Part shown: in pieces, positions 1 through 64,000 of the stretch
How positions within the stretch are numbered: the stretch's first letter is position 1
Layout: each line of letters starts with the position of its first letter
Source: an uncultured Planctomycetia bacterium
Lineage (GTDB): Bacteria > Omnitrophota > Gorgyraeia > Duberdicusellales > 4484-171
DNA length: 64,000 bases
Assembly: GCA_964489445.1 (NCBI GenBank)
Contig: CAZAYU010000005.1
Coordinates: forward strand, 68,799-132,798
Direction of reading: 5' to 3'
The notes under the pieces: model-generated
Database searches by the model: none
What the model saw: only the letters and a program-made list of their open reading frames with translations
What the model was told of the DNA's origin: nothing
Program-made: the position numbers and the translations under genes

Positions 1-23
1 TGTTTAGTGGTATACTAGACGCT

Positions 24-170
24 ATGACAAAAAAGATTAGTTCATTCAAGAAACAACGTATCTGTAAATTCCCTGGTTGTACAAGAATCTTAAGCATTTA
101 CAATCCGGAAGTATACTGCTATATCCACCAAAAAGTCATCAATTCCAAAAATCAGACTAAGCCTCACTAG
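24..170 (+). CDS. small Cys-rich ORF (48 aa), possible zinc-ribbon protein
   Basis: ATG at 24, TAG at 168-170; translation MTKKISSFKKQRICKFPGCTRILSIYNPEVYCYIHQKVINSKNQTKPH contains C-x4-C...C-x2-H; no clear SD; 3' end overlaps convergent csp gene. Confidence 0.2.
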   Translation: MTKKISSFKKQRICKFPGCTRILSIYNPEVYCYIHQKVINSKNQTKPH

Positions 171-456
171 CTTCACTAGTCTCACTAGCTTCACTAGTCT
201 CACTAGTCTCACTAGCTTCACTAGCTTCACTAGTCTCACTAGCTTCACTAGTCTCACTAACAACACTTACATTTACAGCATTTAACCCTTTTGGGGTTTT
301 CTGAATTTCAAACTGCACTTTTTCATCACCGACTAAAGTAGAAAAATCAATGTCATTAAGATTGTTTTTGTGAAAAAATACTTCATTGCCGTCGGTATCC
401 GCAATAAAACCAAACCCCTTGTCTACGATTACTTTTTTAACCACTCCTGTATGCAT
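157..456 (-). CDS. cold-shock protein (CspA family, S1-like cold-shock domain) with C-terminal (SEA/SET)x11 low-complexity tail
   Basis: N-terminal MHTGVVKKVIVDKGFGFIADTDGNEVFFH carries the RNP1-like KGFGFI motif typical of Csp proteins; tail encoded by a 9-nt tandem repeat. Confidence 0.85.
   Translation of the reverse strand: MHTGVVKKVIVDKGFGFIADTDGNEVFFHKNNLNDIDFSTLVGDEKVQFEIQKTPKGLNAVNVSVVSETSEASETSEASEASETSETSEASETSEASEA
162..260. repeat. 9-nt tandem repeat YYTCACTAG x11 (in-frame, encodes SEA/SET tripeptide repeats of the Csp tail)
   Basis: Direct reading: cctcactag cttcactag tctcactag ... tctcactaa, 11 contiguous units. Confidence 0.9.
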
Positions 457-513
457 TGTTCACTCTCCTTTATCTCTGTTACGTTAGATATTTTCGAATC
501 ACTCTTTAATAAA

Positions 514-519
514 ATTATA
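514..519 (-). promoter_or_regulatory. candidate sigma70 -10 hexamer (TATAAT on minus strand) upstream of csp
   Basis: Minus-strand ...ttgtcgTATAATtttatt... about 55 nt upstream of the csp ATG; no good -35 seen. Confidence 0.25.
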
Positions 520-608
520 CGACAAGAAAGAAAAAGAGGGAGATGGTAGAATTAATGGTTTGCTCTCATACCACCGTTCGTTGACTGTGATTGTGTCTCT
601 ACTTTAAT

Positions 609-944
609 TTAATATCTGTTATTGCGATAACCTGAGTTGCCGCGTCCTTGTCCTTCACCACCACCACCAAAGTTGTCTCTTCTTGGCTGCATTTTTTTTG
701 CTTTGTTTACGGTTAACTTTCTGCCGCTGAATTCTTGATCGCTTAAAGCGTCAATCGCAGCTTGAGCTTGTTCTTCAGTTTCAAATTCTGCAAAACCAAA
801 ACCTTTGGATTTTCCAGTATATTTGTCAGAAATAATCTTTATTTCTGCTGGGGTTATTCCTTTTTCTTCGATAAACCCTCTTAAATCACCTTCGTTAATG
901 TCATAGCTTAAATTTCCAATATACAATTTTTTTTGTTCTTCCAT
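609..944 (-). CDS. RRM-type RNA-binding protein with Gly-rich C-terminus
   Basis: LYIGNLSYDI (RNP2) and KGFGFAEF (RNP1) motifs; C-terminal FGGGGEGQGRGNSGYRNNRY. Confidence 0.85.
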   Translation of the reverse strand: MEEQKKLYIGNLSYDINEGDLRGFIEEKGITPAEIKIISDKYTGKSKGFGFAEFETEEQAQAAIDALSDQEFSGRKLTVNKAKKMQPRRDNFGGGGEGQGRGNSGYRNNRY

Positions 945-1310
945 TGTTTTCTCCTAATGAAACACTACCACAGAAATTTAGTCAGCAAATACTGCACCCC
1001 TCTTTAGCCAGAATTTTTTAGCAACATTCCATTTCATAACCTCTGGCCGATTCTTTCTTTTTTCAATGAACTTCTTTATGCAGGTATTATTTTGCCACAA
1101 TTTATCTTTTGGCAGAATAATTTAAACCCACTCCTATAACGAGTTAACTAACATTAGGCATGAAGCTCTAGGCAGGAAACGCTACAGTTAGCAAACTATA
1201 CCACAACTATTCATTATATGCAAGTTATTTTTCCAGAAATAAAAATACTGATTATTCACCACTTGCCCGAAACAGCTATCTACCAGCATGATGCATCGAT
1301 CAGCATAAAT

Positions 1311-2927
1311 CTAAGCGTATAACAACTGGCGTTGGCTTTTAATGCCTTCATCAGCTAAATACTCATCAAAGGTAATACCAATACGATCAATACAGCCATT
1401 AGGAGTAATCTCAACAATCCGATTAGCTACAGTTTGCACAAGCTGATGGTCGTGAGAGGAAAAAAGAATAGCACCTTTATACCTTTCTAGCCCACTATTC
1501 AATGAAGAAATCGACTCTAGATCTAAGTGGTTTGTCGGCTCATCAAGCACTAAAACATTAGGCTGCATAAGCATCATCCGAGAAAGCATGCATCTAACTT
1601 TTTCTCCTCCGGACAAAACGTTAACCGGCTTAAATGCGTCTTCTCCGGTAAACAACATGCGCCCTAAAAATCCACGAACAAAACTCTCTTCGCTTCCTCC
1701 GCAATACTGCCAAAGCCATTCCAAAATACTTACACCTGAATTAAAAAATTCTGCATTATCTTTAGGATAATATGCTCTTTTCGTTGAAATACCCCATTTA
1801 AAACTCCCACCATCAGCTTTACTTCTTCCAGACAGCACGTCAAATAATGCAGTTTTAGCTAAATTATTAGGCCCAACAAAGGCAATTTTATCACCACGCT
1901 CTACTCTGATAGTTATATCTTTAAATAAAGCTCTTCCTTCTAAAGACTTGGTAATATTGTTGATATCCAGCAAATCATTACCAACTTCACTTTCTTGCTC
2001 AAAATTAATATACGGATATTTGCGCGATGATGGTTTTATGTCTTCTAACGTAAGGTTTTCTAATGTTTTTTTACGACTGGTAGCTTGCCTTGATTTAGAG
2101 GCGTTTGCGCTAAAGCGAGATATAAATTCCTTCAGCTCTTTGCGCTTGTCTTCAATCTTCCTGTTAGATTCATTGCGTTGCTTTAAGGCCAGTTGACTTG
2201 ACTGCGACCAAAAACTAAAATTTCCGGTATACAGCCCAATTTTGCCAAAATCAATATCCGCAATATGCGTACACACTTTATCCAAAAAGTGGCGATCATG
2301 AGAAACTACAATTGCTGTATTCTCAAAATCGCTGAGAAACTCTTCCAGCCAAATACTAGTTCTAATATCTAGATGGTTAGTCGGCTCATCCAAAAGCAAA
2401 ATATCAGGATTGCCAAATAAGGCCTGCGCCAGGAGAACACGCACTTTTTGTCCTCCTTCAAGCTGATTCATCTTTAGATTATGAAACTTCTGCGCGATCC
2501 CTAAATCATTCAACAATTTAGATGCATCCGATTCTGCGTTCCAGCCTTCTAATTCACCAAACTCAGCTTCAAGTTCAGAAACATGAATGCCGTCAGCATC
2601 AGAAAAATTATCTTTTGTATACAAAGCATCTTTTTCAACAATAATATCGTAAAGCCGCTTGTGCCCCACAATAACAGCGTCTAAGACTTTAAACTCATCG
2701 AAGACAAATTGATCCTGTTTTAAAACTGACATCCGTTTTCCACTTGGCACTATTACTTCACCCGTAGCCGGTTCAATCTCACCGGAAAGTATTTTTAAAA
2801 AAGTAGATTTACCTGAACCGTTAGCACCAATTAAACCATAGCAATTACCGGAGGAAAAAACTATATTAACCTTCGAAAAAAGCTTGCGTTGTCCATACTG
2901 CAATGAAATATCATTAGCTGAAATCAT
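1311..2927 (-). CDS. ABC-F family ATPase (tandem ABC domains, no TMD; YbiT/EttA-like)
   Basis: Two Walker A motifs (GANGSGKST, GPNNLAKT), two LSGGQ/LSGGE signatures, 538 aa. Confidence 0.85.
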   Translation of the reverse strand: MISANDISLQYGQRKLFSKVNIVFSSGNCYGLIGANGSGKSTFLKILSGEIEPATGEVIVPSGKRMSVLKQDQFVFDEFKVLDAVIVGHKRLYDIIVEKDALYTKDNFSDADGIHVSELEAEFGELEGWNAESDASKLLNDLGIAQKFHNLKMNQLEGGQKVRVLLAQALFGNPDILLLDEPTNHLDIRTSIWLEEFLSDFENTAIVVSHDRHFLDKVCTHIADIDFGKIGLYTGNFSFWSQSSQLALKQRNESNRKIEDKRKELKEFISRFSANASKSRQATSRKKTLENLTLEDIKPSSRKYPYINFEQESEVGNDLLDINNITKSLEGRALFKDITIRVERGDKIAFVGPNNLAKTALFDVLSGRSKADGGSFKWGISTKRAYYPKDNAEFFNSGVSILEWLWQYCGGSEESFVRGFLGRMLFTGEDAFKPVNVLSGGEKVRCMLSRMMLMQPNVLVLDEPTNHLDLESISSLNSGLERYKGAILFSSHDHQLVQTVANRIVEITPNGCIDRIGITFDEYLADEGIKSQRQLLYA

Positions 2928-3168
2928 ATATCCGCCTTATTTTCCTATTTAAATATTTTTCTTTCATAACAAGCTATTGATTATATTACCTTTTCTTAAT
3001 ATTGCAACTACTAATCATTTTATATTATGGTTTTTCAGTTCTTTTATTTCAAGTAGAAGGAAGACTCAAATAGAGAATTCGGCCAGATAACAGATTAATC
3101 TTTTATCCAACTGCGTGTTTTAAACGGCGAATAAAGTAACAAAAATTAATATTTGCTTTACTAATATT

Positions 3169-3327
3169 TTATTTATCCTTTAACAAAGCAATACCACCAA
3201 TCACCGAAAATATTATCACCACCCAATTGTAAGCAAGCCAAAAAAAATCATTCTGAATAATCATGCCGGCGATTGTATAGACTGCTAAAATCAACAGCAA
3301 AGCTCCGATAACCTTATTTTTTCTCAT
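3169..3327 (-). CDS. small hydrophobic membrane protein (52 aa), not in ORF track
   Basis: ATG at 3327 preceded by AGGAGG-like SD (ggaggcaga); MRKNKVIGALLLILAVYTIAGMIIQNDFFWLAYNWVVIIFSVIGGIALLKDK; two predicted TM segments. Confidence 0.35.
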   Translation of the reverse strand: MRKNKVIGALLLILAVYTIAGMIIQNDFFWLAYNWVVIIFSVIGGIALLKDK

Positions 3328-3376
3328 CTCTGCCTCCTTTCTATGGTAAACATGCTCTATTAAATTCCAAAAAAAA

Positions 3377-4747
3377 TCATTTTATTAGTATATTAAGAAT
3401 AAATATATCATCTTTGAGATTATTGCTGCTGAACGAATTAACTTCACCAAGCAATCGCTGATTAAATAATTCCGGGCTTAATTTATTGTTTTTTTGGAAA
3501 AATTTCTCTAATCTTTCATCACCATAAAATTGGTTGTCAACGTTGGCTGCCTCAACAATGCCATCGGTAAACAGCAATATCTGATCGCCTTTATCAAACG
3601 GCATTTTATCTTGATACACCTTTGAACTTTCAACTGGCAGCCCCAACCAGCCAGTCTGAGAAGTGATTCTTTGGATGTTAGAGCTAGCACGTCTGTAAAT
3701 GTACTGGGGCGGATGTCCATAATTTGAGTAGATAAATTCTCCGGACCGATAATCTAAAAGCCCACAAAAAGCACTTAAGTACATATTAATCTGAGCAAAA
3801 TCACTCCTAATAAAGCTATCCAGATTCTTCAATAGCAAGCCAGGTTCTTTTCCCTCTTTAGCCAGCCTTTCAAACTCTCCGTGTAAAGTATTCACTAAAA
3901 GCGCAGCCGACACGCCATGACCGGTAACATCACAGATTATAAATATAAGCTTATCATCTGTTGAAAAATTAAACCTTCCGTAATCACCGCCCATATAATA
4001 TGCCGGAGCGTAAGTAGCTGCTATTTCTGCCTTGTCAGTATTTATTGAGTGTGGAATAAGCCGGGCATGAACTAAGGTTGCCAGTTCAAGCTCTTTTTCC
4101 ATCTGGGCATTTTTTTTCTCAATTTCTTTGAGAAGAATAAAATTCTCTATTTCACGAATGGTTTCTTTACGCCGGACAATAAAACAGAGTATAAAGCCTA
4201 CCGATAGAAGTAAAATTCCGTCAAAATACCAATATGGCCTAACCGCCACAAATTGAGGTATATAACTATTAGTATAGAATACTAGTGAGCAATAGGCAAT
4301 AAAATGCATTATACCTATAGGAATAACCTCTGAACACTTCCAAGGTATTATTGACGAAACTAGAAATAAAACTATAAGATAAACTGAAGCTGTTGTGTCA
4401 ATATACTGATAATAAATAATGTTGATTTTTGTAAGCACAATTAACAAAAAAGCAATAAAAAGATAGGCATTCAATCTTGCAGCTTTAAAGCTACGCGCTT
4501 TTGAACTTAAGAACGCAATCAAAATGCTGCCAATAATTAAAACAACCCAGGCAATTACCTCAGTGGGTTGAAATTCTTCCGGCAAAATAATAGCACTTAT
4601 AATACTTATTCCGGTATATAAACTAGCGGCCAAAACGCACAGCAAACGTACCCGCTTTTTAATGAGAGCTGTCCGGTTAGCTATAAATTCAAATAAGAAG
4701 TCAGCAGACATTTCATATTTAGCATTTATTGTTTTTTTAAGCTTCAT
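3377..4747 (-). CDS. membrane-anchored PP2C-family serine phosphatase (SpoIIE/RsbU-like)
   Basis: Multi-TM N-terminal half; C-terminal DVTGHGVSAALLVNTLHGEF and FTDGIVEA motifs typical of SpoIIE/PP2C domain. Confidence 0.75.
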   Translation of the reverse strand: MKLKKTINAKYEMSADFLFEFIANRTALIKKRVRLLCVLAASLYTGISIISAIILPEEFQPTEVIAWVVLIIGSILIAFLSSKARSFKAARLNAYLFIAFLLIVLTKINIIYYQYIDTTASVYLIVLFLVSSIIPWKCSEVIPIGIMHFIAYCSLVFYTNSYIPQFVAVRPYWYFDGILLLSVGFILCFIVRRKETIREIENFILLKEIEKKNAQMEKELELATLVHARLIPHSINTDKAEIAATYAPAYYMGGDYGRFNFSTDDKLIFIICDVTGHGVSAALLVNTLHGEFERLAKEGKEPGLLLKNLDSFIRSDFAQINMYLSAFCGLLDYRSGEFIYSNYGHPPQYIYRRASSNIQRITSQTGWLGLPVESSKVYQDKMPFDKGDQILLFTDGIVEAANVDNQFYGDERLEKFFQKNNKLSPELFNQRLLGEVNSFSSNNLKDDIFILNILIK

Positions 4748-4887
4748 TCGACTACCTTATTTATTTTTCTCATTACCCCTAAAAGTCATCCTAATGATTA
4801 TATCACAAAGAAGTCTCTGGAATCACAAAAACTACCTCTTGTAACAATATGCGCTATCGATGTAACTATTATTTTACTTAACAGCTA

Positions 4888-6735
4888 TTACTCTTGGGAA
4901 GAGCTAAATCTGGATTGACGGCTGATGCGTGTTCTGTCTATTTCTTTCACCACCGCTTTTCTGATTCGTATATTAAGAGGAGTAATCTCCACCAATTCAT
5001 CGTCATTAATAAACACAAGCGCAAATTCAAGAGTTATGTTGCGTGGAGGTATTAGATTGATTGCCGTATCACTAGTTACCGAACGCATGTTAGAGAGTTT
5101 TTTCTCTTTCTGCGGATTTACAACTATGTCACCACCTCTACTGCACAAGCCAATAACCATACCCTCATACACCACATCTCCCGGCTTAACAAAAATCTCT
5201 CCCCGCTCCTGTAAATTAGCGAGCGCAAACGCAACCACTTTTCCGTTACTGTTGGAAACCAAAACACCCTTACGCCTTGATGGCATATCACCCTTATACG
5301 GCTGAAGCTCAAGAAAGTTCTGACACATAATACCGCTACCGCGAGTCATCAGTAATAGTTCACTCCTGAACCCGATTAATGCCCTTGAGGTAATGTTAAA
5401 TTCCATCCGGATAGTATTGGAGGCAGTAACTTTTAAATCTTTCATCTGTGCTTTGCGTTCTCCCAGCGCCTGCATAACTACACCCTGATATTCGCTATCT
5501 ACCTCTATCACTACAATCTCCACCGGCTCTAAGACTTGTTCACCCACTTTTTTTAAAATAACTTGCGGCCGAGATACTTCCAACTCATACCCTTTACGGC
5601 GCATCGTCTCAATTAGGATTTCTAAGTGAAGCTCCCCTCTGCCTGAGACTCTGAATTTCTCACCATTGTCAACCTCTTCAACTCTTATGCCTACATTGAC
5701 CATTGCCTCATGCTCAAGGTACTCACGAATATGACGCGATGTTAAGAATACACCACCGTCTTTACCAGCAAGTGGACTCATATTATGGGAAAAATTCATT
5801 GATATTGTTGGCTCATCAATTTTAACAGCAGGCAACGCTTTAGGATTATCAACATTAGCTAGAGTTTCACCAATAGATGCATCCTCAATGCCCGTTATCA
5901 TTATGATATCTCCCGCCATAGCTTCAGACACATCTACCGGAGCTAAGCCCTTATATTTCATTATTTTAGTTACCTTAGCCGTTACAGTTGTGCTATCCCG
6001 TCTGACAAGAACAACTGGATCATCAATGCGTATTACTCCATGAAATATGCGCCCGATTGCAATACGCCCAAAGTAAGAGTTATGATCAATCATTGTCACC
6101 AGCATCTGAAACGGCAACTCTGGATTGGCAACCGGCGGCAATACCCGGTGCAGTATAGTGTCTAGTAAGGGCTTTATATTATCATTAGGCTCATCAAGAT
6201 CAAGAGTGGCATGCCCGTCCCGGCCAGAGGCGTAAACTATCGGAAAATCAAGCTGCTCATCAGATGCATTAAGTTCACAAAAAAGATCAAAAGTCATATC
6301 TGCAACTTCATCAGGTCGCGAATTAGGACGGTCAATTTTATTAATAACAAGTATCGGCTTTAAGTGTAACTCCAGCGACTTCTTCAGGACAAATTTTGTT
6401 TGAGGCATAGGCCCATCTACAGCGTCAACAAGCAAAAGTACACCGTCAACCATTTCCAAGATACGCTCTACCTCACTTCCAAAGTCAGCATGCCCAGGAG
6501 TATCTACAACATTACACTGCACACCTTTATAGTTAAAGGAGGCATTCTTGGAAAAAATCGTAATCCCCCTCTCTTTCTCTAAAGGGTTTGAATCCATAAT
6601 TGTTGTTTCGCCTTCCTCAAACTTATAAGCTCCTGTATATTTGAGCAGGGCATCTACCAATGTTGTTTTTCCATGATCAACATGTGCCACTATGGCAATA
6701 TTGCGGACATCTTTTCTTCTTTTTTGATTCGGCAT
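4888..6735 (-). CDS. typA: translational GTPase TypA/BipA
   Basis: [35 protein letters not shown], 615 aa EF-G-like architecture. Confidence 0.95.
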
Positions 6736-6988
6736 TACTTCACCCTTTTTTATTTTTTAATCCTGTTCTTTTAAGATAAGGTAGCTATCTTACCAACAAA
6801 TAGCAAAAAAGCAAAATAAATTTAGATAGCGTAGCTTTTCATTTAGAAAATAACTACAAATTAACACCTATCCTTATCGATACTCTATATTCTTAGAAAG
6901 GTAGCTATGGTGAGCCCTGCTTAGATACCTCCTCTGGGAATGAGTTCTGACTGCGATTCGACAACATTAGAATTGTCAGCTAATAATT

Positions 6989-7735
6989 TTAATCCAGTCG
7001 AAGTGCTGGATCTTTCTGAAAATGCTGATAATCTTTTAACGATTGCCAGTTTCCACCCCAGGTCCACCCTAAACGTAAGAATGTCTTTACCACAAGACAA
7101 TCGGAAGTAAGCGTTCCGGGTCGATTGGGATCATACACAGACCCTTCAGGGAGCACGACATCTCCCTTAATATAGGGATTAATCGCGGGATTTATATCGA
7201 TAGCATACCCATATGCATGCTTAGAGAGTTTGGTGCCTCCGGTAATAACCCGATAGTTAAATGCCGAGGTATTATTAGCCATCATCGACTCATCATCCTC
7301 GTTCCACTTGCCATCTTTATAAAACATCTCATGGGCTATCGGTATTACTGACATAATTGGAAATTTAGTTTCAAAAGCAACATCAAAAACTTCCCGGATA
7401 TCATCTACCAATTGCTTATCAATCACAAGTTGCCCTTTATGTATCTTGCCGTCAAACGAATAATAAAAAAGATCAATCATCCGTTGTTTAGCTTTTATAT
7501 CGCAAGGCGCCTCTTTTCTTAACGCATCAGCCAAACTCATATTGCTGTCAACAACAACATCTTTCCATAATTCTGGTTCAACAGCAGTCACCTCTTCCGT
7601 TGCAAGTTCCATTTGAGAACTAGAATTAGCCGTCGCGCATCTCGTACCCACAATCATGACAATACATGTGTATATTAGCCACCTCACCATACCCACTCTC
7701 TCAAGACCGTTTGACCTTTTATGCCAATGCATCAT
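6989..7735 (-). CDS. secreted peptidase M15 family protein (VanY/LD-carboxypeptidase-like)
   Basis: Signal-like N-terminus; SKHAYGYAIDIN matches S-x-H-x6-D zinc-binding motif; later DYQHF. Confidence 0.6.
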   Translation of the reverse strand: MMHWHKRSNGLERVGMVRWLIYTCIVMIVGTRCATANSSSQMELATEEVTAVEPELWKDVVVDSNMSLADALRKEAPCDIKAKQRMIDLFYYSFDGKIHKGQLVIDKQLVDDIREVFDVAFETKFPIMSVIPIAHEMFYKDGKWNEDDESMMANNTSAFNYRVITGGTKLSKHAYGYAIDINPAINPYIKGDVVLPEGSVYDPNRPGTLTSDCLVVKTFLRLGWTWGGNWQSLKDYQHFQKDPALRLD

Positions 7736-7849
7736 AGCTACTCCTCAAAACTTAACCTAGCTTATTATATCTTCCACTACACTCAGAGCCAATTTTTGAA
7801 ATAAAAAAGACCTCTTTGATGATTATCTCATAATGAGACCTTTCTGATA

Positions 7850-7990
7850 CTAATACATGGCTCGCCTGTTTTACCCTGCGACCTAGCAGAGCAACTGCTG
7901 AGAGCGCAAGCGAACGGGGCGACAGCTTGCGTAGAGGTGCAGACACATACACCTAGCCAACCCCAGCTGGGCGGTTGATCGCTTACTTCC
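7850..7990. ncRNA. candidate structured RNA / cis-regulatory element (GC-rich island in AT-rich intergenic DNA)
   Basis: About 140 nt with GC far above surroundings (ggctcgcctg...cgcaagcgaacggggcgacagcttgcg...cagctgggcgg); only a spurious 66-aa ORF overlaps; lies upstream (minus sense) of the M15 peptidase gene. Confidence 0.25.
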
Positions 7991-8173
7991 ATGTACCTCA
8001 TTTGGTAATTTTATTGGTGCAAAATAGTTCGTTGTTATTTTAAAAGAGAAGCCAGGTAAAATTTGCGCCGGGAATTTTACTGACCTTAAAGAATTAGTTA
8101 TTAGCGAAGCTTGCTATTAATGAGCTTAGAACTTCTTGCCTGTTTAGACAAGATAAATAAACTATTCTCTACC

Positions 8174-8410
8174 CTATTCTCGCCAAAAATATAGTGCTAC
8201 ACTAAGAACAATACCCAGAAGATAAATCATTACAACACCTGAAAAAACATATGGATACGCCACCAAAGCAATCCCAATAACCATAGTCCGCCAGAGTGCC
8301 TTTTTTTTACCGTAAATAAAAGCAACAAATCCGATAGAACCAAAAATAATATAAGCAAAAATTTTTGCCGCGCTAAAATCGCCAATCTGTAATAATCCGT
8401 TACCTGCCAA
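8174..8410 (-). CDS. small integral membrane protein (78 aa)
   Basis: Two hydrophobic stretches, K/R-rich loop; no recognisable family. Confidence 0.4.
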   Translation of the reverse strand: MAGNGLLQIGDFSAAKIFAYIIFGSIGFVAFIYGKKKALWRTMVIGIALVAYPYVFSGVVMIYLLGIVLSVALYFWRE

Positions 8411-8854
8411 AATCCACCTCTGTGCTACTTATTATTTTACATCAAAAAAGTTCCCGATAATATATATATATCATATAAGATTAAGAATGCAAAATCCCCG
8501 GCGAGAAACTACTCTTCTAGTATAATTCGACTAAACACTTTTTCACCGATTTGCTTAAAAAAATACAGTCTCGCTCCAAACCTACGGTTCTCTGCCTCAA
8601 CGCAACGTAAATTTGTAAAAAGATACCCGAAAGATGTCTACCTATTAAACATATCTCTGAATTAGAAGCCTGCTTATCACGATAGAATACCAAATTATCA
8701 GTCATATAGCCGATTCAGAGATAAAGTTAATACAGAAGTGTCAATTCTGTCCACAGAGTCTTTCGTAGAAACTTTAGGCTGGATTTTATGTTGGGCTCAT
8801 TATCCTTTTGTAGTGTCATTCAAAACGTTCCTTTGCATATTTATTGGCGCGGGA

Positions 8855-10993
8855 TCATTTAAAACGAAATTTCGTCTTAAACTCTTCATCCAATTCAACC
8901 ATAGCATTAAACGGCTGCTTCTTTTTGGATGTAAACCCCTCGATCAGATCCGACCGCCCTTCTTTTATTATTTTCTTAACCTGATCAGGGTCAAGCTTTT
9001 TGCTGGCGATCGTTGACCATAAAATAAATTGGCAGCCTTCCCTGTAGCGCGAACAATAATAGGACTTTTTTCCCTCGCAAATCTGACCTTGTTTACATTG
9101 CGGGCATATGCCGAAGTTCATCTTACCGCCGACAGCACCCTTCAGGGAATGATTATTTTTGATTTCAGAGATCACTCCCTCAGCAAAAGACTTGATCTCT
9201 CCCATAAAATCGTTTTCGCTAATATTTCCATCCTTAATTTCTGTCAGCTTCTGTTCCCATTGAGCCGTCATTTCAGGACTTTTCAGATCAGGAACGACCA
9301 CGTCTATCAATTGAATACCCTTGTTTGTCGGCATCAAAGCCTTCCCTTTTCTAATGATGTACTTGGACTTAAGCAGCCTTTCGATAATTGTTGCCCGGGT
9401 GGCCTGCGTTCCAAGGCCCTGATCTTTCAACTGAGCCGCTAATGTATCGTCATCAACTTGCTTGCCGACATATCGCATGGCATTCAATAAAGTCCCGTCA
9501 GTAAACGCCTTGGCCGGTGAAGTTTCTTTTTCCTGGACTTCCAACGCGTCAATGAGCAATATTTGCCCCTGGGTGAATTGCGCGTTTAACATATCCATGA
9601 CTTCCGGGCGGACAGGATATCGGTCTAAAGCGCTGATTTTCTTCTTAGCCGCATCCGCAGCTTGCCCTGAACTCTCCGCATTATCGACAACAGCCTTTTG
9701 ATAAATATTTCGCCATCCTATTACAGCAGGACGAGCCCCTTTCAACATGAAAACCTCTTGCTCAATATGCATCGTTATCTCTGTAACATCTTCGACAAAA
9801 TCAGGATAAAAGATCGCGATAAACCGCTTTTGAACCAGCATGTACACATTTTCAAGATTTATGTCTAATCGACCCTGCAGCTTTTTCTTTGTCGGAATAA
9901 TGGCATGATGATCAGTTAGCTTCTTGTCATTGATGTAATTCTTGCCAAGCTTATGCCCCAACTCAAGATGCTTTATGGATTCTGCGGCCAGGTGTTTTAA
10001 ATTATCCGGCGCGCTACGAAGAATGTTAGACAATTCTGGACGGATATTCTCGGATAAATGCCTGGACTCGGTACGGGGATAACTGATCAATTTTTGCTTT
10101 TCGTACAAAGCCTGGGCATATTCCAAAGTTTGCTTGGCCGTGTATCCGAATTTTTCATTACATTCCTTCTGAAGAAGCGTCAGGTCGTACAACGAACGAG
10201 GGCTTGTTTTTCTTTTTGATTGCTTGATCTTAGCTATCTTCCCGTCCTTCCCTTCCAAGCTATTCTTGAGGCCTTCAGCCTTATCCTTTTTCTCTATCTT
10301 ATATCCATCCTTATCTTCCCATCTGAATAAGACATTTTTTGTTTTCGCGTAGAGTTCATAGTAATAACATTTTTCGAAACCATCAATGATCTTCTGGCGA
10401 TTCACGATCAAAGCAAGTGTCGGTGTCTGCACCCGCCCAACTGTACAAAGTTGACCGTTGCTGATCGAATACGCGCGCGTAGCATTCAGGCCAACGATCC
10501 AATCCGCAAAAGCCCTGCATTGTGCCGATTGGCCCAAATGGTCAAAGTCTTGCCCAGCATGCAAAGCGTCTAAACCGGTCTGAATACTTGCATCGGTCAA
10601 GTCTGAAATCCACAAACGCTTAAATGGTTTTTGACACTCTGAATGTTTGTATATCCATCGGAATATCAGCTCTCCTTCTCTTCCTGCATCAGTTGCGTTA
10701 ATGATTTCTTCGCAATTATGGAACAGCTTGGCAATCACCTGAAATTGTTTGTTGCCGCTCGGACTTGTAGCAAGTTGAAATATCGGTGGGATCATCGGCA
10801 GCTGGGAAAAGTTCCATTTCCCTCCCCACTGTTTGCACATGACAGAAGGCTCAACGATCGTCACTAAATGGCCAAAAGCCCACGTGACTTGGTAGCCGTT
10901 CCCTTCCAAATAACCATCTTTCTTTTGATTGGCCATGAGCACACGAGCAATATCACGCCCCACGCTGGGTTTTTCGGCTAAGATTACTTTCAT
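8855..10993 (-). CDS. topB: DNA topoisomerase III (type IA) with C-terminal zinc-ribbon
   Basis: MKVILAEKPSVGRDIA TOPRIM start, topo IA core, CPQCKQG...CSRYREGC zinc ribbon. Confidence 0.85.
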   Translation of the reverse strand: MKVILAEKPSVGRDIARVLMANQKKDGYLEGNGYQVTWAFGHLVTIVEPSVMCKQWGGKWNFSQLPMIPPIFQLATSPSGNKQFQVIAKLFHNCEEIINATDAGREGELIFRWIYKHSECQKPFKRLWISDLTDASIQTGLDALHAGQDFDHLGQSAQCRAFADWIVGLNATRAYSISNGQLCTVGRVQTPTLALIVNRQKIIDGFEKCYYYELYAKTKNVLFRWEDKDGYKIEKKDKAEGLKNSLEGKDGKIAKIKQSKRKTSPRSLYDLTLLQKECNEKFGYTAKQTLEYAQALYEKQKLISYPRTESRHLSENIRPELSNILRSAPDNLKHLAAESIKHLELGHKLGKNYINDKKLTDHHAIIPTKKKLQGRLDINLENVYMLVQKRFIAIFYPDFVEDVTEITMHIEQEVFMLKGARPAVIGWRNIYQKAVVDNAESSGQAADAAKKKISALDRYPVRPEVMDMLNAQFTQGQILLIDALEVQEKETSPAKAFTDGTLLNAMRYVGKQVDDDTLAAQLKDQGLGTQATRATIIERLLKSKYIIRKGKALMPTNKGIQLIDVVVPDLKSPEMTAQWEQKLTEIKDGNISENDFMGEIKSFAEGVISEIKNNHSLKGAVGGKMNFGICPQCKQGQICEGKKSYYCSRYREGCQFILWSTIASKKLDPDQVKKIIKEGRSDLIEGFTSKKKQPFNAMVELDEEFKTKFRFK

Positions 10994-11007
10994 TCAATAA
11001 GGCGCCA

Positions 11008-11844
11008 TTACTGCTTAATAATTCGAATAGCATCATCCTCAATAATAATGCGTTTGGATTTATACAGCGAGCCTAAAGCCATTTTGTATTTTTTCTTACT
11101 CACGCCGAATAATTTATAAATGATATCAAGCGTACTTTTATCTGTCAGATTAGATACTCCGCCTTCTTTCTTTATTTGTGCAATAATCTTCTCTTCAAGA
11201 TTATCCATTTTCTGGTATCCCTGAATCTGTAAGCTTAAATCAATTCTGTCATCTTCACGGACTTTTTTAATAAAGCCTTCTATTCTCTGGCCATATTTCA
11301 GGTCCTGGAACACTTCTTCCTTATAAAGCAATCCCCAATGCGTATTATTAATAATGGCATTGTATCCCAGCTCCGTTTGGTTACAAATCAAAAGATCAAC
11401 CTTCTCATTCTCCAGAAAAATATCATTTTTTTTATCCAAAAAAGTGTCCAACTTTGTCGACGCCGCCAAGCGGTCTCGCTCCTTATCTTTGTAGACATAA
11501 ACAACATAAGATTCACCTACTTCCATGATTTCTTTTTGTTCACGTAAAGGAACAAACAAATCTTTAGGCAGTCCCCAGTCTAAAAACGCGCCTATAGATA
11601 AAACATCAACTACCTTAAGGCAAGCAAACTCACCCGGAAGCACATACGGCTTTTGGGTTGTAGGAATAGCCCTCTCATTTGAATCGCAGTAAAGAAAGAC
11701 TTCCAATACTTCTCCAACTCGACAATTGACAGGGGCCTGATCGGCAGAAAGAAATATTGCACCGTAGTCCTCGGCGTCCAAATAAACGCCAGCCTTTGAT
11801 TCCTTTATGATTTTTAATTTATTATATTTTCCAATCTCGACCAT
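11008..11844 (-). CDS. S1-domain nucleic-acid-binding protein (CvfB/YitL-like)
   Basis: 278 aa, repeated S1-like segments and C-terminal winged-helix-like region; weak call. Confidence 0.5.
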   Translation of the reverse strand: MVEIGKYNKLKIIKESKAGVYLDAEDYGAIFLSADQAPVNCRVGEVLEVFLYCDSNERAIPTTQKPYVLPGEFACLKVVDVLSIGAFLDWGLPKDLFVPLREQKEIMEVGESYVVYVYKDKERDRLAASTKLDTFLDKKNDIFLENEKVDLLICNQTELGYNAIINNTHWGLLYKEEVFQDLKYGQRIEGFIKKVREDDRIDLSLQIQGYQKMDNLEEKIIAQIKKEGGVSNLTDKSTLDIIYKLFGVSKKKYKMALGSLYKSKRIIIEDDAIRIIKQ

Positions 11845-11872
11845 AAATAATTTCTCCTTAGGCGATGCTTGC

Positions 11873-12550
11873 TTATCGCCACAGCTGATCTATTTCTTTC
11901 CGGTACTTTAATCTGAAAAACTCAAATTCGGGTGTCAATCTATACACACCATGCGAAGCACGTTCAAACCAGCGCTGATAATTCTTATTTAAAATATCTA
12001 CTGTTTTTTCCATTTCAAGGTTTTTTCTAATCTCGTGTGTAGATGATGGCCCATGATCAAACAAATACATAGCAACGCGAATTGTCTGCTCCTTATACGC
12101 CGTGAACAGCAACTCCCTTGTGCTGCCGCCTTGATTTAAATCAATACTCCGTCCTTCGAATTCCTTTAAAGCCAATTTCTTCTTTGCATAATTCTTGCGG
12201 GCTGTAAAAGGCGCGGGTGCAAATTCCAGAACAACTTGAGTTTGCTCATGCTGATCTAAAGTTAAAAGGCCGCAATGCAGACGCTTCAATAGAGCACTCA
12301 TCCGCTTGTACGATTTTGGCCAACGCCCCCCTTTTTCCAAAGGAACGTAAGCATACACTTGGTCTGTAATTTTGAGACGCTCTATAAGTTGATAAGTCAG
12401 CTGAAGATTAAAACTCGTCTTCATCTCAACAATTAATAACTCATCCCCCTTCTGAGCCATAACATCAACACTCTCAACCTCAGAATGCACAGTATACCCC
12501 TGCGCTTGTAAAAATTTCTTAAGGGGCTTATACATCTCCACTTCTTTCAT
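11873..12550 (-). CDS. hypothetical protein (possible PD-(D/E)xK nuclease-like N-terminal region)
   Basis: 225 aa, D..ELLIVEMK motif; no firm family. Confidence 0.4.
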   Translation of the reverse strand: MKEVEMYKPLKKFLQAQGYTVHSEVESVDVMAQKGDELLIVEMKTSFNLQLTYQLIERLKITDQVYAYVPLEKGGRWPKSYKRMSALLKRLHCGLLTLDQHEQTQVVLEFAPAPFTARKNYAKKKLALKEFEGRSIDLNQGGSTRELLFTAYKEQTIRVAMYLFDHGPSSTHEIRKNLEMEKTVDILNKNYQRWFERASHGVYRLTPEFEFFRLKYRKEIDQLWR

Positions 12551-12606
12551 AACCTAATCTTTTCCTTGCAATTCTTCAGGATAAAAAATTATACAACCTA
12601 CAATTC

Positions 12607-14427
12607 TCAGGGATACTTTTTAATAATTTTCAGGAAAATGTCGCCGAACTTCTTTAATTTCCGTTCTCCCACTCCAAACACTTCGATGAATTCTTTTTTA
12701 TTCTGCGGCAATTTCTGGCACATGTCCACTAATGATTTATCAGAAAAAATAACGTACGGCGGGACACCTTTGGCATCCGCCAATTCTTTTCGCTTTTTGC
12801 ACAACATATCAAAAAGGTTATCATCGTAATTCGTCATGCGTGAAGCAGCCCGCGCCTTTGATTTGACTTTATCAGGCGGAGGCAAATAGCCGTCGAATGT
12901 TCGCTTACCGCTTAAAATTTCATAAGATCTCTGGTTTAAACTCAATACCCCATACTTGGATTCCTTATCAAGGACTCTCTGTTGAATAAATTGACGCACT
13001 AAATTCTGCCATTGTTTTGAAGACAAATCGTTTCCCGCCCCATAAATGCGACATTCATGATGGTTGTAATTCAACACTTTTTCTGATCGACTGCCGCGCA
13101 GCACATTAATAAGATGCACCGCACCGAAAACTTCTTCTGTCTCGCTAATACATTGAAAAAACTTTATTGCTTCAACTGTCAAATTAGCTGTCAACTCTGC
13201 GGGATTGACACAATTGTCACACAACTGGCAATTGGCCACGCTGTAATCCTCTCCGAAATATGTAATCAAAGGAATTCGGCGGCACTTACGACTTTCCGCA
13301 TAGCCAACCATAGCATTCAAGTGGTCTAAGGCCACGCGCTGCTGCAGCTTATCCGGCTTTTGATCAATAAAATAGCGGATCTTGGCAATATCCCCTAGGT
13401 TAAAGAATAAAAGACAATGCGCCGGAAGCCCATCACGACCGGCCCTTCCTGTTTCCTGGTAATACGATTCCACGTTTTTGGGCAAATCATAATGGATCAC
13501 AAATCGAACATTGGGTTTATTAATGCCCATGCCAAACGCAATGGTCGCCACAATGATCGGCACATCATCCCGTATGAATAATTCCTGATTTTTATTACGA
13601 ACTTTTGAAGACAGTCCCGCGTGATACGGCAAAGCCTTAAAACCGTATTCATTCAGGTCAGCAGCTAAATTATCAACTTGTTTACGGGAAAAACAATAAA
13701 TGATGCCGCTCTGATCTTTAAATTTTTCTAGGAAATCCAGCGTCTGATCAGTTGCCCGGTCTTTCGGGATAACTTCATAAAACAGATTGTCGCGGTTAAA
13801 ACTAGCGGTCAATTCCACAGGATCTTTAAGCGTTAGGTTAGTGATAATGTCGCAACGCACACGCTCGGTGGCCGTTGCCGTTACAGCTAAAAAGACAGCA
13901 TCCGAAAACTGCGAACGGATATCTTTAATGCAGCGATAACCCGGACGGAAATCATGCCCCCATTCTGAAATGCAATGGGCCTCGTCAATAGTGATACAGT
14001 CGATGTGACACTGGTCCAGCATTTCGAGAATATCCGGTTTGAATAATGTTTCCGGCGCGACAAAGAGCAATTTTACTTCCCCTGACTGAACAAGCCGTTT
14101 ATTTGCATTGTATTCATCCCATGTCAACATGCTATTGATGACTTCCGCCTCAACACCCAATTCCTTGAGCTGACTGACCTGATCCTTCATCAATGAGATC
14201 AAAGGCGAAATAACAACAGTCAATCCGGAAAAAACAAGTGCAGGTATTTGGTAGCACAAAGATTTTCCTCCTCCCGTTGGCATAATGAGCAGGGTGTCTT
14301 TCTTGTCAAGCACGGATAAAATACACTCTTCCTGCAAAGGCCGGAATGTATCATACCCAAATGTGGATTTTAAGATTTGAAATATTTTCTTATTTTTCAT
14401 AGGTGGCACGACGGTTGCATTTGTCAC
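12607..14427 (-). CDS. recQ: ATP-dependent DNA helicase RecQ
   Basis: FGYDTFRPLQEECI, MPTGGGKSLCYQIPAL, DEAH, zinc-binding and HRDC regions; start may be the internal Met (MKNKKIF). Confidence 0.9.
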   Translation of the reverse strand: MTNATVVPPMKNKKIFQILKSTFGYDTFRPLQEECILSVLDKKDTLLIMPTGGGKSLCYQIPALVFSGLTVVISPLISLMKDQVSQLKELGVEAEVINSMLTWDEYNANKRLVQSGEVKLLFVAPETLFKPDILEMLDQCHIDCITIDEAHCISEWGHDFRPGYRCIKDIRSQFSDAVFLAVTATATERVRCDIITNLTLKDPVELTASFNRDNLFYEVIPKDRATDQTLDFLEKFKDQSGIIYCFSRKQVDNLAADLNEYGFKALPYHAGLSSKVRNKNQELFIRDDVPIIVATIAFGMGINKPNVRFVIHYDLPKNVESYYQETGRAGRDGLPAHCLLFFNLGDIAKIRYFIDQKPDKLQQRVALDHLNAMVGYAESRKCRRIPLITYFGEDYSVANCQLCDNCVNPAELTANLTVEAIKFFQCISETEEVFGAVHLINVLRGSRSEKVLNYNHHECRIYGAGNDLSSKQWQNLVRQFIQQRVLDKESKYGVLSLNQRSYEILSGKRTFDGYLPPPDKVKSKARAASRMTNYDDNLFDMLCKKRKELADAKGVPPYVIFSDKSLVDMCQKLPQNKKEFIEVFGVGERKLKKFGDIFLKIIKKYP

Positions 14428-14602
14428 AAAAAAACTCCCTTTCCTTTTTACATTTCTTGGTCAGATGGGGGGGGAACCCGGAATGATTAGTTACTAGGGT
14501 ATTTCTTTTTACCTAATTTGTCAAACTCTTCGCTAGAAAAAATATTCTAGCCTCAGAGTAAAGAACAGCCAACCGACAAATGGTTTATCATCAAGTTGTT
14601 CT

Positions 14603-14857
14603 CTAGGAAATGACTTTATACACTTTATCGCTGGCGTGAAGCGGTTGGTCAACTTTTATGCCCACCTTATCCCCTTCTTTTGCTTCATCCACACTATCAA
14701 ACTCTATGCGCATCGATTCAATCACTTGAGAAAAATCCGCTTGTTTGCCTTTGATGTGAATAGTATCGCCTACTTTCAGTGCGCCGATTAAAACTATCAT
14801 TCCAACAGAAATCTTACTGAAAAAATGGTCCACGACTCCGATCTCTTGCTCTTCCAT
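14603..14857 (-). CDS. hypothetical small protein (EF-Tu domain-2-like beta-barrel), start set at internal Met with strong SD
   Basis: AAGGAGAG 5 nt upstream of ATG at 14857; MEEQEIGVVDHFF...; ORF track gives longer 98-aa version. Confidence 0.45.
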   Translation of the reverse strand: MEEQEIGVVDHFFSKISVGMIVLIGALKVGDTIHIKGKQADFSQVIESMRIEFDSVDEAKEGDKVGIKVDQPLHASDKVYKVIS

Positions 14858-14997
14858 GTCTACTCTCCTTTTTATCAGTTTACCACAAATAAACTTCACA
14901 CCTAAAGTTAGAAAATAAAAAAATAACCCAAGGCAACTTGCCTACGACAGGTTCTTTATAGCTCAAAAAGGATATATAACAAAAAAGGCGCCTTTTT

Positions 14998-15058
14998 AAC
15001 TCCCCGTATTGGACAACTTTCGCAACTGGCTATATACAGAAGAAACCGTCAAATCGAA
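14998..15058. repeat. dispersed intergenic repeat, family member R2-A (aactccccgtattggacaactttcgcaactggctatat...)
   Basis: Related copies at 30100-30160 and 31963-32050; shares AACTCCCCG core with R1 copies. Confidence 0.8.
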
Positions 15059-15061
15059 TAA

Positions 15062-15334
15062 TTATTTCAATCTATTATCCACTACAGGAACAAGGAAAGA
15101 GGTTACATAAAGGTTTCCATTGCTTCTAAGCGAATGCATTGTTCCAGCGGGAACAATAAATGCTTTGCCTACGTTTAACTCGACTTGCCCATCTTCTAAA
15201 ACTCCAAAGCCAGAACCTTCCATGCAATAGAATATTTCGTCCTGTTTATCGTGTTTATGCAGAGGCACTTTTGTCTCTGATGTGAGATGATATACTTTTG
15301 TAACGATTGATTCTTTAACAGAGTTTAAATCCAT
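15062..15334 (-). CDS. cupin-domain protein (90 aa)
   Basis: VPLHKHDKQDEIFYCMEGSG...PAGTMHS cupin motifs. Confidence 0.6.
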   Translation of the reverse strand: MDLNSVKESIVTKVYHLTSETKVPLHKHDKQDEIFYCMEGSGFGVLEDGQVELNVGKAFIVPAGTMHSLRSNGNLYVTSFLVPVVDNRLK

Positions 15335-15464
15335 ATTTTTCCTCCTTATCTACTCCTTGCTTTGTTTAGTTTTTTCTTTTGTTTGATTAGGGCAGGTCCA
15401 ACTCATATCTTTATTTTCTTATTTTTATTCTACCTTAAACAAAAACCCCCTACAACATAAATTG

Positions 15465-15509
15465 CTACAGAGGGTTAGAAAGTCAAACTCCCCGAATGGG
15501 GCTCAAACT
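15465..15509. repeat. dispersed intergenic repeat R1-A (ctacagagggttagaaagtcaaactccccgaatggggctcaaact)
   Basis: About 85% identical to 34143-34188; partial copies at 35636-35655, 34351-34374, 21958-21983. Confidence 0.85.
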
Positions 15510-15642
15510 CTACCTTTACCAAATTTTTCCCAAAATCACCTACCCAGACTCTGTGCCAAATCCCCTTTTTCCCTAAATCTTTAGTCGATATGTATCGCTT
15601 TATATCCTTCCTTTTTAATTCCTCTGCTAATCTCTCTTACCT

Positions 15643-17238
15643 TCAACTTGACCTTTTGTATTTAAGCCAAGTTACTATCCCTCCAATACCAATAAGAAGA
15701 GGTATAACAAAAAGGATAACAACCACCATTCGTTTTTGCTTGCTCGTCAAATCGAGCCGTTCGACTTTAATTTCCTTCTGATTGATAAAAATCTTATATT
15801 CTAAATCTGAAAGCCAACTAATAACGTTCAACCCCATCTGGGCATTACTATATTTCTCAATAAAACCATTCGATAAAAAGTCTGTATCAGTGAAAACAAC
15901 GATACGGGTATCAGAAGATTCATTCTCTTGCTTTGGCTCCAAAATAGCAAATGCAATGGGAACCGGCCCTGGAACATCTACACCTTTATCAAATTTAACA
16001 TTGAGAGTCCGATCCGTTTCGCCCCAGCTACTTTCGTCTGAAGCGGTTAAAACCACTGGGGCTACTTTAATTGATTTGCGTCGATTTTCTAAAATAGAAA
16101 TTGAACGAGGACGGATATAAAAAGTATAATCCAAATCTTTAATAATAGCTTGGTGCGGCGGGTAATTGCGGGTAGCCGGACACCCTACATCCTGACCAAT
16201 ATGATTAGCTAAATCTACAACAATATCATCGGCAATCTTTATCCCCCAATGGTTGAGAATGTTGTTTAAAGAAGGGTTCCTGCGCTTTTCTTCTTCTGTT
16301 AGTGGTTTATCGGGTGTAGTAATGGGGGTATTCTCAATTAAAAAGAAAGCGTCACCGCCATTCTCTAAGTACCCCTTGATAATCTCTTCCTCTTCCTCTG
16401 TTAAAGGATTTCGAGGCCCAGCCACGATAAGGACATCACAATCTTCGGGAACTTTTTCTTCTACTCCCAACATCACCGTTTTTACCTCTATATTATTGGC
16501 GATTAGTATCCGCGTTAGAATACTCAAGCCATTATCACCATCATCAGAAACATCGTATTCTCCATGTCCGATTAAAAAGTAAACAACGCGCTTATCTCTT
16601 GCCACTTGAATAATGGCATTGGTTACCTGATCTTCAGATAACGGTTCGTTGGTAAAATCAATATCCTTACGCTCACTACCAGAGAGAGCTATAACCTTTC
16701 TTTCTTTTCCGCTTATTACGCTGCCAAATTGGGCAGCATAGCCAATCTGCACGATAGGATCAATGATTTCGGCTTTAATCCTTCCTTGAGAACGCCTTTC
16801 ATATTCCTTAAACAAGTCTTCTAAATACTTTGGCGGTATTCCTACATAAAAAGCGACAATTTTAACTTCCCGTTGAAGATCTTTAATAACTGCAGAGGTA
16901 CTTTCCGATAAGGTGTGCTGTTTGGCTTTAGTTACATCCCAACGCACATTGTAACGATACGATAAATAGTTAATCCCCACGAGAAGAGCTAAAAGGAACA
17001 CAGTTACAAATACACTAAACCCATACTTCTGCCATTGAAAACCGCGCGCTGACTTTTTGGTAAATTTTCTTAACTCAAAAAGAAAAATCAAAACACAACT
17101 TATGCCAATTAAAGAAATAATAATGGTTATTTTACTGAAATGGTTTTCTACATAAGAAAAACCCAGACCATACAAAAGACAAAACATCCCCATTGCAAAT
17201 AGTAAAGACAGATTTATAAGTTTTTTCTTTAACGCCAT
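15643..17238 (-). CDS. GldG-like auxiliary component of ABC-type transport system
   Basis: 531 aa, N- and C-terminal TM anchors flanking large periplasmic domain; sits downstream of ABC ATPase and ABC-2 permease. Confidence 0.5.
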   Translation of the reverse strand: MALKKKLINLSLLFAMGMFCLLYGLGFSYVENHFSKITIIISLIGISCVLIFLFELRKFTKKSARGFQWQKYGFSVFVTVFLLALLVGINYLSYRYNVRWDVTKAKQHTLSESTSAVIKDLQREVKIVAFYVGIPPKYLEDLFKEYERRSQGRIKAEIIDPIVQIGYAAQFGSVISGKERKVIALSGSERKDIDFTNEPLSEDQVTNAIIQVARDKRVVYFLIGHGEYDVSDDGDNGLSILTRILIANNIEVKTVMLGVEEKVPEDCDVLIVAGPRNPLTEEEEEIIKGYLENGGDAFFLIENTPITTPDKPLTEEEKRRNPSLNNILNHWGIKIADDIVVDLANHIGQDVGCPATRNYPPHQAIIKDLDYTFYIRPRSISILENRRKSIKVAPVVLTASDESSWGETDRTLNVKFDKGVDVPGPVPIAFAILEPKQENESSDTRIVVFTDTDFLSNGFIEKYSNAQMGLNVISWLSDLEYKIFINQKEIKVERLDLTSKQKRMVVVILFVIPLLIGIGGIVTWLKYKRSS

Positions 17239-17939
17239 AATCGGTTCTCAATGCTAAGCCTTGTGAATAAGATACAAATAAAAATACCGCTCAAGTAATA
17301 CACCAGATCCGCCGTAGTGATCAGTCCCATGCTAAAATTTTCGGCATGACTCCAAGTGCCGATGTATCGAATCAAGGTTTCTGCGTGGCCGCTGAAATAC
17401 TTGATAAAGCTTATTGAGAAATATAATAGGAATAAGATTACATAAGAGCTTATCGCGGAGATAATTTGATTCTTTGTCAATGAAGAAGCCAGTATGCCAA
17501 TGGCAATGAATAAAGCACCCTCCAACCAAACACCTAGATACCCTATTAGCACCACCATTAGTTCTGGTTGACCAAAAAATTCGAGAATAAAATAATAGCT
17601 CGTTGTTAATCCAATAATGAGCGAGAAAAATATGAGACTGCCCAAATATTTGCCAAGAACAATTTCAGTGTTTGTCGTCGGAGTAGTCATTAAAAATTCC
17701 ATGGTGCCGGAGGATTTCTCCTCAGCGAATGTTTTCATAGTTAAAAGCGGTACAATGAAAATAAACAAAAATTCCATGACTTTAAATACATCGCGCAGAC
17801 TAGCCTCTCGGCCTTGGTCAATTATCAAAAAAAAGAATATATTAAAAACCGAAATAGTAAGAATCAAAACAATATAAGCAATAGGGGATTTAAAATAAGC
17901 TTTTAATTCTTTTGCGGCAATAGCAAATATTTTACTCAT
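17229..17939 (-). CDS. ABC-2 type transporter permease (GldF-like)
   Basis: 236 aa, six hydrophobic segments; overlaps flanking genes by 4-10 nt. Confidence 0.6.
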   Translation of the reverse strand: MSKIFAIAAKELKAYFKSPIAYIVLILTISVFNIFFFLIIDQGREASLRDVFKVMEFLFIFIVPLLTMKTFAEEKSSGTMEFLMTTPTTNTEIVLGKYLGSLIFFSLIIGLTTSYYFILEFFGQPELMVVLIGYLGVWLEGALFIAIGILASSLTKNQIISAISSYVILFLLYFSISFIKYFSGHAETLIRYIGTWSHAENFSMGLITTADLVYYLSGIFICILFTRLSIENRLWR

Positions 17940-18664
17940 AGCGGTTGACTCTCCTTGGCAGAATGTAATCTTAAAAATACATCTTCAAGATTTGTCCCGG
18001 GCTGTTTTAAAAGGATTCCCAAAGTTTCGTCAACGACAATTTCACCGGATTTAATTATTAAAACCCTTTGAGCGATCTGCTGAATCTCAGAAAGAATATG
18101 TGTGCTTAGGATCACCGTTCTTTCATATTCTAAACTTTTAATAAGATTACGCACTTGAATAATCTGAACCGGATCTAGACCAATGGTCGGTTCATCCAAT
18201 ATTAGAACCTGGGGATCATTAATTATGGCTTGAGCGATACCCACTCTTTGTTTATACCCTCGTGAAAGGGTGTCGATGGTTTCACTTTGAACACTTTGGA
18301 GACTGCACGATTCTATTGATTTATCTATTTGAACACGCTGCCGTTTAGCCGGAACACTTTTTAGCTGGGCGGCAAACTTAAGGTACTCCCTTACAGTCAT
18401 ATTAGTATAAAGCGGTGGTGTTTCAGGCAAGTATCCTATTTTTTTACGAATGGTCAAAGAGTTCTTGTCTACTTCTTGTCCGGCAATGATAACCTTGCCA
18501 GATGTGGCAGGAAGGTACGAAGTCAAAATGCGCATAATCGTAGTTTTTCCGGCACCGTTCTGGCCTAAAAACCCAACAATTTCTCCTTTGTTAATTTCAA
18601 ATGAGACATCCTTTAGGGCCTGAACTCTACCGAAATATTTTGTAACCTGTTCGACGACAATCAT
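17936..18664 (-). CDS. ABC transporter ATP-binding protein (GldA-like)
   Basis: GQNGAGKTT Walker A, LSRGYKQRV signature, ILDEPT Walker B. Confidence 0.85.
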   Translation of the reverse strand: MIVVEQVTKYFGRVQALKDVSFEINKGEIVGFLGQNGAGKTTIMRILTSYLPATSGKVIIAGQEVDKNSLTIRKKIGYLPETPPLYTNMTVREYLKFAAQLKSVPAKRQRVQIDKSIESCSLQSVQSETIDTLSRGYKQRVGIAQAIINDPQVLILDEPTIGLDPVQIIQVRNLIKSLEYERTVILSTHILSEIQQIAQRVLIIKSGEIVVDETLGILLKQPGTNLEDVFLRLHSAKESQPL

Positions 18665-18836
18665 AGTTTAGCTCTCTACTCGCTTTTGGATCTTTATACC
18701 GAAATTAATAATCCCATTTGTTGTCTTTGCCTATGTAGACTTCTTGTATACTAATAACTATATTTATAGTATCTCTTTCGGCAAATTTGGCAAGCTGAAA
18801 ATATTCTCCAATCCATAATTACTCCTTATTTTTCAG

Positions 18837-19523
18837 TTACTTTATAACACCGCTGATTAAATATATCCAAATATAATAAATGCCAACAAGAACAAAAATC
18901 GCTCCTGTAATCTTTCTCGTCCACATTTCAAGTTTTGCAGTCTTATGAAACCATTTAGAAAATGACTTCACCCCAAACATAATACCTATCGCAAATACAG
19001 CAACAGGTATTCCAGTGCCTATCCCGTAAATAAATGGATGGATTATTCCTATCTTACTATTTAGGGCAAGAGGAATTAAACTCCCAAAAAACAATGCAGC
19101 TGCAATCGGACAAAAAGATAAAGCAAAAATCATCCCTAAAAGAAAAGCACCGCCAATTCCTGAATCAGCTAATTTATTTTGTTTTTCTTGCGATACTAAC
19201 AACGAAAAAGAATTAAATTTTATGATATCAAAAAGAAATAACCCGACAAGAACGAGAATCGGGCCAATAATTTTATTCATATATGATTGCAAAAAACTTG
19301 CAACCGACGGCACACTCACAAGAGAAGCAATGATAATAGACCCAATAACAACATAAGTCACCATCCTGCCTAAAATGTATGCCAAGCTTGAGAACAAAAC
19401 AGCTTTAGGATGATTAACTTTTTTTGAAAGAAAAGATACTGCCGCAATATTAGTAGCTAACGGGCAAGGACTAATAGATGTAAGTATGCCAAACCATAAA
19501 GCCGAAAATAATTCAATCATCAT
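18837..19523 (-). CDS. ccdA: CcdA/DsbD-family transmembrane thiol-disulfide electron transporter
   Basis: ISPCPL motif with conserved Cys pair in TM1, second Cys in SFCP; 228 aa polytopic. Confidence 0.75.
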   Translation of the reverse strand: MMIELFSALWFGILTSISPCPLATNIAAVSFLSKKVNHPKAVLFSSLAYILGRMVTYVVIGSIIIASLVSVPSVASFLQSYMNKIIGPILVLVGLFLFDIIKFNSFSLLVSQEKQNKLADSGIGGAFLLGMIFALSFCPIAAALFFGSLIPLALNSKIGIIHPFIYGIGTGIPVAVFAIGIMFGVKSFSKWFHKTAKLEMWTRKITGAIFVLVGIYYIWIYLISGVIK

Positions 19524-19538
19524 ATTATCCTGCCTCCA

Positions 19539-20003
19539 TTAATTAATAAAACCATTTGTTTCATCTTTGATATACTCATAAAATTTATCCTTGCTACCCA
19601 AAAGATTCCAAACCTTATCCAAATTCTTAAATTCGACCTCTTTTCCATCAGACACTTTTGAAAGCACAACAGACTTAGTATATAATTTATAATCTTGAAT
19701 GAAATGCTTATTCTGAAGCTCATCAACATTAATCATTTGAAAATCAACTTTTCCAGAAGCTATTTCATCAAAAAAGTATTTCTCCAAAGACTCCTTAGTA
19801 TATTGCTCAATCTTGTGACAAGACACACATCTAGCCGTTGTATAAAAATAATAAGCAACAACCTTTGAATCGCTGACAGACAAAACCGTCTTAACAACAG
19901 AATCAACTTCTGCTTTTTGAGAATTAGCATTACCTGAAAAAGCATAAGTGCTAATCACTACTGCCAATATTACAAAGATACTTAACGATATTATTTTCTT
20001 CAT
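19539..20003 (-). CDS. secreted thioredoxin-fold protein (CxxC)
   Basis: Signal peptide; YFYTTARCVSCHK resembles Trx W-C-x-x-C active site. Confidence 0.5.
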   Translation of the reverse strand: MKKIISLSIFVILAVVISTYAFSGNANSQKAEVDSVVKTVLSVSDSKVVAYYFYTTARCVSCHKIEQYTKESLEKYFFDEIASGKVDFQMINVDELQNKHFIQDYKLYTKSVVLSKVSDGKEVEFKNLDKVWNLLGSKDKFYEYIKDETNGFIN

Positions 20004-20035
20004 CCTTTACACTCCGATATTTTTGTAATTATTAG

Positions 20036-20266
20036 TTATTGTAATAATCCTTTAATCTCGTCAACCGTTGAAACTTTCCCTGCAACTTTCACAACGCCAT
20101 CAATCACTAGCGCAGGAGTGACCATAACAGCATAATCTGTTATTTTGTCCATATCTTCAACCTTGACCAACTCTGCATCAATTCCCAAATCTGCAATAGC
20201 TATTTCGACATTCCCAAAAAACTGTTTACACTTTGGGCAACCCATCCCTAAAATTTCAATTTTCAT
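20036..20266 (-). CDS. thioredoxin-family small protein (redox-active disulfide protein 2 type)
   Basis: 76 aa, MKIEILGMGCPKCK with CPKC redox motif. Confidence 0.7.
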   Translation of the reverse strand: MKIEILGMGCPKCKQFFGNVEIAIADLGIDAELVKVEDMDKITDYAVMVTPALVIDGVVKVAGKVSTVDEIKGLLQ

Positions 20267-20290
20267 CTTTATTTTCCTCCTTATTCTAAA

Positions 20291-21460
20291 TTAAACTATC
20301 ATTCCAAAAAGCATTCCGCTTGTTGTCGCCATGACAACAACAAGACTCACATAAACAACCGTCTTCTTAGTGCCAATAACTCCCCTAATAACAAGCATAT
20401 TTGGAAGGCTTAACGCAGGCCCGGCGAGTAACAATGCAAGAGCTGGCCCTTTACCCATACCTGAACCAATCAAACCCTGCAAAATAGGAACTTCTGTCAG
20501 CGTTGCAAAATACATAAATGCCCCCACAATTGACGCAAAAAAGTTTGAAAAGAAAGAATTTCCCCCAACAGCCTTTGCAATAATCCAAGAAGGAATAAGC
20601 CCTTCATGTCCAGGACGTCCCAACAGTAATCCAGCGACAAGCACGCCCATTAAAAGTAACGGCATAATTTGTTTAGCAAAAGTCCAAGAGCTTTTCGTCC
20701 ACTCAGTAACTTCATCCTTCTTAAACCACTTAACAAGCATAAAGCCGATCATAGCCAAGAAACCAAATGCCAAATACCATTTAGCAGAAAATATCAAAGC
20801 CCACAAACCTGTCTCACCTGCTTGTGGTCTTGCCCAGTTAGCAAATATTAAAAATCCGACCATAGAAAAGAAATATAAAGCATTCTGCCATAACGCCCTT
20901 GGCTCTTTCTCCTCACCAGCAAACAACTCTCCCTCCGCTTTTCTTGCACGCTCTTCCTTAATAAAAATAAGGTGCATCAATAAGCCAATAACCACACTAA
21001 AAACAATAGCACCAACAGCCCTCGCAACTCCCAACTGCCAACCGAGAATACGAGCAGTCATTATAATTGCTAAAACATTAATTGCCGGACCAGAATAAAG
21101 AAAAGCAGTTGCTGGTCCTAATCCTGCCCCTCTCTTATAAATACCAGAGAATAATGGTAAAACAGTACAGGAGCAAACCGCAAGGATTGTTCCTGAAACA
21201 GATGCAACACTGTAAGCAAGAAATTTATTTGCCTTTGCGCCGAAATACTTAACAACGGAAGCCTGACTAATAAATACTGAAATCGCACCAGCGATAAAAA
21301 ATGCCGGTACAAGGCAAAGTAAAACATGCTCCCTTGCATACCAACGTACCAGCGCGATGGATTCAAATACAGGATTCCTAAAAGATAGCAGTTCAACTGG
21401 CAGATAAAAACACCCCAAGAACACGGCAGCCATTAATAAAAATTTATTCCGTTCTTCCAT
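20291..21460 (-). CDS. COG0701-type permease (ArsP-like), start trimmed to Met abutting arsR
   Basis: Polytopic; conserved VCSCT motif resembling the ArsP Cys pair; ORF-track N-terminal extension overlaps arsR so internal Met MEERNKF chosen. Confidence 0.6.
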   Translation of the reverse strand: MEERNKFLLMAAVFLGCFYLPVELLSFRNPVFESIALVRWYAREHVLLCLVPAFFIAGAISVFISQASVVKYFGAKANKFLAYSVASVSGTILAVCSCTVLPLFSGIYKRGAGLGPATAFLYSGPAINVLAIIMTARILGWQLGVARAVGAIVFSVVIGLLMHLIFIKEERARKAEGELFAGEEKEPRALWQNALYFFSMVGFLIFANWARPQAGETGLWALIFSAKWYLAFGFLAMIGFMLVKWFKKDEVTEWTKSSWTFAKQIMPLLLMGVLVAGLLLGRPGHEGLIPSWIIAKAVGGNSFFSNFFASIVGAFMYFATLTEVPILQGLIGSGMGKGPALALLLAGPALSLPNMLVIRGVIGTKKTVVYVSLVVVMATTSGMLFGMIV

Positions 21461-21461
21461 A

Positions 21462-21815
21462 TTATTCCATACAACAAAGTTTTTCTCTGTTAGCTCTCTT
21501 AATTTTAACAATATCCTGCTTAATAAGAGTATCGTCATTTAGCCATTTCTTCATCAGAGACAAAATAGCCCTTGAATATGTACTTCTTGGTTTAAGAACA
21601 TAATTCGTCCAAAAACTATCCTGTTGAGCTTCAATAAGACCGGCTTTTTTTAGTTTTTTCAAATGACGTGAAACGCTAGGCTGTGTTATCCCCAAGACAA
21701 AAGCGATTTCACAAACACAAAGATTTCGCCTCTCAAGCAGTTTTAAAATCCTAATCCTATTTTTATCAGCACATGCCTTTAATACTTTCTCAAAATCATC
21801 CATAAATATCTCCAA
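21462..21815 (-). CDS. arsR: ArsR/SmtB-family transcriptional repressor
   Basis: ILKLLERRNLCVCEIAFVLGITQPSVSRHLKKLKKAGLI wHTH with Cys pair. Confidence 0.8.
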   Translation of the reverse strand: MEIFMDDFEKVLKACADKNRIRILKLLERRNLCVCEIAFVLGITQPSVSRHLKKLKKAGLIEAQQDSFWTNYVLKPRSTYSRAILSLMKKWLNDDTLIKQDIVKIKRANREKLCCME

Positions 21816-21877
21816 TATCTACATAGCAGAATAGCTATATAGTAACACACAGGACATACCTCCGTCAATACAATTAA

Positions 21878-21889
21878 TCGCTAGCGATA
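21878..21889. promoter_or_regulatory. perfect 12-nt palindrome ATCGCTAGCGAT just upstream of a TTGACG -35-like hexamer of arsR operon; candidate operator
   Basis: Seen directly; located about 65-75 nt upstream of arsR ATG. Confidence 0.2.
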
Positions 21890-21957
21890 AAGGGAGATAA
21901 ACCATCGGCCTAAAACCATTTAATCGGATTTCTGAGAGATATGGTTTATGATTGGAA

Positions 21958-21983
21958 TTTGAGCCTCAAAAGAGGCTCAAACT
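21958..21983. repeat. palindromic member of the GGCTCAAACT repeat family (tttgagcctcaaaagaggctcaaact)
   Basis: Perfect inverted repeat TTTGAGCCTC/GAGGCTCAAA with 4-nt spacer. Confidence 0.7.
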
Positions 21984-22360
21984 ATTAAGAATGCATAAGT
22001 GCTGAGCGAGTGAAACTTGTCCTGAACTTGTCGAAGGAACGAGTCGAACCATTGTCCAGCCTTTGTCCAGAGATATTCGAACTCGTCAAAAATGTCCCCA
22101 ATCCCTCCTCTTTTTAGATAAAATATTTGCAGTACCTTTTTATGGCTTTTTATATTTATAAATAGCTGTAATTATGCCATATATTAACTATGGAACAAAA
22201 CCAAAACAGTTTTATTTGAAATAAAAAGTGAAGATTTATAGAGTAAGGCTAAAACTAGGTCTGAATCTGTTATACTCAGGATAACATCAACAAGTTATTA
22301 AGTTAACTGTCCTATTTAGAAGCGTAAGTTGAAAATTGCATCCAGCACGATTACGCTTGC

Positions 22361-23704
22361 CTACTTACTTAGAAAAGATTTAATAGCGTTAAACTTATCT
22401 TCAGGCTTCTCTTTTGATGTATTATCTTTTTCCGTTTCTTCCGCTAACGGTTTATTTAAAAAATCGCTTAAAGCTCCTGCGCCTTCTTTATTTATGTTCT
22501 CCATAACATCCTTAAGCTGCTTTTTCGCTAGATCTTTAAGCACATCTTGAAATCCGTCAAATTTAGGGTTATCAATAGTACCGGTAATATCGAATTTCAT
22601 TTCTGCCGGATTAATCTTGTTTAAAGCAGCACAAATAACCGACAAAGACATCATTCCTGGACTGCCTAGTTTTTCGTTCTTGGCTACTAAATTATGTTCC
22701 TTTAAAGTAATCGAATTATTAGAATTTAATTCCTCATTAATGATTTCGGTCTGTGATGTTATATCTAAAACACCCTTGGTGAAATTCACCGGCAGAGAGT
22801 CTTTATAAATAGCACGGATTGCTATAAGGTCGACGTTTTTTGCCAACAATCTATATTGGTAAATCTGCTTGCTTTTTTTAAAACTTTGACTATAACCTAC
22901 TTCAAATTCTCCTGCTGATATACCGTTTTTGTCTATTATCGCCTGAATAGCCAACTGATTCAACGATACCCCCTGACTTAGATCTAAACTTAAACCTTTA
23001 ATCTTGCCGCCAGCATTACTGATATTAATTGTTTCACTATTGCCTAGGTCTAAAATGAAGCTTGAATTTTTTAAGTTGAGTTCTTTTATTTGGAATAAAT
23101 ATTTTTTTCGGGCAGAATTAAATTCTACTCTCCGGCCAATTGGTTGTGTTGGTATTTTTTTTGCTGTTTTTGTCATTTTTTTAGATTCTACAGATTCATT
23201 TTTTTGGGATCTTTTTGAGGCTTTATTTTTAGCTATTTTATATATTTTACTAAACCAATCTTTATTATCATCTTTTTTTAATCCAGATTCTTTTCTTGTA
23301 ACATTCCCCGACTTTTTTTCTGCCACTGCTATTCTTTGAATATTAAAACTCCCATCCGGTTCACCTTTTAAATTCATTTCAGCGCCGGATATATTCAAAG
23401 AGGTTATTACAATCCGCTTAGACAAAAGGCCTAATAAACCTATCCTTAAAGAGGCTTTACTAACGCTAGCCATACGGACATTTTCATCTTCAGGATCGAA
23501 AATCTTTATACCTTTTAGGGAACAGCTAAGCGTCACTGGCCATATACGCATTTGGTCTACAGTTACTTTTGCCGAAGTATGTTCACTGAGAGCAACTAAA
23601 ATTTTGTTTTTAACAAAAGGCGATATTAAAAAACCGAAAGACACTTGGATTAAAACCAAGACTGTTAAGATAATAATAATACCTTTAATATTTATAATTT
23701 TCAT
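22361..23704 (-). CDS. AsmA-like / DUF748-like membrane-anchored periplasmic protein
   Basis: N-terminal TM anchor, 447 aa, K/S-rich linker; family call weak. Confidence 0.4.
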   Translation of the reverse strand: MKIINIKGIIIILTVLVLIQVSFGFLISPFVKNKILVALSEHTSAKVTVDQMRIWPVTLSCSLKGIKIFDPEDENVRMASVSKASLRIGLLGLLSKRIVITSLNISGAEMNLKGEPDGSFNIQRIAVAEKKSGNVTRKESGLKKDDNKDWFSKIYKIAKNKASKRSQKNESVESKKMTKTAKKIPTQPIGRRVEFNSARKKYLFQIKELNLKNSSFILDLGNSETINISNAGGKIKGLSLDLSQGVSLNQLAIQAIIDKNGISAGEFEVGYSQSFKKSKQIYQYRLLAKNVDLIAIRAIYKDSLPVNFTKGVLDITSQTEIINEELNSNNSITLKEHNLVAKNEKLGSPGMMSLSVICAALNKINPAEMKFDITGTIDNPKFDGFQDVLKDLAKKQLKDVMENINKEGAGALSDFLNKPLAEETEKDNTSKEKPEDKFNAIKSFLSK

Positions 23705-23711
23705 AATTTTA

Positions 23712-24239
23712 TTACACTGTTTTAGTAATCGCCAATATTTTTTTAACCAGCGGTATTTTCATGAGTAATTTGTAAGCTTTTGAATTCTTCATGTTCTCTA
23801 AATACTTGCCACGAAAAACAATAACGGCTTTTCTTGATATAAAAAATACCGGTAAAGAAAGAACTACTGATAAAGCCAGCCCGCCGCAAACAAGAGTATT
23901 ATTTAAATCCATCAAAGCAAAAACAGGTAAACCAACGATTATCTCCCAGAAGGAAGTTAACCAATTAAGATCTAGAAGCAGGTAGCCCCCAAGTTTATCC
24001 GTGAGTGCACTTATTCCCAATACATATAACAATTTGAATAAGGGCAATATTAGTAATGTGGCTAAGCGGTTTATTTTAAAAACAAAAAAACCAATAACTA
24101 AAAATATTGTCATTGATCCGTTTAGCGGTATAAATCCAAAAAATATTCCTAAGCAAAAACCGGCTGCAATCTCGTCGGGTGAAACGTTAGAACTTAACAG
24201 TTTTACCAGTTTTTTAGGCAGATTAAATATTGTGAGCAT
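23712..24239 (-). CDS. DUF2062-like small membrane protein
   Basis: 175 aa, PDEIAAGFCLGIFFGFIPL motif and 3-4 TM segments. Confidence 0.4.
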   Translation of the reverse strand: MLTIFNLPKKLVKLLSSNVSPDEIAAGFCLGIFFGFIPLNGSMTIFLVIGFFVFKINRLATLLILPLFKLLYVLGISALTDKLGGYLLLDLNWLTSFWEIIVGLPVFALMDLNNTLVCGGLALSVVLSLPVFFISRKAVIVFRGKYLENMKNSKAYKLLMKIPLVKKILAITKTV

Positions 24240-24515
24240 TTATATATTATATCCCTATCGACTCCATAAACAAGCATAATAAAATGACTACTTTTCAGGC
24301 ATCAGGAATGTATAAAAATATAGTTTCTCAATCACGGATTACCTGATCAGCTATTTTTTAAATCCGGCAATCTTGTCTTTACTCGCTCGTTGCTTCACCA
24401 ACGGCATCTTTTGCTTTGGCAGTTAAGACTTGCCTTGCTTTTTCCAATTAATATCTGGATACCAAAAACACCTCTCTATTTCCCTTGATATTTCTCGATA
24501 TATATAGAAACAAAA

Positions 24516-24558
24516 AGCCTCGTAGCATTTTACTGCTGCGAGGCTTTTATAAGTGGTT
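24516..24558 (-). terminator. Rho-independent terminator (12-bp stem, bidirectional-looking) downstream of peroxiredoxin
   Basis: aaaagcctcgtagc-attttact-gctgcgaggctttt; A-run on one side, T-run on the other. Confidence 0.55.
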
Positions 24559-24584
24559 CCCAGACCTGGGTTTGAACCTAAAAC

Positions 24585-25277
24585 TTATTTAAGTTTCAAT
24601 GGTTTAAAGCAAATAAACCAATCAAGACATTTGATACCTTCTTTTTCAGCTCCATCAACTCTATCTTTGGCCGTGCCGCAGCTTCCTGGAGGAGGAACTA
24701 TAACATCCTCTCCTGGCTGCCAATCAGCAGGCGTAGCCACACTATGCTTATCTCCAGTCTGCATAGAAATGAGCAACCGCTTTATCTCCTGGAAATTTCT
24801 TCCGGAAGATGACGGGTAATACATTAAGGCCCTGACTATTTGCTTCGGGTCTATAAAAAATACGGCTCTGACTGCGCTCGAATTGCTAGCTGAGGGCTGA
24901 ACCATACCAAATTTCTTGGCTACATCCATTGTCAAATCCGCTATAACAGGGAAATTCACCTCTACATTCTTCATCCCCTTATACTCGATCTTCTCTTGTA
25001 TAGTTCTTAGCCAAGCAATATGGCTATAATGGCTATCAATTGAAAGTCCGATCAGCTCACAATTCAATGCTTTAAATTCTTTTTCCATTGAAGCAAAGGT
25101 CATAAACTCGGTTGTGCAAACTGGTGTAAAATCAGCCGGATGACTAAATAATATTACCCATTTATCCTTATAATCTTCAGGAAACTTAATAGGTCCTTGC
25201 GTTGTATCCGCCTTGAATGAAGGGGCTGTTTCACCGATAACAGGCATGTGTACTCTTTCGCAAACATTTTCTTCCAT
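24585..25277 (-). CDS. peroxiredoxin (1-Cys/Prx6-like, AhpC/TSA family)
   Basis: WVILFSHPADFTPVCTTE peroxidatic Cys motif; start moved to Met with GGAGGA SD (MEENV...). Confidence 0.8.
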   Translation of the reverse strand: MEENVCERVHMPVIGETAPSFKADTTQGPIKFPEDYKDKWVILFSHPADFTPVCTTEFMTFASMEKEFKALNCELIGLSIDSHYSHIAWLRTIQEKIEYKGMKNVEVNFPVIADLTMDVAKKFGMVQPSASNSSAVRAVFFIDPKQIVRALMYYPSSSGRNFQEIKRLLISMQTGDKHSVATPADWQPGEDVIVPPPGSCGTAKDRVDGAEKEGIKCLDWFICFKPLKLK

Positions 25278-25473
25278 AGCATCCTCCTTTTTTATTTTAA
25301 CTTTGTTCTTTCCGGTATCTGCCATTTTTGAAATGTTTATCAAGCCAACCATTCTTAACTTTTTTCCTCAAATCAAAATACGACACATAAGGCTTTATAT
25401 CAAGCTTGGAATGCCTTTAGTATCCTTATAAGCGTATGGATTACACCTATTGGCATTATAATAATCTCTTTTT

Positions 25474-25794
25474 TCAAAATGTTACCACCTTGTCGCTTTC
25501 TTTGACGATATCATACATGTCCTTCATAGTAGAAATAGGGCACATTTTGGAACCTTCCTGCTCTCTTGATTTAATACAACTACCGCAGGCATATATTTTA
25601 CCTCCAGATTGCATCAGTTTTTCTACCTGTTCAATAGTATTAAATTTTTCATTGCTTATTATTTGATACTCAACACCTTTACCCATAAAGAAAATCTTAA
25701 CCTCATCTTTCTGACCTAGGCTAAAATTTGCATACCTTAAAGCATTCCAGCAAGTCTCTGCATCATTACTTGAAATAATCACGCCAATTTTCAT
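25474..25794 (-). CDS. DsrE/DsrF-like sulfur-relay family small protein
   Basis: MKIGVIISSND...ACGSC; start set at Met with GAGGAG SD. Confidence 0.5.
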   Translation of the reverse strand: MKIGVIISSNDAETCWNALRYANFSLGQKDEVKIFFMGKGVEYQIISNEKFNTIEQVEKLMQSGGKIYACGSCIKSREQEGSKMCPISTMKDMYDIVKESDKVVTF

Positions 25795-25952
25795 ATAATC
25801 TACTCCTCTGTTATTTATATATTCCAAACTGTTAACAATAACGGATCGCTATTATTATACCCTGTTTTTGATATAAACTGAATTACTGGATAGACAAAAA
25901 ACAGAATCATTAGAAGAATAAGAGCGCCGTGAAGACAAACGAACACCACGTC

Positions 25953-27851
25953 TTACGTATTGTTCGACAACCCCTCCAAATATTCCCACCGCTGATAAAC
26001 AGCAAGCAATTCATCCTCAATCAACCCTAACTGAGTTTTTGCCTGAAGAATCTCGTTTGGATCTTTTTTAAAGAAATCAGGCATCGACATGATTTCCATA
26101 AGTGCATTTTGCTTACTCTCTATTTTCTCAATAACCGAGGTAAAGTTTTTCAGCTCGCGCTTCTCATTAAAGCTGAGAACCCGAAGCTTATCTGCCTGTG
26201 CAGGAGTATCCTTCTTCGAAGGAGCATCCTTTAAGACCTTAGCCACTTCTTCACTCTTTCGACTTACTTTCAACCAATCATCATAACCACCAACATATTC
26301 ACCCACGTCACCCTTGCCGTTTAAAACAATTGTGGAAGTTACGACATTGTTAAGAAATGCACGATCATGACTCACAAGCAAAAGCGTACCCTTATATTCT
26401 AAAAGCAATCCCTCTAATAATTCCAATGTTTCGACATCCAAGTCATTTGTTGGCTCATCCATCACCAATAAGTTAAATGGCTGTGTAAATAAACGTGCCA
26501 ACAGCAGCCGATTCCGTTCCCCGCCAGAGAGAACCTTAACCGGCGTACGTGACCGTTCGGGCGAAAAAAGGAAATCCTGCAAATAGCCAATAGCATGACG
26601 TTTTTGTCCATCAATTATGACCACATCTCCACCGTCGCAGACATTTTCCATGACCGTTTTGCTATCATCTAATTGTACACGCAATTGATCAAAATAAGCG
26701 ACCTGTAAGTTTGTTCCCATCTGAATAGACCCTTGTGAAGGCACAAGTTTTCCTAAAATAAGATTAATCAAAGTTGTTTTCCCGGATCCATTGGATCCCA
26801 TCAATCCAATCTTATCCCCTCGCATAATGTGTGTCGAGAAATCACGTACAAGACATTGATCATTATAACTAAAGGTTAAGTTTTTTGTCTTTACGGCCAT
26901 CTGGCCTGAACGATCAGATTCCTGTGCTTTCATGCGAACTTGACCTACCTGCTGACGTTGAGCCTTTTTCTCTTCCCTCATCTTCTCGAGAGCACGTACA
27001 CGGCCTTCATTACGTGTTCGCCGTGCCTTAATGCCTTTTCGTACCCACACCTCTTCCAATGATAATTTCTTGGCAAATTCGATCCGCTGGGTTGCTTCCG
27101 CCTCCAAAGCGGCTTCTTTGCGCTGAAGAAACGTATCATAATCACATGACCATGAAAAAAGATTTCCTCTATCTAATTCCACAATCTTCGTCGCCAAATG
27201 GGTCATAAACATGCGATCATGCGTTACAAAAAGAATCGTGCCGTGATAATCTTTCAAGAACCCTTCCAACCATTCAATCGTTTCAATATCCAAATGATTC
27301 GTAGGTTCATCAAGCAATAATACCTCTGGATTCAAAACCAAAGCCTTAGCTAAAAGAACCCTTCTCTTTTGCCCACCGGATAAATTTTTAAATTCATCAT
27401 CTCCGTCTAATTTCATATGTGAAAGCACATTCTCTGCAACAGCCTCTAAGTCCCAACCATTGGTATGATTAAGCTCATCCTGCAAACGGTCTAATTTCTT
27501 CATCAAAGACGGAATGTGTTCTGTATGCAAACGGTGCACAACATGATGGTAATCTTTAAGTAATTGAGCTCGTTCACCCAGCCCTGAGAAAACAACATCA
27601 AATACAGTTCCTTCAATATCTTGCGAAACCTCTTGGGGAAGGTGCGTTACTTTAATTCCTTTTTGATAAATAATCTTTCCTTGATCAAGCTTGATTTGCC
27701 TTGCAAGAACCTTCATCAGCGTTGTTTTCCCAACCCCGTTGCGGCCTAATAACGCCACCCTCTCGCCAGGTTCCAATTGCAAATTCATTCTATCAAAGAG
27801 CAATGGACCTCCAAACGCAAGCGAAACATCTTGTAAACTGATCAATGCCAT
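25953..27851 (-). CDS. uup: ABC-F ATPase Uup-like (tandem ABC plus C-terminal coiled-coil domain)
   Basis: GRNGVGKTT and GSNGSGKTT Walker A, two LSGG signatures, 632 aa with basic coiled-coil linker. Confidence 0.8.
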   Translation of the reverse strand: MALISLQDVSLAFGGPLLFDRMNLQLEPGERVALLGRNGVGKTTLMKVLARQIKLDQGKIIYQKGIKVTHLPQEVSQDIEGTVFDVVFSGLGERAQLLKDYHHVVHRLHTEHIPSLMKKLDRLQDELNHTNGWDLEAVAENVLSHMKLDGDDEFKNLSGGQKRRVLLAKALVLNPEVLLLDEPTNHLDIETIEWLEGFLKDYHGTILFVTHDRMFMTHLATKIVELDRGNLFSWSCDYDTFLQRKEAALEAEATQRIEFAKKLSLEEVWVRKGIKARRTRNEGRVRALEKMREEKKAQRQQVGQVRMKAQESDRSGQMAVKTKNLTFSYNDQCLVRDFSTHIMRGDKIGLMGSNGSGKTTLINLILGKLVPSQGSIQMGTNLQVAYFDQLRVQLDDSKTVMENVCDGGDVVIIDGQKRHAIGYLQDFLFSPERSRTPVKVLSGGERNRLLLARLFTQPFNLLVMDEPTNDLDVETLELLEGLLLEYKGTLLLVSHDRAFLNNVVTSTIVLNGKGDVGEYVGGYDDWLKVSRKSEEVAKVLKDAPSKKDTPAQADKLRVLSFNEKRELKNFTSVIEKIESKQNALMEIMSMPDFFKKDPNEILQAKTQLGLIEDELLAVYQRWEYLEGLSNNT

Positions 27852-27866
27852 ATATATTTCCGTTGT

Positions 27867-28514
27867 TTAAATCTTCTTTAAGATGACCACCTTTTGACCA
27901 TCATCAAAAACTATCTTAAACCCAAACTGCTCGCAGATGTAAGAAAAAGTCTTGGCATGATAAAAACAAACATGACAACTATCATTAGGATAGTTCCAGC
28001 TTGCAAAATCTTCCAGATTGCTCCACCGATTTGTCATGGCAATCAATAAGCCTTCATTCTCCAATAAAGCATGAATCTTCTGTATGTCTTTCCGTGGCTT
28101 AAAGAAATGCTCAAACACTTCCGTGGAGAAAATAAATTCAAATTTCTTTTTTAGCTTATGCTTAACAAAAAATGGATCAAAGTCTTCGCATGTATACCCT
28201 TCTCTCTCCAATAACACAGAAAGGGTTGGATTCGGACCACAGCCATAATCAAGACCCGTCATATCCTTGGTAACAAATTCCAAAGCAGGTTCAATCGCTT
28301 GACGGAGAAACTCAACGTATCCTTCATGTTGAATCCCATTTTGATGCGTAGCATAGCGTGCTTTCTCTGATGCTTTGTCTAAGAGATGTTTTTGATCAAC
28401 ACTGATCAAATGACAGTTTTCACATTGATAATAAATTCTCTTATCAATGCCACTAACAGGCGTCATCGCCTTCTTTGAGTTACATAATTGACATATATTG
28501 TGGAAAAATTCCAT
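27867..28514 (-). CDS. class I SAM-dependent methyltransferase with N-terminal Cys4 zinc ribbon
   Basis: CQLCN...CENC ribbon; LDYGCGPN motif I. Confidence 0.65.
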   Translation of the reverse strand: MEFFHNICQLCNSKKAMTPVSGIDKRIYYQCENCHLISVDQKHLLDKASEKARYATHQNGIQHEGYVEFLRQAIEPALEFVTKDMTGLDYGCGPNPTLSVLLEREGYTCEDFDPFFVKHKLKKKFEFIFSTEVFEHFFKPRKDIQKIHALLENEGLLIAMTNRWSNLEDFASWNYPNDSCHVCFYHAKTFSYICEQFGFKIVFDDGQKVVILKKI

Positions 28515-28685
28515 GTTGGTATCATAGCGTATTTTTGATCTTTTGCCATATAAACATTACAAATTTATACAAAGACTCTCACTGGTTCGAGACATCACAA
28601 TAACAAAATAAAAATCGTGAAATCGGAAAACACAATACTTATTTATTCCAGCCCATAAACAGAAAAAGACAATCACTTTTGAACA

Positions 28686-28720
28686 AATATAAAAATCCCG
28701 TCCAGATTAATGGAAGGGAT
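28686..28720 (-). terminator. candidate Rho-independent terminator (minus strand) after engB/rSAM-like remnant
   Basis: atcccgtcca-gattaa-tggaagggat stem followed on minus strand by TTTTTATATTT. Confidence 0.4.
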
Positions 28721-28744
28721 TATGAAAAAACTCCCCGGGAATTA

Positions 28745-29119
28745 CCATTAGAGAAAGGAACGAAAGGTATCTTGGCTATCTTATCGACCGCCTCGATTGT
28801 TTCCTCAACGCTTGAATATTTTCCGCACCGATCAAGCACACACTGATTACCGCTTTCGAGGCCCATGTAGATGAGGCTTAGCTTATGCTTGTATATCTCT
28901 GCTAGTTCATGATTATTTTTTTCTTGCGATATTGCCTCCGTTCGCGTAACTTGAAATGCGGGTTAGCCGAAAAAAAGCGACTCCAGTTCTTCTAAGATAG
29001 GAACAAGCTTACTATTAGCCAAGACAAGGGCATCTCCCATCCATAAGAAAAATACGCCGCAAATACTGCAGCTATCCGCTTCCGCCAGTGGTCTTATACC
29101 AGGCTCGACTATTGACATC
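28745..29119 (-). pseudogene. radical-SAM-like gene remnant interrupted by in-frame TAA next to a T7 homopolymer
   Basis: Minus-strand frame reads ...ILEELESLFFG-stop-PAFQVTRTEAISQEKNNHELAEIYKHKLSLIYMGLESGNQCVLDRCGKYSSVEETIEAVDKIAKIPF; LSLxxGLESG...EETIEAV resembles rSAM core; no CxxxCxxC N-terminus (space occupied by engB). Confidence 0.3.
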
Positions 29120-29714
29120 TTATGTCCAGTAATTTGGTAACTATCTTCTGCAGATCTGTTATCCCGATATTCTTTTTTGAGCTGACCCAAGAGATATCAC
29201 AAGTATCAACAACAAGTTCGACGACAATATCCTTTTTTCTCTGGTTAAGTTTTGAAGGCCTTATCTTGTCGATCTTGTTTACGATGATACTAAGGGGGAG
29301 TGAGTAGTGTTTAAGCCAATCGATCATTATAATATCCAGCTTTGTCGGTCCCGCAACAGCATCGATAATAACAAATATCATGCGCAGCTTCTCCCTGCTG
29401 CTCAGATATCCTTCTATTATCAGGCCTAATCGTTTCTTTTTGTGTCTTAGCCCGACAGCGTATCCATAACCGGGGAGATCGACTATCCAACGGCCACGCT
29501 TGACTTCGTAAACATTAATAGTCCTTGTCTTTCCCGGGACCTGCGAGGCATGTGCCATTTTCTTTTTTTGGCATAGAGTGTTGATGAGAGTGCTTTTGCC
29601 TACATTAGACCGTCCGACGAAAGATACTTCCGCCTCACTCTCTCCGAGCTTCAGAGCATCAGCTTCGGTCTTTAAATATTTGGTGTCGCGTAATATCTTC
29701 TGAGTTGTATTCAT
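29109..29714 (-). CDS. engB: ribosome-biogenesis GTPase EngB/YsxC
   Basis: VSFVGRSNVGKSTLINTL G1, DLPGYGY G3, NKIDK G4. Confidence 0.85.
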   Translation of the reverse strand: MNTTQKILRDTKYLKTEADALKLGESEAEVSFVGRSNVGKSTLINTLCQKKKMAHASQVPGKTRTINVYEVKRGRWIVDLPGYGYAVGLRHKKKRLGLIIEGYLSSREKLRMIFVIIDAVAGPTKLDIIMIDWLKHYSLPLSIIVNKIDKIRPSKLNQRKKDIVVELVVDTCDISWVSSKKNIGITDLQKIVTKLLDIRCQ

Positions 29715-29810
29715 AGATCTTTTTAAAATAGACCGGCAAACCGATCATTGAGCTCATAAATGCGCCATACCCCATGTCGATTAATCTTGTCGAATGTCTG
29801 GCCTTGGCCC

Positions 29811-30104
29811 TTATAAAGAGTTGTGGCTTAAGACCAGCTCACAAAGCCCCGCAACCTCAGCTTCTATCTTATCTTCAGCCTCATTATAACTATACTCTAT
29901 CTTTTGCCACTTCACAACAGGAACATCGTATGTAAGCCCGTTGATATCCACGACTATCGAATCTTTCATAAAGCGATAACTTTGGCAAGCGGGCCATTCA
30001 CCCATCTTTTGATGGTAAGGAAAAGATTCAAGCCGGAAGATATTATTCTGAAGCCTTGGTATCTCTCTATTTAAATTTAGAGAGATTATACTGGCTCTCT
30101 GCAT
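29811..30104 (-). CDS. hypothetical small protein; real start may be internal Met (MGEWPACQ...)
   Basis: ORF-track start lies inside repeat R2-B and an AT palindrome; no family. Confidence 0.25.
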   Translation of the reverse strand: MQRASIISLNLNREIPRLQNNIFRLESFPYHQKMGEWPACQSYRFMKDSIVVDINGLTYDVPVVKWQKIEYSYNEAEDKIEAEVAGLCELVLSHNSL

Positions 30105-30160
30105 TGGACGAGTTTAGCAACTGGCTATATTTAGAGGAAGCAAGAAATTGTCGTACAAAT
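30100..30160. repeat. dispersed repeat R2-B (cattggacgagtttagcaactggctatatttagaggaagcaagaaattgtcgtacaaat)
   Basis: Matches 14998-15058 and 31963-32050. Confidence 0.8.
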
Positions 30161-30322
30161 TGCTGGCTATAGCATAAATCTGAATCGATTATTATACCGT
30201 TTGAACTATACTCAGAGGAGACCGCTCAAAAATACATTGTTTCATTATGGTTTATTACGATATAATAACGCCCAATAGAAACATACGAAAATGACAAAAT
30301 TAGGAGCAACACTGTAGATTGA

Positions 30323-30451
30323 AATGCTATTCAAGAAGCTATTGTAAAAAAGGGTTATCTTGTTAATTCAGAGACAAAGGTTCCTTTGCATAAACACGAT
30401 GAAAAAGATCAGTTCTTTTTCTTTTTCGAACAAGCCTGTGTTAATACTTGA
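30323..30451 (+). pseudogene. truncated cupin paralogue fragment (no start codon)
   Basis: Plus frame NAIQEAIVKKGYLVNSETKVPLHKHDEKDQFFFFFEQACVNT; 19/29 identical to cupin 15062-15334 (ESIVTKVYHLTSETKVPLHKHDKQDEIFY); bounded by stop codons. Confidence 0.6.
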
Positions 30452-30473
30452 AATTATATAAAGGGTACTAAAA

Positions 30474-31829
30474 ATGAAAAATGAAAACCAAGCAGTATTA
30501 ATAAACGGGCCAGTCAGTAGAACTCTGCTCCAACTATCTCTTCCTATGATGGTGGGTATGGTTGGAATGGTTATTTTTAATCTTGTAGATGCATACTTTA
30601 TCAGCAAGCTAGGTACGGCTGCTTTAGCAGCGATGACTTTTACTTTGCCTGTAATAATGTTTCAGGCAAGTATTGCAATGGGCCTGGGAATAGGGACTTC
30701 TTCCGTTATTTCAAGATTAATAGGAGAAGGAAATCCAAGTAAAGTGAGAAGGCAGACGACAGACAGCCTTCTCTTGTCTCTTTTGATTGTTATCTTCATT
30801 GCTATTGTAGGAATACTGACGGTTCGCCCCTTATTTTCCATGTTAGGCGCCCGAGGTGAAATACTGGAACTTGCAATAGATTATATGACGATATGGTATT
30901 ACGGAGTAGCCTTTGTTGTTATACCTATGGTAGGCAATAATGCAATACGTGCTGTAGGGAATACTGTAATACCTTCAATGATTATGTCCGTTGCCGTTGT
31001 GGTTAACTGCATCCTTGATCCTATACTGATATTCGGCATCGGACCATTCCCTGCGATGGGTATGCAGGGTGCAGCTTTGGCAACAGTGATTGCAAGAGCT
31101 ACTACTCTCATATTTGCTTTATTATTTCTGCATAAAAAATTCGATATGTTAACCTTGCAAGTTCCTAAACTTAAGGAATTATTGTTGTCCTGGAAAAAAA
31201 TATTATATGTGGGAATCCCTGCAGCTCTGACTATGCTTATTAATCCGTTAGCTTTTGGGTTTATCACAAAATTGGTTTCGTCTTACAGTAAAGAAGCGGT
31301 AGCTGCTTTGGGCGTAGGAAGCAGAGTAGAGATGTTCGCATTATCACCATTAATGGCATTAAGTTCAGTACTTATACCGTTCGTAGGACAGAATTTAGGA
31401 GCAAAGAAAATTGATAGAGTTAAAAAGGGAATTTATGCAAGCCAGATATTTTCCGTTTTTCTTGGATTATTTATGTTTATGTTTTTTATTTTTTTCAGGA
31501 ATTGGGTGGGTGGTTTTTTTGGAGAAAGCGAAAAAGTTGTTGCGATATTCAATACCTACATATTAATTTCTTCTGCAGGGTATGGTTTTCTTGGAATATT
31601 TTTTATTAATAACTCAGTTTTTAATGCAATTAAACAGCCTATTACCGCTACCCTTCTTAATATTATAAGGATGTTTTTTTTGTATATCCCATTTGCCTGG
31701 ATTTTATCGTATATATTTCAGCTTAAGGGAATATTTTGGGGGATTTTTATTTCTTCCGTTATTTCGGGGACACTCTCTCTTATTTGGGTGAAATCGAGAG
31801 TAAACAAATTAACGATTAAAAAGCAATAG
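30474..31829 (+). CDS. MATE-family multidrug efflux transporter
   Basis: 12 TM, LLQLSLPMMVGMV start and internal duplication typical of MATE/NorM. Confidence 0.8.
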   Translation: MKNENQAVLINGPVSRTLLQLSLPMMVGMVGMVIFNLVDAYFISKLGTAALAAMTFTLPVIMFQASIAMGLGIGTSSVISRLIGEGNPSKVRRQTTDSLLLSLLIVIFIAIVGILTVRPLFSMLGARGEILELAIDYMTIWYYGVAFVVIPMVGNNAIRAVGNTVIPSMIMSVAVVVNCILDPILIFGIGPFPAMGMQGAALATVIARATTLIFALLFLHKKFDMLTLQVPKLKELLLSWKKILYVGIPAALTMLINPLAFGFITKLVSSYSKEAVAALGVGSRVEMFALSPLMALSSVLIPFVGQNLGAKKIDRVKKGIYASQIFSVFLGLFMFMFFIFFRNWVGGFFGESEKVVAIFNTYILISSAGYGFLGIFFINNSVFNAIKQPITATLLNIIRMFFLYIPFAWILSYIFQLKGIFWGIFISSVISGTLSLIWVKSRVNKLTIKKQ

Positions 31830-31962
31830 GGGCAGCATATTATTAAATTTTGTTCATCTCCATATGTAGCAGTGGAAATGGCTTCCCCTGACCATCAGTA
31901 GCTGATCTACCAACGAATTATTGAGCTAGGACAACAGTTCCCTTTAATCTTATTTTTATATT

Positions 31963-32050
31963 AACTCCCCGTATTGGACGAGTTTAGCAACTTCTTGGAT
32001 GAGTTTAGCAACTGGTGCTTTTTGAAGGAAGCGAGAGAATTGCATAATAA
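31963..32050. repeat. dispersed repeat R2-C containing a tandem 21-nt duplication (ttggaYgagtttagcaact x2)
   Basis: aactccccgtattggacgagtttagcaacttcttggatgagtttagcaactggtgc... Confidence 0.8.
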
Positions 32051-32101
32051 AGTAGCTATAATTATTTAATAGGTTTTGCTATTATGCTCCACAGCTGCCT
32101 C

Positions 32102-33937
32102 TCATCTCATTCTCTTTCCCAGCAATACTATATCTCTTAACGCTTTTTCATTTCTAGCAGATAACCATTTCTTATTAAAATTTGGATTCTGAACAATCTG
32201 GGCAATTGCCGCTAAAGCACGAAGATGAAAATTCCTTTCATCTTTTGTTCCTACAAGAACAAATACCGTATGGACTTTTGAGGCAGACTCTGAAAATTTA
32301 ATTCCCTTCTTGCATCTTACTAACAGCATATCAAACAAACTCTGTCCATCGACAATAATATGAGGTATTGCAATGCCAGAACCTATAACGGTGCTAGTTT
32401 CCCTTTCTCTTTCGGAAATTAGCTGTAAAAAGGTAGAGGCTTCAACTTTTAAGCGCTTAGAAAGACTGTCGGAAACTAATTTGAAAAAAGCGTCAATTTC
32501 CATTTCTTTATCTATGTCAAGAACGATACACTTCTCAATAATATTATCAAATCTATCTTTTACGATATCATCTCTTTCTCGAATAATTTCCTTCAATTCA
32601 GTTTCTAGGGAACGGGAAGTCAGCTCTTTCGCCATAATATTCTCTATTAAATGAAGAAGAGCGTGCGTCCCTATGTATTTCTTTCTTCCATAGAAAAAGT
32701 AAAACCCTATGCTAATCACTAGAAAAGATAAACTAATTTCAATTGCGCCGAGGCCCATGTAAATGATAAAGAAAGAAAAAACAATAATTCCAAATATTTG
32801 CAACCAAGGATACAACGGAACTTTAAAGCTTGGTTGATAATTTTGAATCTTGCTTTCCCTAAATATTATTACAGCAATGTTAGTTAATACATAAGAAGTT
32901 AAGATAACAGTTGAAGCAGCTTTCACCAGCATCTCTAATGGCAACAATAACGCTAAAAGAATAAATATTCCGGTCATAACAATAGAAATGACGGGTGTTT
33001 TAAATTTCTTACTTATTTTGCTAATAGCATCGGGTAAAAGCTTATCCCGGCTAAGCGCAAGAGGGTAACGGGATGCAGACATTATTCCGGCATTAGCTGT
33101 TGTAATAAAAGCTAACAAGGCTGCAATTGAAATAGCTATAAAACCTGGCGTTCCCATAAATATTTTTGCAGAATCAGCTACTGGCGTAAGTGAGTTAGAT
33201 AGCTGAGCTGAATTTAAAACCCCAACTAAGACAACAAGTAGTAGGGTATACACTGCAGTAACAGCTATCACTGAAATAATCATTCCTAAAGGAATATTCT
33301 TTTTAGGATTCTTAACTTCCTCAGATATGCTTGCCACTTTCAATAAACCGCCAAAAGAGATAAAAATAAAACCTGCTGTGACAATGATAGAATTTATTCC
33401 TTGCGGAGCAAAAGGAATGAAATGCGAAACGTTAATCTTTGAGAGGCCAAACACAATATACAAACCCAACAAAACAAAAAGCCCTAAAACAAGAAACACT
33501 TGAAGTTTTGCAGCATTTTTTACTCCACGAATATTTAAAAATACAAAAAAAAGGCAAATTGCTATTGAAGAAAACACGACCTCGATACCAGTAGCCAGAA
33601 AAATTATCTCAGCTATACCAAATATTGCAAAAGCACTCTTAAGAGACAGTGCTATCCAACCTAGAAAACCAGACATAGTTCCTATCAAAGGGCCTAGACT
33701 TCTAGTTATATAATAATAATCTCCTCCTGCTTTTGGCATTGCCGTAGATAATTCAATAATGCTCAATACTCCAATTAAGGCAAGCAACCCCGCCAATAAA
33801 TATGAAATAATTACAGAAGGACCTGTTCTGATAAATGCAAGTCCCGGTAGTATAAAAATACCCGAGCTTATCATCGCACCACTTGAAATACAGAACACAT
33901 CAATTAAATTCAGTTCTTTTTTAAGCATTCTCACCAT
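32102..33937 (-). CDS. APC-family amino-acid permease fused to C-terminal PTS EIIA(Ntr/fructose)-type domain
   Basis: 12-TM APC core (FCISSGAMISSGIFILPG); C-terminal about 150 aa with GIAIPH motif of PTS_EIIA_2. Confidence 0.7.
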   Translation of the reverse strand: MVRMLKKELNLIDVFCISSGAMISSGIFILPGLAFIRTGPSVIISYLLAGLLALIGVLSIIELSTAMPKAGGDYYYITRSLGPLIGTMSGFLGWIALSLKSAFAIFGIAEIIFLATGIEVVFSSIAICLFFVFLNIRGVKNAAKLQVFLVLGLFVLLGLYIVFGLSKINVSHFIPFAPQGINSIIVTAGFIFISFGGLLKVASISEEVKNPKKNIPLGMIISVIAVTAVYTLLLVVLVGVLNSAQLSNSLTPVADSAKIFMGTPGFIAISIAALLAFITTANAGIMSASRYPLALSRDKLLPDAISKISKKFKTPVISIVMTGIFILLALLLPLEMLVKAASTVILTSYVLTNIAVIIFRESKIQNYQPSFKVPLYPWLQIFGIIVFSFFIIYMGLGAIEISLSFLVISIGFYFFYGRKKYIGTHALLHLIENIMAKELTSRSLETELKEIIRERDDIVKDRFDNIIEKCIVLDIDKEMEIDAFFKLVSDSLSKRLKVEASTFLQLISERERETSTVIGSGIAIPHIIVDGQSLFDMLLVRCKKGIKFSESASKVHTVFVLVGTKDERNFHLRALAAIAQIVQNPNFNKKWLSARNEKALRDIVLLGKRMR

Positions 33938-34082
33938 TTAACATCTCTTTATATTTAATCCATAGCGCCGTTTCATAAATATTATCGGCGATGTAATCTG
34001 GCTGAGATGAAAGTTCTTCCCTGTGTTTGGTGCCATGCCCTATCAGAAGAAATACCGAATGAACACCTGTTCTTTTAGCCAT
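33923..34082 (-). pseudogene. 53-aa ORF resembling the N-terminus of CbiX/SirB-type chelatases; likely 5' gene stub
   Basis: MAKRTGVHSVFLLIGHGTKHREELSS...; overlaps start of permease; not in ORF track. Confidence 0.2.
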
Positions 34083-34142
34083 GTATACTTATCCTTTCCT
34101 ACATAATTTACTACAAAATAAAACCCTCTGCAACTAATTTCG

Positions 34143-34188
34143 TTACAGAGGGCTTGAAAAGTCAAACTCCCCGAGTAGGGCTCAAACT
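34143..34188. repeat. dispersed repeat R1-B (ttacagagggcttgaaaagtcaaactccccgagtagggctcaaact)
   Basis: About 85% identical to 15465-15509. Confidence 0.85.
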
Positions 34189-34350
34189 TATTTACTTAAT
34201 CCTGTTCAATCGTACTGCTGTCTGTCGTTGTTTAGCCTTGTTTTGTTGATATCAAACTCTATCTCTGTTTTGAATGAACAAATGAATCTACGACTTTAGA
34301 GATTATTGGTAATTTAGTTCGCTTTAGAGATACAAGTTATAACTTGATAT

Positions 34351-34374
34351 CGCTGATCGGGCAGGGCTCAAACT
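34351..34374. repeat. partial repeat R1-D (cgctgatcgggcagggctcaaact)
   Basis: Shares GGGCTCAAACT terminal core preceded by short hairpin. Confidence 0.6.
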
Positions 34375-34565
34375 TTAACTACAAACCACCAGGTTATGAG
34401 CCTGTCAGATACATTTAAAAACCTGTTGATTTATAAAGACTATTATGATTTCAGTATTTATTGGTGTCCAAATAATACACTAAAAGGACAAAATTATCTT
34501 CTGCTTGCAATAGAAAAGAACATCCACCGGCTTAGCCGGTGGATGTTTACTAATATGGCTTTTTT

Positions 34566-35060
34566 TTATTTAAACTCTTTTGATGCTGCGTTCATAGAAG
34601 ATGAGCGAAAAGTAACTTTTTTTATTGGCATCTTATCTTTAAGAAGCTCGTAGAAAAGTTCGCAAAGATTCTCACAAGTAGAAACTTTTTTGGTCACAAC
34701 TATTCTGTATTCTGGATATGACCAAGCAAGTGCGTGGTCTATCTTTTTAAGAGGAACACAATGCTCTGGGTCGTTATGAATGCCTTCCTTTTTGTATACA
34801 GCAAGAACCGCGTCAAGAAGCGGATCACCTTCTTGAAACATTGTTCCGTGGTGGAAATGGTCACAAACTTCCCATGCTTTTTTGAATCCCTCTTTACAAG
34901 CGTGTGCATATCCAGTCACCGAGTCTACGGTGTCTTCAAGCTCAATCGTTAAAAGACCTGAGTGCCCGTGAAGGTGCTTTGCTTCGCACGGCCAATTCAT
35001 AAACCTATGTGCGTACTGGAAATCAAGTTTTACGATTGATGTGTACTTATCGTTTGACAT
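34566..35060 (-). CDS. 6-pyruvoyl-tetrahydropterin synthase family protein (QueD/PTPS-like) with Cx5HGH motif
   Basis: MSNDKYTSIVKLDFQYAHRF...CEAKHLHGHSG; isolated between repeats. Confidence 0.6.
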   Translation of the reverse strand: MSNDKYTSIVKLDFQYAHRFMNWPCEAKHLHGHSGLLTIELEDTVDSVTGYAHACKEGFKKAWEVCDHFHHGTMFQEGDPLLDAVLAVYKKEGIHNDPEHCVPLKKIDHALAWSYPEYRIVVTKKVSTCENLCELFYELLKDKMPIKKVTFRSSSMNAASKEFK

Positions 35061-35435
35061 GATAGTTTCCTCCTTTTAGTTAATGTCTATATTTTTATAT
35101 TATTTACTGCATGCTACTAATTGCGATTTATTTTCTTAATCAACCACCTCCTTTATACTGCTAATAGATGGATTATGCAAGAAATCTTAATATATACCTA
35201 TTAAGAGAGATAATTGAGACTAATATTTACCATTTAATCACTTATTCTCCACAAAAGCCAATTCCTGGATCTTCAAATGTCAGCCAAATATGCGATTAAA
35301 TAGGTGGCATTTTAGAGATAAAGAGATAGATCATGATTTGGTTTTAGCCATTGCAATTAAAAGGTTTGTGGGGATTTTGTGAAGTTACAATTTAACTGGA
35401 AAACTATAGGCCTAAACGTTTGAGGTGACAAGACA

Positions 35436-35480
35436 TAAAAAATGCCCTGAACTACATTGAGTTCAGGGCACTATTTAATA
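35436..35480. terminator. perfect 10-bp stem-loop (gccctgaact/agttcagggc) flanked by A-run and T-rich tail; terminator-like
   Basis: aaaaaatgccctgaactacattgagttcagggcactattt; a second 8-bp palindrome ctcgaacttgagttcgag follows at 35482-35503. Confidence 0.4.
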
Positions 35481-35635
35481 TCTCGAACTTGAGTTCGAGG
35501 TTATTTACTGGCTCGGGGGGTAGGGGTCTAGGATAACACTATCTCTACCTGTCGTCCCCTATAATAAGCGACCACTATCCAGGCTACCATTTAATCGGTT
35601 GAGTTAAGAGATAAGGTTTGTAGCTAGGATTAGTG

Positions 35636-35655
35636 CCTCGAATGGGGCTCAAACT
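35636..35655. repeat. partial repeat R1-C (cctcgaatggggctcaaact)
   Basis: Matches core of R1-A/B. Confidence 0.65.
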
Positions 35656-35975
35656 GTGGGAATTTGTCCAAATTTGTCTGGCATTTTGGAGAGTTAACTT
35701 GCATAACTCTTTTACTTTAAAATAGTTACAAAATGTCCAGTCTCATGGAGTAGACATCTAGCTAAAATGATTCAGTTCAATTAAGCTATTTACTCCAAGA
35801 TCTATACAATATCGACCCCACTATATTACTGTCAAGAAAGATTTAAGGCTTTTAATTAAAATTTCAAGAATAACAGCTATTTAGTGAGTCGTGCTATATA
35901 TATACAAAAGGGTACCCCTGTGTCCACATAGGTGTCGTATATTACATCCAAACTGATCGAAATTGGTACAAAATG

Positions 35976-36012
35976 AAAAACCCCACGACCGTTTAAGATC
36001 GTAGGGTTTCCA
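35976..36012 (-). terminator. Rho-independent terminator of the long minus-strand biosynthetic operon
   Basis: Minus strand ccctacgatc-ttaaac-ggtcgtgggg (10-bp stem with 2 GU) followed by TTTTTCATTTT; 170 nt after stop of last operon gene. Confidence 0.5.
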
Positions 36013-36179
36013 GGTTATTCTTATTGCAGTGAGAAAATTTGAACTTCTAACCTCAAAATTATGAAAGCGTAAAGGGACTTCAATGATCTACTATTACTTG
36101 CTAACGTCTTATCTTGGTGAAATTTACAAAATATTTATTTGTTCTCGTTTAACGCTATTTTATAAAAATAACACTACTT

Positions 36180-37616
36180 TTATATTCTTGGCCTTAATAT
36201 CTTCCCGCTCTCTGTTTTTTTTATTTCTTTTACTATACGTATTTCTTTCGGAACTTTATATGCCGTAATTTTATTATAACAAAATTTGCGTAGTTTGTAG
36301 ATCAAGTTCTTATCTTTGACCCCATCTACCAAGACTACGTCTGCGTGCGGCAATTGCCCATAAACATCATGCGAAACACCGTATACTAAAGACTCCTTTA
36401 TATCGGAATACGAGCTTAATATTTCTTCTACTTCTATAGGAAAAATTTTCATCCCGGAAAAATTTATTACACTTTTTTCTCTTCCCTTGATAAAAAGAAA
36501 ACCTTCTTCATCTAAATACCCAAGGTCTCCTGTTTTAAACCATCCACAATCCAAAATCTGATCTTTGGTCTGCCAAGGAAAATAATATGCATCGAACATG
36601 CCTTTTCCTTTTATATAGACTTCTCCTACACCTTCATCATTCTTGTCTTTGATTTGAATTTGATAATCCGACAGAATTCCTCCCACTGATCCTCTTAATT
36701 TCTTATCCTTTTTTGTATTGATAAACGGTAACCCTACCTCGATAATGCCATACGCTTCACTGATTTCAATGCCAAATATATCAAAAAATTTCAGAATTTC
36801 CTTCTCTGTAAACCCAACTGCAGTAGAAATAGCCATTCTTATGCTAGAGAGATGTTTTCTCTCAACATCATTACTATTCATAATTATTCTGTAATGGAAT
36901 GGAGACGCATACATAAAGGTAAATTTATGCTTATTAAAAGACTCCAGCAAGACAGAAGGAAAATCTTTTCCGCATAAAATAACAGTTGCTGCTTTTCTTA
37001 GAAATAAAATTATTGTTACCACAAAATGATAGCTCATGGATAAAACCCAAACAATATTATCGTCAGCAGTGATGCCAAGACCCTCATTCGCAGCGTTTGT
37101 TCTTTCATAGATTGACTCATGCGATATCACAACCCCCTTGCTTTCACCTGTTGTGCCTGATGAAAATCTTATAAACGCAGGGTTTAGGGCACAAAATTTT
37201 TTCGGCAGTTTAGAATCCCCTTTTCTTTGATAAACAAATAACTTCCTATCTCCACAGCTTAACTGCTCAGCCTTGCTCATATCAAAAAATTCTACTTCCT
37301 TTCCTGATATTAAGAAATCGACATCAACACTCTTAATAACGTTCTCAACTTCGTCCCACGCTAAAGAAGGAGAAACAGGAACCATAACCCCTTCGCAGGA
37401 TAAAACAGCTAAGGATATCGATATATATTCAATGCTATCTTCTAGAAACAGCCCTACTTTTTTATACCCATATATTCCGAAAGTAGATAATTTTTTCTTA
37501 AGAGATGCAACATCTTTTAATAAATTTTCATATGTAATTTTCCTGCCACAATCAACAATGGCAATTCTACTCAAATTGCTTTTTGTTTCATCAAATATGA
37601 TATCGATAATATTCAT
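36180..37616 (-). CDS. AMP-dependent synthetase/ligase (acyl-CoA or acyl-ACP ligase-like)
   Basis: FSSGTTGESKGVVISH AMP-binding motif; start trimmed to Met overlapping upstream stop by 1 nt. Confidence 0.75.
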   Translation of the reverse strand: MNIIDIIFDETKSNLSRIAIVDCGRKITYENLLKDVASLKKKLSTFGIYGYKKVGLFLEDSIEYISISLAVLSCEGVMVPVSPSLAWDEVENVIKSVDVDFLISGKEVEFFDMSKAEQLSCGDRKLFVYQRKGDSKLPKKFCALNPAFIRFSSGTTGESKGVVISHESIYERTNAANEGLGITADDNIVWVLSMSYHFVVTIILFLRKAATVILCGKDFPSVLLESFNKHKFTFMYASPFHYRIIMNSNDVERKHLSSIRMAISTAVGFTEKEILKFFDIFGIEISEAYGIIEVGLPFINTKKDKKLRGSVGGILSDYQIQIKDKNDEGVGEVYIKGKGMFDAYYFPWQTKDQILDCGWFKTGDLGYLDEEGFLFIKGREKSVINFSGMKIFPIEVEEILSSYSDIKESLVYGVSHDVYGQLPHADVVLVDGVKDKNLIYKLRKFCYNKITAYKVPKEIRIVKEIKKTESGKILRPRI

Positions 37617-38809
37617 TATTTTATCATCTCCAAAGCTAAACAGCCTGAAGCCTCTCCTAAAGACATACATGTGCCCATTACGCGAATTGAGCCTAAAGCT
37701 TCATGCCGCGCAGAAATACACTTTCCTGCGCTAATAAGATTGTTTACAGTCTTTGACTTAAGGCATCTTTTTGGCATTTCATAATAATCATTTTCTTTCA
37801 CATATTTATAGCAAGTTCCTTTTTCTTCAAGCCATTGCTCAATAGGCCAAGCTCCCTTAACAACTCCATCGTCAAATTTCCTTGCCTCTAGCACATCTTC
37901 TTCTGTCAAAATATATTTTCCTATAGTGCCTGCACTGCCTCTCGCAAAAACTTCTTCACTTGTTTTCTCAACCTGAGCATTCTTCATTTCTTGTAGATGC
38001 TCTGTAATAAATCGGAATATCTCAGACAAATATTTTTCTTTAAGGTTTCTTGATGAATAAGGCATATTCATTTTCAGATAACCTTCTTCCAAAGTATCTC
38101 CTTTGACATACGTGGTATATTTCAAGAAATCAGGAGCACCCTCGAGAGAAACAAACTTCTCTGCCCAATAAGGCACTTTAATCATTAAGGATTCATCATC
38201 GCTGTTTATAATTTTAACGACCTTAACTGTATATCCACAAAGCTGCTGTTTTGCTTCATCTACTATGAGAAAAGGTATTCCTGCCAATTTTGAAACAACG
38301 CTGTCTCCGCTGCAATCAATAACTATCTTAGGCTCAATGCTAATGCTTTCTCCGCTCTTCTTCGCCCTCAAGGATGACAGTTGGTTGTTTTTTTTATCTA
38401 TTTCATAGATTTCTGTATTTAGCAGAGAGACTATATTTTTCTGGCTATCTAAAAGAGTCATCAAGAATGAAGCAAGGCTGTTATCCGGCAAAGGGAGAAC
38501 AAATACTTTGCCGATTCTTTTTGCCTCAGCAATATTGTATTTTGATTTTAAAAAACGAACTAGTTCCTCCGGAATCCCTTTGTTGAGGGTGTCATTAACA
38601 TCACAAGTTCCCTGCTGATTGTTTGCGTATAATCCGCAAACAGTTGTATGCATGCATTTATTTGCAACTCCTCCTAAATAATTAGTTTTTTCAACCAATA
38701 AAACCTTTAAGCCATTTCTTGCCGCTGCAACAGCTGCACATACGCCCGAAACACCTGCCCCGATAACAACAACATCACATTTAATAATTTTATCTACCAC
38801 TTTATCCAT
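37616..38809 (-). CDS. FAD-dependent oxidoreductase
   Basis: VVVIGAGVSGVCAAVAAARNGLKVLLVEKTNYLGG Rossmann GxGxxG. Confidence 0.6.
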   Translation of the reverse strand: MDKVVDKIIKCDVVVIGAGVSGVCAAVAAARNGLKVLLVEKTNYLGGVANKCMHTTVCGLYANNQQGTCDVNDTLNKGIPEELVRFLKSKYNIAEAKRIGKVFVLPLPDNSLASFLMTLLDSQKNIVSLLNTEIYEIDKKNNQLSSLRAKKSGESISIEPKIVIDCSGDSVVSKLAGIPFLIVDEAKQQLCGYTVKVVKIINSDDESLMIKVPYWAEKFVSLEGAPDFLKYTTYVKGDTLEEGYLKMNMPYSSRNLKEKYLSEIFRFITEHLQEMKNAQVEKTSEEVFARGSAGTIGKYILTEEDVLEARKFDDGVVKGAWPIEQWLEEKGTCYKYVKENDYYEMPKRCLKSKTVNNLISAGKCISARHEALGSIRVMGTCMSLGEASGCLALEMIK

Positions 38810-40088
38810 TAGGCATTTCTTTTAGAATATCAACTAAAAAGCCTATGTCCTTATCATTTAATAATGTATTTAAATACGATATCGTAAAATTAAGTTTTCC
38901 ATTGTAATTATTGACGAACACTCCCAGCCCGGGAGGAACTGGAGGGACAGGTAAATGAAATAGATTAGTTGCTTCTTTCCCAAATAGCTTTCTCCCATTA
39001 AAAACAGTTTCACCTAAATAGGAAAACGAAAACGAAGCCATCGCTCCCTTAGAGTAGAGCCCCAACAAATTGCTTAGAATTGGAATTGGCACAATTCTCA
39101 TAAGCATTACATTACTGCTGAATTTATCAGAGAACCTAGATTTTGTTTGTTCATATAATTGATTCTTTATCGATGTCATAGAATTTTCTGCTTCTTCATA
39201 GGTGAGTCTAAAGAACATGAAAGATAGATGATTAAAAAACATTTCCTTCTCTTCCCCTTTTTTCCTTGCATTCACCGTGACAGGAACAACCATACTATCA
39301 TTTTGAATTCCCTTCCTGTTTAAAAGCCGATTGAACGCATAAGTAACCCGGGACAATAAAAAAGGCATTATCAGCAAATACCCAGCCTCCTTATCAGCCC
39401 TTTCAATAATTTTCTTCGTTTGTTTCTCGTCAAACTGGATAACTTTATACTGATACTCTTGCTTTCCTTTTCCAATAGAAAGAGCCCTCACTTTTCTTTT
39501 TGGCGATAGCCAAATTAATTTTCGGTTAACATATCTTCCCGCCTTAAATTTCTCAAGCCACCTATTCAGGTGAGAAGGCCAACAGAACCTAGCAGGAAAG
39601 ACATAGCTCTGTTTGTCTTCTCTGTATCGCTCAAAAGCATCTACAAAAAACTCCGCTCCGAGGCCATCAAAAAGTTTATGGCTAAAAGTAAATACAGCAT
39701 ACGATTTCTCATTATGAGACACAATATCACAATAAAGATAGCCTTCACTGGATTGATCGTATTTTTGAGAAATTTCTGCACAAAAAGAAATAAAATTAGA
39801 AGCTTCTTGTATTCTATGTGAAGAAATAGACACAGGTTTGATCTCTTTATTCTTGTCTATTTTCCAATAAGGAGCAAGATTAAGAGCTCTTGCCACGCGC
39901 CCTTTAAATACGAAATGGCCACTAATAAATTGATTCAGATCTTGCTCAAAGGGATCAATATCAATCACGCCATTCACTTCAAAAACAATATGAAACACGT
40001 TTCCTTTACCGATCTTTTTTTCATTCATATGATCGAAAGCGTGGACCAACCAATCAATACCTGTTAGATATCTTTTACTGGCCATCAA
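38802..40088 (-). CDS. condensation-domain-like acyltransferase (HxxxDG motif; WS/DGAT or PapA5-like)
   Basis: 428 aa; FTFSHKLFDGLG matches HHxxxDG active-site signature. Confidence 0.45.
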   Translation of the reverse strand: MMASKRYLTGIDWLVHAFDHMNEKKIGKGNVFHIVFEVNGVIDIDPFEQDLNQFISGHFVFKGRVARALNLAPYWKIDKNKEIKPVSISSHRIQEASNFISFCAEISQKYDQSSEGYLYCDIVSHNEKSYAVFTFSHKLFDGLGAEFFVDAFERYREDKQSYVFPARFCWPSHLNRWLEKFKAGRYVNRKLIWLSPKRKVRALSIGKGKQEYQYKVIQFDEKQTKKIIERADKEAGYLLIMPFLLSRVTYAFNRLLNRKGIQNDSMVVPVTVNARKKGEEKEMFFNHLSFMFFRLTYEEAENSMTSIKNQLYEQTKSRFSDKFSSNVMLMRIVPIPILSNLLGLYSKGAMASFSFSYLGETVFNGRKLFGKEATNLFHLPVPPVPPGLGVFVNNYNGKLNFTISYLNTLLNDKDIGFLVDILKEMPNG

Positions 40089-40332
40089 TAACTTTGAGTA
40101 AGCATTGGGATAAAGAATTTATTGTGCTAAAATCTTCTTTGGATAAGCTTGTGTCAATCAATTTTAGATTAAAACTTTTCTCTATAGAAACAAGTAATTC
40201 AACAAAGCTCAAAGAATCAAGCCCCATAGAATGTAGCGGCTTATTGACATCAATAGATTCAGTTTCTATCGATAGTATCATAGAAATTTCATCCACTAAC
40301 TTATCCTGAATTTCTTGTATATCACAATTCAT
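40075..40332 (-). CDS. acyl carrier protein (ACP 1 of 3)
   Basis: 85 aa, HSMGLDSLSFVELLV with DSL phosphopantetheine site. Confidence 0.7.
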   Translation of the reverse strand: MNCDIQEIQDKLVDEISMILSIETESIDVNKPLHSMGLDSLSFVELLVSIEKSFNLKLIDTSLSKEDFSTINSLSQCLLKVIDGQ

Positions 40333-40350
40333 ATAACACTGATCCCTAGA

Positions 40351-41034
40351 TTATTTAAATATATACCCGTTGATCTCACTAACTTTATCGCCCTTAAAAT
40401 GAACCGTAAAGCTTTTAGCCCGGCTTTCCCAATAAGTCCATAAGTCAGAATCGACAGAAGACGTTTTATGTGTTGGCGGATACCCGTAAGCCATTAAAAC
40501 TGCTTTTTTGCTCATGCCTACTTTTATCTTTCCATTCTCAACATCTTCTTTCTCTTTGCTTGATAACTTCTTAAAATCTTCTTCCAGGGGATTATCATTT
40601 GAAAAATATCTATCAAACAACTCGTATAAATCTATCTTACTATGCTTCGCCGCACGCGTATAAGTGTACACTTTTTTTCCGGACACAACAGTAAACTTTA
40701 TCTTATTGCCCCCAAATTTATCGACTCTAACTTCTGTTCCTGCAGAAATCATTGCCCCTCTATGAAAATTTGTTGAAAGAAAATTCTTTTCTTTTTCAAA
40801 CCACATGTTCGCCTTTAAATAAAATACCTTACCTTTAACTCTTTTTTCCATGTTTCTTAGTTTTTCTCTTCTTTCCCTTATCTTCTTTTTTCTTTTTTGC
40901 TCTGGAGTCATCAATTTATCCCTATACTCTTGCGTTCCTGCAAAATTCATGTCATTTGCATACACATTTATTACTAGAGCTGACATTGATAACACTAATA
41001 TTAAGCTAAAATTAAGAATTATTTTTCTGGCCAT
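40351..41034 (-). CDS. secreted/periplasmic protein with C-terminal SmpA_OmlA (BamE)-like domain
   Basis: Signal peptide, K/E-rich coiled region, VGMSKKAVLMAYGYPP motif. Confidence 0.35.
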   Translation of the reverse strand: MARKIILNFSLILVLSMSALVINVYANDMNFAGTQEYRDKLMTPEQKRKKKIRERREKLRNMEKRVKGKVFYLKANMWFEKEKNFLSTNFHRGAMISAGTEVRVDKFGGNKIKFTVVSGKKVYTYTRAAKHSKIDLYELFDRYFSNDNPLEEDFKKLSSKEKEDVENGKIKVGMSKKAVLMAYGYPPTHKTSSVDSDLWTYWESRAKSFTVHFKGDKVSEINGYIFK

Positions 41035-41051
41035 ATTGCCCTTCTTTTTTA

Positions 41052-41993
41052 TTATATTGTTAGGTTAAAAACCGTTTTCTTATTTCTATCAAAAAACCTT
41101 ATATTTTTGATATTATCCGAAGACTCAAGGTTAACGTCGTTTCTTAACTTTATAAGATTTGAGTAAACATGTTTATTTTTAAGCATTAAAGCTGCTGAGG
41201 CACAGCAAAAGCTTGAACCTGATGCGACCCATCCCCATGCTGAATAATTGTTGAAAGAGACTATATTTTTCTCATCATCTTCTTTTCCTCCTGAAACTTG
41301 ATTGCACTCGATATTACAATACTTTGCTTTTCTTTTGCCATCGCTCAATAAAAAGAAAGCGCTTCCTTCCCCAGGAATAGATTCTACAATATTTAGCTTT
41401 TGAGTACATATGTATTCCATAGCAAGGCTTAACTCATCAACAGTTCCCACAAGGACATACTTACACCTTCCTTGATTAATCCACGCATCAGCTAATTGCA
41501 AAGCATTGCAAAATGGAAAACAGAAATCCGTCAGAGTAATTGCTGGCCCCTTAATATTTAATACCGATGCAATATATGATGCCGCAGCATTATGAACAGA
41601 ATGCGAAAATGTCGTTGGAGAAACGCTAGCTTCACCATAATCAAGGATATTATCCAAAAAATTAAATGTTGTCCTATGAGGACCAAATGATGTGGAAACA
41701 ATAACACCAACCTTTTCATTTTCGGCTATTTCTATTCCACTATCTTTAAACGCGTCCCACGCTGCTAAAACAGCCATCTTACAAAACCGATCAGATCGTC
41801 GACACTTTTTAAGTACATCTTTATCTTTCAAAACTTTATCATCTACGCTAAAAACAGGAATTGTCTTCTTTGTTATTGCTGAATATTCTGAAGATTTTGG
41901 TTCAGAATGATCTTGCTGTAAAGCTTTCACAAAGTTTTCAATCCCTCTTCCCGCGCTTGAAATTATTCCAATTCCTTGGATTTTCATAAACAA
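41052..41993 (-). CDS. ketosynthase-like protein lacking canonical active-site Cys (chain-length-factor-like)
   Basis: Thiolase-fold motifs SPTTFSHSVHNAAASYIASVLNIKGP but no TACSS-type Cys; 313 aa. Confidence 0.6.
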   Translation of the reverse strand: MFMKIQGIGIISSAGRGIENFVKALQQDHSEPKSSEYSAITKKTIPVFSVDDKVLKDKDVLKKCRRSDRFCKMAVLAAWDAFKDSGIEIAENEKVGVIVSTSFGPHRTTFNFLDNILDYGEASVSPTTFSHSVHNAAASYIASVLNIKGPAITLTDFCFPFCNALQLADAWINQGRCKYVLVGTVDELSLAMEYICTQKLNIVESIPGEGSAFFLLSDGKRKAKYCNIECNQVSGGKEDDEKNIVSFNNYSAWGWVASGSSFCCASAALMLKNKHVYSNLIKLRNDVNLESSDNIKNIRFFDRNKKTVFNLTI

Positions 41994-42024
41994 TTATACT
42001 TTTTGATAAAAATTATATGCCAGC

Positions 42025-42480
42025 CTATTTATCCGAGTAGTTATCAAGTATTTTCTTCTTTTGTTCTTCAAAGTCATCCTGAGTTATAAGTCCCTCTGAC
42101 AATAGCTTGCTGAGAGTTTTTATCTTAAATTCTACGCTATCTTCTAGCTCTATATCACTCTCGTCAGCATCTTCCCTTAATCTTGAATCATCTTCTGATA
42201 AACATTTAAAAGTCAACTCAGCTGTAGACCACCTAACAAACGGGGCCCAATTGCCACATTCAGATTTCATAGAATAAAGTTGCTTGTTTTTACTTATACA
42301 ATGCTCGTTTCCGATTCTATATAGCTTAGCCAACACGGTAGCACCTTTAGAAAATGGAGTAGAAGTGCTGCCAGAGATCATATAGGTATCTTTTCCTGTT
42401 CGAACTACTCCTCCAATTGCACATCCCGAAAACATAAAAATAATTAAAAAAAAGTATATAAAATAATTTATTTTCTTCAT
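42025..42480 (-). CDS. lipoprotein (lipobox FSGCA) with Cys pair and SHOCT-like C-terminal tail; paralogue of 49978-50292
   Basis: SGCAIGGVVRTGKDTYMIS...EHCISKNKQ...FKC aligns with the other lipoprotein. Confidence 0.45.
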   Translation of the reverse strand: MKKINYFIYFFLIIFMFSGCAIGGVVRTGKDTYMISGSTSTPFSKGATVLAKLYRIGNEHCISKNKQLYSMKSECGNWAPFVRWSTAELTFKCLSEDDSRLREDADESDIELEDSVEFKIKTLSKLLSEGLITQDDFEEQKKKILDNYSDK

Positions 42481-42502
42481 TGTCTCTCCTTAAATATTCA
42501 TT

Positions 42503-43648
42503 TTATTCTTCTCTATTGATTACAAGAGCCGCATTGTTCCCACCAAAAGCTAATGACGTTGACAAGCCGTACTGCCCTTTAACTTCTGTCTTTTTCTTTA
42601 ATGGAGAAATCCCTATTTCCTCATCTTCACTCTGGAATCCAGCACTTTTCGGAATCCAACCCGCTTTCAAAGCTAAAGCCGTAAACACAGCCTCGATTGC
42701 ACCAGCTGCCCCCAATGTGTGCCCAGTATAACCTTTAGTAGAAAGTACTTTAACGTCGGTGCCGAAAAGCTCACCAATTACTCTCCCTTCTACTTTATCA
42801 TTATCTAAAGTTGCAGTTCCATGCGCATTTATAAAATAAATATCTCGCAATTCAATCCCTGCCCCCTCTATTGCTTCCTTGATAGCATTTTTTAATCCAA
42901 CTCCATCTGGATGCGGAGCCGTTAAATGATGTGCATCTGATCCTGAACCATAAGCTGAAATATGCATCTTGGACAGGCCTCTTTTTTCTAGAATTAAAAC
43001 TCCTGCCCCCTCTCCAAGGTTTAACCCTTTTCTATTTTTATCAAATGGCGCACATACTGTATCACTCATAATTCCTAATGAATTGAATCCGCATAAAGGA
43101 ATTTTATTTAATTCATCTGCGCCACCGGCGATTACAATATCACACATATCATTCTTTAGCCAAGATATTGCAATCCCAATCGCATCAGCTCCTGAAGAAC
43201 ACGCATTAACAACAACGCTCTTTGGGCCATTTAATTTATACTTCTTTGCAATAACTTCCGCCAAATTTCCATTCAAATATTTGTTAACAGAAGTAATACA
43301 AGCTTGCCCTGTCTCTTTAAATTCTTTATAAAAATCAATATTATTTAGCTGGCTAGCTACCGTTGTTCCAAAACAGACACCAACCCTTTTATTGTTATCA
43401 AAAATATCTCCGTCGTAGCCTTCGATAGCTTCTTCGACAGCAGACAACAATAAGCTTAAAGTCCTATTTCTACACTTCGGCTGATACCCTCTAACCTCAA
43501 AAACAGGCTTATTTAGTTCCGTCTCAAACAAAGTAACTTTACCGACATTAATATATCCTTTGTCGAAAGTTTGTATTGTTTCTGTAATATTCCTACCCGC
43601 AGCCGAAATACAGCCCATTGCGGATATTGTAATCTGATTATTATTCAT
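42503..43648 (-). CDS. beta-ketoacyl-ACP synthase (KS, FabF/FabB-like)
   Basis: NACSSGADAIG active Cys, NAHGTAT, GHTLGAAG His motifs. Confidence 0.85.
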   Translation of the reverse strand: MNNNQITISAMGCISAAGRNITETIQTFDKGYINVGKVTLFETELNKPVFEVRGYQPKCRNRTLSLLLSAVEEAIEGYDGDIFDNNKRVGVCFGTTVASQLNNIDFYKEFKETGQACITSVNKYLNGNLAEVIAKKYKLNGPKSVVVNACSSGADAIGIAISWLKNDMCDIVIAGGADELNKIPLCGFNSLGIMSDTVCAPFDKNRKGLNLGEGAGVLILEKRGLSKMHISAYGSGSDAHHLTAPHPDGVGLKNAIKEAIEGAGIELRDIYFINAHGTATLDNDKVEGRVIGELFGTDVKVLSTKGYTGHTLGAAGAIEAVFTALALKAGWIPKSAGFQSEDEEIGISPLKKKTEVKGQYGLSTSLAFGGNNAALVINREE

Positions 43649-43651
43649 GTT

Positions 43652-43942
43652 TTATTCTGATTTATTTTCTATATTGGCTACAACATACTTTGCTAAGGTA
43701 TCCAATGAATAAAATATCTCTCGCCCTTTAGTCATATCCTTCACTTCTAACCCAAAGTTTCTTTGGAGTAAAACAACAATCTCAACAGCGTCCAAGGAAT
43801 CTAAGCCTAATCCATCACCAAAAAGAATCTCATCATCCTTGATATTTTCAGCCTTAACGTCCTCAAGAGATAGATGGTCTACCAGTAACTCTTTTAATTT
43901 CTTTCTTATTTCAACCAATCTTTTTTCTTCTGATTCCTGCAT
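43652..43942 (-). CDS. acyl carrier protein (ACP 2 of 3)
   Basis: DGLGLDSLDAVEIVVLLQRNFG. Confidence 0.8.
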   Translation of the reverse strand: MQESEEKRLVEIRKKLKELLVDHLSLEDVKAENIKDDEILFGDGLGLDSLDAVEIVVLLQRNFGLEVKDMTKGREIFYSLDTLAKYVVANIENKSE

Positions 43943-43961
43943 TTTTCCTCCTTAGTCATAT

Positions 43962-44525
43962 TTATTGATTTTGGAATTCAAACACTAACTTATTCCCATT
44001 TTTTCTATTAATTAAAGGAATGCTAAATTTTTCGCCACTCGCAAGAGGATGAATAAACATCACCCCGCTTATATCAGAATTTGGATCAACGGAAACATCA
44101 ACAATTTCCTTAGCCAAATAGTCTTTTCTAATTTTATTATTTATTTTAATAATGCGAACATGGAGAGGTGGCCAAGGACCAGCATGTATCCACTGGTTGC
44201 GCGCACACTTTCTTGCGGCTTCTTCTGCATATATATAGTTAGGCTCAACGCTAGCCTTTCTAAATCCGTAAGCCACATCACTCTTGTTATCTATCACAAT
44301 AAATACTGGCTGAATTTCCCTTCCCCGCATATCGCAACTAAATATCTCGCTTGCCTCATCATAATCAAAAAACTTTACAGCTACAGAAACACCATTTAGG
44401 TTAACAGCATCGACATAATCTTCAACATAATTGCTTGGCAACCTGCCCGCGTAGTATCCGCCACACCCGGAAATAGCAACCATTAAAAATACTAAGATAA
44501 AAAAAAGTAACGCCCTCTTAAACAT
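43962..44525 (-). CDS. lipoprotein of unknown function (lipobox ISGCG)
   Basis: Signal peptide plus Cys; 187 aa. Confidence 0.4.
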   Translation of the reverse strand: MFKRALLFFILVFLMVAISGCGGYYAGRLPSNYVEDYVDAVNLNGVSVAVKFFDYDEASEIFSCDMRGREIQPVFIVIDNKSDVAYGFRKASVEPNYIYAEEAARKCARNQWIHAGPWPPLHVRIIKINNKIRKDYLAKEIVDVSVDPNSDISGVMFIHPLASGEKFSIPLINRKNGNKLVFEFQNQ

Positions 44526-44566
44526 AACAACACCCCCTCATGAAATTATTTTGCTATACACTTATT

Positions 44567-45457
44567 TTAGCCCCATACATCCGCAAAAAGAAAAATTTGA
44601 TACGGATAATTTTCTGCATAGTTATTTAAAACCGTTGCATATTCTTGCACATATTCCTTTAGTTGCTGCCTTTTCTCTTTTTTTCCATCATACTTCGGTC
44701 TTATAACATTGTTAAAATCAACTAGATATTCTTTATGCGATAATTTTGCCGTTAATAAAACAATTATCGGACACTCTAAAGACGCCGCAATTAAAAATGC
44801 TCCAAAAGGAAAACCAGCTTTCTCCCCTAAATAATCCACACCTAAAGCTGGAAACCCATATCGACGGTCACCCATTATGGAAACAACATCCCCACTGTTA
44901 ATCTTTTCTGTTATTTCAATTACTCCTCCAAAGTCTTGCTCCGGAGAAATAATCTTCACTCTTTCTTTTTCTGAGTCAATTTTTAAATTTTTCTTAACAG
45001 TTGTATTGTCTTCTAGCCTCATGACAAGATATATATTTTTATTTAGCTCCTTTAAACAAGATAGAGCTACTTGCCAATTGCCAATATGAGATGTGAGGAA
45101 TATACATCCTTTTTCACTTTGATTAACAATTTTCTTAACAGAATCAAACCCTTTAAGATGCATTGTAAATCCTTCATATCCCGACACTATCGCATACCGA
45201 TCAATCAGCGCCTTTCCTTGACTAACAAAAAGTAAATATACGTGCCGATATTGTTTTAAGAATCCATCTCCTCTAAATCGTCTTTTTGTGTACGCTAAAG
45301 CGCCTTTAACTGCTGCTCGGTCAAACAGCAAATAATATGTACAAACGATATACAACAAGCCATACGCACCTCGTAAGCCAAACAGCCTTGCAGAAACCAT
45401 AAAAATCTGAAATCCCAGCTCGTTTCCTCTTTTTTTTACTTCAATCTTCTTAGACAC
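44567..45457 (-). CDS. LpxL/HtrB-family lipid A-type acyltransferase (lysophospholipid acyltransferase superfamily)
   Basis: SHIGNWQ resembles the LpxL HxGNWE catalytic motif; N-terminal TM anchor; 296 aa. Confidence 0.65.
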   Translation of the reverse strand: MSKKIEVKKRGNELGFQIFMVSARLFGLRGAYGLLYIVCTYYLLFDRAAVKGALAYTKRRFRGDGFLKQYRHVYLLFVSQGKALIDRYAIVSGYEGFTMHLKGFDSVKKIVNQSEKGCIFLTSHIGNWQVALSCLKELNKNIYLVMRLEDNTTVKKNLKIDSEKERVKIISPEQDFGGVIEITEKINSGDVVSIMGDRRYGFPALGVDYLGEKAGFPFGAFLIAASLECPIIVLLTAKLSHKEYLVDFNNVIRPKYDGKKEKRQQLKEYVQEYATVLNNYAENYPYQIFLFADVWG

Positions 45458-46646
45458 TCACAGCACCTTTCTCTGTTTTTCGCTGCAAAAATTTTGTAAT
45501 ACCAAAAACCATAAAGCCAGTAAATACTGCTAATATAGGTGCAACAACCAAAGATCCTAAAAACCATTCCCAAATTCGGTCAAATGCCTGATAAAAAATA
45601 ACATCGACAGAAACTTCTGTCAGCCATGTTCCATAAAGCATGAAATGCCCAACCTCTATGCATACGACAGGAACAAATGGCGGCGCACACAAATTCTGGA
45701 TGCTCACTGCCATAACTTTATTCAAATGCAATCGAGTAGTGACATAAACAATCACAATAGTATGCACTGCAATCAAAGGTAGCACAGCCAGCAAAATCCC
45801 AACTGCCGCGGAGGCAGCCAAGCCTTCAGGAGTTGCATTTTCTTTAAGCAAAAACTTTAAGACTTTAAGAGGATGTTTAAGCAATTCTTTATGCATAATA
45901 CTTTTTTCTTCTCGCTGAATTAGCTTCTTATGAGGAACAGGCAGCAGCCTCCTTAAAACAAGCTGTGTATGCATCATTGAAATTCTTAAATTATCTAGAA
46001 ATCCTTTAAAATGAGAAATTCGCTCCCCTTCTTTAGCATAATGCACGCCAACATCAACTGTCTTAATCCTTAAACCAGCCCAAGCCGCTTTTGCAATAGC
46101 TTCCGTCTCAAAGTCATAATGTACGCCCTTCAAATTAAGCCTCAAAATGTAATCAACAGGGTATGCACGAAAACCACTTTGGCAATCATCAATAGATAGT
46201 CCAGTTTCTATCTTAAACCAGAAATTTGAGAAATTTCTTCCAAATTTACTCTTGCCCGGAATATTCTCTGCAAAAAAATTTCTGGAACCAATAACAATGA
46301 CATCGCCCTGATCTCCAATCTCAGCAATAATCTTAGCGATATCTTTCGGATAATGCTGCCCGTCTGCATCTATTGTAACCGCGTACCTACCACCTTCTTT
46401 TTTTACATATTTCAACCCAGTTAGAATTGCCGCACCTTTACCTTCATTGTTTTCATGCTTAATAACAACAACTCTTCCATCCGCAACAGCTAATCCCACG
46501 TTAAGATCAGTACTTCCATCATCAACAACAACAATGTTCTCAACTTGTTCTTTACACCCCAAAATAACGTCTTTTAAAGTCTTTCCATTGTTGTAAACGG
46601 GGATGATACACCAAATCTTATTTCCTTCAAAATTACTTGGAGTCAT
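45450..46646 (-). CDS. family-2 glycosyltransferase fused to C-terminal 4-TM membrane domain
   Basis: CIIPVYNNGKTLKDVI...VVVDDGSTD GT-A fold with DxD; hydrophobic C-terminal third. Confidence 0.7.
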   Translation of the reverse strand: MTPSNFEGNKIWCIIPVYNNGKTLKDVILGCKEQVENIVVVDDGSTDLNVGLAVADGRVVVIKHENNEGKGAAILTGLKYVKKEGGRYAVTIDADGQHYPKDIAKIIAEIGDQGDVIVIGSRNFFAENIPGKSKFGRNFSNFWFKIETGLSIDDCQSGFRAYPVDYILRLNLKGVHYDFETEAIAKAAWAGLRIKTVDVGVHYAKEGERISHFKGFLDNLRISMMHTQLVLRRLLPVPHKKLIQREEKSIMHKELLKHPLKVLKFLLKENATPEGLAASAAVGILLAVLPLIAVHTIVIVYVTTRLHLNKVMAVSIQNLCAPPFVPVVCIEVGHFMLYGTWLTEVSVDVIFYQAFDRIWEWFLGSLVVAPILAVFTGFMVFGITKFLQRKTEKGAVSV

Positions 46647-48006
46647 AACTCATATGCCTTTTACGTTTTTCTTTTCCTTTAAGAAGCATGTCCCATAAAC
46701 AACCTGAATATCCCATCTTGTGAAGAAACTGCAAACTACTATCTAGCGCGTCCGGAGGAAAAACACAATTCCTCATTCCTTTAAAACCTTCGGTCAATGT
46801 TTTTTCCAGCCATTCTTTTTCAATCGCAGGATCAATGTAATAAACTGGATCTAAAAGATTCCCACCCATCTCAATAACTCCATCATCCTCTGCGATCTTT
46901 AATAATGAGGTTCCCGGTAAAATTCGTACTCCCATAAATATAAATGAAACCGAATTCTTTAGCCTTTGAATATTCTCGATGCCTTCAATAGCTGTTTCTT
47001 TTGTTTCTCCGGGGCATCCAAACATATAATAATGCGCAACCGCAACTTCATGCTTTACGAATAAATCATTTGATTCAATAGCATCTCTAAATAAAAATGA
47101 TTTACCTAGCTTCTTTAAAGTTGTATCTGTCGGTGCATCTGTTCCCAACTCAGCTGCGCACAGCCCTGTACTTTTCATCAATTCTACAATTCCATCCGTT
47201 AGTCCTCTTGGAGTAAAAAACGCTGTCCATGGAACATTTATGTTTCGTTCTTTCATCTCTTTCACAACTTTCAAGTATTCCCCTTGAGAATCATTAAAAA
47301 CAGAATCTGTAAAGAAAATAAGTTTTGCTCCGTACTGTTCATGTAGCTCTTGGACATCATCCACAACAGATTTTGGAACTCTAGCTCTTATTTTTGATCC
47401 TTCCAGCAAAGGATAAGAACAATAAACACATTTACAAGAACACCCTCTTTTTGTTTGAATAGAAGCAACATTGCCGCTTTGCAAATAATACTTCATTAAT
47501 TCTGAATCATATAAAGCATTCGGAATTACACCACCACTTATCAGAGCTCTGCTTCGTATACACTTTTCTTTTGGAAAAATCCTTCTTTCAATATCCTTTA
47601 CAAATTTAACTATCAGTTCTTCCCCTTCACCTACAATTCCATAATCTGCTCCTGTTTTTTCAAGAATAACATTTGGCATGATGGAAAACCCTGAGCCCCC
47701 TAACACAACGACAGCTTTTGAATTCTTCTTTATCATCGCAACAATATCTGTAACAGCATCAATATATCGCTGCTCATTCATTAAATTCACATTATCGATA
47801 TTGCGAATCGAAACCCCTACAATATCCGGATCAATTCTTTTTTGCTCTTTGTTGAGAACATCTAGAGACTTCTCACTTTTTAAGTAATCTCTTTGTTCAA
47901 CATTAATTCCCGCATTCTTTAAAGCTGCTGCAACCATGCTCATCCCCAAAGGATAAATCGTGTAAGGTGTCTTCGCCACATTAGAAGATATTAATAAAAC
48001 TTTCAT
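46633..48006 (-). CDS. cobalamin-binding radical SAM enzyme (class B) #1
   Basis: N-terminal B12-binding-like Rossmann (MKVLLISSNV...), CSCKCVYC = Cx3Cx2C; start set at ATG (ORF-track start is TTG). Confidence 0.75.
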   Translation of the reverse strand: MKVLLISSNVAKTPYTIYPLGMSMVAAALKNAGINVEQRDYLKSEKSLDVLNKEQKRIDPDIVGVSIRNIDNVNLMNEQRYIDAVTDIVAMIKKNSKAVVVLGGSGFSIMPNVILEKTGADYGIVGEGEELIVKFVKDIERRIFPKEKCIRSRALISGGVIPNALYDSELMKYYLQSGNVASIQTKRGCSCKCVYCSYPLLEGSKIRARVPKSVVDDVQELHEQYGAKLIFFTDSVFNDSQGEYLKVVKEMKERNINVPWTAFFTPRGLTDGIVELMKSTGLCAAELGTDAPTDTTLKKLGKSFLFRDAIESNDLFVKHEVAVAHYYMFGCPGETKETAIEGIENIQRLKNSVSFIFMGVRILPGTSLLKIAEDDGVIEMGGNLLDPVYYIDPAIEKEWLEKTLTEGFKGMRNCVFPPDALDSSLQFLHKMGYSGCLWDMLLKGKEKRKRHMSYDSK

Positions 48007-48013
48007 GTTTACA

Positions 48014-49255
48014 TTACCGCCTATCAACTATTAATTTCTGTTTTTTAAATGTCCCATCAGCTTTTTCTTTCTTGATGATATCTATAAATAGCTTTGCCAT
48101 CTTTATCTCCTGACAACAATCACCGTAAAAAGTATCCCATGCATAGTGATACATCTTTTGCAAAGAATCCACCGTCATCAATTTCGGCTGAAAAACAACT
48201 TCCCCACATGTATATTTGATCCAATCGTTATGTAAAATTCTTCCCTGATTCTCCATCTCTCTCCTAAATGGCGTCTGAGAAAAAGGTGTTAAAATAGTAA
48301 ACTCGGCCAAATCCAAATCTATTTCCATGAGAAAATCTACCATTCGCTTAATGTAATCTTCATCGTGATGTTCCAGGCCAAGGAGAATTGTCCCTTCAAC
48401 TCCGATTCCCCTCTCTTTTAGCCTTTTAACTCTATTACGCATATAATCCGAAGTGTCCACAATAGCTTGATACACATACCAGCACCCAGCCTTGGCTGCT
48501 AGATCAAGTATCTCATCGTCGTCTTTAATCGGATGTGAGATCCATTTCTTTTTCAATGGTGCAATTGCCCTAAACAGTTTTTTCTCCCATTCATCATCCT
48601 GCGCTAATGAATTATCAACAATAAATAACCGGTTATTCTTTATACTCTCCAGCTCTTTGACAACTTTCTCGATAGGCCGAGGCCTAAAGCACTTCCCTCC
48701 TAAAAATCGTACGCAACAAGGAAAACAATTGAATTTACACCCTCTGGACATGTGCATCAAGTCAACCATCTGCACACCCTTAAAATTGTATAACTCATGG
48801 TTCAAGATATCTCGTCTTGCAGTATCTACCAATGAGATATCTGGCAATTGTTTTTGATAATTGTAAACTTGCTTTAACTTGCCGTTTCTAAAATCATTAA
48901 TCAAATTTCCGATCACACCTTCCGCTTCCCCTAAAAACACAGCATCTGCATGCGGGATTGTTTCCTCAGGATGCAGCATTGTAGCAATGCCTCCGAAAAT
49001 CACTTTTTTCCCTTTTGCCCGATACAAATCTGCTATTTCCCATGCTCTTGGCATTTGGCATGTCAGCATAACAGACATAGCTATTAAATCAGCATCTTCA
49101 TTAAAATTAATATTTTCTACATTTTCATCGTAGAATGAAATTTCAATATCTGACCCCAAGGCCGCAGCAAAACAGACAGGACCATGAGGAGGCAGATTGA
49201 AACTTGTTTGCTCCTTAAGTTTTGGCCACTTAGGATATATAATCAGTAACTTCAT
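48014..49255 (-). CDS. cobalamin-binding radical SAM enzyme (class B) #2
   Basis: MKLLIIYPKW B12-like start, SRGCKFNCFPC = Cx3Cx2C; AAGGA SD inside preceding gene. Confidence 0.75.
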   Translation of the reverse strand: MKLLIIYPKWPKLKEQTSFNLPPHGPVCFAAALGSDIEISFYDENVENINFNEDADLIAMSVMLTCQMPRAWEIADLYRAKGKKVIFGGIATMLHPEETIPHADAVFLGEAEGVIGNLINDFRNGKLKQVYNYQKQLPDISLVDTARRDILNHELYNFKGVQMVDLMHMSRGCKFNCFPCCVRFLGGKCFRPRPIEKVVKELESIKNNRLFIVDNSLAQDDEWEKKLFRAIAPLKKKWISHPIKDDDEILDLAAKAGCWYVYQAIVDTSDYMRNRVKRLKERGIGVEGTILLGLEHHDEDYIKRMVDFLMEIDLDLAEFTILTPFSQTPFRREMENQGRILHNDWIKYTCGEVVFQPKLMTVDSLQKMYHYAWDTFYGDCCQEIKMAKLFIDIIKKEKADGTFKKQKLIVDRR

Positions 49256-49919
49256 TCTTGTCCTTTTGCGAAATCTTTTTTATAACTTCAGATAGTACCC
49301 CTGTGCCCTTTACTGCATGCTGTACTTCTTCTAGAGTTATCCATCCATTCTTTAAAGAATATTTCTCTTCTTTTAAAAGAAAACAAATTGCTTCTTCTTC
49401 ACTGGCATTAACTATTAATAGGCTCTTAGCTTCTTTTGATTCAATCATTATCCGTCCTTGCTCAAGAACCTGGCTTATTTGATCTTCCTCAAACGTAAGG
49501 TACAAAACAGGTCCTTGGCATCCAAAATTGATAGCTGCCTCTGCTATTGGCGTTGAAGGCAATGTATAAACAAATAAGCTCCCTCGAGACAACTTCCGCC
49601 CACACTCAACATAATCTTTAAAATATTTTATATTTGATTGCAAACATCCCTCTTCATCTGTGCTCAAAATACCTAAATCCTGCATTGTTCCCTTTGAATA
49701 ATCAACACCTGCATCAAATAAAGCTAAAGAAATTGCGAAGCACGTATTTCTTGAAACTTTATCAAATCTTCCAAAATTCTTAATAGGCTCTAACAAAATA
49801 GACGCATCTCTGAGAGTTGAGTGCATTTTCTTCCTATCTGAGTATTCAGTTATATTTTTTCTAAATACACTTCCAAACTTATTTTCTGTGATCCAGCCTA
49901 TTCCTTGAACAATAATCAT
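49230..49919 (-). CDS. truncated ketosynthase-like (N-terminal thiolase-fold half, no catalytic residues)
   Basis: LPSTPIAEAAINFGCQGPVLYL resembles KS motif seen in 41052-41993; start set at ATG (MIIVQGIGWI). Confidence 0.45.
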   Translation of the reverse strand: MIIVQGIGWITENKFGSVFRKNITEYSDRKKMHSTLRDASILLEPIKNFGRFDKVSRNTCFAISLALFDAGVDYSKGTMQDLGILSTDEEGCLQSNIKYFKDYVECGRKLSRGSLFVYTLPSTPIAEAAINFGCQGPVLYLTFEEDQISQVLEQGRIMIESKEAKSLLIVNASEEEAICFLLKEEKYSLKNGWITLEEVQHAVKGTGVLSEVIKKISQKDKNEVTDYIS

Positions 49920-49977
49920 ACTATTTCCCTGAACTCCTATTATCAATACTAAATTGATTCCCTACCAGCCAAGAGTA

Positions 49978-50292
49978 TTATTTTGAAACACTATCACTCA
50001 CGCATCGGAATTGCAGAGAAGCACTACCAGGCCTAGCAGGTAAAGAATTTAACATCTCCAAGGCTACTGTCTCCACTTTCTTATTTTGCTTAGAACAAAA
50101 CTCGTTTGCCTCTCGGTACACAACAGCCTTTGCGCCAACAGGCTGACCACAACCAATCTGCCAACTTCTCTTGGATACCACATATGTGTCCTTGTCCATA
50201 GGGATAACTCCTGTGCTTGCACAACCGCTGAGCAGAATAACGAACATTAGACAAAAATAGCCAAGAAACACATTTCTTATTTTTCTAAACAT
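49978..50292 (-). CDS. small lipoprotein (lipobox LLSGCA), paralogue of 42025-42480
   Basis: SGCASTGVIPMDKDTYVVS...EFCSKQNKK...FRC. Confidence 0.45.
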   Translation of the reverse strand: MFRKIRNVFLGYFCLMFVILLSGCASTGVIPMDKDTYVVSKRSWQIGCGQPVGAKAVVYREANEFCSKQNKKVETVALEMLNSLPARPGSASLQFRCVSDSVSK

Positions 50293-50321
50293 AACCCCTC
50301 CCCTTTTCTATGTTTAATTAT

Positions 50322-51458
50322 TTATTCACATGCGACTATTATTAACGCAGAATTAATTCCACCAAATCCAGAGTTTGTTGACAAAACAATATTGTTTTTA
50401 AGCCTAACTTCTTCTTTTTGAATCCACCCTACAGCTTCCTCATCAATATTTTCCGCCCCTACCGTAGGTGGCAAAACATTATTTTGAATAGTTTCTAGCG
50501 CCACCAGAGCATCCATAAGACCAGCTGATCCCATAGTGTGTCCAATTCCACCTTTGATAGAGTAGGTTGGAAGAACTTTACCGCCAAATATACTTTTAAA
50601 TGCTTTCATCTCCATCGAATCGTTATATACCGTTCCTGTCCCATGTGCACAAATACTATTGATTTCTTCGGCTGTTATGCCTCCTGATTCTAGCGCTCTG
50701 TCTATAGCCAAGAATAGACCTTCCCCGTCTATGGACGGACCGGTCACATGGTTTGCATCGCAAGAAATTCCCCAACCTAAAATGCCTCCCTTAACGGGTC
50801 TCTTCTCTTTATCCGCTCTTTCCTTCGACATAAGAAGAATACAAGCTGTCGCTTCCCCAACATTAAGACCCTCTCTATTTTTATCAAATGGTCGAGCGTT
50901 ATATCTATCTAAAGCCATCAGCGATGAAAATCCGGAAATAATAAACTCGCTTACACAATCACAAGAAACAACCAAAACACATTCACTCTTTTTAGACCTA
51001 ATTAACGATGCAGCTCGAGCAATAGCAACGCTAGAGGATGCACATGCAGCAGAAATCAGCATTCCTTTCCCTCTTACCTTAAAAAGATCATGTGTTTTTG
51101 CCAATAAAAGACCTAATCGACTCTCCTCTGAGCTTTTTTTTCCTGTTAACATCTCATCTTCAAGAAAATCAATCTCGCCATTTAAAGACGCGAGCATCAA
51201 GTCAGCATCTTCCGGTATTGAATTGTTAATATTTTCCTTAAGCCTTTCCATCATTTGAAAAACAAGTGATTTCTCATTCCTAGAAACAAGGCCCTTAATT
51301 GTAGCTGCTTTGTTTGATTTGAAATGCCTGGTGTCAAATCTTTTAATGTCATCTATTGAAGTTTGATTACTAAGCAAGCCTTGCCAGCAAACATCTATTC
51401 CTTCTCCATAAGGGGTAACCGCATTATAGTCAACTATGACCGGACTTGCCTTCAGCAT
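50322..51458 (-). CDS. beta-ketoacyl-ACP synthase (KS)
   Basis: AACASSSVAIA active Cys, AHGTGT, GHTMGSAG. Confidence 0.8.
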   Translation of the reverse strand: MLKASPVIVDYNAVTPYGEGIDVCWQGLLSNQTSIDDIKRFDTRHFKSNKAATIKGLVSRNEKSLVFQMMERLKENINNSIPEDADLMLASLNGEIDFLEDEMLTGKKSSEESRLGLLLAKTHDLFKVRGKGMLISAACASSSVAIARAASLIRSKKSECVLVVSCDCVSEFIISGFSSLMALDRYNARPFDKNREGLNVGEATACILLMSKERADKEKRPVKGGILGWGISCDANHVTGPSIDGEGLFLAIDRALESGGITAEEINSICAHGTGTVYNDSMEMKAFKSIFGGKVLPTYSIKGGIGHTMGSAGLMDALVALETIQNNVLPPTVGAENIDEEAVGWIQKEEVRLKNNIVLSTNSGFGGINSALIIVACE

Positions 51459-51928
51459 GAATATTCACCCTTTACCCATTTCTCGCGACACTTTTCAAGC
51501 ATGGCAGGCATTGCAATATATGGTTCCTGAGATTTAGCATCAACAAACATCTGCACAGTATATCCTGTTGCTGCAACTTGCCCATCCTCTTTAATAATTA
51601 CATATTCAATATTGATCCTTGCCCCTTCACTCCAGATCATATTTGCTTCAACATGACAAACCTCATCAAGAATCAATGGCGCATGATAATCAATATGCAT
51701 TTGCACAATTGGCGCACGTAAGCCTGCTTCATAGAATTCCCTGTAAGATAAGCCCCATTTCCGCCCTATAGCGGAAAATCCCTCTTCGAAATATTCTGCA
51801 TACCTGCCATGCCACACAACTCCCATCACGTCGACATCGCTGAAACTTACTCTCTTCTCAACTCGCACAATCAAAGGAGCAGGGCCTTCTGGAATTATCT
51901 TAAAATATTTGCCTAGTTTTCTTCTCAT
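51452..51928 (-). CDS. hot-dog fold acyl-CoA/ACP thioesterase (4HBT/YbgC-like)
   Basis: VSFSDVDVMGVVWHGRYAEYFEEG. Confidence 0.7.
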   Translation of the reverse strand: MRRKLGKYFKIIPEGPAPLIVRVEKRVSFSDVDVMGVVWHGRYAEYFEEGFSAIGRKWGLSYREFYEAGLRAPIVQMHIDYHAPLILDEVCHVEANMIWSEGARINIEYVIIKEDGQVAATGYTVQMFVDAKSQEPYIAMPAMLEKCREKWVKGEYSC

Positions 51929-51940
51929 TACGTAACCCCG

Positions 51941-52309
51941 TTAAAATATCAGCTTTAGTTCAGCGACCTTTTCCTCTTTTTTGACAATGAGAACTTTAAC
52001 AGATAAATTCTCTAAACTCTCGTTCTCAAAACACTTAAATATCAATTCTTCATCACAGGTTGTAGGCTGAAAGAATTTTGCAAGTTTTATTTCCTTCAGC
52101 TCAAGATTATCCTTACCTTTCCACTTCTTTATAACCTCTACTGCCGATAAAATCTTGCAGACTCCAGGCAAAACAGGATTGTTTTCGAAATGCCCCTGAA
52201 ACCCGAGGAACTCTTTATCAAAAATAAAGTTTGCCGTTGCCATGCGCTTATCGATAATATCTATATTGCACATACATCTATTTATGTCCCCTATTAGATC
52301 GCAGCTCAT
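51941..52309 (-). CDS. FabZ-like 3-hydroxyacyl-ACP dehydratase (hot-dog)
   Basis: LGFQGHFENNPVLPGV matches the FabZ HFPxxPxxPGV motif. Confidence 0.65.
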   Translation of the reverse strand: MSCDLIGDINRCMCNIDIIDKRMATANFIFDKEFLGFQGHFENNPVLPGVCKILSAVEVIKKWKGKDNLELKEIKLAKFFQPTTCDEELIFKCFENESLENLSVKVLIVKKEEKVAELKLIF

Positions 52310-52971
52310 AACACCTCTTTGACGTTGATTATCAGCTTGTAGCCATATAAGTAGTTTGCAAAAATTATCCCTTTAGGATACACTTTTCCATCTTTTTCCA
52401 TATATTCATAATATCTGGCCGACCAAGCCTTCTTTTTTCCTTCATAATGTACCTTCTCAATCAAATAATTCTCTTTGCCTGCAAAAACATACTCCGTAAT
52501 CCCAGCGTCTTGTTTCTGGCTAAATATAATTTCTTTTTTCTTCTTTTTAATTTCAAAAAACTTTAATGGTGCCTGGTCAAAATATATACGGTAAATATCC
52601 TTAACCAAAGCTTTCGAAATATCTCCCTTCTTAGAAATTTCATCGATAACATTATTGACCGTGACTTCCCCGTTCTTCGCTGCAATTTCAATGAGCTTTA
52701 CTCCAACAGAATTCATGCCAGCTAATTCGAATGCTTTTTCATTTTCATCAACAGAAAGATATCCTAACGAAAGAAATTTCCTTGCTCTAAACTGAAACAC
52801 AACGGTATTAATAATCTTGAAGCTCTCTGGCGTCAACGCAATATGCTTCCTTAAAACATCTTCAGGATTTCTATTAGTGATTAATATATATTCCGTCTTT
52901 TTAAATGGCACAAAACTGCATCCACCAATAAAACATATAGATAACAAAAGAATACAAACCTGTTTTCTCAC
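52306..52971 (-). CDS. lipoprotein (lipobox FIGGCS), possibly DUF3261-like; GTG start overlapping MMPL stop (GTGA)
   Basis: GGAGGA SD 8 nt before GTG at 52971; MRKQVCILLLSICFIGGCSF signal peptide. Confidence 0.5.
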   Translation of the reverse strand: MRKQVCILLLSICFIGGCSFVPFKKTEYILITNRNPEDVLRKHIALTPESFKIINTVVFQFRARKFLSLGYLSVDENEKAFELAGMNSVGVKLIEIAAKNGEVTVNNVIDEISKKGDISKALVKDIYRIYFDQAPLKFFEIKKKKKEIIFSQKQDAGITEYVFAGKENYLIEKVHYEGKKKAWSARYYEYMEKDGKVYPKGIIFANYLYGYKLIINVKEVL

Positions 52972-55352
52972 TGAGATCCTCCAGGAGAAATCCACAGCCG
53001 ATAACAAGCTGGGACTACAAAAGCTGCAGTCAAATAACCTGAAAATATTCCTATAGCCATAGTAACTCCCACATAAAACAAAACTGGATGTGTCGCTAAA
53101 AGCAAAACGCTTCCCCCGGCAATAGTTGTTGCTGCAGATAATGTGACAGCTAAAAAAGTTCCTGCTTCTAATTTAAACTTACAGTCGTAGACCATAAAAA
53201 CCCCATAATCGATGCAAAGCCCAACAACGACTAGAACAGCTATCATCGATGGCGCATTCAAAGAATACCCTAACAATGAAAAACCGCCAATAATCATAAA
53301 GATACTCGTTACAACAGGAAGTAAAGCCAACAAGGTCAACCGAATACTCTTTAGCAACAAAATTGTTAAGATTACAATTAATAATCCAGCTATCCAAGAA
53401 AGTTTTTTAACTTCTTGACCTGCTGATTCCGAAATAGATTTAGCCATGCTATTCCTTGAGATAATAAATGTATCTGCCATCTTACTGCTTATTTTTCGAG
53501 CCTTATCGACTAGAACTTTTTTATCCGGAAAATAGGTTATCGCATAATACCCGCTCTTTGTTTTTTGAAAAAAACGCTTCTTGGCCTGATCAAGCAACTT
53601 TGGATCTGCTAGCTTGGTGTCTTCCTCTTGGCTTATATACAGGCTATCAAAAAATGGCTTAAAGGCATCTTCAGAATATCCATAATCATTTCCTTGCTCC
53701 CGAAGAAGAATCTTTAATTCTTCCTCATGCTTATTCTTCCAGAATAAATCCCACTGCAATAGATTCTCTACCCTTGTCTCTTTGGATGGATAAACACTCG
53801 CGATATTTGAGAATTCTTTGTTCTTAAAGCTTTTGCTCATTTCCATGTTAAGAACTTCATTTACCTTAAGAACCTCCTCTCTCTTCCCTGCTTGTGCAAC
53901 TAACATAGCACATTCATTGTCAGCTCCCCACGTCTTGCGAAATTGCTCTTCCGCGTCAAAAATATTCTTTGAGCTTCCATCATAAACTCTTATATCATTA
54001 CTAAATGTTAAATTTTGAGAGAAAAAAACAAATACGCCTACAACAATAATCCACAAAAATATAATAATCCGGTCATCTAGAATATGGTACTTGTTGCAAA
54101 AGCTCATTTTTGCAAAAGGAGCTCTTTCCTTCTTTTCATAAAATAATCTCGGCAAAATAAACAAATAGAAAAAGATGCTAATAATAATACTCAAATTCGT
54201 CAATAACGCAAATTGCTGAAAACCATAAATACTAGAGAAGAAAAATGATGTAAAAACCCCCATTGTTGTAAATACCCCAACCAAAATAGGCTTCGCAACC
54301 TTGTTCACCTTTTCCATTCCACCTGCTTGCATAGCCAGATAAATATGGATACCATAGTCAACGGTTATCCCTGCGATAACCGCAGCCAAGCCAACAACAA
54401 AAGGTGAAAGCGCACCCATCTTCATTGAAGCTATATTCATAGAGATAACAATCGCGACTACGGGAATAATAAACACTAAAAGTGCACGAACACTTCTAAA
54501 CACAATAATAAGCAAAATCAAAAGGATAAAAGTAACAGCAAAAACTGTTTTGGTAATATCTTTCTTCAAAATGTCTTCATTACTTATTGTATGAAGATGT
54601 CCGCCGATGATATCCACATCAATATAATCCGGCAATAGTTTGATCTGTTCCCTTATATAATTAATCAACTTTCTTGAACCAACACTATCTGTTATAGGAA
54701 CCGATGTCGATAATATTAACATCACATGTTTTTCGTTCATACTCACAAAATGTTCGTGCTTAAATTGTGCCTGATATCCTATCGACTCTGCCAAGTCCTT
54801 CATTTTTATTAAATACTTTATTTTGATGCCAAGAGGATCATTCTGAATAAAGTATTTCATAAAAATGCTATTCATCGAAAGCATACTCTTGTAACCTTGC
54901 TTCAATCTTTCTTTGACATTCTCAGGGTTAATCTCTTTCTTGATGGAAAACAAGTCTTCTTCTGATACAACCTGCGGAACATAATCTAAAAATTCTTTAA
55001 CATCTTCTAAGACTTCATTCTCGGTTATTCCCTCCTCAATCTTCATAACAAAAGGTAGCTTTAAACCATTTTTTAGCTGATCAGCAGCTTTAATAAGATC
55101 GACCATTGTCTTACCCTCTCCTTTAAGGTGCAACGACAGGACAACTTTATCTGAAAAGTTTGATTCTCTTAAGAATTTCAGTGATTTTGAGAATTCTGCG
55201 TTTTTCGGAAGCATGATTTCAACATCATTGTTAAAAGAGGCAGAAAATAATCGAAAGACCGAAATCAAGAATACGATTACAACCAAAGAAATTGTTAATT
55301 TTCTTTTTTTATTTAGCAAGGAATATATTTTTTCGAATAAATGATTAATCAC
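52968..55352 (-). CDS. MMPL/RND-superfamily exporter (predicted lipid exporter, COG4258-like)
   Basis: 794 aa, two 6-TM bundles each followed by large periplasmic domain. Confidence 0.75.
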   Translation of the reverse strand: MINHLFEKIYSLLNKKRKLTISLVVIVFLISVFRLFSASFNNDVEIMLPKNAEFSKSLKFLRESNFSDKVVLSLHLKGEGKTMVDLIKAADQLKNGLKLPFVMKIEEGITENEVLEDVKEFLDYVPQVVSEEDLFSIKKEINPENVKERLKQGYKSMLSMNSIFMKYFIQNDPLGIKIKYLIKMKDLAESIGYQAQFKHEHFVSMNEKHVMLILSTSVPITDSVGSRKLINYIREQIKLLPDYIDVDIIGGHLHTISNEDILKKDITKTVFAVTFILLILLIIVFRSVRALLVFIIPVVAIVISMNIASMKMGALSPFVVGLAAVIAGITVDYGIHIYLAMQAGGMEKVNKVAKPILVGVFTTMGVFTSFFFSSIYGFQQFALLTNLSIIISIFFYLFILPRLFYEKKERAPFAKMSFCNKYHILDDRIIIFLWIIVVGVFVFFSQNLTFSNDIRVYDGSSKNIFDAEEQFRKTWGADNECAMLVAQAGKREEVLKVNEVLNMEMSKSFKNKEFSNIASVYPSKETRVENLLQWDLFWKNKHEEELKILLREQGNDYGYSEDAFKPFFDSLYISQEEDTKLADPKLLDQAKKRFFQKTKSGYYAITYFPDKKVLVDKARKISSKMADTFIISRNSMAKSISESAGQEVKKLSWIAGLLIVILTILLLKSIRLTLLALLPVVTSIFMIIGGFSLLGYSLNAPSMIAVLVVVGLCIDYGVFMVYDCKFKLEAGTFLAVTLSAATTIAGGSVLLLATHPVLFYVGVTMAIGIFSGYLTAAFVVPACYRLWISPGGSQ

Positions 55353-56004
55353 TTGCTTTAACTTTCCATACTTGTGGATCCAACTTTATATTAATCAATG
55401 TTTCCAGAAAGTGGAACTTTGTTGAATCGCCATTTGTCTCTAAGATATCAATCGTATCAATATATTTTTCATTTTTTTGAAAAAGGATAACAATGTTTTT
55501 TATCATTTTGAATGCCATAGAATTCTTGAAAGGTATGAATTTTAATTTCATAGGCGAAGACTGTATTACTTCAATATCGTACTCATCAATAAGAGATAGA
55601 TATGAACCAGAAACCCATCTCTTCATTTGGTTTGCAATAATATTAAACGATGGGTTGCTTGTTAAGTTAATTTTCTGAATTTGGTTTGTATCTTCATCCC
55701 ATTGCATAACAACATTATCCTTTAAAATAATTCTTTGCCTCAAAGGTGAACTGATATGCCAAGCAAAAGAAGATGGGTTACGCAAAAATAAATAACCTTT
55801 AATTGTTAGCTTCTGCCCAAACAAGGATAAATTCTTTTCCTCGATAAACTGTGTCGAGAGCGTTGTAATGCTTGACATTTTTTCCTCTATTATCCTCAGA
55901 TCATTTATCAAGTTAGAATTGGCTTCTTTGCAAATTCCGCTTAAAACAAATATATGCATAAATAAAATCATTAAAATTAGAACTCGAATCTTTACACGTC
56001 TCAT
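55345..56004 (-). CDS. LolA-like periplasmic lipid/lipoprotein carrier
   Basis: Signal peptide, 219 aa, immediately upstream of MMPL exporter as in APE clusters; fold call by context. Confidence 0.45.
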   Translation of the reverse strand: MRRVKIRVLILMILFMHIFVLSGICKEANSNLINDLRIIEEKMSSITTLSTQFIEEKNLSLFGQKLTIKGYLFLRNPSSFAWHISSPLRQRIILKDNVVMQWDEDTNQIQKINLTSNPSFNIIANQMKRWVSGSYLSLIDEYDIEVIQSSPMKLKFIPFKNSMAFKMIKNIVILFQKNEKYIDTIDILETNGDSTKFHFLETLINIKLDPQVWKVKASD

Positions 56005-57506
56005 TGAACTAGCGTCAGCCTCCCCACTTCTGCATTCTCGCTATGCCAAATCTTAACTTCCCCTCTTGCTAAGACTCTATTGCCTTTTACAACCTCTCCC
56101 TCGACTATTGCAAAATTTCCATATCTTGCTTTTTTCTCTATAGAGATCAAAAGGGTATCTCCTACACTTGCATTACCAAAAATCTTCATTTTCTTAGCTC
56201 CTAATAAAAAACCTTCTACCTTGTATCCAGGGTTCCCTAGATTCTTAAAACAATTATGTGCTGCTATTGTCTGCGCTATCATCTCTAAATAAATTGCGCC
56301 ATTAAGTTGCCCCTTCTTGTCAATAAAAAGCATGTTTTCTGAAATGCGTACTGAGGCCTCTGCCCTTCGATCGCGGACACTCAACAGCTTATCAATAACT
56401 CTCATTGGAGTTTTTTGAGGAATTATATTTTCAACACTAATCGGAAGCTTAGTTATCTCTGACTGCCTGTTATAATTTTTCCAACAAAGAGGATCTGAAG
56501 CTAAGTAATCCCCTGTTATCTGATAGGCTGATCCTCGGCATCCATAACAATGATCTAGTTCATCACATGCTCGGCAAGGACCTTTGATAAGATTCTTATA
56601 ATTCTTAAGATCTTCCATAACTTCACTTGTTTCTAAAATATCTTTTAATTTCTTGCTTCTAACATTACCCATAGGGATTGTAACGCCAACACAGGGCATA
56701 ACATCTCCGTTTGCATTGACAAAGCAAGAATACTGATGCCTAAAACACTTATTCCCGATAAGCGGCGGTTGAACTTCCCAAGTATTTCCATATTTTTCTT
56801 TGTCGATCTTAGCAATCTTCTTAAATAATCTCTCTACTTCCAAAGAGTCAACTTCCAACCATTGGTGATCGTTAAATTTTCCTTGAGGAGTAATCATCTC
56901 AAAGTAGGGGAGGATATTCCTGTCTCTAAGCCATATCCACAAATCAGTGAGTTCATCTATGTTTTGCTGACAAATAATTGTACTCACAGCCACATATTTA
57001 TTTTTTGCTGGATATCCCGCTTTTTGGATATTCTCGATAGCTTCTTTTATCATAAGGTGTGATCCCTGAATTCCAGTAAGCATATCCTGCGTTTCTTTAT
57101 TAAATGAATTCATTTTCAAGACAATATTAACACCCAAATCAAACAATGTATTAGCAATAACCTCGTTGACCTGCGAACCGTTGGTAAACATCTCTGATTC
57201 CAGACCTTCATTACGTATAAAAGACAACACTTCAAGAATGTGCGGATAAATCAACGGCTCTCCGCCTAAAACAATAATCTTTTTTGCTCCCAAATTCTTT
57301 GCTTGCAAAATAATATCCTGAATTTGATTTAAATCCATTTCTTTATCAAAAAAAGAATCACTCTTAACATAACAATACGGACATTGAAAATCGCACTTGG
57401 TATTGAATTCAATTTCCATAGATAGCAATCGTCCATGCTCTTTTGCTTCTCTGATCTCTTCACCTGTAAACTCAACATTAAAAATTCTCTTATTACAATC
57501 ACTCAT
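56001..57506 (-). CDS. radical SAM / SPASM-domain enzyme fused to C-terminal hot-dog (FabZ/ApeI-like) domain
   Basis: CDFQCPYC Cx3Cx2C; SPASM Cys clusters CFRHQYSCF...PC and CRACDELDHCYGC; C-terminal 150 aa with YLEMIAQTIAA hot-dog central helix. Confidence 0.75.
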   Translation of the reverse strand: MSDCNKRIFNVEFTGEEIREAKEHGRLLSMEIEFNTKCDFQCPYCYVKSDSFFDKEMDLNQIQDIILQAKNLGAKKIIVLGGEPLIYPHILEVLSFIRNEGLESEMFTNGSQVNEVIANTLFDLGVNIVLKMNSFNKETQDMLTGIQGSHLMIKEAIENIQKAGYPAKNKYVAVSTIICQQNIDELTDLWIWLRDRNILPYFEMITPQGKFNDHQWLEVDSLEVERLFKKIAKIDKEKYGNTWEVQPPLIGNKCFRHQYSCFVNANGDVMPCVGVTIPMGNVRSKKLKDILETSEVMEDLKNYKNLIKGPCRACDELDHCYGCRGSAYQITGDYLASDPLCWKNYNRQSEITKLPISVENIIPQKTPMRVIDKLLSVRDRRAEASVRISENMLFIDKKGQLNGAIYLEMIAQTIAAHNCFKNLGNPGYKVEGFLLGAKKMKIFGNASVGDTLLISIEKKARYGNFAIVEGEVVKGNRVLARGEVKIWHSENAEVGRLTLVQ

Positions 57507-58807
57507 TATTTTCTCCTATCAAAAAACCGAATTGGTTTTCTATTGTCTTGAGCATAAATAATTCTTTTCATAGCATCGTCTTTTTCTAAAATAATTATTG
57601 GTTTTACGCGTAGACTTGCCTGTATTCTTTCCTGTAAAAATTCTAAATCAAGGGCAAGATCATTAATAGCTACATGAATAATCAAACTGTCAGAAAGAGC
57701 GCTCTCGCTTATTGCCTCGATATAATATTCTTGAACTTCTTTGGTGCTATCTAATACAGCATAGACAGCTTGCGGATAAAGAGTCGTTCCTTTGACTTTC
57801 ATCATTTGTTTTTTCCTGCCAAGAATAGGCCCTAAACGCTTTGATTTTCTTCCGCACTTGCAAGGCTCACTCATCAAAAAACTAATATCCCCCGTCTTAT
57901 AACGCACTAACGGCATCCCCTCAATTCCAAGCGGTGTGATAACAACTTCTCCGGTTATTCCGTCATCCAAAATATTTCCTTGATCGTCAACGATCTCAAT
58001 AACTGCTAAATCAGGATGTAAATGCCCTCCGTGTTGCGCTTCGCATTCACAAAAAGTGGTAACTATCTCTGAAGAGGCATAAGTGGAATACACTTTTGCA
58101 CCCCAAATTTCTTCCAGCTCAAGGCCAACACTTAGCAACTCTACTTTTTCATTACGCAGGGGTTCGCCAATACAAATAATTCGTTTCACGCTTGATAAGG
58201 GCTGCTCTCCATCTTCCTTTTTCATATAAAGTCCCAATTTTCTAATAAAAGATGGCACACCCACAATGGCCGTTGGTTTCATTTTACCAATAACTTCTTT
58301 GTGGCTATCTAAACTTCCATGTCCATTACGTATTGCAGATGCTCCTAAATTAGTTATTCCTAAAAAATAGGCTAACCCTGCAATAAAACATCTATCCATT
58401 GTGCATGTTAAAAGAACAATATCTTTTTTCGTTAAACCGCAACCAACAAATGATTTCTCTTCATTATATGCAAGACGCGTCAAATCTTGCCCTGTGTACA
58501 TAATCTTGATAGGCTTCCCTGTCGTTCCAGACGAAAGAACAATATCAACAATCTGCTCTGGGTTTACTGCGCGAAATCCATCATTATCATGTTCAATAAA
58601 CAATTTCTCTGTTAAAGGAACATCTTTAAAATTTATAAGATTAACTTTTGTAACATCCTTAATCAGGCCATCTAAAAATTTCCTATAAAAGGGAGACTGG
58701 CTCAAACAATATTTAAGATGGGCTTGAAGCAATTGCGTTTGAACTTGCTCGATTATTTCTTTGCTTTCAAATCCGATATCTTTATATTTATAAAAATCTC
58801 TCATCAT
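57506..58807 (-). CDS. phenylacetate-CoA ligase family adenylating enzyme (PaaK/CapK-like)
   Basis: SSGTTGKPIKIMYT P-loop, 433 aa. Confidence 0.7.
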   Translation of the reverse strand: MMRDFYKYKDIGFESKEIIEQVQTQLLQAHLKYCLSQSPFYRKFLDGLIKDVTKVNLINFKDVPLTEKLFIEHDNDGFRAVNPEQIVDIVLSSGTTGKPIKIMYTGQDLTRLAYNEEKSFVGCGLTKKDIVLLTCTMDRCFIAGLAYFLGITNLGASAIRNGHGSLDSHKEVIGKMKPTAIVGVPSFIRKLGLYMKKEDGEQPLSSVKRIICIGEPLRNEKVELLSVGLELEEIWGAKVYSTYASSEIVTTFCECEAQHGGHLHPDLAVIEIVDDQGNILDDGITGEVVITPLGIEGMPLVRYKTGDISFLMSEPCKCGRKSKRLGPILGRKKQMMKVKGTTLYPQAVYAVLDSTKEVQEYYIEAISESALSDSLIIHVAINDLALDLEFLQERIQASLRVKPIIILEKDDAMKRIIYAQDNRKPIRFFDRRK

Positions 58808-59556
58808 GTTTGATCCATTTTTATTAATTCATTTCTCATGATTTCTCTCACCCTATTCTTCAGAACAAAGGAATTCATATCTTTGTAATCGTTCCAATGT
58901 AAGGCTAATAACTTGTGAATCTTAATAGTCCCAGGGTTTAATACAAAGGAACCCTTAGCCGGTTTATTTTCATTTCCTGAAATACAAAAAGGAACAATAG
59001 AGCACTTTGTTTCTATTGCTGCCCTAAAAATAGAGCTATAGAATTGTCCTGGTTCCTTACTGTCTGATCTCGTCCCTTCTGGAAATGAAACGACATTCAC
59101 TCCTTCTCCGATTAACTTTTTCATTTTTAACAAAAATACATCAATGGACATTTCCTTGACACTCAAATATCCGGCAACCTTAGCACCAAGGCCAAGAACA
59201 GGTAGCTTAAAAGGCCAAGTGTTCACTATTTGAATACCTTCAAAAGGCAAACATGCCATCAAGAACGCATCGGAAGCAGACCTGTGATTGCAAATAAAAA
59301 TAAACGGCCCCACTCTATTGTCATTCCTGCCAAAATCCTCATACTGAACTTTAATGAATGGAAAAGGAAGAACATAGATAATAATCCTTCCGTACCAACC
59401 AATAGCTCTTCGCCATATTTTTAATATAACACGTCTTGGAAAAACCAAAGCACCCAATGAAACCAATAATACTACCGAGGGAATAGCAATAATCGAAAAG
59501 ACGAGAAACATCAAATAAAAAACTACATTTAGAATAAATTTATTAATTTTTTCCAA
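58804..59556 (-). CDS. 1-acyl-sn-glycerol-3-phosphate acyltransferase-like (PlsC/LPLAT)
   Basis: ICNHRSASDAF HX4D motif, FPEGTRS motif III. Confidence 0.75.
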   Translation of the reverse strand: MEKINKFILNVVFYLMFLVFSIIAIPSVVLLVSLGALVFPRRVILKIWRRAIGWYGRIIIYVLPFPFIKVQYEDFGRNDNRVGPFIFICNHRSASDAFLMACLPFEGIQIVNTWPFKLPVLGLGAKVAGYLSVKEMSIDVFLLKMKKLIGEGVNVVSFPEGTRSDSKEPGQFYSSIFRAAIETKCSIVPFCISGNENKPAKGSFVLNPGTIKIHKLLALHWNDYKDMNSFVLKNRVREIMRNELIKMDQT

Positions 59557-59567
59557 AATAAATTCGC

Positions 59568-59837
59568 TTATCTATCAACTGAGAAATTCCCTTCTTTATA
59601 AAGAGATTCAATAAAACTATAAATATCGCCTAATGTCCTTATTTCTCGAACCCTATTATCATCCCTTATTTTCACGCCAAATTTTTTCTGAAGAGCAACA
59701 ACTAGATCAACAATGTCAAGACTGTCTAATCCAAGGTCTTCAAAGATGCCTTTCTCAGAGGACAGCTCTCCTTTATTTATTTCAAAAGACTCCTCAAAAA
59801 CTTGGTTGACCATCTCTTCTATCTTTTTCTTATCCAT
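59568..59837 (-). CDS. acyl carrier protein (ACP 3 of 3)
   Basis: EDLGLDSLDIVDLVVALQKKFG. Confidence 0.8.
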   Translation of the reverse strand: MDKKKIEEMVNQVFEESFEINKGELSSEKGIFEDLGLDSLDIVDLVVALQKKFGVKIRDDNRVREIRTLGDIYSFIESLYKEGNFSVDR

Positions 59838-59855
59838 AGATAACTTCTCCTTTTC

Positions 59856-61079
59856 TTAAAGTATCTTTTTGCAGATTAAAGACGCGTTTATCCCTCCGAA
59901 AGCAAAACAATTCTTTAGTATAGAATTAATCTTCTTGTCTTGAATCTCCATGACATGGTTAATGCCTTTACAGTCTTCTGCAATATCATCCAAATTCTTC
60001 GTGGGATAAATTTTGCTTTTCTGCATCATTTTAAGAGCAGCAATCAATTCTATAGACCCTGAAGCACCTAAAGTATGCCCTATATACCCCTTCAAACTAC
60101 TTACTGGTACTTTATCCCCAAATATCTCCTTTAAAGCTCCAGCCTCTTCTTGATCTCCATGAATAGTAGCTGTTGCGTGTGCATTAATATAATCAATGTT
60201 AGCTGACTGCATGCCTGCGCTTTTAAGTGCCTCTTTCATACAGAAAACCATTGCTTCTCTACTTGGTTGGCTTACATGCTCTCCACTTCCGCATGTATGA
60301 TACCCGGCTACTTCCGCATAAATATTTGCATTCCTTTTTTGTGCATGTTCGTAATCTTCTAAAATGAGGATTCCACTTCCTTCACCACAGACTAATCCAT
60401 CTCTACCCTTATCAAAAGGCCTTGGAGTACACTTCGGATTATCATTAAAGTGTGTAGATGTTGCGAAGAGAATATCAAAGGAGCCTGCAACGATTGCATG
60501 TAACTCTTCTGCCCCTCCACAGAGAATAACATCTTGCTTGCCAGACTGAATAATCCCATAAGCCGCACCTACTGCCTGTAGGGCAGATGCACAAGCTGCT
60601 GATGTTGCCATGACATATCCTTTAATCCCAAAACATTGTGAAACATTCATCGCTGCTGTGTGAGAAACACATTTGAAAAAATTCATTGAAGATAATTTAG
60701 ATAAATCTTTTTCTGGAAGCATCATTTCAAACGTATCATTCATTGCTTCAGCTCCACCCATTGTGGATCCGATGATGCATCCCGTGCGAGCAGATGCAAT
60801 AACGCTTTCACTTAAGCCAGAATCCTTCACTGCCTCTTCAGATGCTTGCGCAGCAAAGATGCCCATCCGCCCCATAGAACGTCTCTTTTTTCTTGGAATG
60901 CTTCTTTCATCCTCTATCTTTGCAGGAGCGGCTATTAATGTGTTTAGCCCAATATACTCTTTCCACTTTTCCATTCTCTGGACAGCGCTTCTATTAGTCT
61001 CTAGCCCCTGAATATACTCTTCGACATTAACTCCTAAAGGACAAACTACACCCATCCCAGTTATCACAACTCTTTTCAT
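59856..61079 (-). CDS. beta-ketoacyl-ACP synthase II-like (FabF family)
   Basis: MKRVVITGMGVVCPLG, SAACASALQA active Cys, HATAT, GHTLGASG. Confidence 0.85.
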   Translation of the reverse strand: MKRVVITGMGVVCPLGVNVEEYIQGLETNRSAVQRMEKWKEYIGLNTLIAAPAKIEDERSIPRKKRRSMGRMGIFAAQASEEAVKDSGLSESVIASARTGCIIGSTMGGAEAMNDTFEMMLPEKDLSKLSSMNFFKCVSHTAAMNVSQCFGIKGYVMATSAACASALQAVGAAYGIIQSGKQDVILCGGAEELHAIVAGSFDILFATSTHFNDNPKCTPRPFDKGRDGLVCGEGSGILILEDYEHAQKRNANIYAEVAGYHTCGSGEHVSQPSREAMVFCMKEALKSAGMQSANIDYINAHATATIHGDQEEAGALKEIFGDKVPVSSLKGYIGHTLGASGSIELIAALKMMQKSKIYPTKNLDDIAEDCKGINHVMEIQDKKINSILKNCFAFGGINASLICKKIL

Positions 61080-62572
61080 CGGTGTAACCTTGCTTTAATA
61101 AAATTATTGTAATCATCTCGCCCAACAATACTCCTTGCCACAATAAAAGAAGACATCATCGCACCCACGACTCCTGGCAAAACAGAACTTTGCCCACACG
61201 CATAAAGATTTCGCAAAGGAAGCTTTCCAAACACATTAAACTGACCCATCTTTTGTTTGATCCCATAGGCTGTACATTCGTATGAGTTCAAATAATCCCT
61301 ATACGTAAGAATAGAAGCAGCGCAAATAACTTTAAATGAATCCCTGTAAGCTGGATTATATTGAAAAATTCTTTCTTTAATCTGTTGCTCCCGGTTCTTT
61401 TTGTATTCATAGTAGGCCTTCGGCCGTTTTCCAACACTAGAATCCAGCCATTGAGAGACATCTTCACTAGACGAAGACTCCATGGCGGTAAGGACCTTGA
61501 CCTTTTTGCTATCAATATCTTCATAAGAAGTCATTAGTACAAGAGCTGAGCAACCATTGTCGGAAGGCTCAAACAGCGTGTTCACGTCATCCGAAGGAAG
61601 AAGGGAAACAATGCTTGGTGTAAAATCATTATCATCAGCTTCGACAATACCAAACAGAGAAAAAAATCCAGACGCAGGCTCAAAATCACTAACCCTCATC
61701 AAAAAAGCCTTAGTCAAATTATCTTTCGGAAGGCTCTCAACAATAGCCTTGGGATGAATTGTAAAAATACATTGATTACAAGATAACTCCTCGCCCGTAC
61801 TTAAAATGAACTTCTTGACAATATTGCCCTCGACATCTAAAAACTTATCAATAGTGCACTTTGTTTTAATATCAACTCCAAGCTCAAGAAGTGCATCTTT
61901 AAACGCGCTAACGAATGCTCCTCCGCCTCTCTTAATCCGCACGACGCTATCGTACATTCCATACGCAACACGAAAATGATTCGCAACTGAAACCTCTGAC
62001 GGCCTTACCCCGTAACACATACAAAATGTTGATAATATACCCTTTAAGTATCTGCTCTTAAAAGACTTATCTAGGACTTCTTGTAGGCTAATATAATCCT
62101 CATCTAAGATATTAGTAACTTCAGTAATCCTTAAAAGATCTAAAGAAGCAGTCTCCTCGTAGATCTTCTTAGCTAAATTAAAAAAATAATCAATGCCCTC
62201 TTCCTCACCCGGGAAAAATTCTTTGAGTTTTTCAATAAAGCTTAAAACCCCATTCGGCATATAATATTTCTTGTGATCATTCTCGAAGATATACGCCTGG
62301 CCCTCTTTATCGGAAAGTATTACTGGCTCAATTTTATTCTCTATCCCCAGAACACTGAGCATATCATGCAAAACCCCATTCTCTAAGAATGCCCCTGTAA
62401 AATGGAATCCTGTATCAAAAGGAATTCCTTCTTTAACAAAACGTGACATACTCCCACCAATACGATTTGACTTCTCAACAATTAAAACCTTCTGTCCGTT
62501 TAAAGCAAGAATATTCGCAAGTGTCAAGCCACTTATTCCACTACCCACAACTATACTGTCATAAAATTTCAT
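61076..62572 (-). CDS. CrtI-like (phytoene-desaturase family) FAD-dependent oxidoreductase/desaturase
   Basis: YDSIVVGSGISGLTLANILALNGQKVLIVEKSNRIGG; about 500 aa COG1233 architecture; start trimmed to MKFYD. Confidence 0.6.
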   Translation of the reverse strand: MKFYDSIVVGSGISGLTLANILALNGQKVLIVEKSNRIGGSMSRFVKEGIPFDTGFHFTGAFLENGVLHDMLSVLGIENKIEPVILSDKEGQAYIFENDHKKYYMPNGVLSFIEKLKEFFPGEEEGIDYFFNLAKKIYEETASLDLLRITEVTNILDEDYISLQEVLDKSFKSRYLKGILSTFCMCYGVRPSEVSVANHFRVAYGMYDSVVRIKRGGGAFVSAFKDALLELGVDIKTKCTIDKFLDVEGNIVKKFILSTGEELSCNQCIFTIHPKAIVESLPKDNLTKAFLMRVSDFEPASGFFSLFGIVEADDNDFTPSIVSLLPSDDVNTLFEPSDNGCSALVLMTSYEDIDSKKVKVLTAMESSSSEDVSQWLDSSVGKRPKAYYEYKKNREQQIKERIFQYNPAYRDSFKVICAASILTYRDYLNSYECTAYGIKQKMGQFNVFGKLPLRNLYACGQSSVLPGVVGAMMSSFIVARSIVGRDDYNNFIKARLHR

Positions 62573-62582
62573 ACTACCAACC

Positions 62583-63329
62583 TTAGATAACAAGCCCTCC
62601 ATTAACCCCAATAACTTGCCCGTGAATATACATATCCTTCTCATTGCATAAAAACCCTACAACAGAGGCAATATCCTTCGGCTTTCCTGTCTTTTTCAAA
62701 GGAATCAAAGGCAAAACTTTGTCTTTTGGTATGCCTTTAGTCATATCCGTATCAATAAAACCTGGAGAGACAACATTAACAAAAATATTCTTCTTTCCGA
62801 CCTCTCGCGCCAAAGCTTTGCACGCCCCTATAAGTCCTGCCTTAGAAGCAGAATAATTAACCTGCCCTGCTTGGCCCACCTCTCCCGCAGTTGAAGAAAT
62901 TGCAACAATCCTTCCTCTTTTTTCTCTCAACATTGGGAAAAGAACAGAGTTCGTAACATTATAAAAACCATTTAGATTAGTTGCAATGACATCATTCCAT
63001 TCTTTCTCCGTTGTCCACATCAAAAGATTATCCCTAGTAATGCCTGAATTAAAAACTACTACATAAGGAGGAGTTTCTTCAGCTTTATCGGACAAGGCTT
63101 TCTTAGTTTCAGTATAACTAGAAACATCAAATGAAGATAGTTCACATTTACGCCCTATCTTTTCCACTTCCTTTTTAACAATATCTGCAGCGTTATTATT
63201 ATTTCGATAGGTAAGCCATATATCGAAACCCAAGCTTGCCAGCTTAAGAACAATGGCTTTTCCTATTCCTCTGCTTCCTCCAACTACTAATGCAATTTTG
63301 TTTTTTATTTCATTCATTTTATACTCCAT
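62583..63329 (-). CDS. fabG: 3-oxoacyl-ACP reductase (SDR, FabG-like)
   Basis: ALVVGGSRGIGKAI, NSGI, YSASKAG catalytic Tyr-Lys. Confidence 0.85.
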   Translation of the reverse strand: MEYKMNEIKNKIALVVGGSRGIGKAIVLKLASLGFDIWLTYRNNNNAADIVKKEVEKIGRKCELSSFDVSSYTETKKALSDKAEETPPYVVVFNSGITRDNLLMWTTEKEWNDVIATNLNGFYNVTNSVLFPMLREKRGRIVAISSTAGEVGQAGQVNYSASKAGLIGACKALAREVGKKNIFVNVVSPGFIDTDMTKGIPKDKVLPLIPLKKTGKPKDIASVVGFLCNEKDMYIHGQVIGVNGGLVI

Positions 63330-63336
63330 TTATTAG

Positions 63337-63999
63337 TTAAAATTTCCATGTTGTCCCAAAAAGAAACATGTTCACATTTATACCGTCATTAGGCAATTTT
63401 CTATTTGCATTAGATAAATGCCGATATCGGTATTCAACATCAAAAGACAAATTTTCCTTCAAATCATAAGAAATTCCTATACCCATCTGAGGAATAAAAT
63501 TGTATTGTGTTGATTGCTCATTTGTCTGTTGCGACATATAAAGAACACCACCACCTACAAAAAAGTATGGATTTATTTTTTCCGTAGCTGGATATGAGTA
63601 TTTCATAAGAATATCAAATCCAACTTCAATATTGTTATCCGGACTAATAATCGTATTTAAAAAAGTTTCTGCTAAAAATTCTGTCTCTCCTTTAACATTA
63701 ATATCGTGAGCATTAAAGACTTTTTCAGCAACATATTCAACAATATCTGCTGCTCCAATGCCGAGCTTGTCAACATCAAAAGCAAATCTAAATATTGAAG
63801 GAACAATCTTATAATCATTTTTTCCACTCAAGTCCCCTTTGGCGAAACCTGTATAATAAGAAAAGCTCTTATAATATGGGGTATCTTTTTCAGAACCGTC
63901 TGCTTTTTGGGCATACGAATTATAACTTATTGATGCAGTGAGCAATATAACGATGATAATAATTAATGGGAAACGAAATGTTTTTTGGTAAGAATTCAT
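63337..63999 (-). CDS. outer-membrane beta-barrel acyl-hydrolase, PagL-like (lipid A deacylase family)
   Basis: Signal peptide, amphipathic beta strands, C-terminal TWKF; RYRHLSNAN resembles the PagL H-x-S-N catalytic dyad region; first gene of operon in window (promoter beyond window edge). Confidence 0.45.
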   Translation of the reverse strand: MNSYQKTFRFPLIIIIVILLTASISYNSYAQKADGSEKDTPYYKSFSYYTGFAKGDLSGKNDYKIVPSIFRFAFDVDKLGIGAADIVEYVAEKVFNAHDINVKGETEFLAETFLNTIISPDNNIEVGFDILMKYSYPATEKINPYFFVGGGVLYMSQQTNEQSTQYNFIPQMGIGISYDLKENLSFDVEYRYRHLSNANRKLPNDGINVNMFLFGTTWKF

Positions 64000-64000
64000 A

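Follow-up and report, generated by a model that had tools for sequence, protein, structure and literature searches.

Two different B12-type radical SAM enzymes encoded side by side among ketosynthase genes of a ladderane-type cluster

Introduction

In the 64-kb window, i.e., the whole stretch of DNA that was analysed, two adjacent genes encode two different B12-type radical SAM enzymes, referred to here as rSAM-A and rSAM-B, which are located among ketosynthase (KS) genes. The arrangement is already known as that of the TIGR04072 or "ladderane-type" cluster, a lipid or pigment gene cluster that was described in 2009 (Rattray et al. 2009) and is regularly annotated in Omnitrophota as well as in other anaerobes. 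The literature consulted gives no product, substrate or activity for any of its members. The locus raises the question of what the two enzymes do, and whether they act on an acyl chain built by the adjacent KS enzymes or on a head group that is joined to this chain.

Results

Two neighbouring genes, two families

The gene for rSAM-A (46633..48006, minus strand) encodes a 457-residue B12-binding radical SAM enzyme, and that for rSAM-B (48014..49255, minus strand) encodes one of 413 residues, whose N-terminal domain is of the B12-binding type and whose fold is AprD4-like. A mechanical reading of the rSAM-A frame gives 46633-48027, i.e., 464 residues from a TTG start, but homologues and public gene calls begin at the ATG at 48006; both frames are present at the coordinates originally given, on the minus strand, with the rSAM-A start placed about 21 nucleotides too far 5'.

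Both proteins carry the two domains that had been predicted for them, with the Rossmann-type B12-binding domain at the N-terminus. The Pfam B12-binding model (cutoff 32.1) yields 66.1 bits with rSAM-A and 36.3 bits with rSAM-B, and the Radical_SAM model (cutoff 29.5) yields 51.9 bits with rSAM-A and 27.0 bits (E 5.9e-6), slightly below the cutoff, with rSAM-B. The CX3CX2C motif is invariant in both families, namely as C189, C193 and C196 of CSCKCVYC in 28 aligned homologues of rSAM-A and as C173, C177 and C180 of CKFNCFPC in 32 aligned homologues of rSAM-B. Along the entire length of both proteins, the predicted structures align with solved radical SAM enzymes that have a B12 domain, the folds matching TsrM, MgmA, CysS and OxsB. 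The description as a tandem pair is apt with regard to adjacency but not in the sense of a recent duplicate, because the proteins belong to two distinct families and are only about 20% identical.

Neither protein falls into one of the well-characterised families that had been named as possible counter-evidence. The models for BchE, HpnJ, HpnR, PhpK, AprD4, QCMT and BzaD all score far below their curated cutoffs with rSAM-A and rSAM-B (BchE 72 and 47 bits, cutoff 481; HpnR 49 and 35, cutoff 650; AprD4 54 and 40, cutoff 500; BzaD 186 and 22, cutoff 450), and GenK, Fom3 and Tes give no match.

rSAM-A resembles TsrM and BzaD

rSAM-A is a full-length member of the NCBIfam family TIGR04072 (609 bits, cutoff 360; profile positions 1-443 of 443). 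BzaD is the runner-up among the curated families, also over the full length, and the solved structure that matches best is TsrM (140 bits in the profile comparison; E 2e-24 and TM 0.80 with the predicted structure in Foldseek). Among the homologues, G64-x-S66-x-R68, G103G104 and GEGE are invariant; the first of these motifs matches Gly65-x-Thr67-x-Arg69 of TsrM, where R68 is aligned to Arg69. rSAM-A is TsrM/BzaD-like, at about 20% identity to both enzymes, and the motifs make cobalamin binding well supported. This likeness in fold and motifs does not fix the reaction. Assignment of rSAM-A as a TsrM-type non-radical methyltransferase was considered and rejected: the arginine is present, but V236 occupies the position of Glu273, the residue of the GGE motif with which TsrM ligates the unique iron and keeps SAM away from it, and the TsrM model TIGR04428 yields 124.5 bits (cutoff 500).

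rSAM-B represents an unnamed, very conserved family

True orthologues of rSAM-B are 61-87% identical, and the protein is not a member of TIGR04072 (50.5 bits, cutoff 360). Its GG (G88, G89) and GE (G109, E110) motifs are invariant, while the downstream motif is A-x-S-x-M, which places Met at the position of Arg69 and Ser216 at that of Glu273 in TsrM. The top match of its predicted structure is AprD4. These last features set a limit to the original prediction of a cobalamin-binding pair, which is supported by motifs for rSAM-A and not to the same extent for rSAM-B. In sequence comparisons, its N-terminal domain pairs with the cobalamin-dependent MgmA/QCMT and not with AprD4, and cobalamin binding by rSAM-B is considered probable.

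The pair is embedded between KS genes and lipid-assembly genes

Directly upstream of rSAM-B lies X229 (49230..49946, minus strand; public gene call with 229 residues and a start at 49919), identified as a truncated, catalytically dead KS-like gene from hhalign, an active-site alignment and synteny. X229 has no Pfam match; hhalign gives a probability of 98.2% to the other truncated KS and 97.9% to KS1; a Glu replaces the active-site Cys, and the C-terminal half is missing. X229 had been regarded as a KS-like remnant, a view that has to be abandoned, as 67 of 75 loci keep the truncated gene immediately 5' of rSAM-B. Its product most likely serves as a partner, of the chain-length-factor type, for KS2 (50322..51458, minus strand), a ketosynthase with intact Cys and His/His (Pfam ketoacyl-synt N and C, active-site alignment, synteny), which in turn likely pairs with X229.

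Downstream of rSAM-A, the order is a GT2 glycosyltransferase-DUF2062 fusion (45450..46646, minus strand; ApeJ-like, from Pfam and synteny), an LpxL/LPLAT-type acyltransferase (44567..45457, minus strand; ApeD-like, from Pfam Lip_A_acyltrans and synteny), a lipoprotein, the acyl carrier protein ACP1 (43652..43942, minus strand; PP-binding domain) and the ketosynthase KS3 (42503..43648, minus strand; Pfam, active-site alignment). A second truncated KS-like gene (41052..41993, minus strand), matched by Pfam ketoacyl-synt N only and devoid of the His/His half, is the chain-length-factor-type partner of KS3. The predicted placement among KS genes thus holds, with KS2 and the truncated KS-like gene upstream and KS3 downstream.

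In the packed run of X229, rSAM-B, rSAM-A, GT2-DUF2062 and acyltransferase genes, the ends overlap by 8-26 nucleotides or are 7 nucleotides apart, and promoter-like and terminator-like sites show no excess in the operon. Because of the overlaps, the 7-nucleotide gap and this lack of excess sites, the rSAM pair appears to be a co-transcribed part of the cluster.

This layout bears on the substrate. The start of GT2-DUF2062 overlaps the stop of rSAM-A by 14 nucleotides, and the end of GT2 in turn runs into the beginning of the acyltransferase gene, as would be expected if rSAM-B, possibly together with rSAM-A, acted on a polar head group, i.e., a sugar or polyol installed by the glycosyltransferase and the acyltransferase, instead of the acyl chain. 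Here, rSAM-B would work without cobalamin, as a radical dehydratase or redox enzyme of the AprD4 kind, consistent with its top structural match, which is without cobalamin, and with the Met at the Arg69 position. We consider this scenario unlikely: rSAM-B exceeds the Pfam B12-binding cutoff, keeps the invariant GG and GE motifs, aligns in its N-terminal domain to MgmA/QCMT, and obtains 39.8 bits from the AprD4 family model (cutoff 500), while X229 and KS2 are coupled equally tightly on its other side. The head group nevertheless stays among the candidate substrates because the pair is coupled to the glycosyltransferase as tightly as to the KS genes.

Composition of the cluster

The whole cluster (36180..64000, minus strand) runs past the end of the window. 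Upstream of KS2, an export and processing block (51452..56004, minus strand; Pfam) encodes a LolA-like protein, an MMPL/RND transporter, a DUF3261 lipoprotein, an ApeI-like dehydratase and a 4HBT thioesterase. It is followed by a SPASM-type radical SAM enzyme, the third in the cluster (56001..57506, minus strand; Pfam Radical_SAM and SPASM) and the counterpart of kuste3343, and by a FlxY/PaaK-like adenylating ligase (57506..58807, minus strand; 454 bits with NF053551 FlxY, cutoff 520), which matches both ApeH and the "phenylacetyl-CoA ligase" kuste3344. The cluster also encodes PagL, FabG, a CrtI-like flavoprotein, KS1, ACP3 (59568-59837), PlsC, ACP2, a condensation-like protein, an FAD oxidoreductase and a second AMP-ligase. 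Cobalamin biosynthesis genes, uptake genes and a cobalamin riboswitch were sought within the 64-kb window, and none was found.

Flavin desaturase-like genes at 61076-62644 and 37616-38809 are in line with an O2-independent desaturation, where the radical SAM enzymes and the CrtI-like flavoprotein would turn a saturated acyl-ACP into polyunsaturated fatty acids or hydrocarbons by creating double bonds, as hypothesized by Rattray et al. 2009. In that study, the syntenic cluster of Desulfotalea psychrophila was tentatively tied to C31:8 and C31:9 hydrocarbons, a link that is circumstantial and was judged weak by the paper's own reviewers. Neither Kuste3336 nor kuste3607 showed CrtI activity, and E. 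coli formed no new fatty acids. A further argument against desaturation is that the C31:9 hydrocarbons of other bacteria are products of the Pfa/Ole pathways. Moreover, a KS/KR/DH system that lacks an enoyl reductase makes polyenes on its own, with no need for a desaturase. This explanation is the least probable of those considered here.

Conservation and host

The block of KS, truncated dead KS, rSAM-B, rSAM-A, GT2-DUF2062, acyltransferase, ACP and KS genes is conserved in about 10 anaerobic phyla, and relatives of rSAM-B are found in at least 580 species genomes. rSAM-A directly follows rSAM-B in 69 loci and follows it with a larger gap in two, i.e., the same pair occurs in the same order in 71 of 74 informative loci of other genomes, and the pairing is therefore far beyond chance. 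Within the cluster, no protein is more strongly conserved than rSAM-B and ACP1, the latter with a median identity of 65% across loci. Some Desulfuromonadales loci harbor three tandem B12-type radical SAM genes, as in multi-methylase clusters.

The host is an Omnitrophota bacterium and not an anammox organism: the nearest loci are found in Omnitrophota metagenome-assembled genomes, and the identity to Candidatus Aceula meridiana is 91%.

Discussion

A tentative role in tailoring an ACP-bound chain

The explanation that we tentatively favor, with a confidence somewhat short of even, is that an ACP-bound chain is tailored by cobalamin-dependent C-methylation catalyzed by rSAM-A and by a second radical step catalyzed by rSAM-B. 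The chain would be built by the adjacent KS2/X229 heterodimer, and both radical SAM enzymes would modify it before attachment to a lipid anchor and export to the outer membrane. Most likely, rSAM-A would bind cobalamin in a TsrM-like manner, with Arg68 under the cobalt, and would move a methyl group to a carbon, probably an sp2 carbon, of an aryl or polyene intermediate. It would probably still cleave SAM to the 5'-deoxyadenosyl radical, because no Glu blocks the unique iron of its cluster, unlike in TsrM. The step performed by rSAM-B would involve the same intermediate and begin with hydrogen abstraction, with or without cobalamin. The roles originally put forward, namely methylation, cyclisation and cross-linking, are likewise hypothetical.

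Ring formation and the relation to anammox enzymes

A related possibility, which concerns rSAM-B in particular, is ring-forming or other C-C bond chemistry: hydrogen abstraction from an ACP-bound unsaturated chain would be followed by closure of a carbocycle or by formation of a cross-link, making the reaction a relative, outside the anammox bacteria, of the proposed cyclobutane-forming step of ladderane synthesis. Among the proteins of the window, rSAM-B is the closest to the candidate ladderane enzymes of anammox bacteria, the B12-type radical SAM enzymes of Cluster I (kuste3608) and of kuste2802-2805 (kuste2803), with 34-36% identity to their N-termini. From end to end, rSAM-B is collinear with a kuste3608-like protein (28% identity, E 3e-44), which scores 155 bits with the rSAM-B profile versus 36 bits with the rSAM-A profile. 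In both systems the enzyme resides beside a KS and a catalytically dead KS, i.e., KS2 and X229 next to rSAM-B mirror amxFabF2 and amxFabFmut next to kuste3608; the CrtI-like flavoprotein is common to both clusters, and BchE and HpnJ are B12-type radical SAM enzymes that perform cyclisation or ring contraction. On the other hand, ladderanes are known from anammox bacteria only and were not found in D. psychrophila in spite of its syntenic cluster, many uncharacterised, unnamed families come nearer to kuste3608 in the N-terminal domain (45-55% identity) than rSAM-B does (37%), and the role of kuste3608 is itself only putative. Ring formation is thus held to be improbable, though less so than desaturation.

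Comparison with known systems

For the preferred reading, C-methylation of the chain by rSAM-A, the nearest characterized system is the tryptophan C2-methyltransferase TsrM (PDB 6wte). The two enzymes have in common the G-x-S/T-x-R motif, which places an Arg under the cobalt, as well as the GG and GE motifs. They differ in that rSAM-A is about 110 residues shorter and has Val where Glu273 of TsrM ligates the unique iron; therefore, a purely non-radical, TsrM-type mechanism is not implied. BzaD, a benzimidazole C-methylase, is a predicted Csp2 methylase. The comparison of rSAM-B with AprD4 (PDB 6fd2), a radical SAM 1,2-diol dehydratase that binds no cobalamin, reveals mainly differences: the identity is 16-19%, the cluster motif is CX3CX3C in AprD4 and CX3CX2C in rSAM-B, and the latter scores above the Pfam B12-binding threshold and retains GG and GE.

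In its gene content, the cluster (>28 kb) resembles a type II PKS/FAS aryl-polyene (APE) cluster, and the chain itself is inferred to be of the aryl-polyene type. The components common to APE and flexirubin clusters are the FlxY-like ligase, KS with truncated KS partners, ACPs, a ketoreductase, an ApeI-like dehydratase, a 4HBT thioesterase, GT2-DUF2062, LPLAT, LolA, MMPL and DUF3261, where several Ape-type scores are below their cutoffs (ApeI-like 20.4 versus 28.5, ApeP-like 14 versus 27, DUF3261 22.0 versus 22.3, FlxY 454 versus 520). In line with the original reading, canonical APE clusters are not known to contain radical SAM genes; what the present cluster has beyond them is three radical SAM enzymes, two flavoproteins, a condensation-like protein and a further ligase.

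Relative to the anammox clusters, the present locus harbors in addition GT2, LPLAT and export genes, and rSAM-B is a distant relative, not an orthologue, of the Cluster I enzyme. Membership in the anammox ladderane pathway, which calls for a ladderane-producing Brocadiales host and for orthologues of the Cluster I genes (amxACP, amxFabZ, amxFabF2/FabFmut, kuste3608), was considered and rejected, given the Omnitrophota host and an identity of only 26-37% between rSAM-B and the Cluster I enzyme.

The closest counterpart is the "ladderane-type" cluster Kuste3335-3352 of Kuenenia, whose characteristic components all have homologues co-located here: A-type and SPASM radical SAM enzymes, a PaaK-like ligase, a glycosyltransferase, a CrtI-like flavoprotein, FabG, ACPs, and canonical and non-canonical KS. 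When the Kuenenia genes were expressed heterologously, no new lipid was formed and the kuste3342 and kuste3343 proteins were undetected. The family TIGR04072 (rSAM_ladder_B12, "lipid biosynthesis B12-binding/radical SAM protein") includes Kuenenia kuste3342 and Desulfotalea DP1853, and its cluster context of glycosyltransferase, CrtI-like flavoprotein, PaaK-like ligase, FabG, non-canonical KS and SPASM radical SAM enzyme is also that of rSAM-A. In comparisons confined to the N-terminal 128 residues, rSAM-A is 40% identical to kuste3342 and the SPASM enzyme 39% identical to kuste3343. In contrast to the anammox or Desulfobacterota hosts of those members, the present host belongs to Omnitrophota, and while kuste3342 adjoins the SPASM enzyme kuste3343 in Kuenenia, rSAM-A here adjoins rSAM-B.

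Organization of the gene cluster

All genes from position 36180 to the end of the window at 64000 are on the minus strand and form one cluster. In transcription order, this cluster starts with genes for PagL, FabG, a CrtI-like flavoprotein, a ketosynthase (KS1), an acyl carrier protein (ACP3) and PlsC, followed by a FlxY/PaaK-like ligase and a SPASM radical SAM enzyme. Next are LolA, an MMPL/RND transporter, DUF3261, an ApeI-like dehydratase and a 4HBT thioesterase, and then the ketosynthase KS2 (50322-51458), a lipoprotein, a truncated ketosynthase-like protein here called X229 (49230-49946), and the two radical SAM enzymes rSAM-B and rSAM-A. The remaining part encodes a glycosyltransferase fused to DUF2062 (GT2-DUF2062), LPLAT, a lipoprotein, ACP1 (43652-43942), the ketosynthase KS3 (42503-43648), a lipoprotein, a second truncated KS and, finally, a BamE-like protein, ACP2, a condensation-like protein, an FAD oxidoreductase and a second AMP-ligase. 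The cluster has the backbone of an aryl-polyene-like type II PKS/FAS system, extended by three radical SAM enzymes and two flavoproteins. With ACP3 (59568-59837, minus strand; 89 aa, PP-binding 39.8 bits), located between KS1 and the PlsC-type acyltransferase, the number of ACPs in the cluster is three.

X229 was originally described as a KS-like remnant, a term that does not fit the protein. It is a clear KS homologue that is kept across loci and is not decaying, i.e., its conservation rules out a pseudogene. X229 has no Pfam match but is homologous to ketosynthases over their N-terminal half (hhalign, probability 98%). Because it carries Glu at the position of the catalytic Cys and does not contain the half with the His/His pair, X229 is predicted to be a chain-length-factor-type partner of KS2. 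In the run X229/rSAM-B/rSAM-A/GT2/LPLAT, starts and stops overlap by 26, 14 and 8 nt, with a gap of 7 nt between rSAM-B and rSAM-A, and promoter-like or terminator-like sites around the rSAM pair are not found above the shuffled background. This arrangement fits co-transcription from X229 to LPLAT.

The SPASM enzyme (56001-57506, minus strand; 501 aa) has a C-terminal extension of ~160 aa with a weak match to ApeP-like dehydratases (14 bits), also seen in precomputed Pfam data, which hints at a fused dehydratase. Five further proteins are encoded among the biosynthetic genes at 49978-50292, 43962-44525, 42025-42480, 52306-53007 and 40351-41034 (all minus strand); four of these are small and carry lipobox-like signals (LSGC, ISGC, FSGC and IGGC), and one is a secreted BamE-like protein. 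In tblastn searches of other loci, the 187-aa lipoprotein was detected in a single locus, the BamE-like protein in 11, and the 104-aa and SHOCT lipoproteins in none; DUF3261 alone is widely conserved.

Practically all genes of the window are on the minus strand, and all 2-kb bins have a negative GC skew apart from the bin at 30-32 kb, where a MatE transporter (30474-31829), the sole large gene on the plus strand, is located. The ~1.1 kb just past the cluster end (35061-36179) contains no gene-like ORF of at least 60 aa. A stand-alone DUF2062 protein (23712-24239, minus strand), which harbors the same domain as that fused to the cluster glycosyltransferase, adjoins an AsmA/DUF748-like protein (22361-24239 region) far from the cluster. 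Neither an Rfam match nor a tRNA was found anywhere in the 64-kb window, nor were cobalamin genes or a cobalamin riboswitch.

Two distinct radical SAM families

The original prediction of two cobalamin-type radical SAM enzymes holds at the level of observation: the minus strand carries both ORFs, their domains are confirmed, and the CX3CX2C motifs are genuine and do not vary among the aligned homologues (28 and 32 sequences). Its interpretation is supported in part only. The two proteins are ~20% identical and each family is separately conserved across phyla, which rules out a recent tandem duplication. Scores for the known families BchE, HpnP/R, HpnJ, GenK/Fom3, PhpK, AprD4 and Tes, are below cutoff or absent, and membership in these families is therefore excluded.

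The rSAM-A ORF (46633-48027, minus strand) encodes 464 aa when read from a TTG codon. About 4,000 homologues as well as public gene calls place the start at an ATG at 48006, i.e., Met8 of this ORF, which yields a protein of 457 aa; the ATG, 7 nt from the rSAM-B stop codon, is preceded by a Shine-Dalgarno-like AGGCGG. The protein matches the Pfam B12-binding (66 bits) and Radical_SAM (52 bits) domains and is a full-length member of the NCBIfam family TIGR04072 (609 bits; cutoff 360), which is named rSAM_ladder_B12, "lipid biosynthesis B12-binding/radical SAM protein". The next curated families, BzaD (186 bits) and TsrM (124 bits), are both far under cutoff. The closest solved structure is that of TsrM (profile 140 bits; Foldseek E 2e-24, TM 0.80), in which a Gly65-x-Thr67-x-Arg69 motif places the Arg under cobalt. 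An invariant G64-x-S66-x-R68 of rSAM-A aligns with this motif, and the cobalamin-contact motifs GG and GE likewise do not vary in the family alignment. In TsrM, Glu273 occupies the unique iron and keeps SAM out; the residue at this position in rSAM-A is Val, such that ordinary SAM binding and radical generation would remain available to this enzyme.

For rSAM-B (48014-49255, minus strand; 413 aa) no curated family was matched. The Pfam B12-binding domain is found at 36.3 bits (cutoff 32.1), while Radical_SAM, at 27 bits, is slightly below the cutoff of 29.5. The best fold match is AprD4, which does not bind cobalamin, and an AprD4-like, cobalamin-independent dehydration, possibly on a head group from the downstream GT2, is one alternative for the reaction of rSAM-B. 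The N-terminal domain, though, aligns by sequence to MgmA, not to AprD4, and the GG and GE motifs are kept; together with the Pfam score above cutoff, these features suggest that rSAM-B probably does bind cobalamin.

Distribution and gene order

The exact rSAM proteins are already present in public metagenome-assembled genome (MAG) data, where their 90%-identity cluster mates carry no annotation beyond "cobalamin-dependent protein" or "radical SAM protein". Among named organisms, Candidatus Aceula meridiana (Omnitrophota; 91% identity) is the closest. Relatives of rSAM-B are encoded in at least 580 of 185,579 species genomes scanned, and the family comprises thousands of 90%-identity clusters. 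Its conservation is striking, with ~70% identity between Omnitrophota, Desulfobacterota, Nitrospirota, Spirochaetota and others.

From these genomes, the 80 loci ranking best by similarity to rSAM-B were compared for gene order. Among their hosts are Omnitrophota, Desulfobacterales, Geobacterales/Desulfuromonadales, Syntrophus, Thermodesulfovibrionia, Spirochaetota, Verrucomicrobiota, Kiritimatiellia, Lentisphaerota (with the cultured Victivallis vadensis), Elusimicrobia, Nitrospinota and Acidobacteria. The rSAM-A gene is found directly downstream of rSAM-B in 69 of the 74 loci with enough sequence (in two more with a larger gap), and X229 directly upstream in 67 of 75. The best conserved cluster proteins are rSAM-B (median 66% identity) and ACP1 (65%), a comparison biased by the selection of loci on rSAM-B similarity. 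In five loci of Desulfuromonadales and Syntrophus, tandem trios of B12-type radical SAM genes occupy the same position, in the order B-A-A (L059, L068 and L071) or B-A-B (L070 and L074), which indicates that the radical SAM module has expanded in some lineages. Exceptions to the pairing are a Spirochaetota locus (L009) with rSAM-A nearby on the opposite strand, an acidobacterial locus (L067) with rSAM-B alone and no recognizable cluster genes within 10 kb, and a Desulfobacteraceae locus (L082) without rSAM-A, GT2 and LPLAT.

Proposed reactions

The tight coupling to the KS2/X229 pair and ACP1 suggests that both enzymes would act on an ACP-bound chain. For rSAM-A, the most likely reaction, as judged by analogy, is a cobalamin-dependent C-methylation, probably of an sp2 carbon of an aryl or polyene intermediate. 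Methylases are the predominant reaction type among cobalamin-dependent radical SAM enzymes, and this predominance, the TsrM-type Arg under cobalt and the kinship with BzaD and TsrM all favor methylation. Csp2 carbons are methylated by TsrM (shown) and BzaD (predicted). No SAM-dependent methyltransferase was detected inside the cluster; the only one seen is at 27867-28514, 8 kb outside. For rSAM-B, a step begun by hydrogen abstraction is envisaged. Less likely alternatives to this reading are ring closure or another C-C bond formation, by analogy with ladderanes, the AprD4-like dehydration mentioned above, and an oxygen-independent desaturation.

No functional study of TIGR04072, or of aryl polyenes with cobalamin/radical SAM enzymes, was found in the literature, and reviews up to 2026 list the ladderane radical SAM enzymes as uncharacterized. 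No new lipids resulted when E. coli expressed the Kuenenia genes, and the kuste3342 and kuste3343 proteins were not detected. Hardly any radical SAM chemistry has been documented on fatty-acyl or polyketide chains; a 2026 review names only Jaw5 and the hypothetical ladderane enzymes as such cases.

Relation to ladderane-type clusters

From the anammox bacterium Kuenenia stuttgartiensis, Rattray et al. (2009) reported extended FASII clusters, syntenic with Desulfotalea, Geobacter and Pelobacter, that hold radical SAM enzymes, phenylacetyl-CoA ligase, a glycosyltransferase, a phytoene-desaturase-like gene and non-canonical FabFs. In antiSMASH-based surveys, "ladderane" clusters of unknown function are found in Omnitrophota and many other non-anammox phyla. 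Four Kuenenia radical SAM genes were compared with the window as translations of the first ~385 nt of codon-optimized genes (Javidpour et al. 2016, supplement). The best match of kuste3342 is rSAM-A (40% identity, E 6e-29), that of kuste3343 is the N-terminus of the SPASM enzyme (39%, E 3e-29), and both kuste3608 (34%, E 1e-14) and kuste2803 (36%, E 9e-9) match rSAM-B best.

A contig of the anammox ladderane candidate Cluster I (L085) aligns to rSAM-B residues 2-334 (E 3e-34) and far more weakly to rSAM-A. At 7995-9450 of this contig a FabF, a CrtI-like gene and a B12-type radical SAM gene are each broken into two or three ORFs, which look like assembly frameshift errors; as a result, a protein search with the kuste3608 fragment gave only fragments of 97-180 aa. 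End to end, rSAM-B shares 28% identity with a full-length kuste3608-like representative (E 3e-44); this relationship is closer than the match of either protein to any curated family. When the anammox N-terminal domain was searched against 1.84 billion representatives, many unnamed families were found at 45-55% identity vs 37% for rSAM-B, which is thus not the nearest relative. Judged from these comparisons, rSAM-B and kuste3608 share a broad clade but are not orthologues.

A more far-reaching proposal, which we consider unlikely, is that KS2, X229, rSAM-B and rSAM-A make an undescribed radical-SAM-modified outer-membrane polyene/acyl lipid, widespread in anaerobes of about ten phyla, with kuste3608 and kuste2803 as specialized offshoots of the same enzyme clade. 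Were this the case, the lipid might carry C-methyl branches or a carbocycle as its modification, and the cultured Victivallis vadensis, Desulfosarcina sp. BuS5 and Geobacter would be tractable models for ladderane-forming chemistry.

The Omnitrophota copy itself offers no leverage beyond existing public annotation; the pair is an instance of a known, functionally dark kind, and the greater interest is at the level of the family, which is very large and tied to a KS/CLF pair and an ACP, with rSAM-B unusually conserved. A solution for the rSAM-A/rSAM-B pair would establish a new class of lipids in anaerobes, and could inform the ladderane question because these two enzyme types are also those of the anammox candidates. 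The Kuenenia modules are spread over three loci. In contrast, the cluster described here unites the KS, the dead KS and the B-type radical SAM enzyme with the A-type and SPASM enzymes.

What the first reader, a model, noticed from the sequence alone, without database searches (positions are those of the whole stretch)
56001..57506. Radical SAM-SPASM enzyme fused to a hot-dog dehydratase-like domain
Residues 1-340 carry CDFQCPYC plus two SPASM-type auxiliary Cys clusters. Residues 350-501 have a FabZ/ApeI-like hot-dog core (YLEMIAQTIAA) without the HFP catalytic His.

SPASM enzymes usually act on peptides. Fusion to an ACP-docking hot-dog module next to a standalone FabZ-like gene (51941-52309) suggests a radical enzyme targeted to an ACP-tethered polyunsaturated acyl chain. 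The hot-dog domain may act as the non-catalytic partner of a DH heterodimer, as with ApeI:ApeP.
Basis: partly seen in the sequence, partly recalled or inferred. Interest (0 to 1): 0.75.

Follow-up and report, generated by a model that had tools for sequence, protein, structure and literature searches.

The report
Radical SAM enzyme fused to half-dehydratase
This gene really does join an iron-sulfur radical enzyme to one half of a split fatty-acid-type dehydratase, and the fusion is conserved in hundreds of anaerobic bacteria inside a rigid, uncharacterised pigment-lipid operon, which suggests radical chemistry performed directly on a carrier-protein-bound unsaturated lipid chain.

Summary
ORF 56001-57506 (-), 501 aa, is a radical SAM enzyme (CX3CX2C) with a full SPASM domain of 8 conserved Cys. 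It is fused to a C-terminal hot-dog domain whose best solved match is ApeP of the ApeI:ApeP dehydratase (6QSR_B).

The fusion is not an artefact. All 120 best database hits and 80/80 fetched genomic loci carry it, and 560 species genomes encode a relative. These are mainly Omnitrophota, Nitrospirota and Desulfobacterota.

The hot-dog domain has no His but keeps an invariant helix Glu (E408). The 122-aa ApeI-like gene at 51941-52309 keeps an invariant His (H40) and lacks that Glu. The two are therefore complementary halves of a dehydratase with one active site. Natural triple fusions (rSAM-SPASM/ApeP-like/ApeI-like) fold as a double hot dog and support the pairing. So "non-catalytic partner" is probably wrong in detail.

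The gene sits in a rigid ~17-gene flexirubin/aryl-polyene-type operon with no enoyl reductase. The operon also has a phytoene-desaturase-like gene and two B12 radical SAM genes. This is the "ladderane-like" cluster type known since 2009, whose product is unknown.

The radical reaction itself is inferred, not shown. I rate it a new variant of a known kind, of moderate to high interest.

The parts
56001..57506 (-). Whole ORF, 501 aa: radical SAM + SPASM + ApeP-like hot-dog fusion
56907..57425 (-). Radical SAM core (residues ~28-200), including CX3CX2C at 57372-57395 (C38, C42, C45)
   Evidence: Pfam PF04055 E 3e-20; translation CDFQCPYC; the three Cys are invariant in 53 homologues; Foldseek matches PqqE, SuiB, SkfB and anSME
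56472..56756 (-). SPASM domain (residues ~251-345) with C254, C261, C272, C311, C314, C320, C323, C341
   Evidence: Pfam PF13186 E 2.9e-10; Cys conservation; the most conserved segment, mean identity 0.69
56409..56471 (-). Interdomain linker (residues 346-366), conserved LP...IPQK.PM motif
56037..56408 (-). ApeP-like hot-dog domain (residues ~367-490). Central helix 405-421 carries the invariant E408 (nt 56283-56285) and Q412. No His at the FabZ HFP position.
51941..52309 (-). ApeI-like 122-aa hot-dog protein, the proposed partner. Invariant H40 (nt 52190-52192) in FQGHF; the FabZ Glu position is L here and Q in most homologues.
   Evidence: present in 57 of 63 loci long enough to show it
57506..58807 (-). 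FlxY-like (PaaK/F390-type) AMP-dependent ligase, immediately upstream and translationally coupled. Probable starter-unit:ACP loader (ApeH analogue).
   Evidence: (NF053551, 454 bits against a cut-off of 520); also adjacent to the unfused sister rSAM
59568..59837 (-). Acyl carrier protein
58804..59556 (-). PlsC-type acyltransferase (ApeD analogue)
   Evidence: 67/67 eligible loci
59856..61079 (-). Ketosynthase KS1 (Cys-His-His intact)
61076..62644 (-). Phytoene-desaturase/CrtD-like FAD oxidoreductase
62583..63329 (-). FabG/FlxB-like ketoreductase
55345..56004 (-). LolA-like carrier (ApeL / LolA2_flexi-like)
52968..55352 (-). MMPL/RND transporter (ApeM analogue)
52306..53007 (-). DUF3261 / LolB-like protein (ApeN analogue)
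51452..51928 (-). 4HBT hot-dog thioesterase (ApeK analogue)
50322..51458 (-). Ketosynthase KS2 (active-site Cys present)
49230..49946 (-). 238-aa KS-like protein with no Pfam hit and no active-site Cys; probable CLF-like partner
   Evidence: the syntenic gene in L083 carries a ketoacyl-synt hit
48014..49255 (-). B12-binding radical SAM protein (divergent)
46633..48027 (-). B12-binding radical SAM protein, member of TIGR04072 'lipid biosynthesis B12-binding/radical SAM protein'
   Evidence: 609 bits, cut-off 360
45450..46646 (-). GT2 glycosyltransferase + DUF2062 (ApeJ analogue)

Best explanation
The ORF encodes a bifunctional subunit of a flexirubin/aryl-polyene-type type II PKS/FAS lipid pathway in an Omnitrophota bacterium.

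(1) Strongly supported. The C-terminal ApeP-like hot-dog domain pairs with the separately encoded ApeI-like protein (51941-52309). Together they form a heterodimeric beta-hydroxyacyl-ACP dehydratase with one composite active site: His40 from the ApeI-like protein and Glu408 from the fused domain. The symmetry-related second site is dead on both sides.

(2) Inferred from anatomy and context. The pathway has KS/CLF pairs, a KR and this DH, but no enoyl reductase. The DH therefore handles every ACP-bound beta-hydroxy/enoyl intermediate of a growing unsaturated chain. Fusing a catalytically intact radical SAM/SPASM module (three [4Fe-4S] clusters) to the DH places 5'-deoxyadenosyl radical chemistry next to that ACP-tethered chain.

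(3) Inferred from family knowledge. SPASM enzymes of the PqqE/AhbD/anSME type abstract an H atom and pass the second electron to the auxiliary clusters. The most likely reaction is therefore a net two-electron oxidation of the acyl-ACP intermediate. This could be C-C bond formation or cyclisation, or an O2-independent desaturation. It would act together with the tightly coupled upstream FlxY-like ligase that loads the starter.

The product is then attached to a lipid anchor (PlsC-like AT, GT2-DUF2062) and exported to the outer membrane (LolA/LolB-like proteins, MMPL).

My probabilities: step 1 about 0.8. That the rSAM substrate is an ACP-bound intermediate of this pathway, about 0.6. That the chemistry is oxidative C-C formation or desaturation, about 0.4.
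For: Domains and cofactor ligands. AF2 model pLDDT 84.5, pTM 0.85.

Foldseek: the N-terminal part matches PqqE, SuiB, SkfB, CteB and anSME. The C-terminal part matches 6qsr_B (ApeP) best, then FabZs. No thioesterase appears among the top 50.

Complementary residues: E408 and Q412 are 53/53 invariant and position 400 is never His. In ApeI-like partners H40 is 58/58, and the FabZ-Glu position is Q (49) or L (8). The partner profile aligns without gaps to ApeI 6qsr_A (E 8.5e-8), which has FRGHFP...PGVAQID.

No standalone ApeP-like ORF lies within +-10 kb in any of 80 loci. An ApeI-like gene is present in 57/63 loci long enough to show it.

Rosetta stones: P0146, P0202 and P0221 carry rSAM-SPASM + ApeP-like (ALIEMLAQ) + ApeI-like (GHFP) in one chain. 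The AF2 model of P0146 has pTM 0.81. Its last ~290 residues align with double-hot-dog PKS/FAS dehydratases.

Published precedent: ApeI/ApeP is a heterodimeric DH with a single active site, and in A. baumannii ApeI is fused to the ligase ApeH (PMC8041823).

Context: gene order is rigid across phyla, with offset IQRs of about 100-200 bp. The operon has ACPs, three active KS, two CLF-like proteins, a FabG/FlxB-like KR and no ER. The ligase is 454 bits to flexirubin FlxY.

Other pathway enzymes are found fused to this protein elsewhere: a PlsC acyltransferase (P0201), LolA (P0121) and B12-rSAMs (P0222, P0155).
Against: No biochemical data exist for any member. Every database name seen is just 'radical SAM protein'.

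The heterodimer is inferred.

An unfused sister subfamily (44% identity) keeps the ligase neighbour but has no ApeI/ApeP genes nearby. The radical reaction therefore does not intrinsically need the dehydratase, and may act on the starter unit and not on elongation intermediates.

Two triple-fusion relatives have lost CX3CX2C, so the protein can persist without radical chemistry.

The isolated hot-dog domain scores only 14 bits against Pfam ApeP-like (cut-off 27). The window's ApeI-like protein scores 20.4 bits (cut-off 28.5).

The nearest NCBIfam models (AhbD and NirJ2, 118 bits against cut-offs of 500) do not define the chemistry.
Confidence: 0.6

Rival explanations
1. Starter-unit model. The radical SAM/SPASM domain works with the adjacent FlxY-like ligase to make or modify the starter acid (or starter-ACP) before elongation. 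The ApeP-like domain is a genuine DH half that merely became fused, for stoichiometry or scaffolding, with no substrate channelling between the two activities.
For: The ligase-rSAM gene pair is the most conserved adjacency (79/80 loci; 73/74 eligible). It persists in the unfused sister subfamily, whose locus has no ApeI/ApeP-like ORF. The operon contains no chorismate lyase or ammonia lyase that could supply an aromatic starter.
Against: The fusion is fixed over at least ~35 clusters at 50% identity, down to about 27-30% identity. Its hot-dog conservation equals that of the rSAM core. AF2 gives a confident inter-domain arrangement (pTM 0.85). That suggests more than loose co-assembly, although none of it proves channelling.
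Confidence: 0.25
2. Recognition-domain model. The hot-dog domain is catalytically inert. It serves only as an acyl-ACP docking or substrate-recognition element for the radical SAM enzyme, like the RRE of peptide-modifying SPASM enzymes.
For: It lacks the catalytic His. Heterodimeric hot-dog dehydratases with one non-catalytic, substrate-shaping subunit are known (HadAB, PMC4491049).
Against: E408 and Q412 of the catalytic helix are invariant in 53/53. The partner has specifically lost that Glu and kept the His in 58/58. No other ApeP-like or complete FabZ gene lies within +-10 kb in any of the 80 loci, so without this domain the operon has no complete DH.
Confidence: 0.1
3. It is a peptide (RiPP) maturase, as most SPASM enzymes are.
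For: SPASM domain. Weak NCBIfam hits to sactipeptide, ranthipeptide and PqqE maturases. Foldseek hits to SuiB, CteB and SkfB.
Against: There is no RRE domain. No family reaches its cut-off. The gene is embedded in a rigid lipid/polyketide operon in 80 loci. It is fused to an acyl-ACP dehydratase half, and elsewhere to a PlsC acyltransferase, LolA and B12-rSAMs.
Confidence: 0.03
4. The cluster makes ladderane lipids and the fusion is a ladderane cyclase.
For: antiSMASH labels such clusters 'ladderane' (PMC9902471). The operon resembles Kuenenia kuste3335-3352 in content: GT, PDH, membrane protein, FabZ, ACP, FabG, two SAM radical enzymes, phenylacetyl-CoA ligase and FabFs (PMC4790861, PMC2649909). 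The B12-rSAM is a TIGR04072 member.
Against: The fusion occurs in Omnitrophota, Nitrospirota and Desulfobacterota. [quoted passage not shown] Desulfotalea, which has the syntenic cluster, makes no ladderanes (PMC2649909). The field now assigns ladderane synthesis to the anammox-specific cluster Kuste3603-3608 (PMC10139942; bioRxiv 10.64898/2026.05.19.726425).
Confidence: 0.02

Closest known systems
ApeI:ApeP heterodimeric dehydratase of aryl-polyene biosynthesis (Xenorhabdus doucetiae, PDB 6QSR)
   Same: The fused domain's best solved match is ApeP (6qsr_B, TM 0.81). The neighbour's profile aligns without gaps to ApeI (6qsr_A). Both systems are split hot-dog dehydratases with a single active site (PMC8041823). 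Both sit in an operon with ligase, ACPs, KS/CLF, KR, TE, PlsC-AT, GT, LolA, DUF3261 and an RND transporter.
   Different: Here the ApeP half is covalently fused to a radical SAM/SPASM enzyme. Where 6qsr_B has His (GHLPG), this family has a variable non-His residue. Sequence identity is only ~22%, and Pfam scores are below the curated cut-offs for the window's two proteins.
Acinetobacter baumannii ApeH-ApeI fusion
   Same: A precedent for fusing one half of the split APE dehydratase to another pathway enzyme. There the partner is the AMP-dependent starter loader (PMC8041823).
   Different: There the His-bearing ApeI half is fused to the ligase. Here the Glu-bearing ApeP half is fused to a radical SAM enzyme encoded next to the ligase.
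SPASM radical SAM enzymes (PqqE, anSME, SuiB/CteB/SkfB, AhbD/NirJ)
   Same: CX3CX2C plus a full SPASM Cys set. Top Foldseek hits and top NCBIfam hits.
   Different: No RRE, and no peptide or tetrapyrrole context. All equivalog scores are far below cut-off (118 against 500). It carries a C-terminal acyl-ACP dehydratase half.
Kuenenia kuste3335-3352 / Desulfotalea psychrophila 'ladderane-like' FASII clusters (Rattray 2009; antiSMASH 'ladderane' type)
   Same: The same unusual gene set: phenylacetyl-CoA-ligase-like gene next to a SAM radical gene, a phytoene-desaturase-like gene, B12-rSAM, MMPL-type membrane protein, GT, ACPs and FabF paralogues (PMC2649909, PMC4790861). Such BGCs are reported and expressed in Omnitrophota and Desulfobacterota (PMC9902471).
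   Different: None of the papers I could read describes the radical SAM/hot-dog fusion or the split-DH logic. I could not check whether Kuste3343/DP1855 carry the hot-dog domain.
Jaw5, the radical SAM cyclopropanase acting with the iterative PKS Jaw4
   Same: A radical SAM enzyme that modifies the alpha,beta-unsaturated thioester produced by a DH step during iterative chain growth (review PMC13459092). This is the working analogy for DH-coupled radical tailoring.
   Different: From my own knowledge, Jaw5 is a HemN-like enzyme and not a SPASM enzyme. It acts in trans and is not fused to a DH. The chemistry here is unknown.
Mycobacterial HadAB/HadBC heterodimeric hot-dog dehydratases
   Same: A heterodimer of two single hot-dog proteins with one active site (PMC4491049, PMC10949391).
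   Different: From my own knowledge, in Had the catalytic residues sit in HadB and the partner only shapes the substrate pocket. Here the two catalytic residues are split between the subunits.

Membership tests
Radical SAM superfamily (PF04055) | CX3CX2C motif binding the SAM-cleaving [4Fe-4S] cluster | tested here: met
   C38-x3-C42-x2-C45, invariant in 53 homologues
Radical SAM superfamily (PF04055) | Profile match above the curated cut-off, and a partial TIM-barrel fold | tested here: met
   73.5 bits against 29.5; Foldseek matches PqqE, MoaA, viperin and anSME with probability 1.00
SPASM subfamily (PF13186) | C-terminal 7-8 Cys motif for two auxiliary [4Fe-4S] clusters | tested here: met
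   40.7 bits against 21.5; C254, C261, C272, C311, C314, C320, C323 and C341 are conserved. Cluster content itself was not measured.
AhbD / NirJ2 heme-biosynthesis rSAM equivalogs (TIGR04545, TIGR04055) | Score above the equivalog cut-off | tested here: not met
   118 bits against a cut-off of 500; no heme-biosynthesis context
ApeP-like dehydratase half (PF22817) | Profile match above the curated cut-off | tested here: inconclusive
   The isolated domain scores 14.1 bits against 27. PF22817 is listed in the precomputed Pfam hits of all 120 full-length homologues.
ApeP-like dehydratase half (PF22817) | Single hot-dog fold closest to ApeP | tested here: met
   6qsr_B is the best hot-dog hit: TM 0.81, rmsd 2.3 A, 141 columns; phmmer E 1e-5
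ApeP-like dehydratase half (PF22817) | Forms a heterodimer with an ApeI-type partner that gives one active site | not testable with these tools
   Supported indirectly by the complementary His/Glu pattern, synteny, and triple fusions that fold as a double hot dog
ApeI-like dehydratase half (PF22818), for the neighbour at 51941-52309 | Profile match and the GHFP...PGV His motif without the helix Glu | tested here: inconclusive
   The window protein scores 20.4 bits against 28.5. 12/14 homologues hit PF22818 at E<=0.01. The family profile matches 6qsr_A at E 8.5e-8. H40 is 58/58 and the Glu is absent.
Flexirubin / aryl-polyene (APE) type biosynthetic operon | AMP-ligase loader, ACP(s), KS/CLF, KR, split DH, TE, PlsC-AT, GT, LolA-like, DUF3261 and an RND/MMPL exporter, with no ER | tested here: met
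   All parts are present by domain. Roles are as described for Ape proteins (bioRxiv 10.1101/2020.12.19.423268).
Flexirubin / aryl-polyene (APE) type biosynthetic operon | Equivalog-level identity to flexirubin proteins (FlxY, FlxB, LolA2, LolB2) | tested here: not met
   454 against 520, 279 against 340, 91 against 125, and 24 against 60 bits. These are related but below the cut-offs. The PDH-like gene and three radical SAM genes are not among the Ape proteins (ApeB-R) described for the canonical cluster (10.1101/2020.12.19.423268).
Anammox ladderane cluster (Kuste3603-3608, 'Cluster I') | Exclusive to ladderane-producing anammox bacteria; amxACP, amxFabZ, FabF2/FabFmut, PDH and B12-rSAM | tested here: not met
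   The closest relatives are Omnitrophota, Nitrospirota and Desulfobacterota. The operon matches the non-specific kuste3335-3352 type (PMC4790861, PMC2649909). Only the B12-rSAM reaches TIGR04072.

The most novel reading that the evidence does not exclude
The fusion is a dedicated 'dehydratase-coupled radical tailoring module'. The DH heterodimer holds each newly formed enoyl/polyenoyl-ACP. The covalently attached SPASM radical SAM domain then acts on it in line, possibly repeatedly, to forge C-C bonds or rings, or to desaturate without O2. The result would be a structurally new class of cyclised or cross-linked polyene outer-membrane lipids in strict anaerobes. It would be the first fatty-acyl/polyketide-ACP-modifying SPASM enzyme. 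It would also be a tractable model for how radical SAM enzymes could work in ladderane-type pathways.
Probability: 0.2. Interest if true: 0.85.

Novelty: new variant of a known kind. Interest (0 to 1): 0.58.

Why it matters
'Ladderane-like' BGCs are detected and expressed in several anaerobe phyla, including Omnitrophota and Desulfobacterota (PMC9902471). Similar clusters were noted in deltaproteobacteria such as Desulfotalea, Geobacter and Pelobacter carbinolicus in 2009 (PMC2649909). In the literature I could search, no product or enzyme function has been established for them.

This fusion physically links a SPASM radical SAM enzyme to an acyl-ACP dehydratase half. That gives a concrete, testable handle: a defined partner (the ApeI-like protein), a defined carrier (the operon's ACPs), and point mutants (H40, E408, CX3CX2C). 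The handle addresses where in the elongation cycle radical chemistry intervenes.

The finding also extends the known plasticity of the split ApeI:ApeP dehydratase. The halves are found free, fused to a ligase, fused to a radical SAM enzyme, or all in one chain.

Tried and rejected
(1) Frameshift or assembly artefact: rejected. The single-ORF architecture occurs in 120/120 hits and 80/80 loci.

(2) Thioesterase-type hot dog: rejected. All hot-dog hits in the top 50 are ApeP or FabZ dehydratases.

(3) A specific curated family for the fusion: none found. NCBIfam gives only sub-threshold AhbD/NirJ2/PqqE-type hits.

(4) Literature on the fusion: searches combining SPASM, radical SAM, hot-dog, FabZ, ApeP, DUF3261, LolA and ladderane found no description of it. 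The primary ApeI:ApeP structure paper (JACS 2019) is not held. The catalytic assignment in ApeI:ApeP therefore rests on PMC8041823 and on the printed alignments.

(5) Whether the anammox homologue (Kuste3343) or Desulfotalea DP1855 carries the hot-dog domain: not resolvable. The papers call them only 'SAM radical enzyme'. My searches listed no anammox-named sequences.

(6) A culturable, named host: not found. A search seeded with a Geobacteraceae member returned only MAG names.

The His40-Glu408 distance and any tunnel to the SAM site could therefore not be measured.

(8) RiPP maturase and ladderane cyclase readings were considered and given low weight (see rivals).
Full report
**Observation**

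The window carries an ORF at 56001-57506 on the minus strand (501 aa). It has a GGAG ribosome-binding site. Its start overlaps the stop of the upstream gene by one base (TAATG). Its stop overlaps the downstream start by four bases (ATGA). It is therefore an internal, translationally coupled gene of an operon.

Pfam finds Radical_SAM (residues 33-186, E 3e-20) and SPASM (254-315, E 2.9e-10), both above the curated thresholds. CDFQCPYC is at residues 38-45. In an alignment of 53 full-length homologues (52-88% identity), several residues are invariant. These are the three CX3CX2C cysteines and the SPASM cysteines C254, C272, C311, C314, C320, C323 and C341. C261 is >=90% conserved. This is the Cys complement expected for two auxiliary [4Fe-4S] clusters.

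NCBIfam gives no equivalog. The best hits, AhbD and NirJ2, score 118 bits against cut-offs of 500.

**The C-terminal domain**

Residues ~367-490 have no significant Pfam hit when scanned within the whole protein. Scanned alone, they score only 14 bits against ApeP-like. However, phmmer against PDB sequences finds ApeP (6qsr_B, E 1e-5), followed by FabZs.

An AF2 model (pLDDT 84.5, pTM 0.85) shows a canonical hot dog. It has two short strands, a long central helix at 405-421 and four long strands. In Foldseek against the PDB, ApeP is the best hot-dog match (TM 0.81, rmsd 2.3 A). FabZs follow, including Scalindua amxFabZ. The N-terminal part matches PqqE, SuiB, SkfB, CteB and anSME.

Those conditions were 'no hot-dog fold' and 'frameshift artefact'. 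All 120 best hits in the 5.8-billion-protein collection are 481-519 aa with the same architecture. 560 species-level genomes encode a relative, and the 80 best loci all carry the single ORF. The hot-dog segment is as conserved as the rSAM core (0.54 against 0.57 mean identity).

**A split dehydratase**

In the fused domain, the FabZ-type catalytic-helix motif is retained. E408 and Q412 are invariant (53/53). The position that is His in FabZ (HFP) and in ApeP (GHLPG) is a variable non-His residue.

The 122-aa protein encoded at 51941-52309 is the mirror image. It has FQGHF...PVLPGV with His40, which is invariant in 58/58 homologues. Where FabZ has the helix Glu it has L, and most homologues have Q (49 of 58). 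A profile of this family matches FabZs at about 1e-8 and ApeI (6qsr_A) at 8.5e-8. The ApeI alignment runs without gaps through the helix; ApeI reads FRGHFPVQPLLPGVAQID. 12 of 14 members hit Pfam ApeI-like.

From established knowledge, FabZ active sites form at the dimer interface, with His from one subunit and Glu from the other. The two proteins are therefore complementary halves that can build exactly one active site. This matches the published description of ApeI/ApeP as a heterodimeric dehydratase with a single active site (PMC8041823).

Four further points support the pairing:
- No standalone ApeP-like ORF exists within +-10 kb of the fusion in any of the 80 loci.
- The ApeI-like gene is present in 57 of 63 loci long enough to contain it, at a fixed offset of about +5.2 kb.
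- Natural triple fusions exist. P0146 is from a Candidatus Aminicenantes MAG, and P0202 and P0221 are similar. Each carries rSAM-SPASM, an ApeP-like domain (ALIEMLAQ) and an ApeI-like domain (F.GHFP) in one chain.
- The AF2 model of P0146 has pTM 0.81, and its C-terminal ~290 residues align as a unit with double-hot-dog PKS/FAS dehydratases.

The fused domain most likely supplies the catalytic Glu.

**Genomic context**

All genes lie on the minus strand. In transcription order they are:
- a PagL-like outer-membrane protein
- a FabG/FlxB-like KR
- a phytoene-desaturase/CrtD-like flavoprotein
- KS1
- an ACP
- a PlsC-type acyltransferase
- a FlxY-like AMP ligase (454 bits to the flexirubin ligase model)
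- the fusion
- a LolA-like protein
- an MMPL/RND transporter
- DUF3261 (LolB-like)
- the ApeI-like protein
- a 4HBT thioesterase
- KS2
- a CLF-like protein without the active-site Cys
- two B12-binding radical SAM proteins, one a full member of TIGR04072 'lipid biosynthesis B12-binding/radical SAM protein'
- GT2-DUF2062
- an LpxL-like acyltransferase
- further downstream, more ACPs and a KS/CLF pair

No enoyl reductase is present.

From the KR to the GT2 gene, order and spacing are almost invariant across the 80 loci, with offset IQRs of about 100-200 bp. By record title, the loci are roughly 33 Nitrospirota, 17 Omnitrophota, 16 Desulfobacterota/'Deltaproteobacteria' and 4 Planctomycetota-labelled MAGs. 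The closest relative (88% identity) is from Candidatus Aceula meridiana, so the window is from an Omnitrophota genome.

The gene set covers the aryl-polyene lipid roles described for ApeD, ApeJ, ApeL, ApeM and ApeN (bioRxiv 10.1101/2020.12.19.423268). To these it adds a desaturase-like flavoprotein and three radical SAM enzymes.

It is the cluster type noted in 2009 in Kuenenia (kuste3335-3352), Desulfotalea, Geobacter and Pelobacter (PMC2649909, PMC4790861). antiSMASH labels it 'ladderane' in Omnitrophota and Desulfobacterota, among others (PMC9902471). The field now attributes ladderane synthesis to a different, anammox-specific cluster (PMC10139942; bioRxiv 10.64898/2026.05.19.726425). Desulfotalea makes no ladderanes (PMC2649909). 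This operon should therefore not be read as a ladderane pathway.

**What limits the mechanistic claim**

A search of 1.84 billion cluster representatives gave 283 hits at E<=1e-30. About 35 of the best 150 are full fusions, with identity down to about 27-30%. Many others are 340-370-aa rSAM-SPASM proteins without the hot dog, at 35-44% identity.

One of these is P0140. It still sits directly downstream of the same type of 432-aa ligase. Its neighbours include a B12-rSAM, GT2-DUF2062, an ACP and KS genes, but no ApeP- or ApeI-like ORF lies within +-10 kb. This sister subfamily is widespread.

The ligase-rSAM pair is therefore the conserved core, and the hot dog is an addition in one large lineage. 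That keeps alive a rival in which the radical reaction concerns the starter unit.

Other observed fusions tie the protein to the pathway's lipid enzymes and not to peptides. Their partners are a PlsC acyltransferase, LolA, and B12-rSAMs in both orders. Two triple-fusion relatives have lost CX3CX2C. The dehydratase or scaffold role can therefore outlive the radical one.

**Most likely mechanism**

Shown or strongly supported: an intact three-cluster SPASM radical SAM enzyme is covalently joined to the Glu-bearing half of an ApeI:ApeP-type dehydratase. Its His-bearing half is encoded in the same operon.

Inferred: in an ER-less KS/KR/DH cycle, the DH binds every ACP-tethered beta-hydroxy/enoyl intermediate. 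The fusion therefore delivers an unsaturated acyl-ACP to the radical SAM site. By analogy with PqqE-, anSME- and AhbD-type SPASM enzymes (family knowledge), the reaction is most likely an H-abstraction-initiated two-electron oxidation. This could be C-C bond formation, cyclisation or O2-independent desaturation.

Jaw5 acts on the enoyl product of a PKS DH step (PMC13459092) and is the best working analogy. The exact chemistry and the product are unknown.

**Novelty and score**

The parts are known kinds. The cluster type has been noticed before. The protein family is abundant in databases, where it is named only 'radical SAM protein'. I found no description of the fusion or of its split-active-site logic in the accessible literature.

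I classify it as a new variant of a known kind and score interest at about 0.58. A specialist would find it a useful and somewhat surprising lead. It makes the role of radical SAM enzymes in acyl-ACP lipid pathways directly testable. It is not a new category of system, and the key chemistry is still inferred.

Noticed in passing
window 46633-48027 (-) and 48014-49255 (-): Two adjacent B12-binding radical SAM genes. The first is a full member of NCBIfam TIGR04072 'lipid biosynthesis B12-binding/radical SAM protein' (609 bits, cut-off 360). The second is divergent (50 bits to the same model; best hit TIGR04013). Both are syntenic in about 40 related loci.
   Followed up: partly
window 49230-49946 (-) and 41052-41993 (-): Two truncated KS-like proteins lack the active-site Cys. 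One has no Pfam hit at all; the other has AAAS in place of ACAS and a weak hit to cispentacin AmcG. Each lies next to an active KS, which suggests KS/CLF-type heterodimers. KS2 and the KS at 42503-43648 also hit cispentacin AmcF below the cut-off.
   Followed up: partly
P0202 and P0221 (relatives found; sequences): These triple-fusion relatives (rSAM-SPASM/ApeP-like/ApeI-like) have lost the CX3CX2C motif but keep most SPASM Cys, the hot-dog Glu and the His. They look like pseudo-radical-SAM scaffolds for a double-hot-dog dehydratase.
   Followed up: partly
P0222, P0155, P0201, P0121: Other fusions of this SPASM enzyme exist: with a B12-binding radical SAM enzyme in both domain orders, with an N-terminal PlsC-type acyltransferase, and with a C-terminal LolA domain. 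I did not check whether any of these are gene-calling read-throughs.
   Followed up: no
L081 (locus of unfused homologue P0140): The unfused ligase + rSAM-SPASM pair sits in a different cluster. That cluster has an alpha/beta hydrolase, a KAS III-like gene, a B12-rSAM, GT2-DUF2062, a polysaccharide-deacetylase/methyltransferase fusion, an ACP, an ABC transporter and a BtrH_N protein. The deacetylase and methyltransferase recall Kuste3351 and Kuste3347 of the Kuenenia cluster.
   Followed up: no
window residue C4 of the ORF (nt ~57495-57497) and C179: An N-terminal Cys (C4, >=90% conserved) and C179 (invariant) are conserved beyond the canonical CX3CX2C and SPASM cysteines. Their role is unknown; they may be an extra cluster ligand or a redox residue.
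   Followed up: no
window 51941-52309 (-), residue C51: The ApeI-like partner has an invariant Cys (58/58) directly after the PGV motif, at the start of the central helix where FabZ has Leu. Its function is unknown.
   Followed up: no
window 49978-50292 (-), 43962-44525 (-), 63337-63999 (-): Two small predicted lipoproteins (lipobox LSGC / ISGC) without family hits, and a PagL-like outer-membrane beta-barrel, flank or interrupt the operon. The PagL-like gene is syntenic in only 8-10 loci, all close relatives.
   Followed up: no
window 38802-40088 (-) and 42025-42480 (-): A 428-aa protein with only a weak Condensation-domain hit (E 0.003) and a SHOCT-domain protein lie within the downstream extension of the cluster, among extra ACP and KS genes.
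   Followed up: no
L003 (DAOVYZ010000017.1): This contig is labelled Bacteroidales, but its fusion gene is 78% identical to the Omnitrophota gene. It is probably a mis-binned or mislabelled MAG contig.
   Followed up: no
whole window: GC skew is negative in all but one of the 2-kb bins over the 64 kb, at about 34-42% GC. In the annotated stretch (38.8-64 kb) every gene assigned to the cluster is on the minus strand. This is consistent with a single replichore arm in which the sequenced strand is the lagging-strand template.
   Followed up: no
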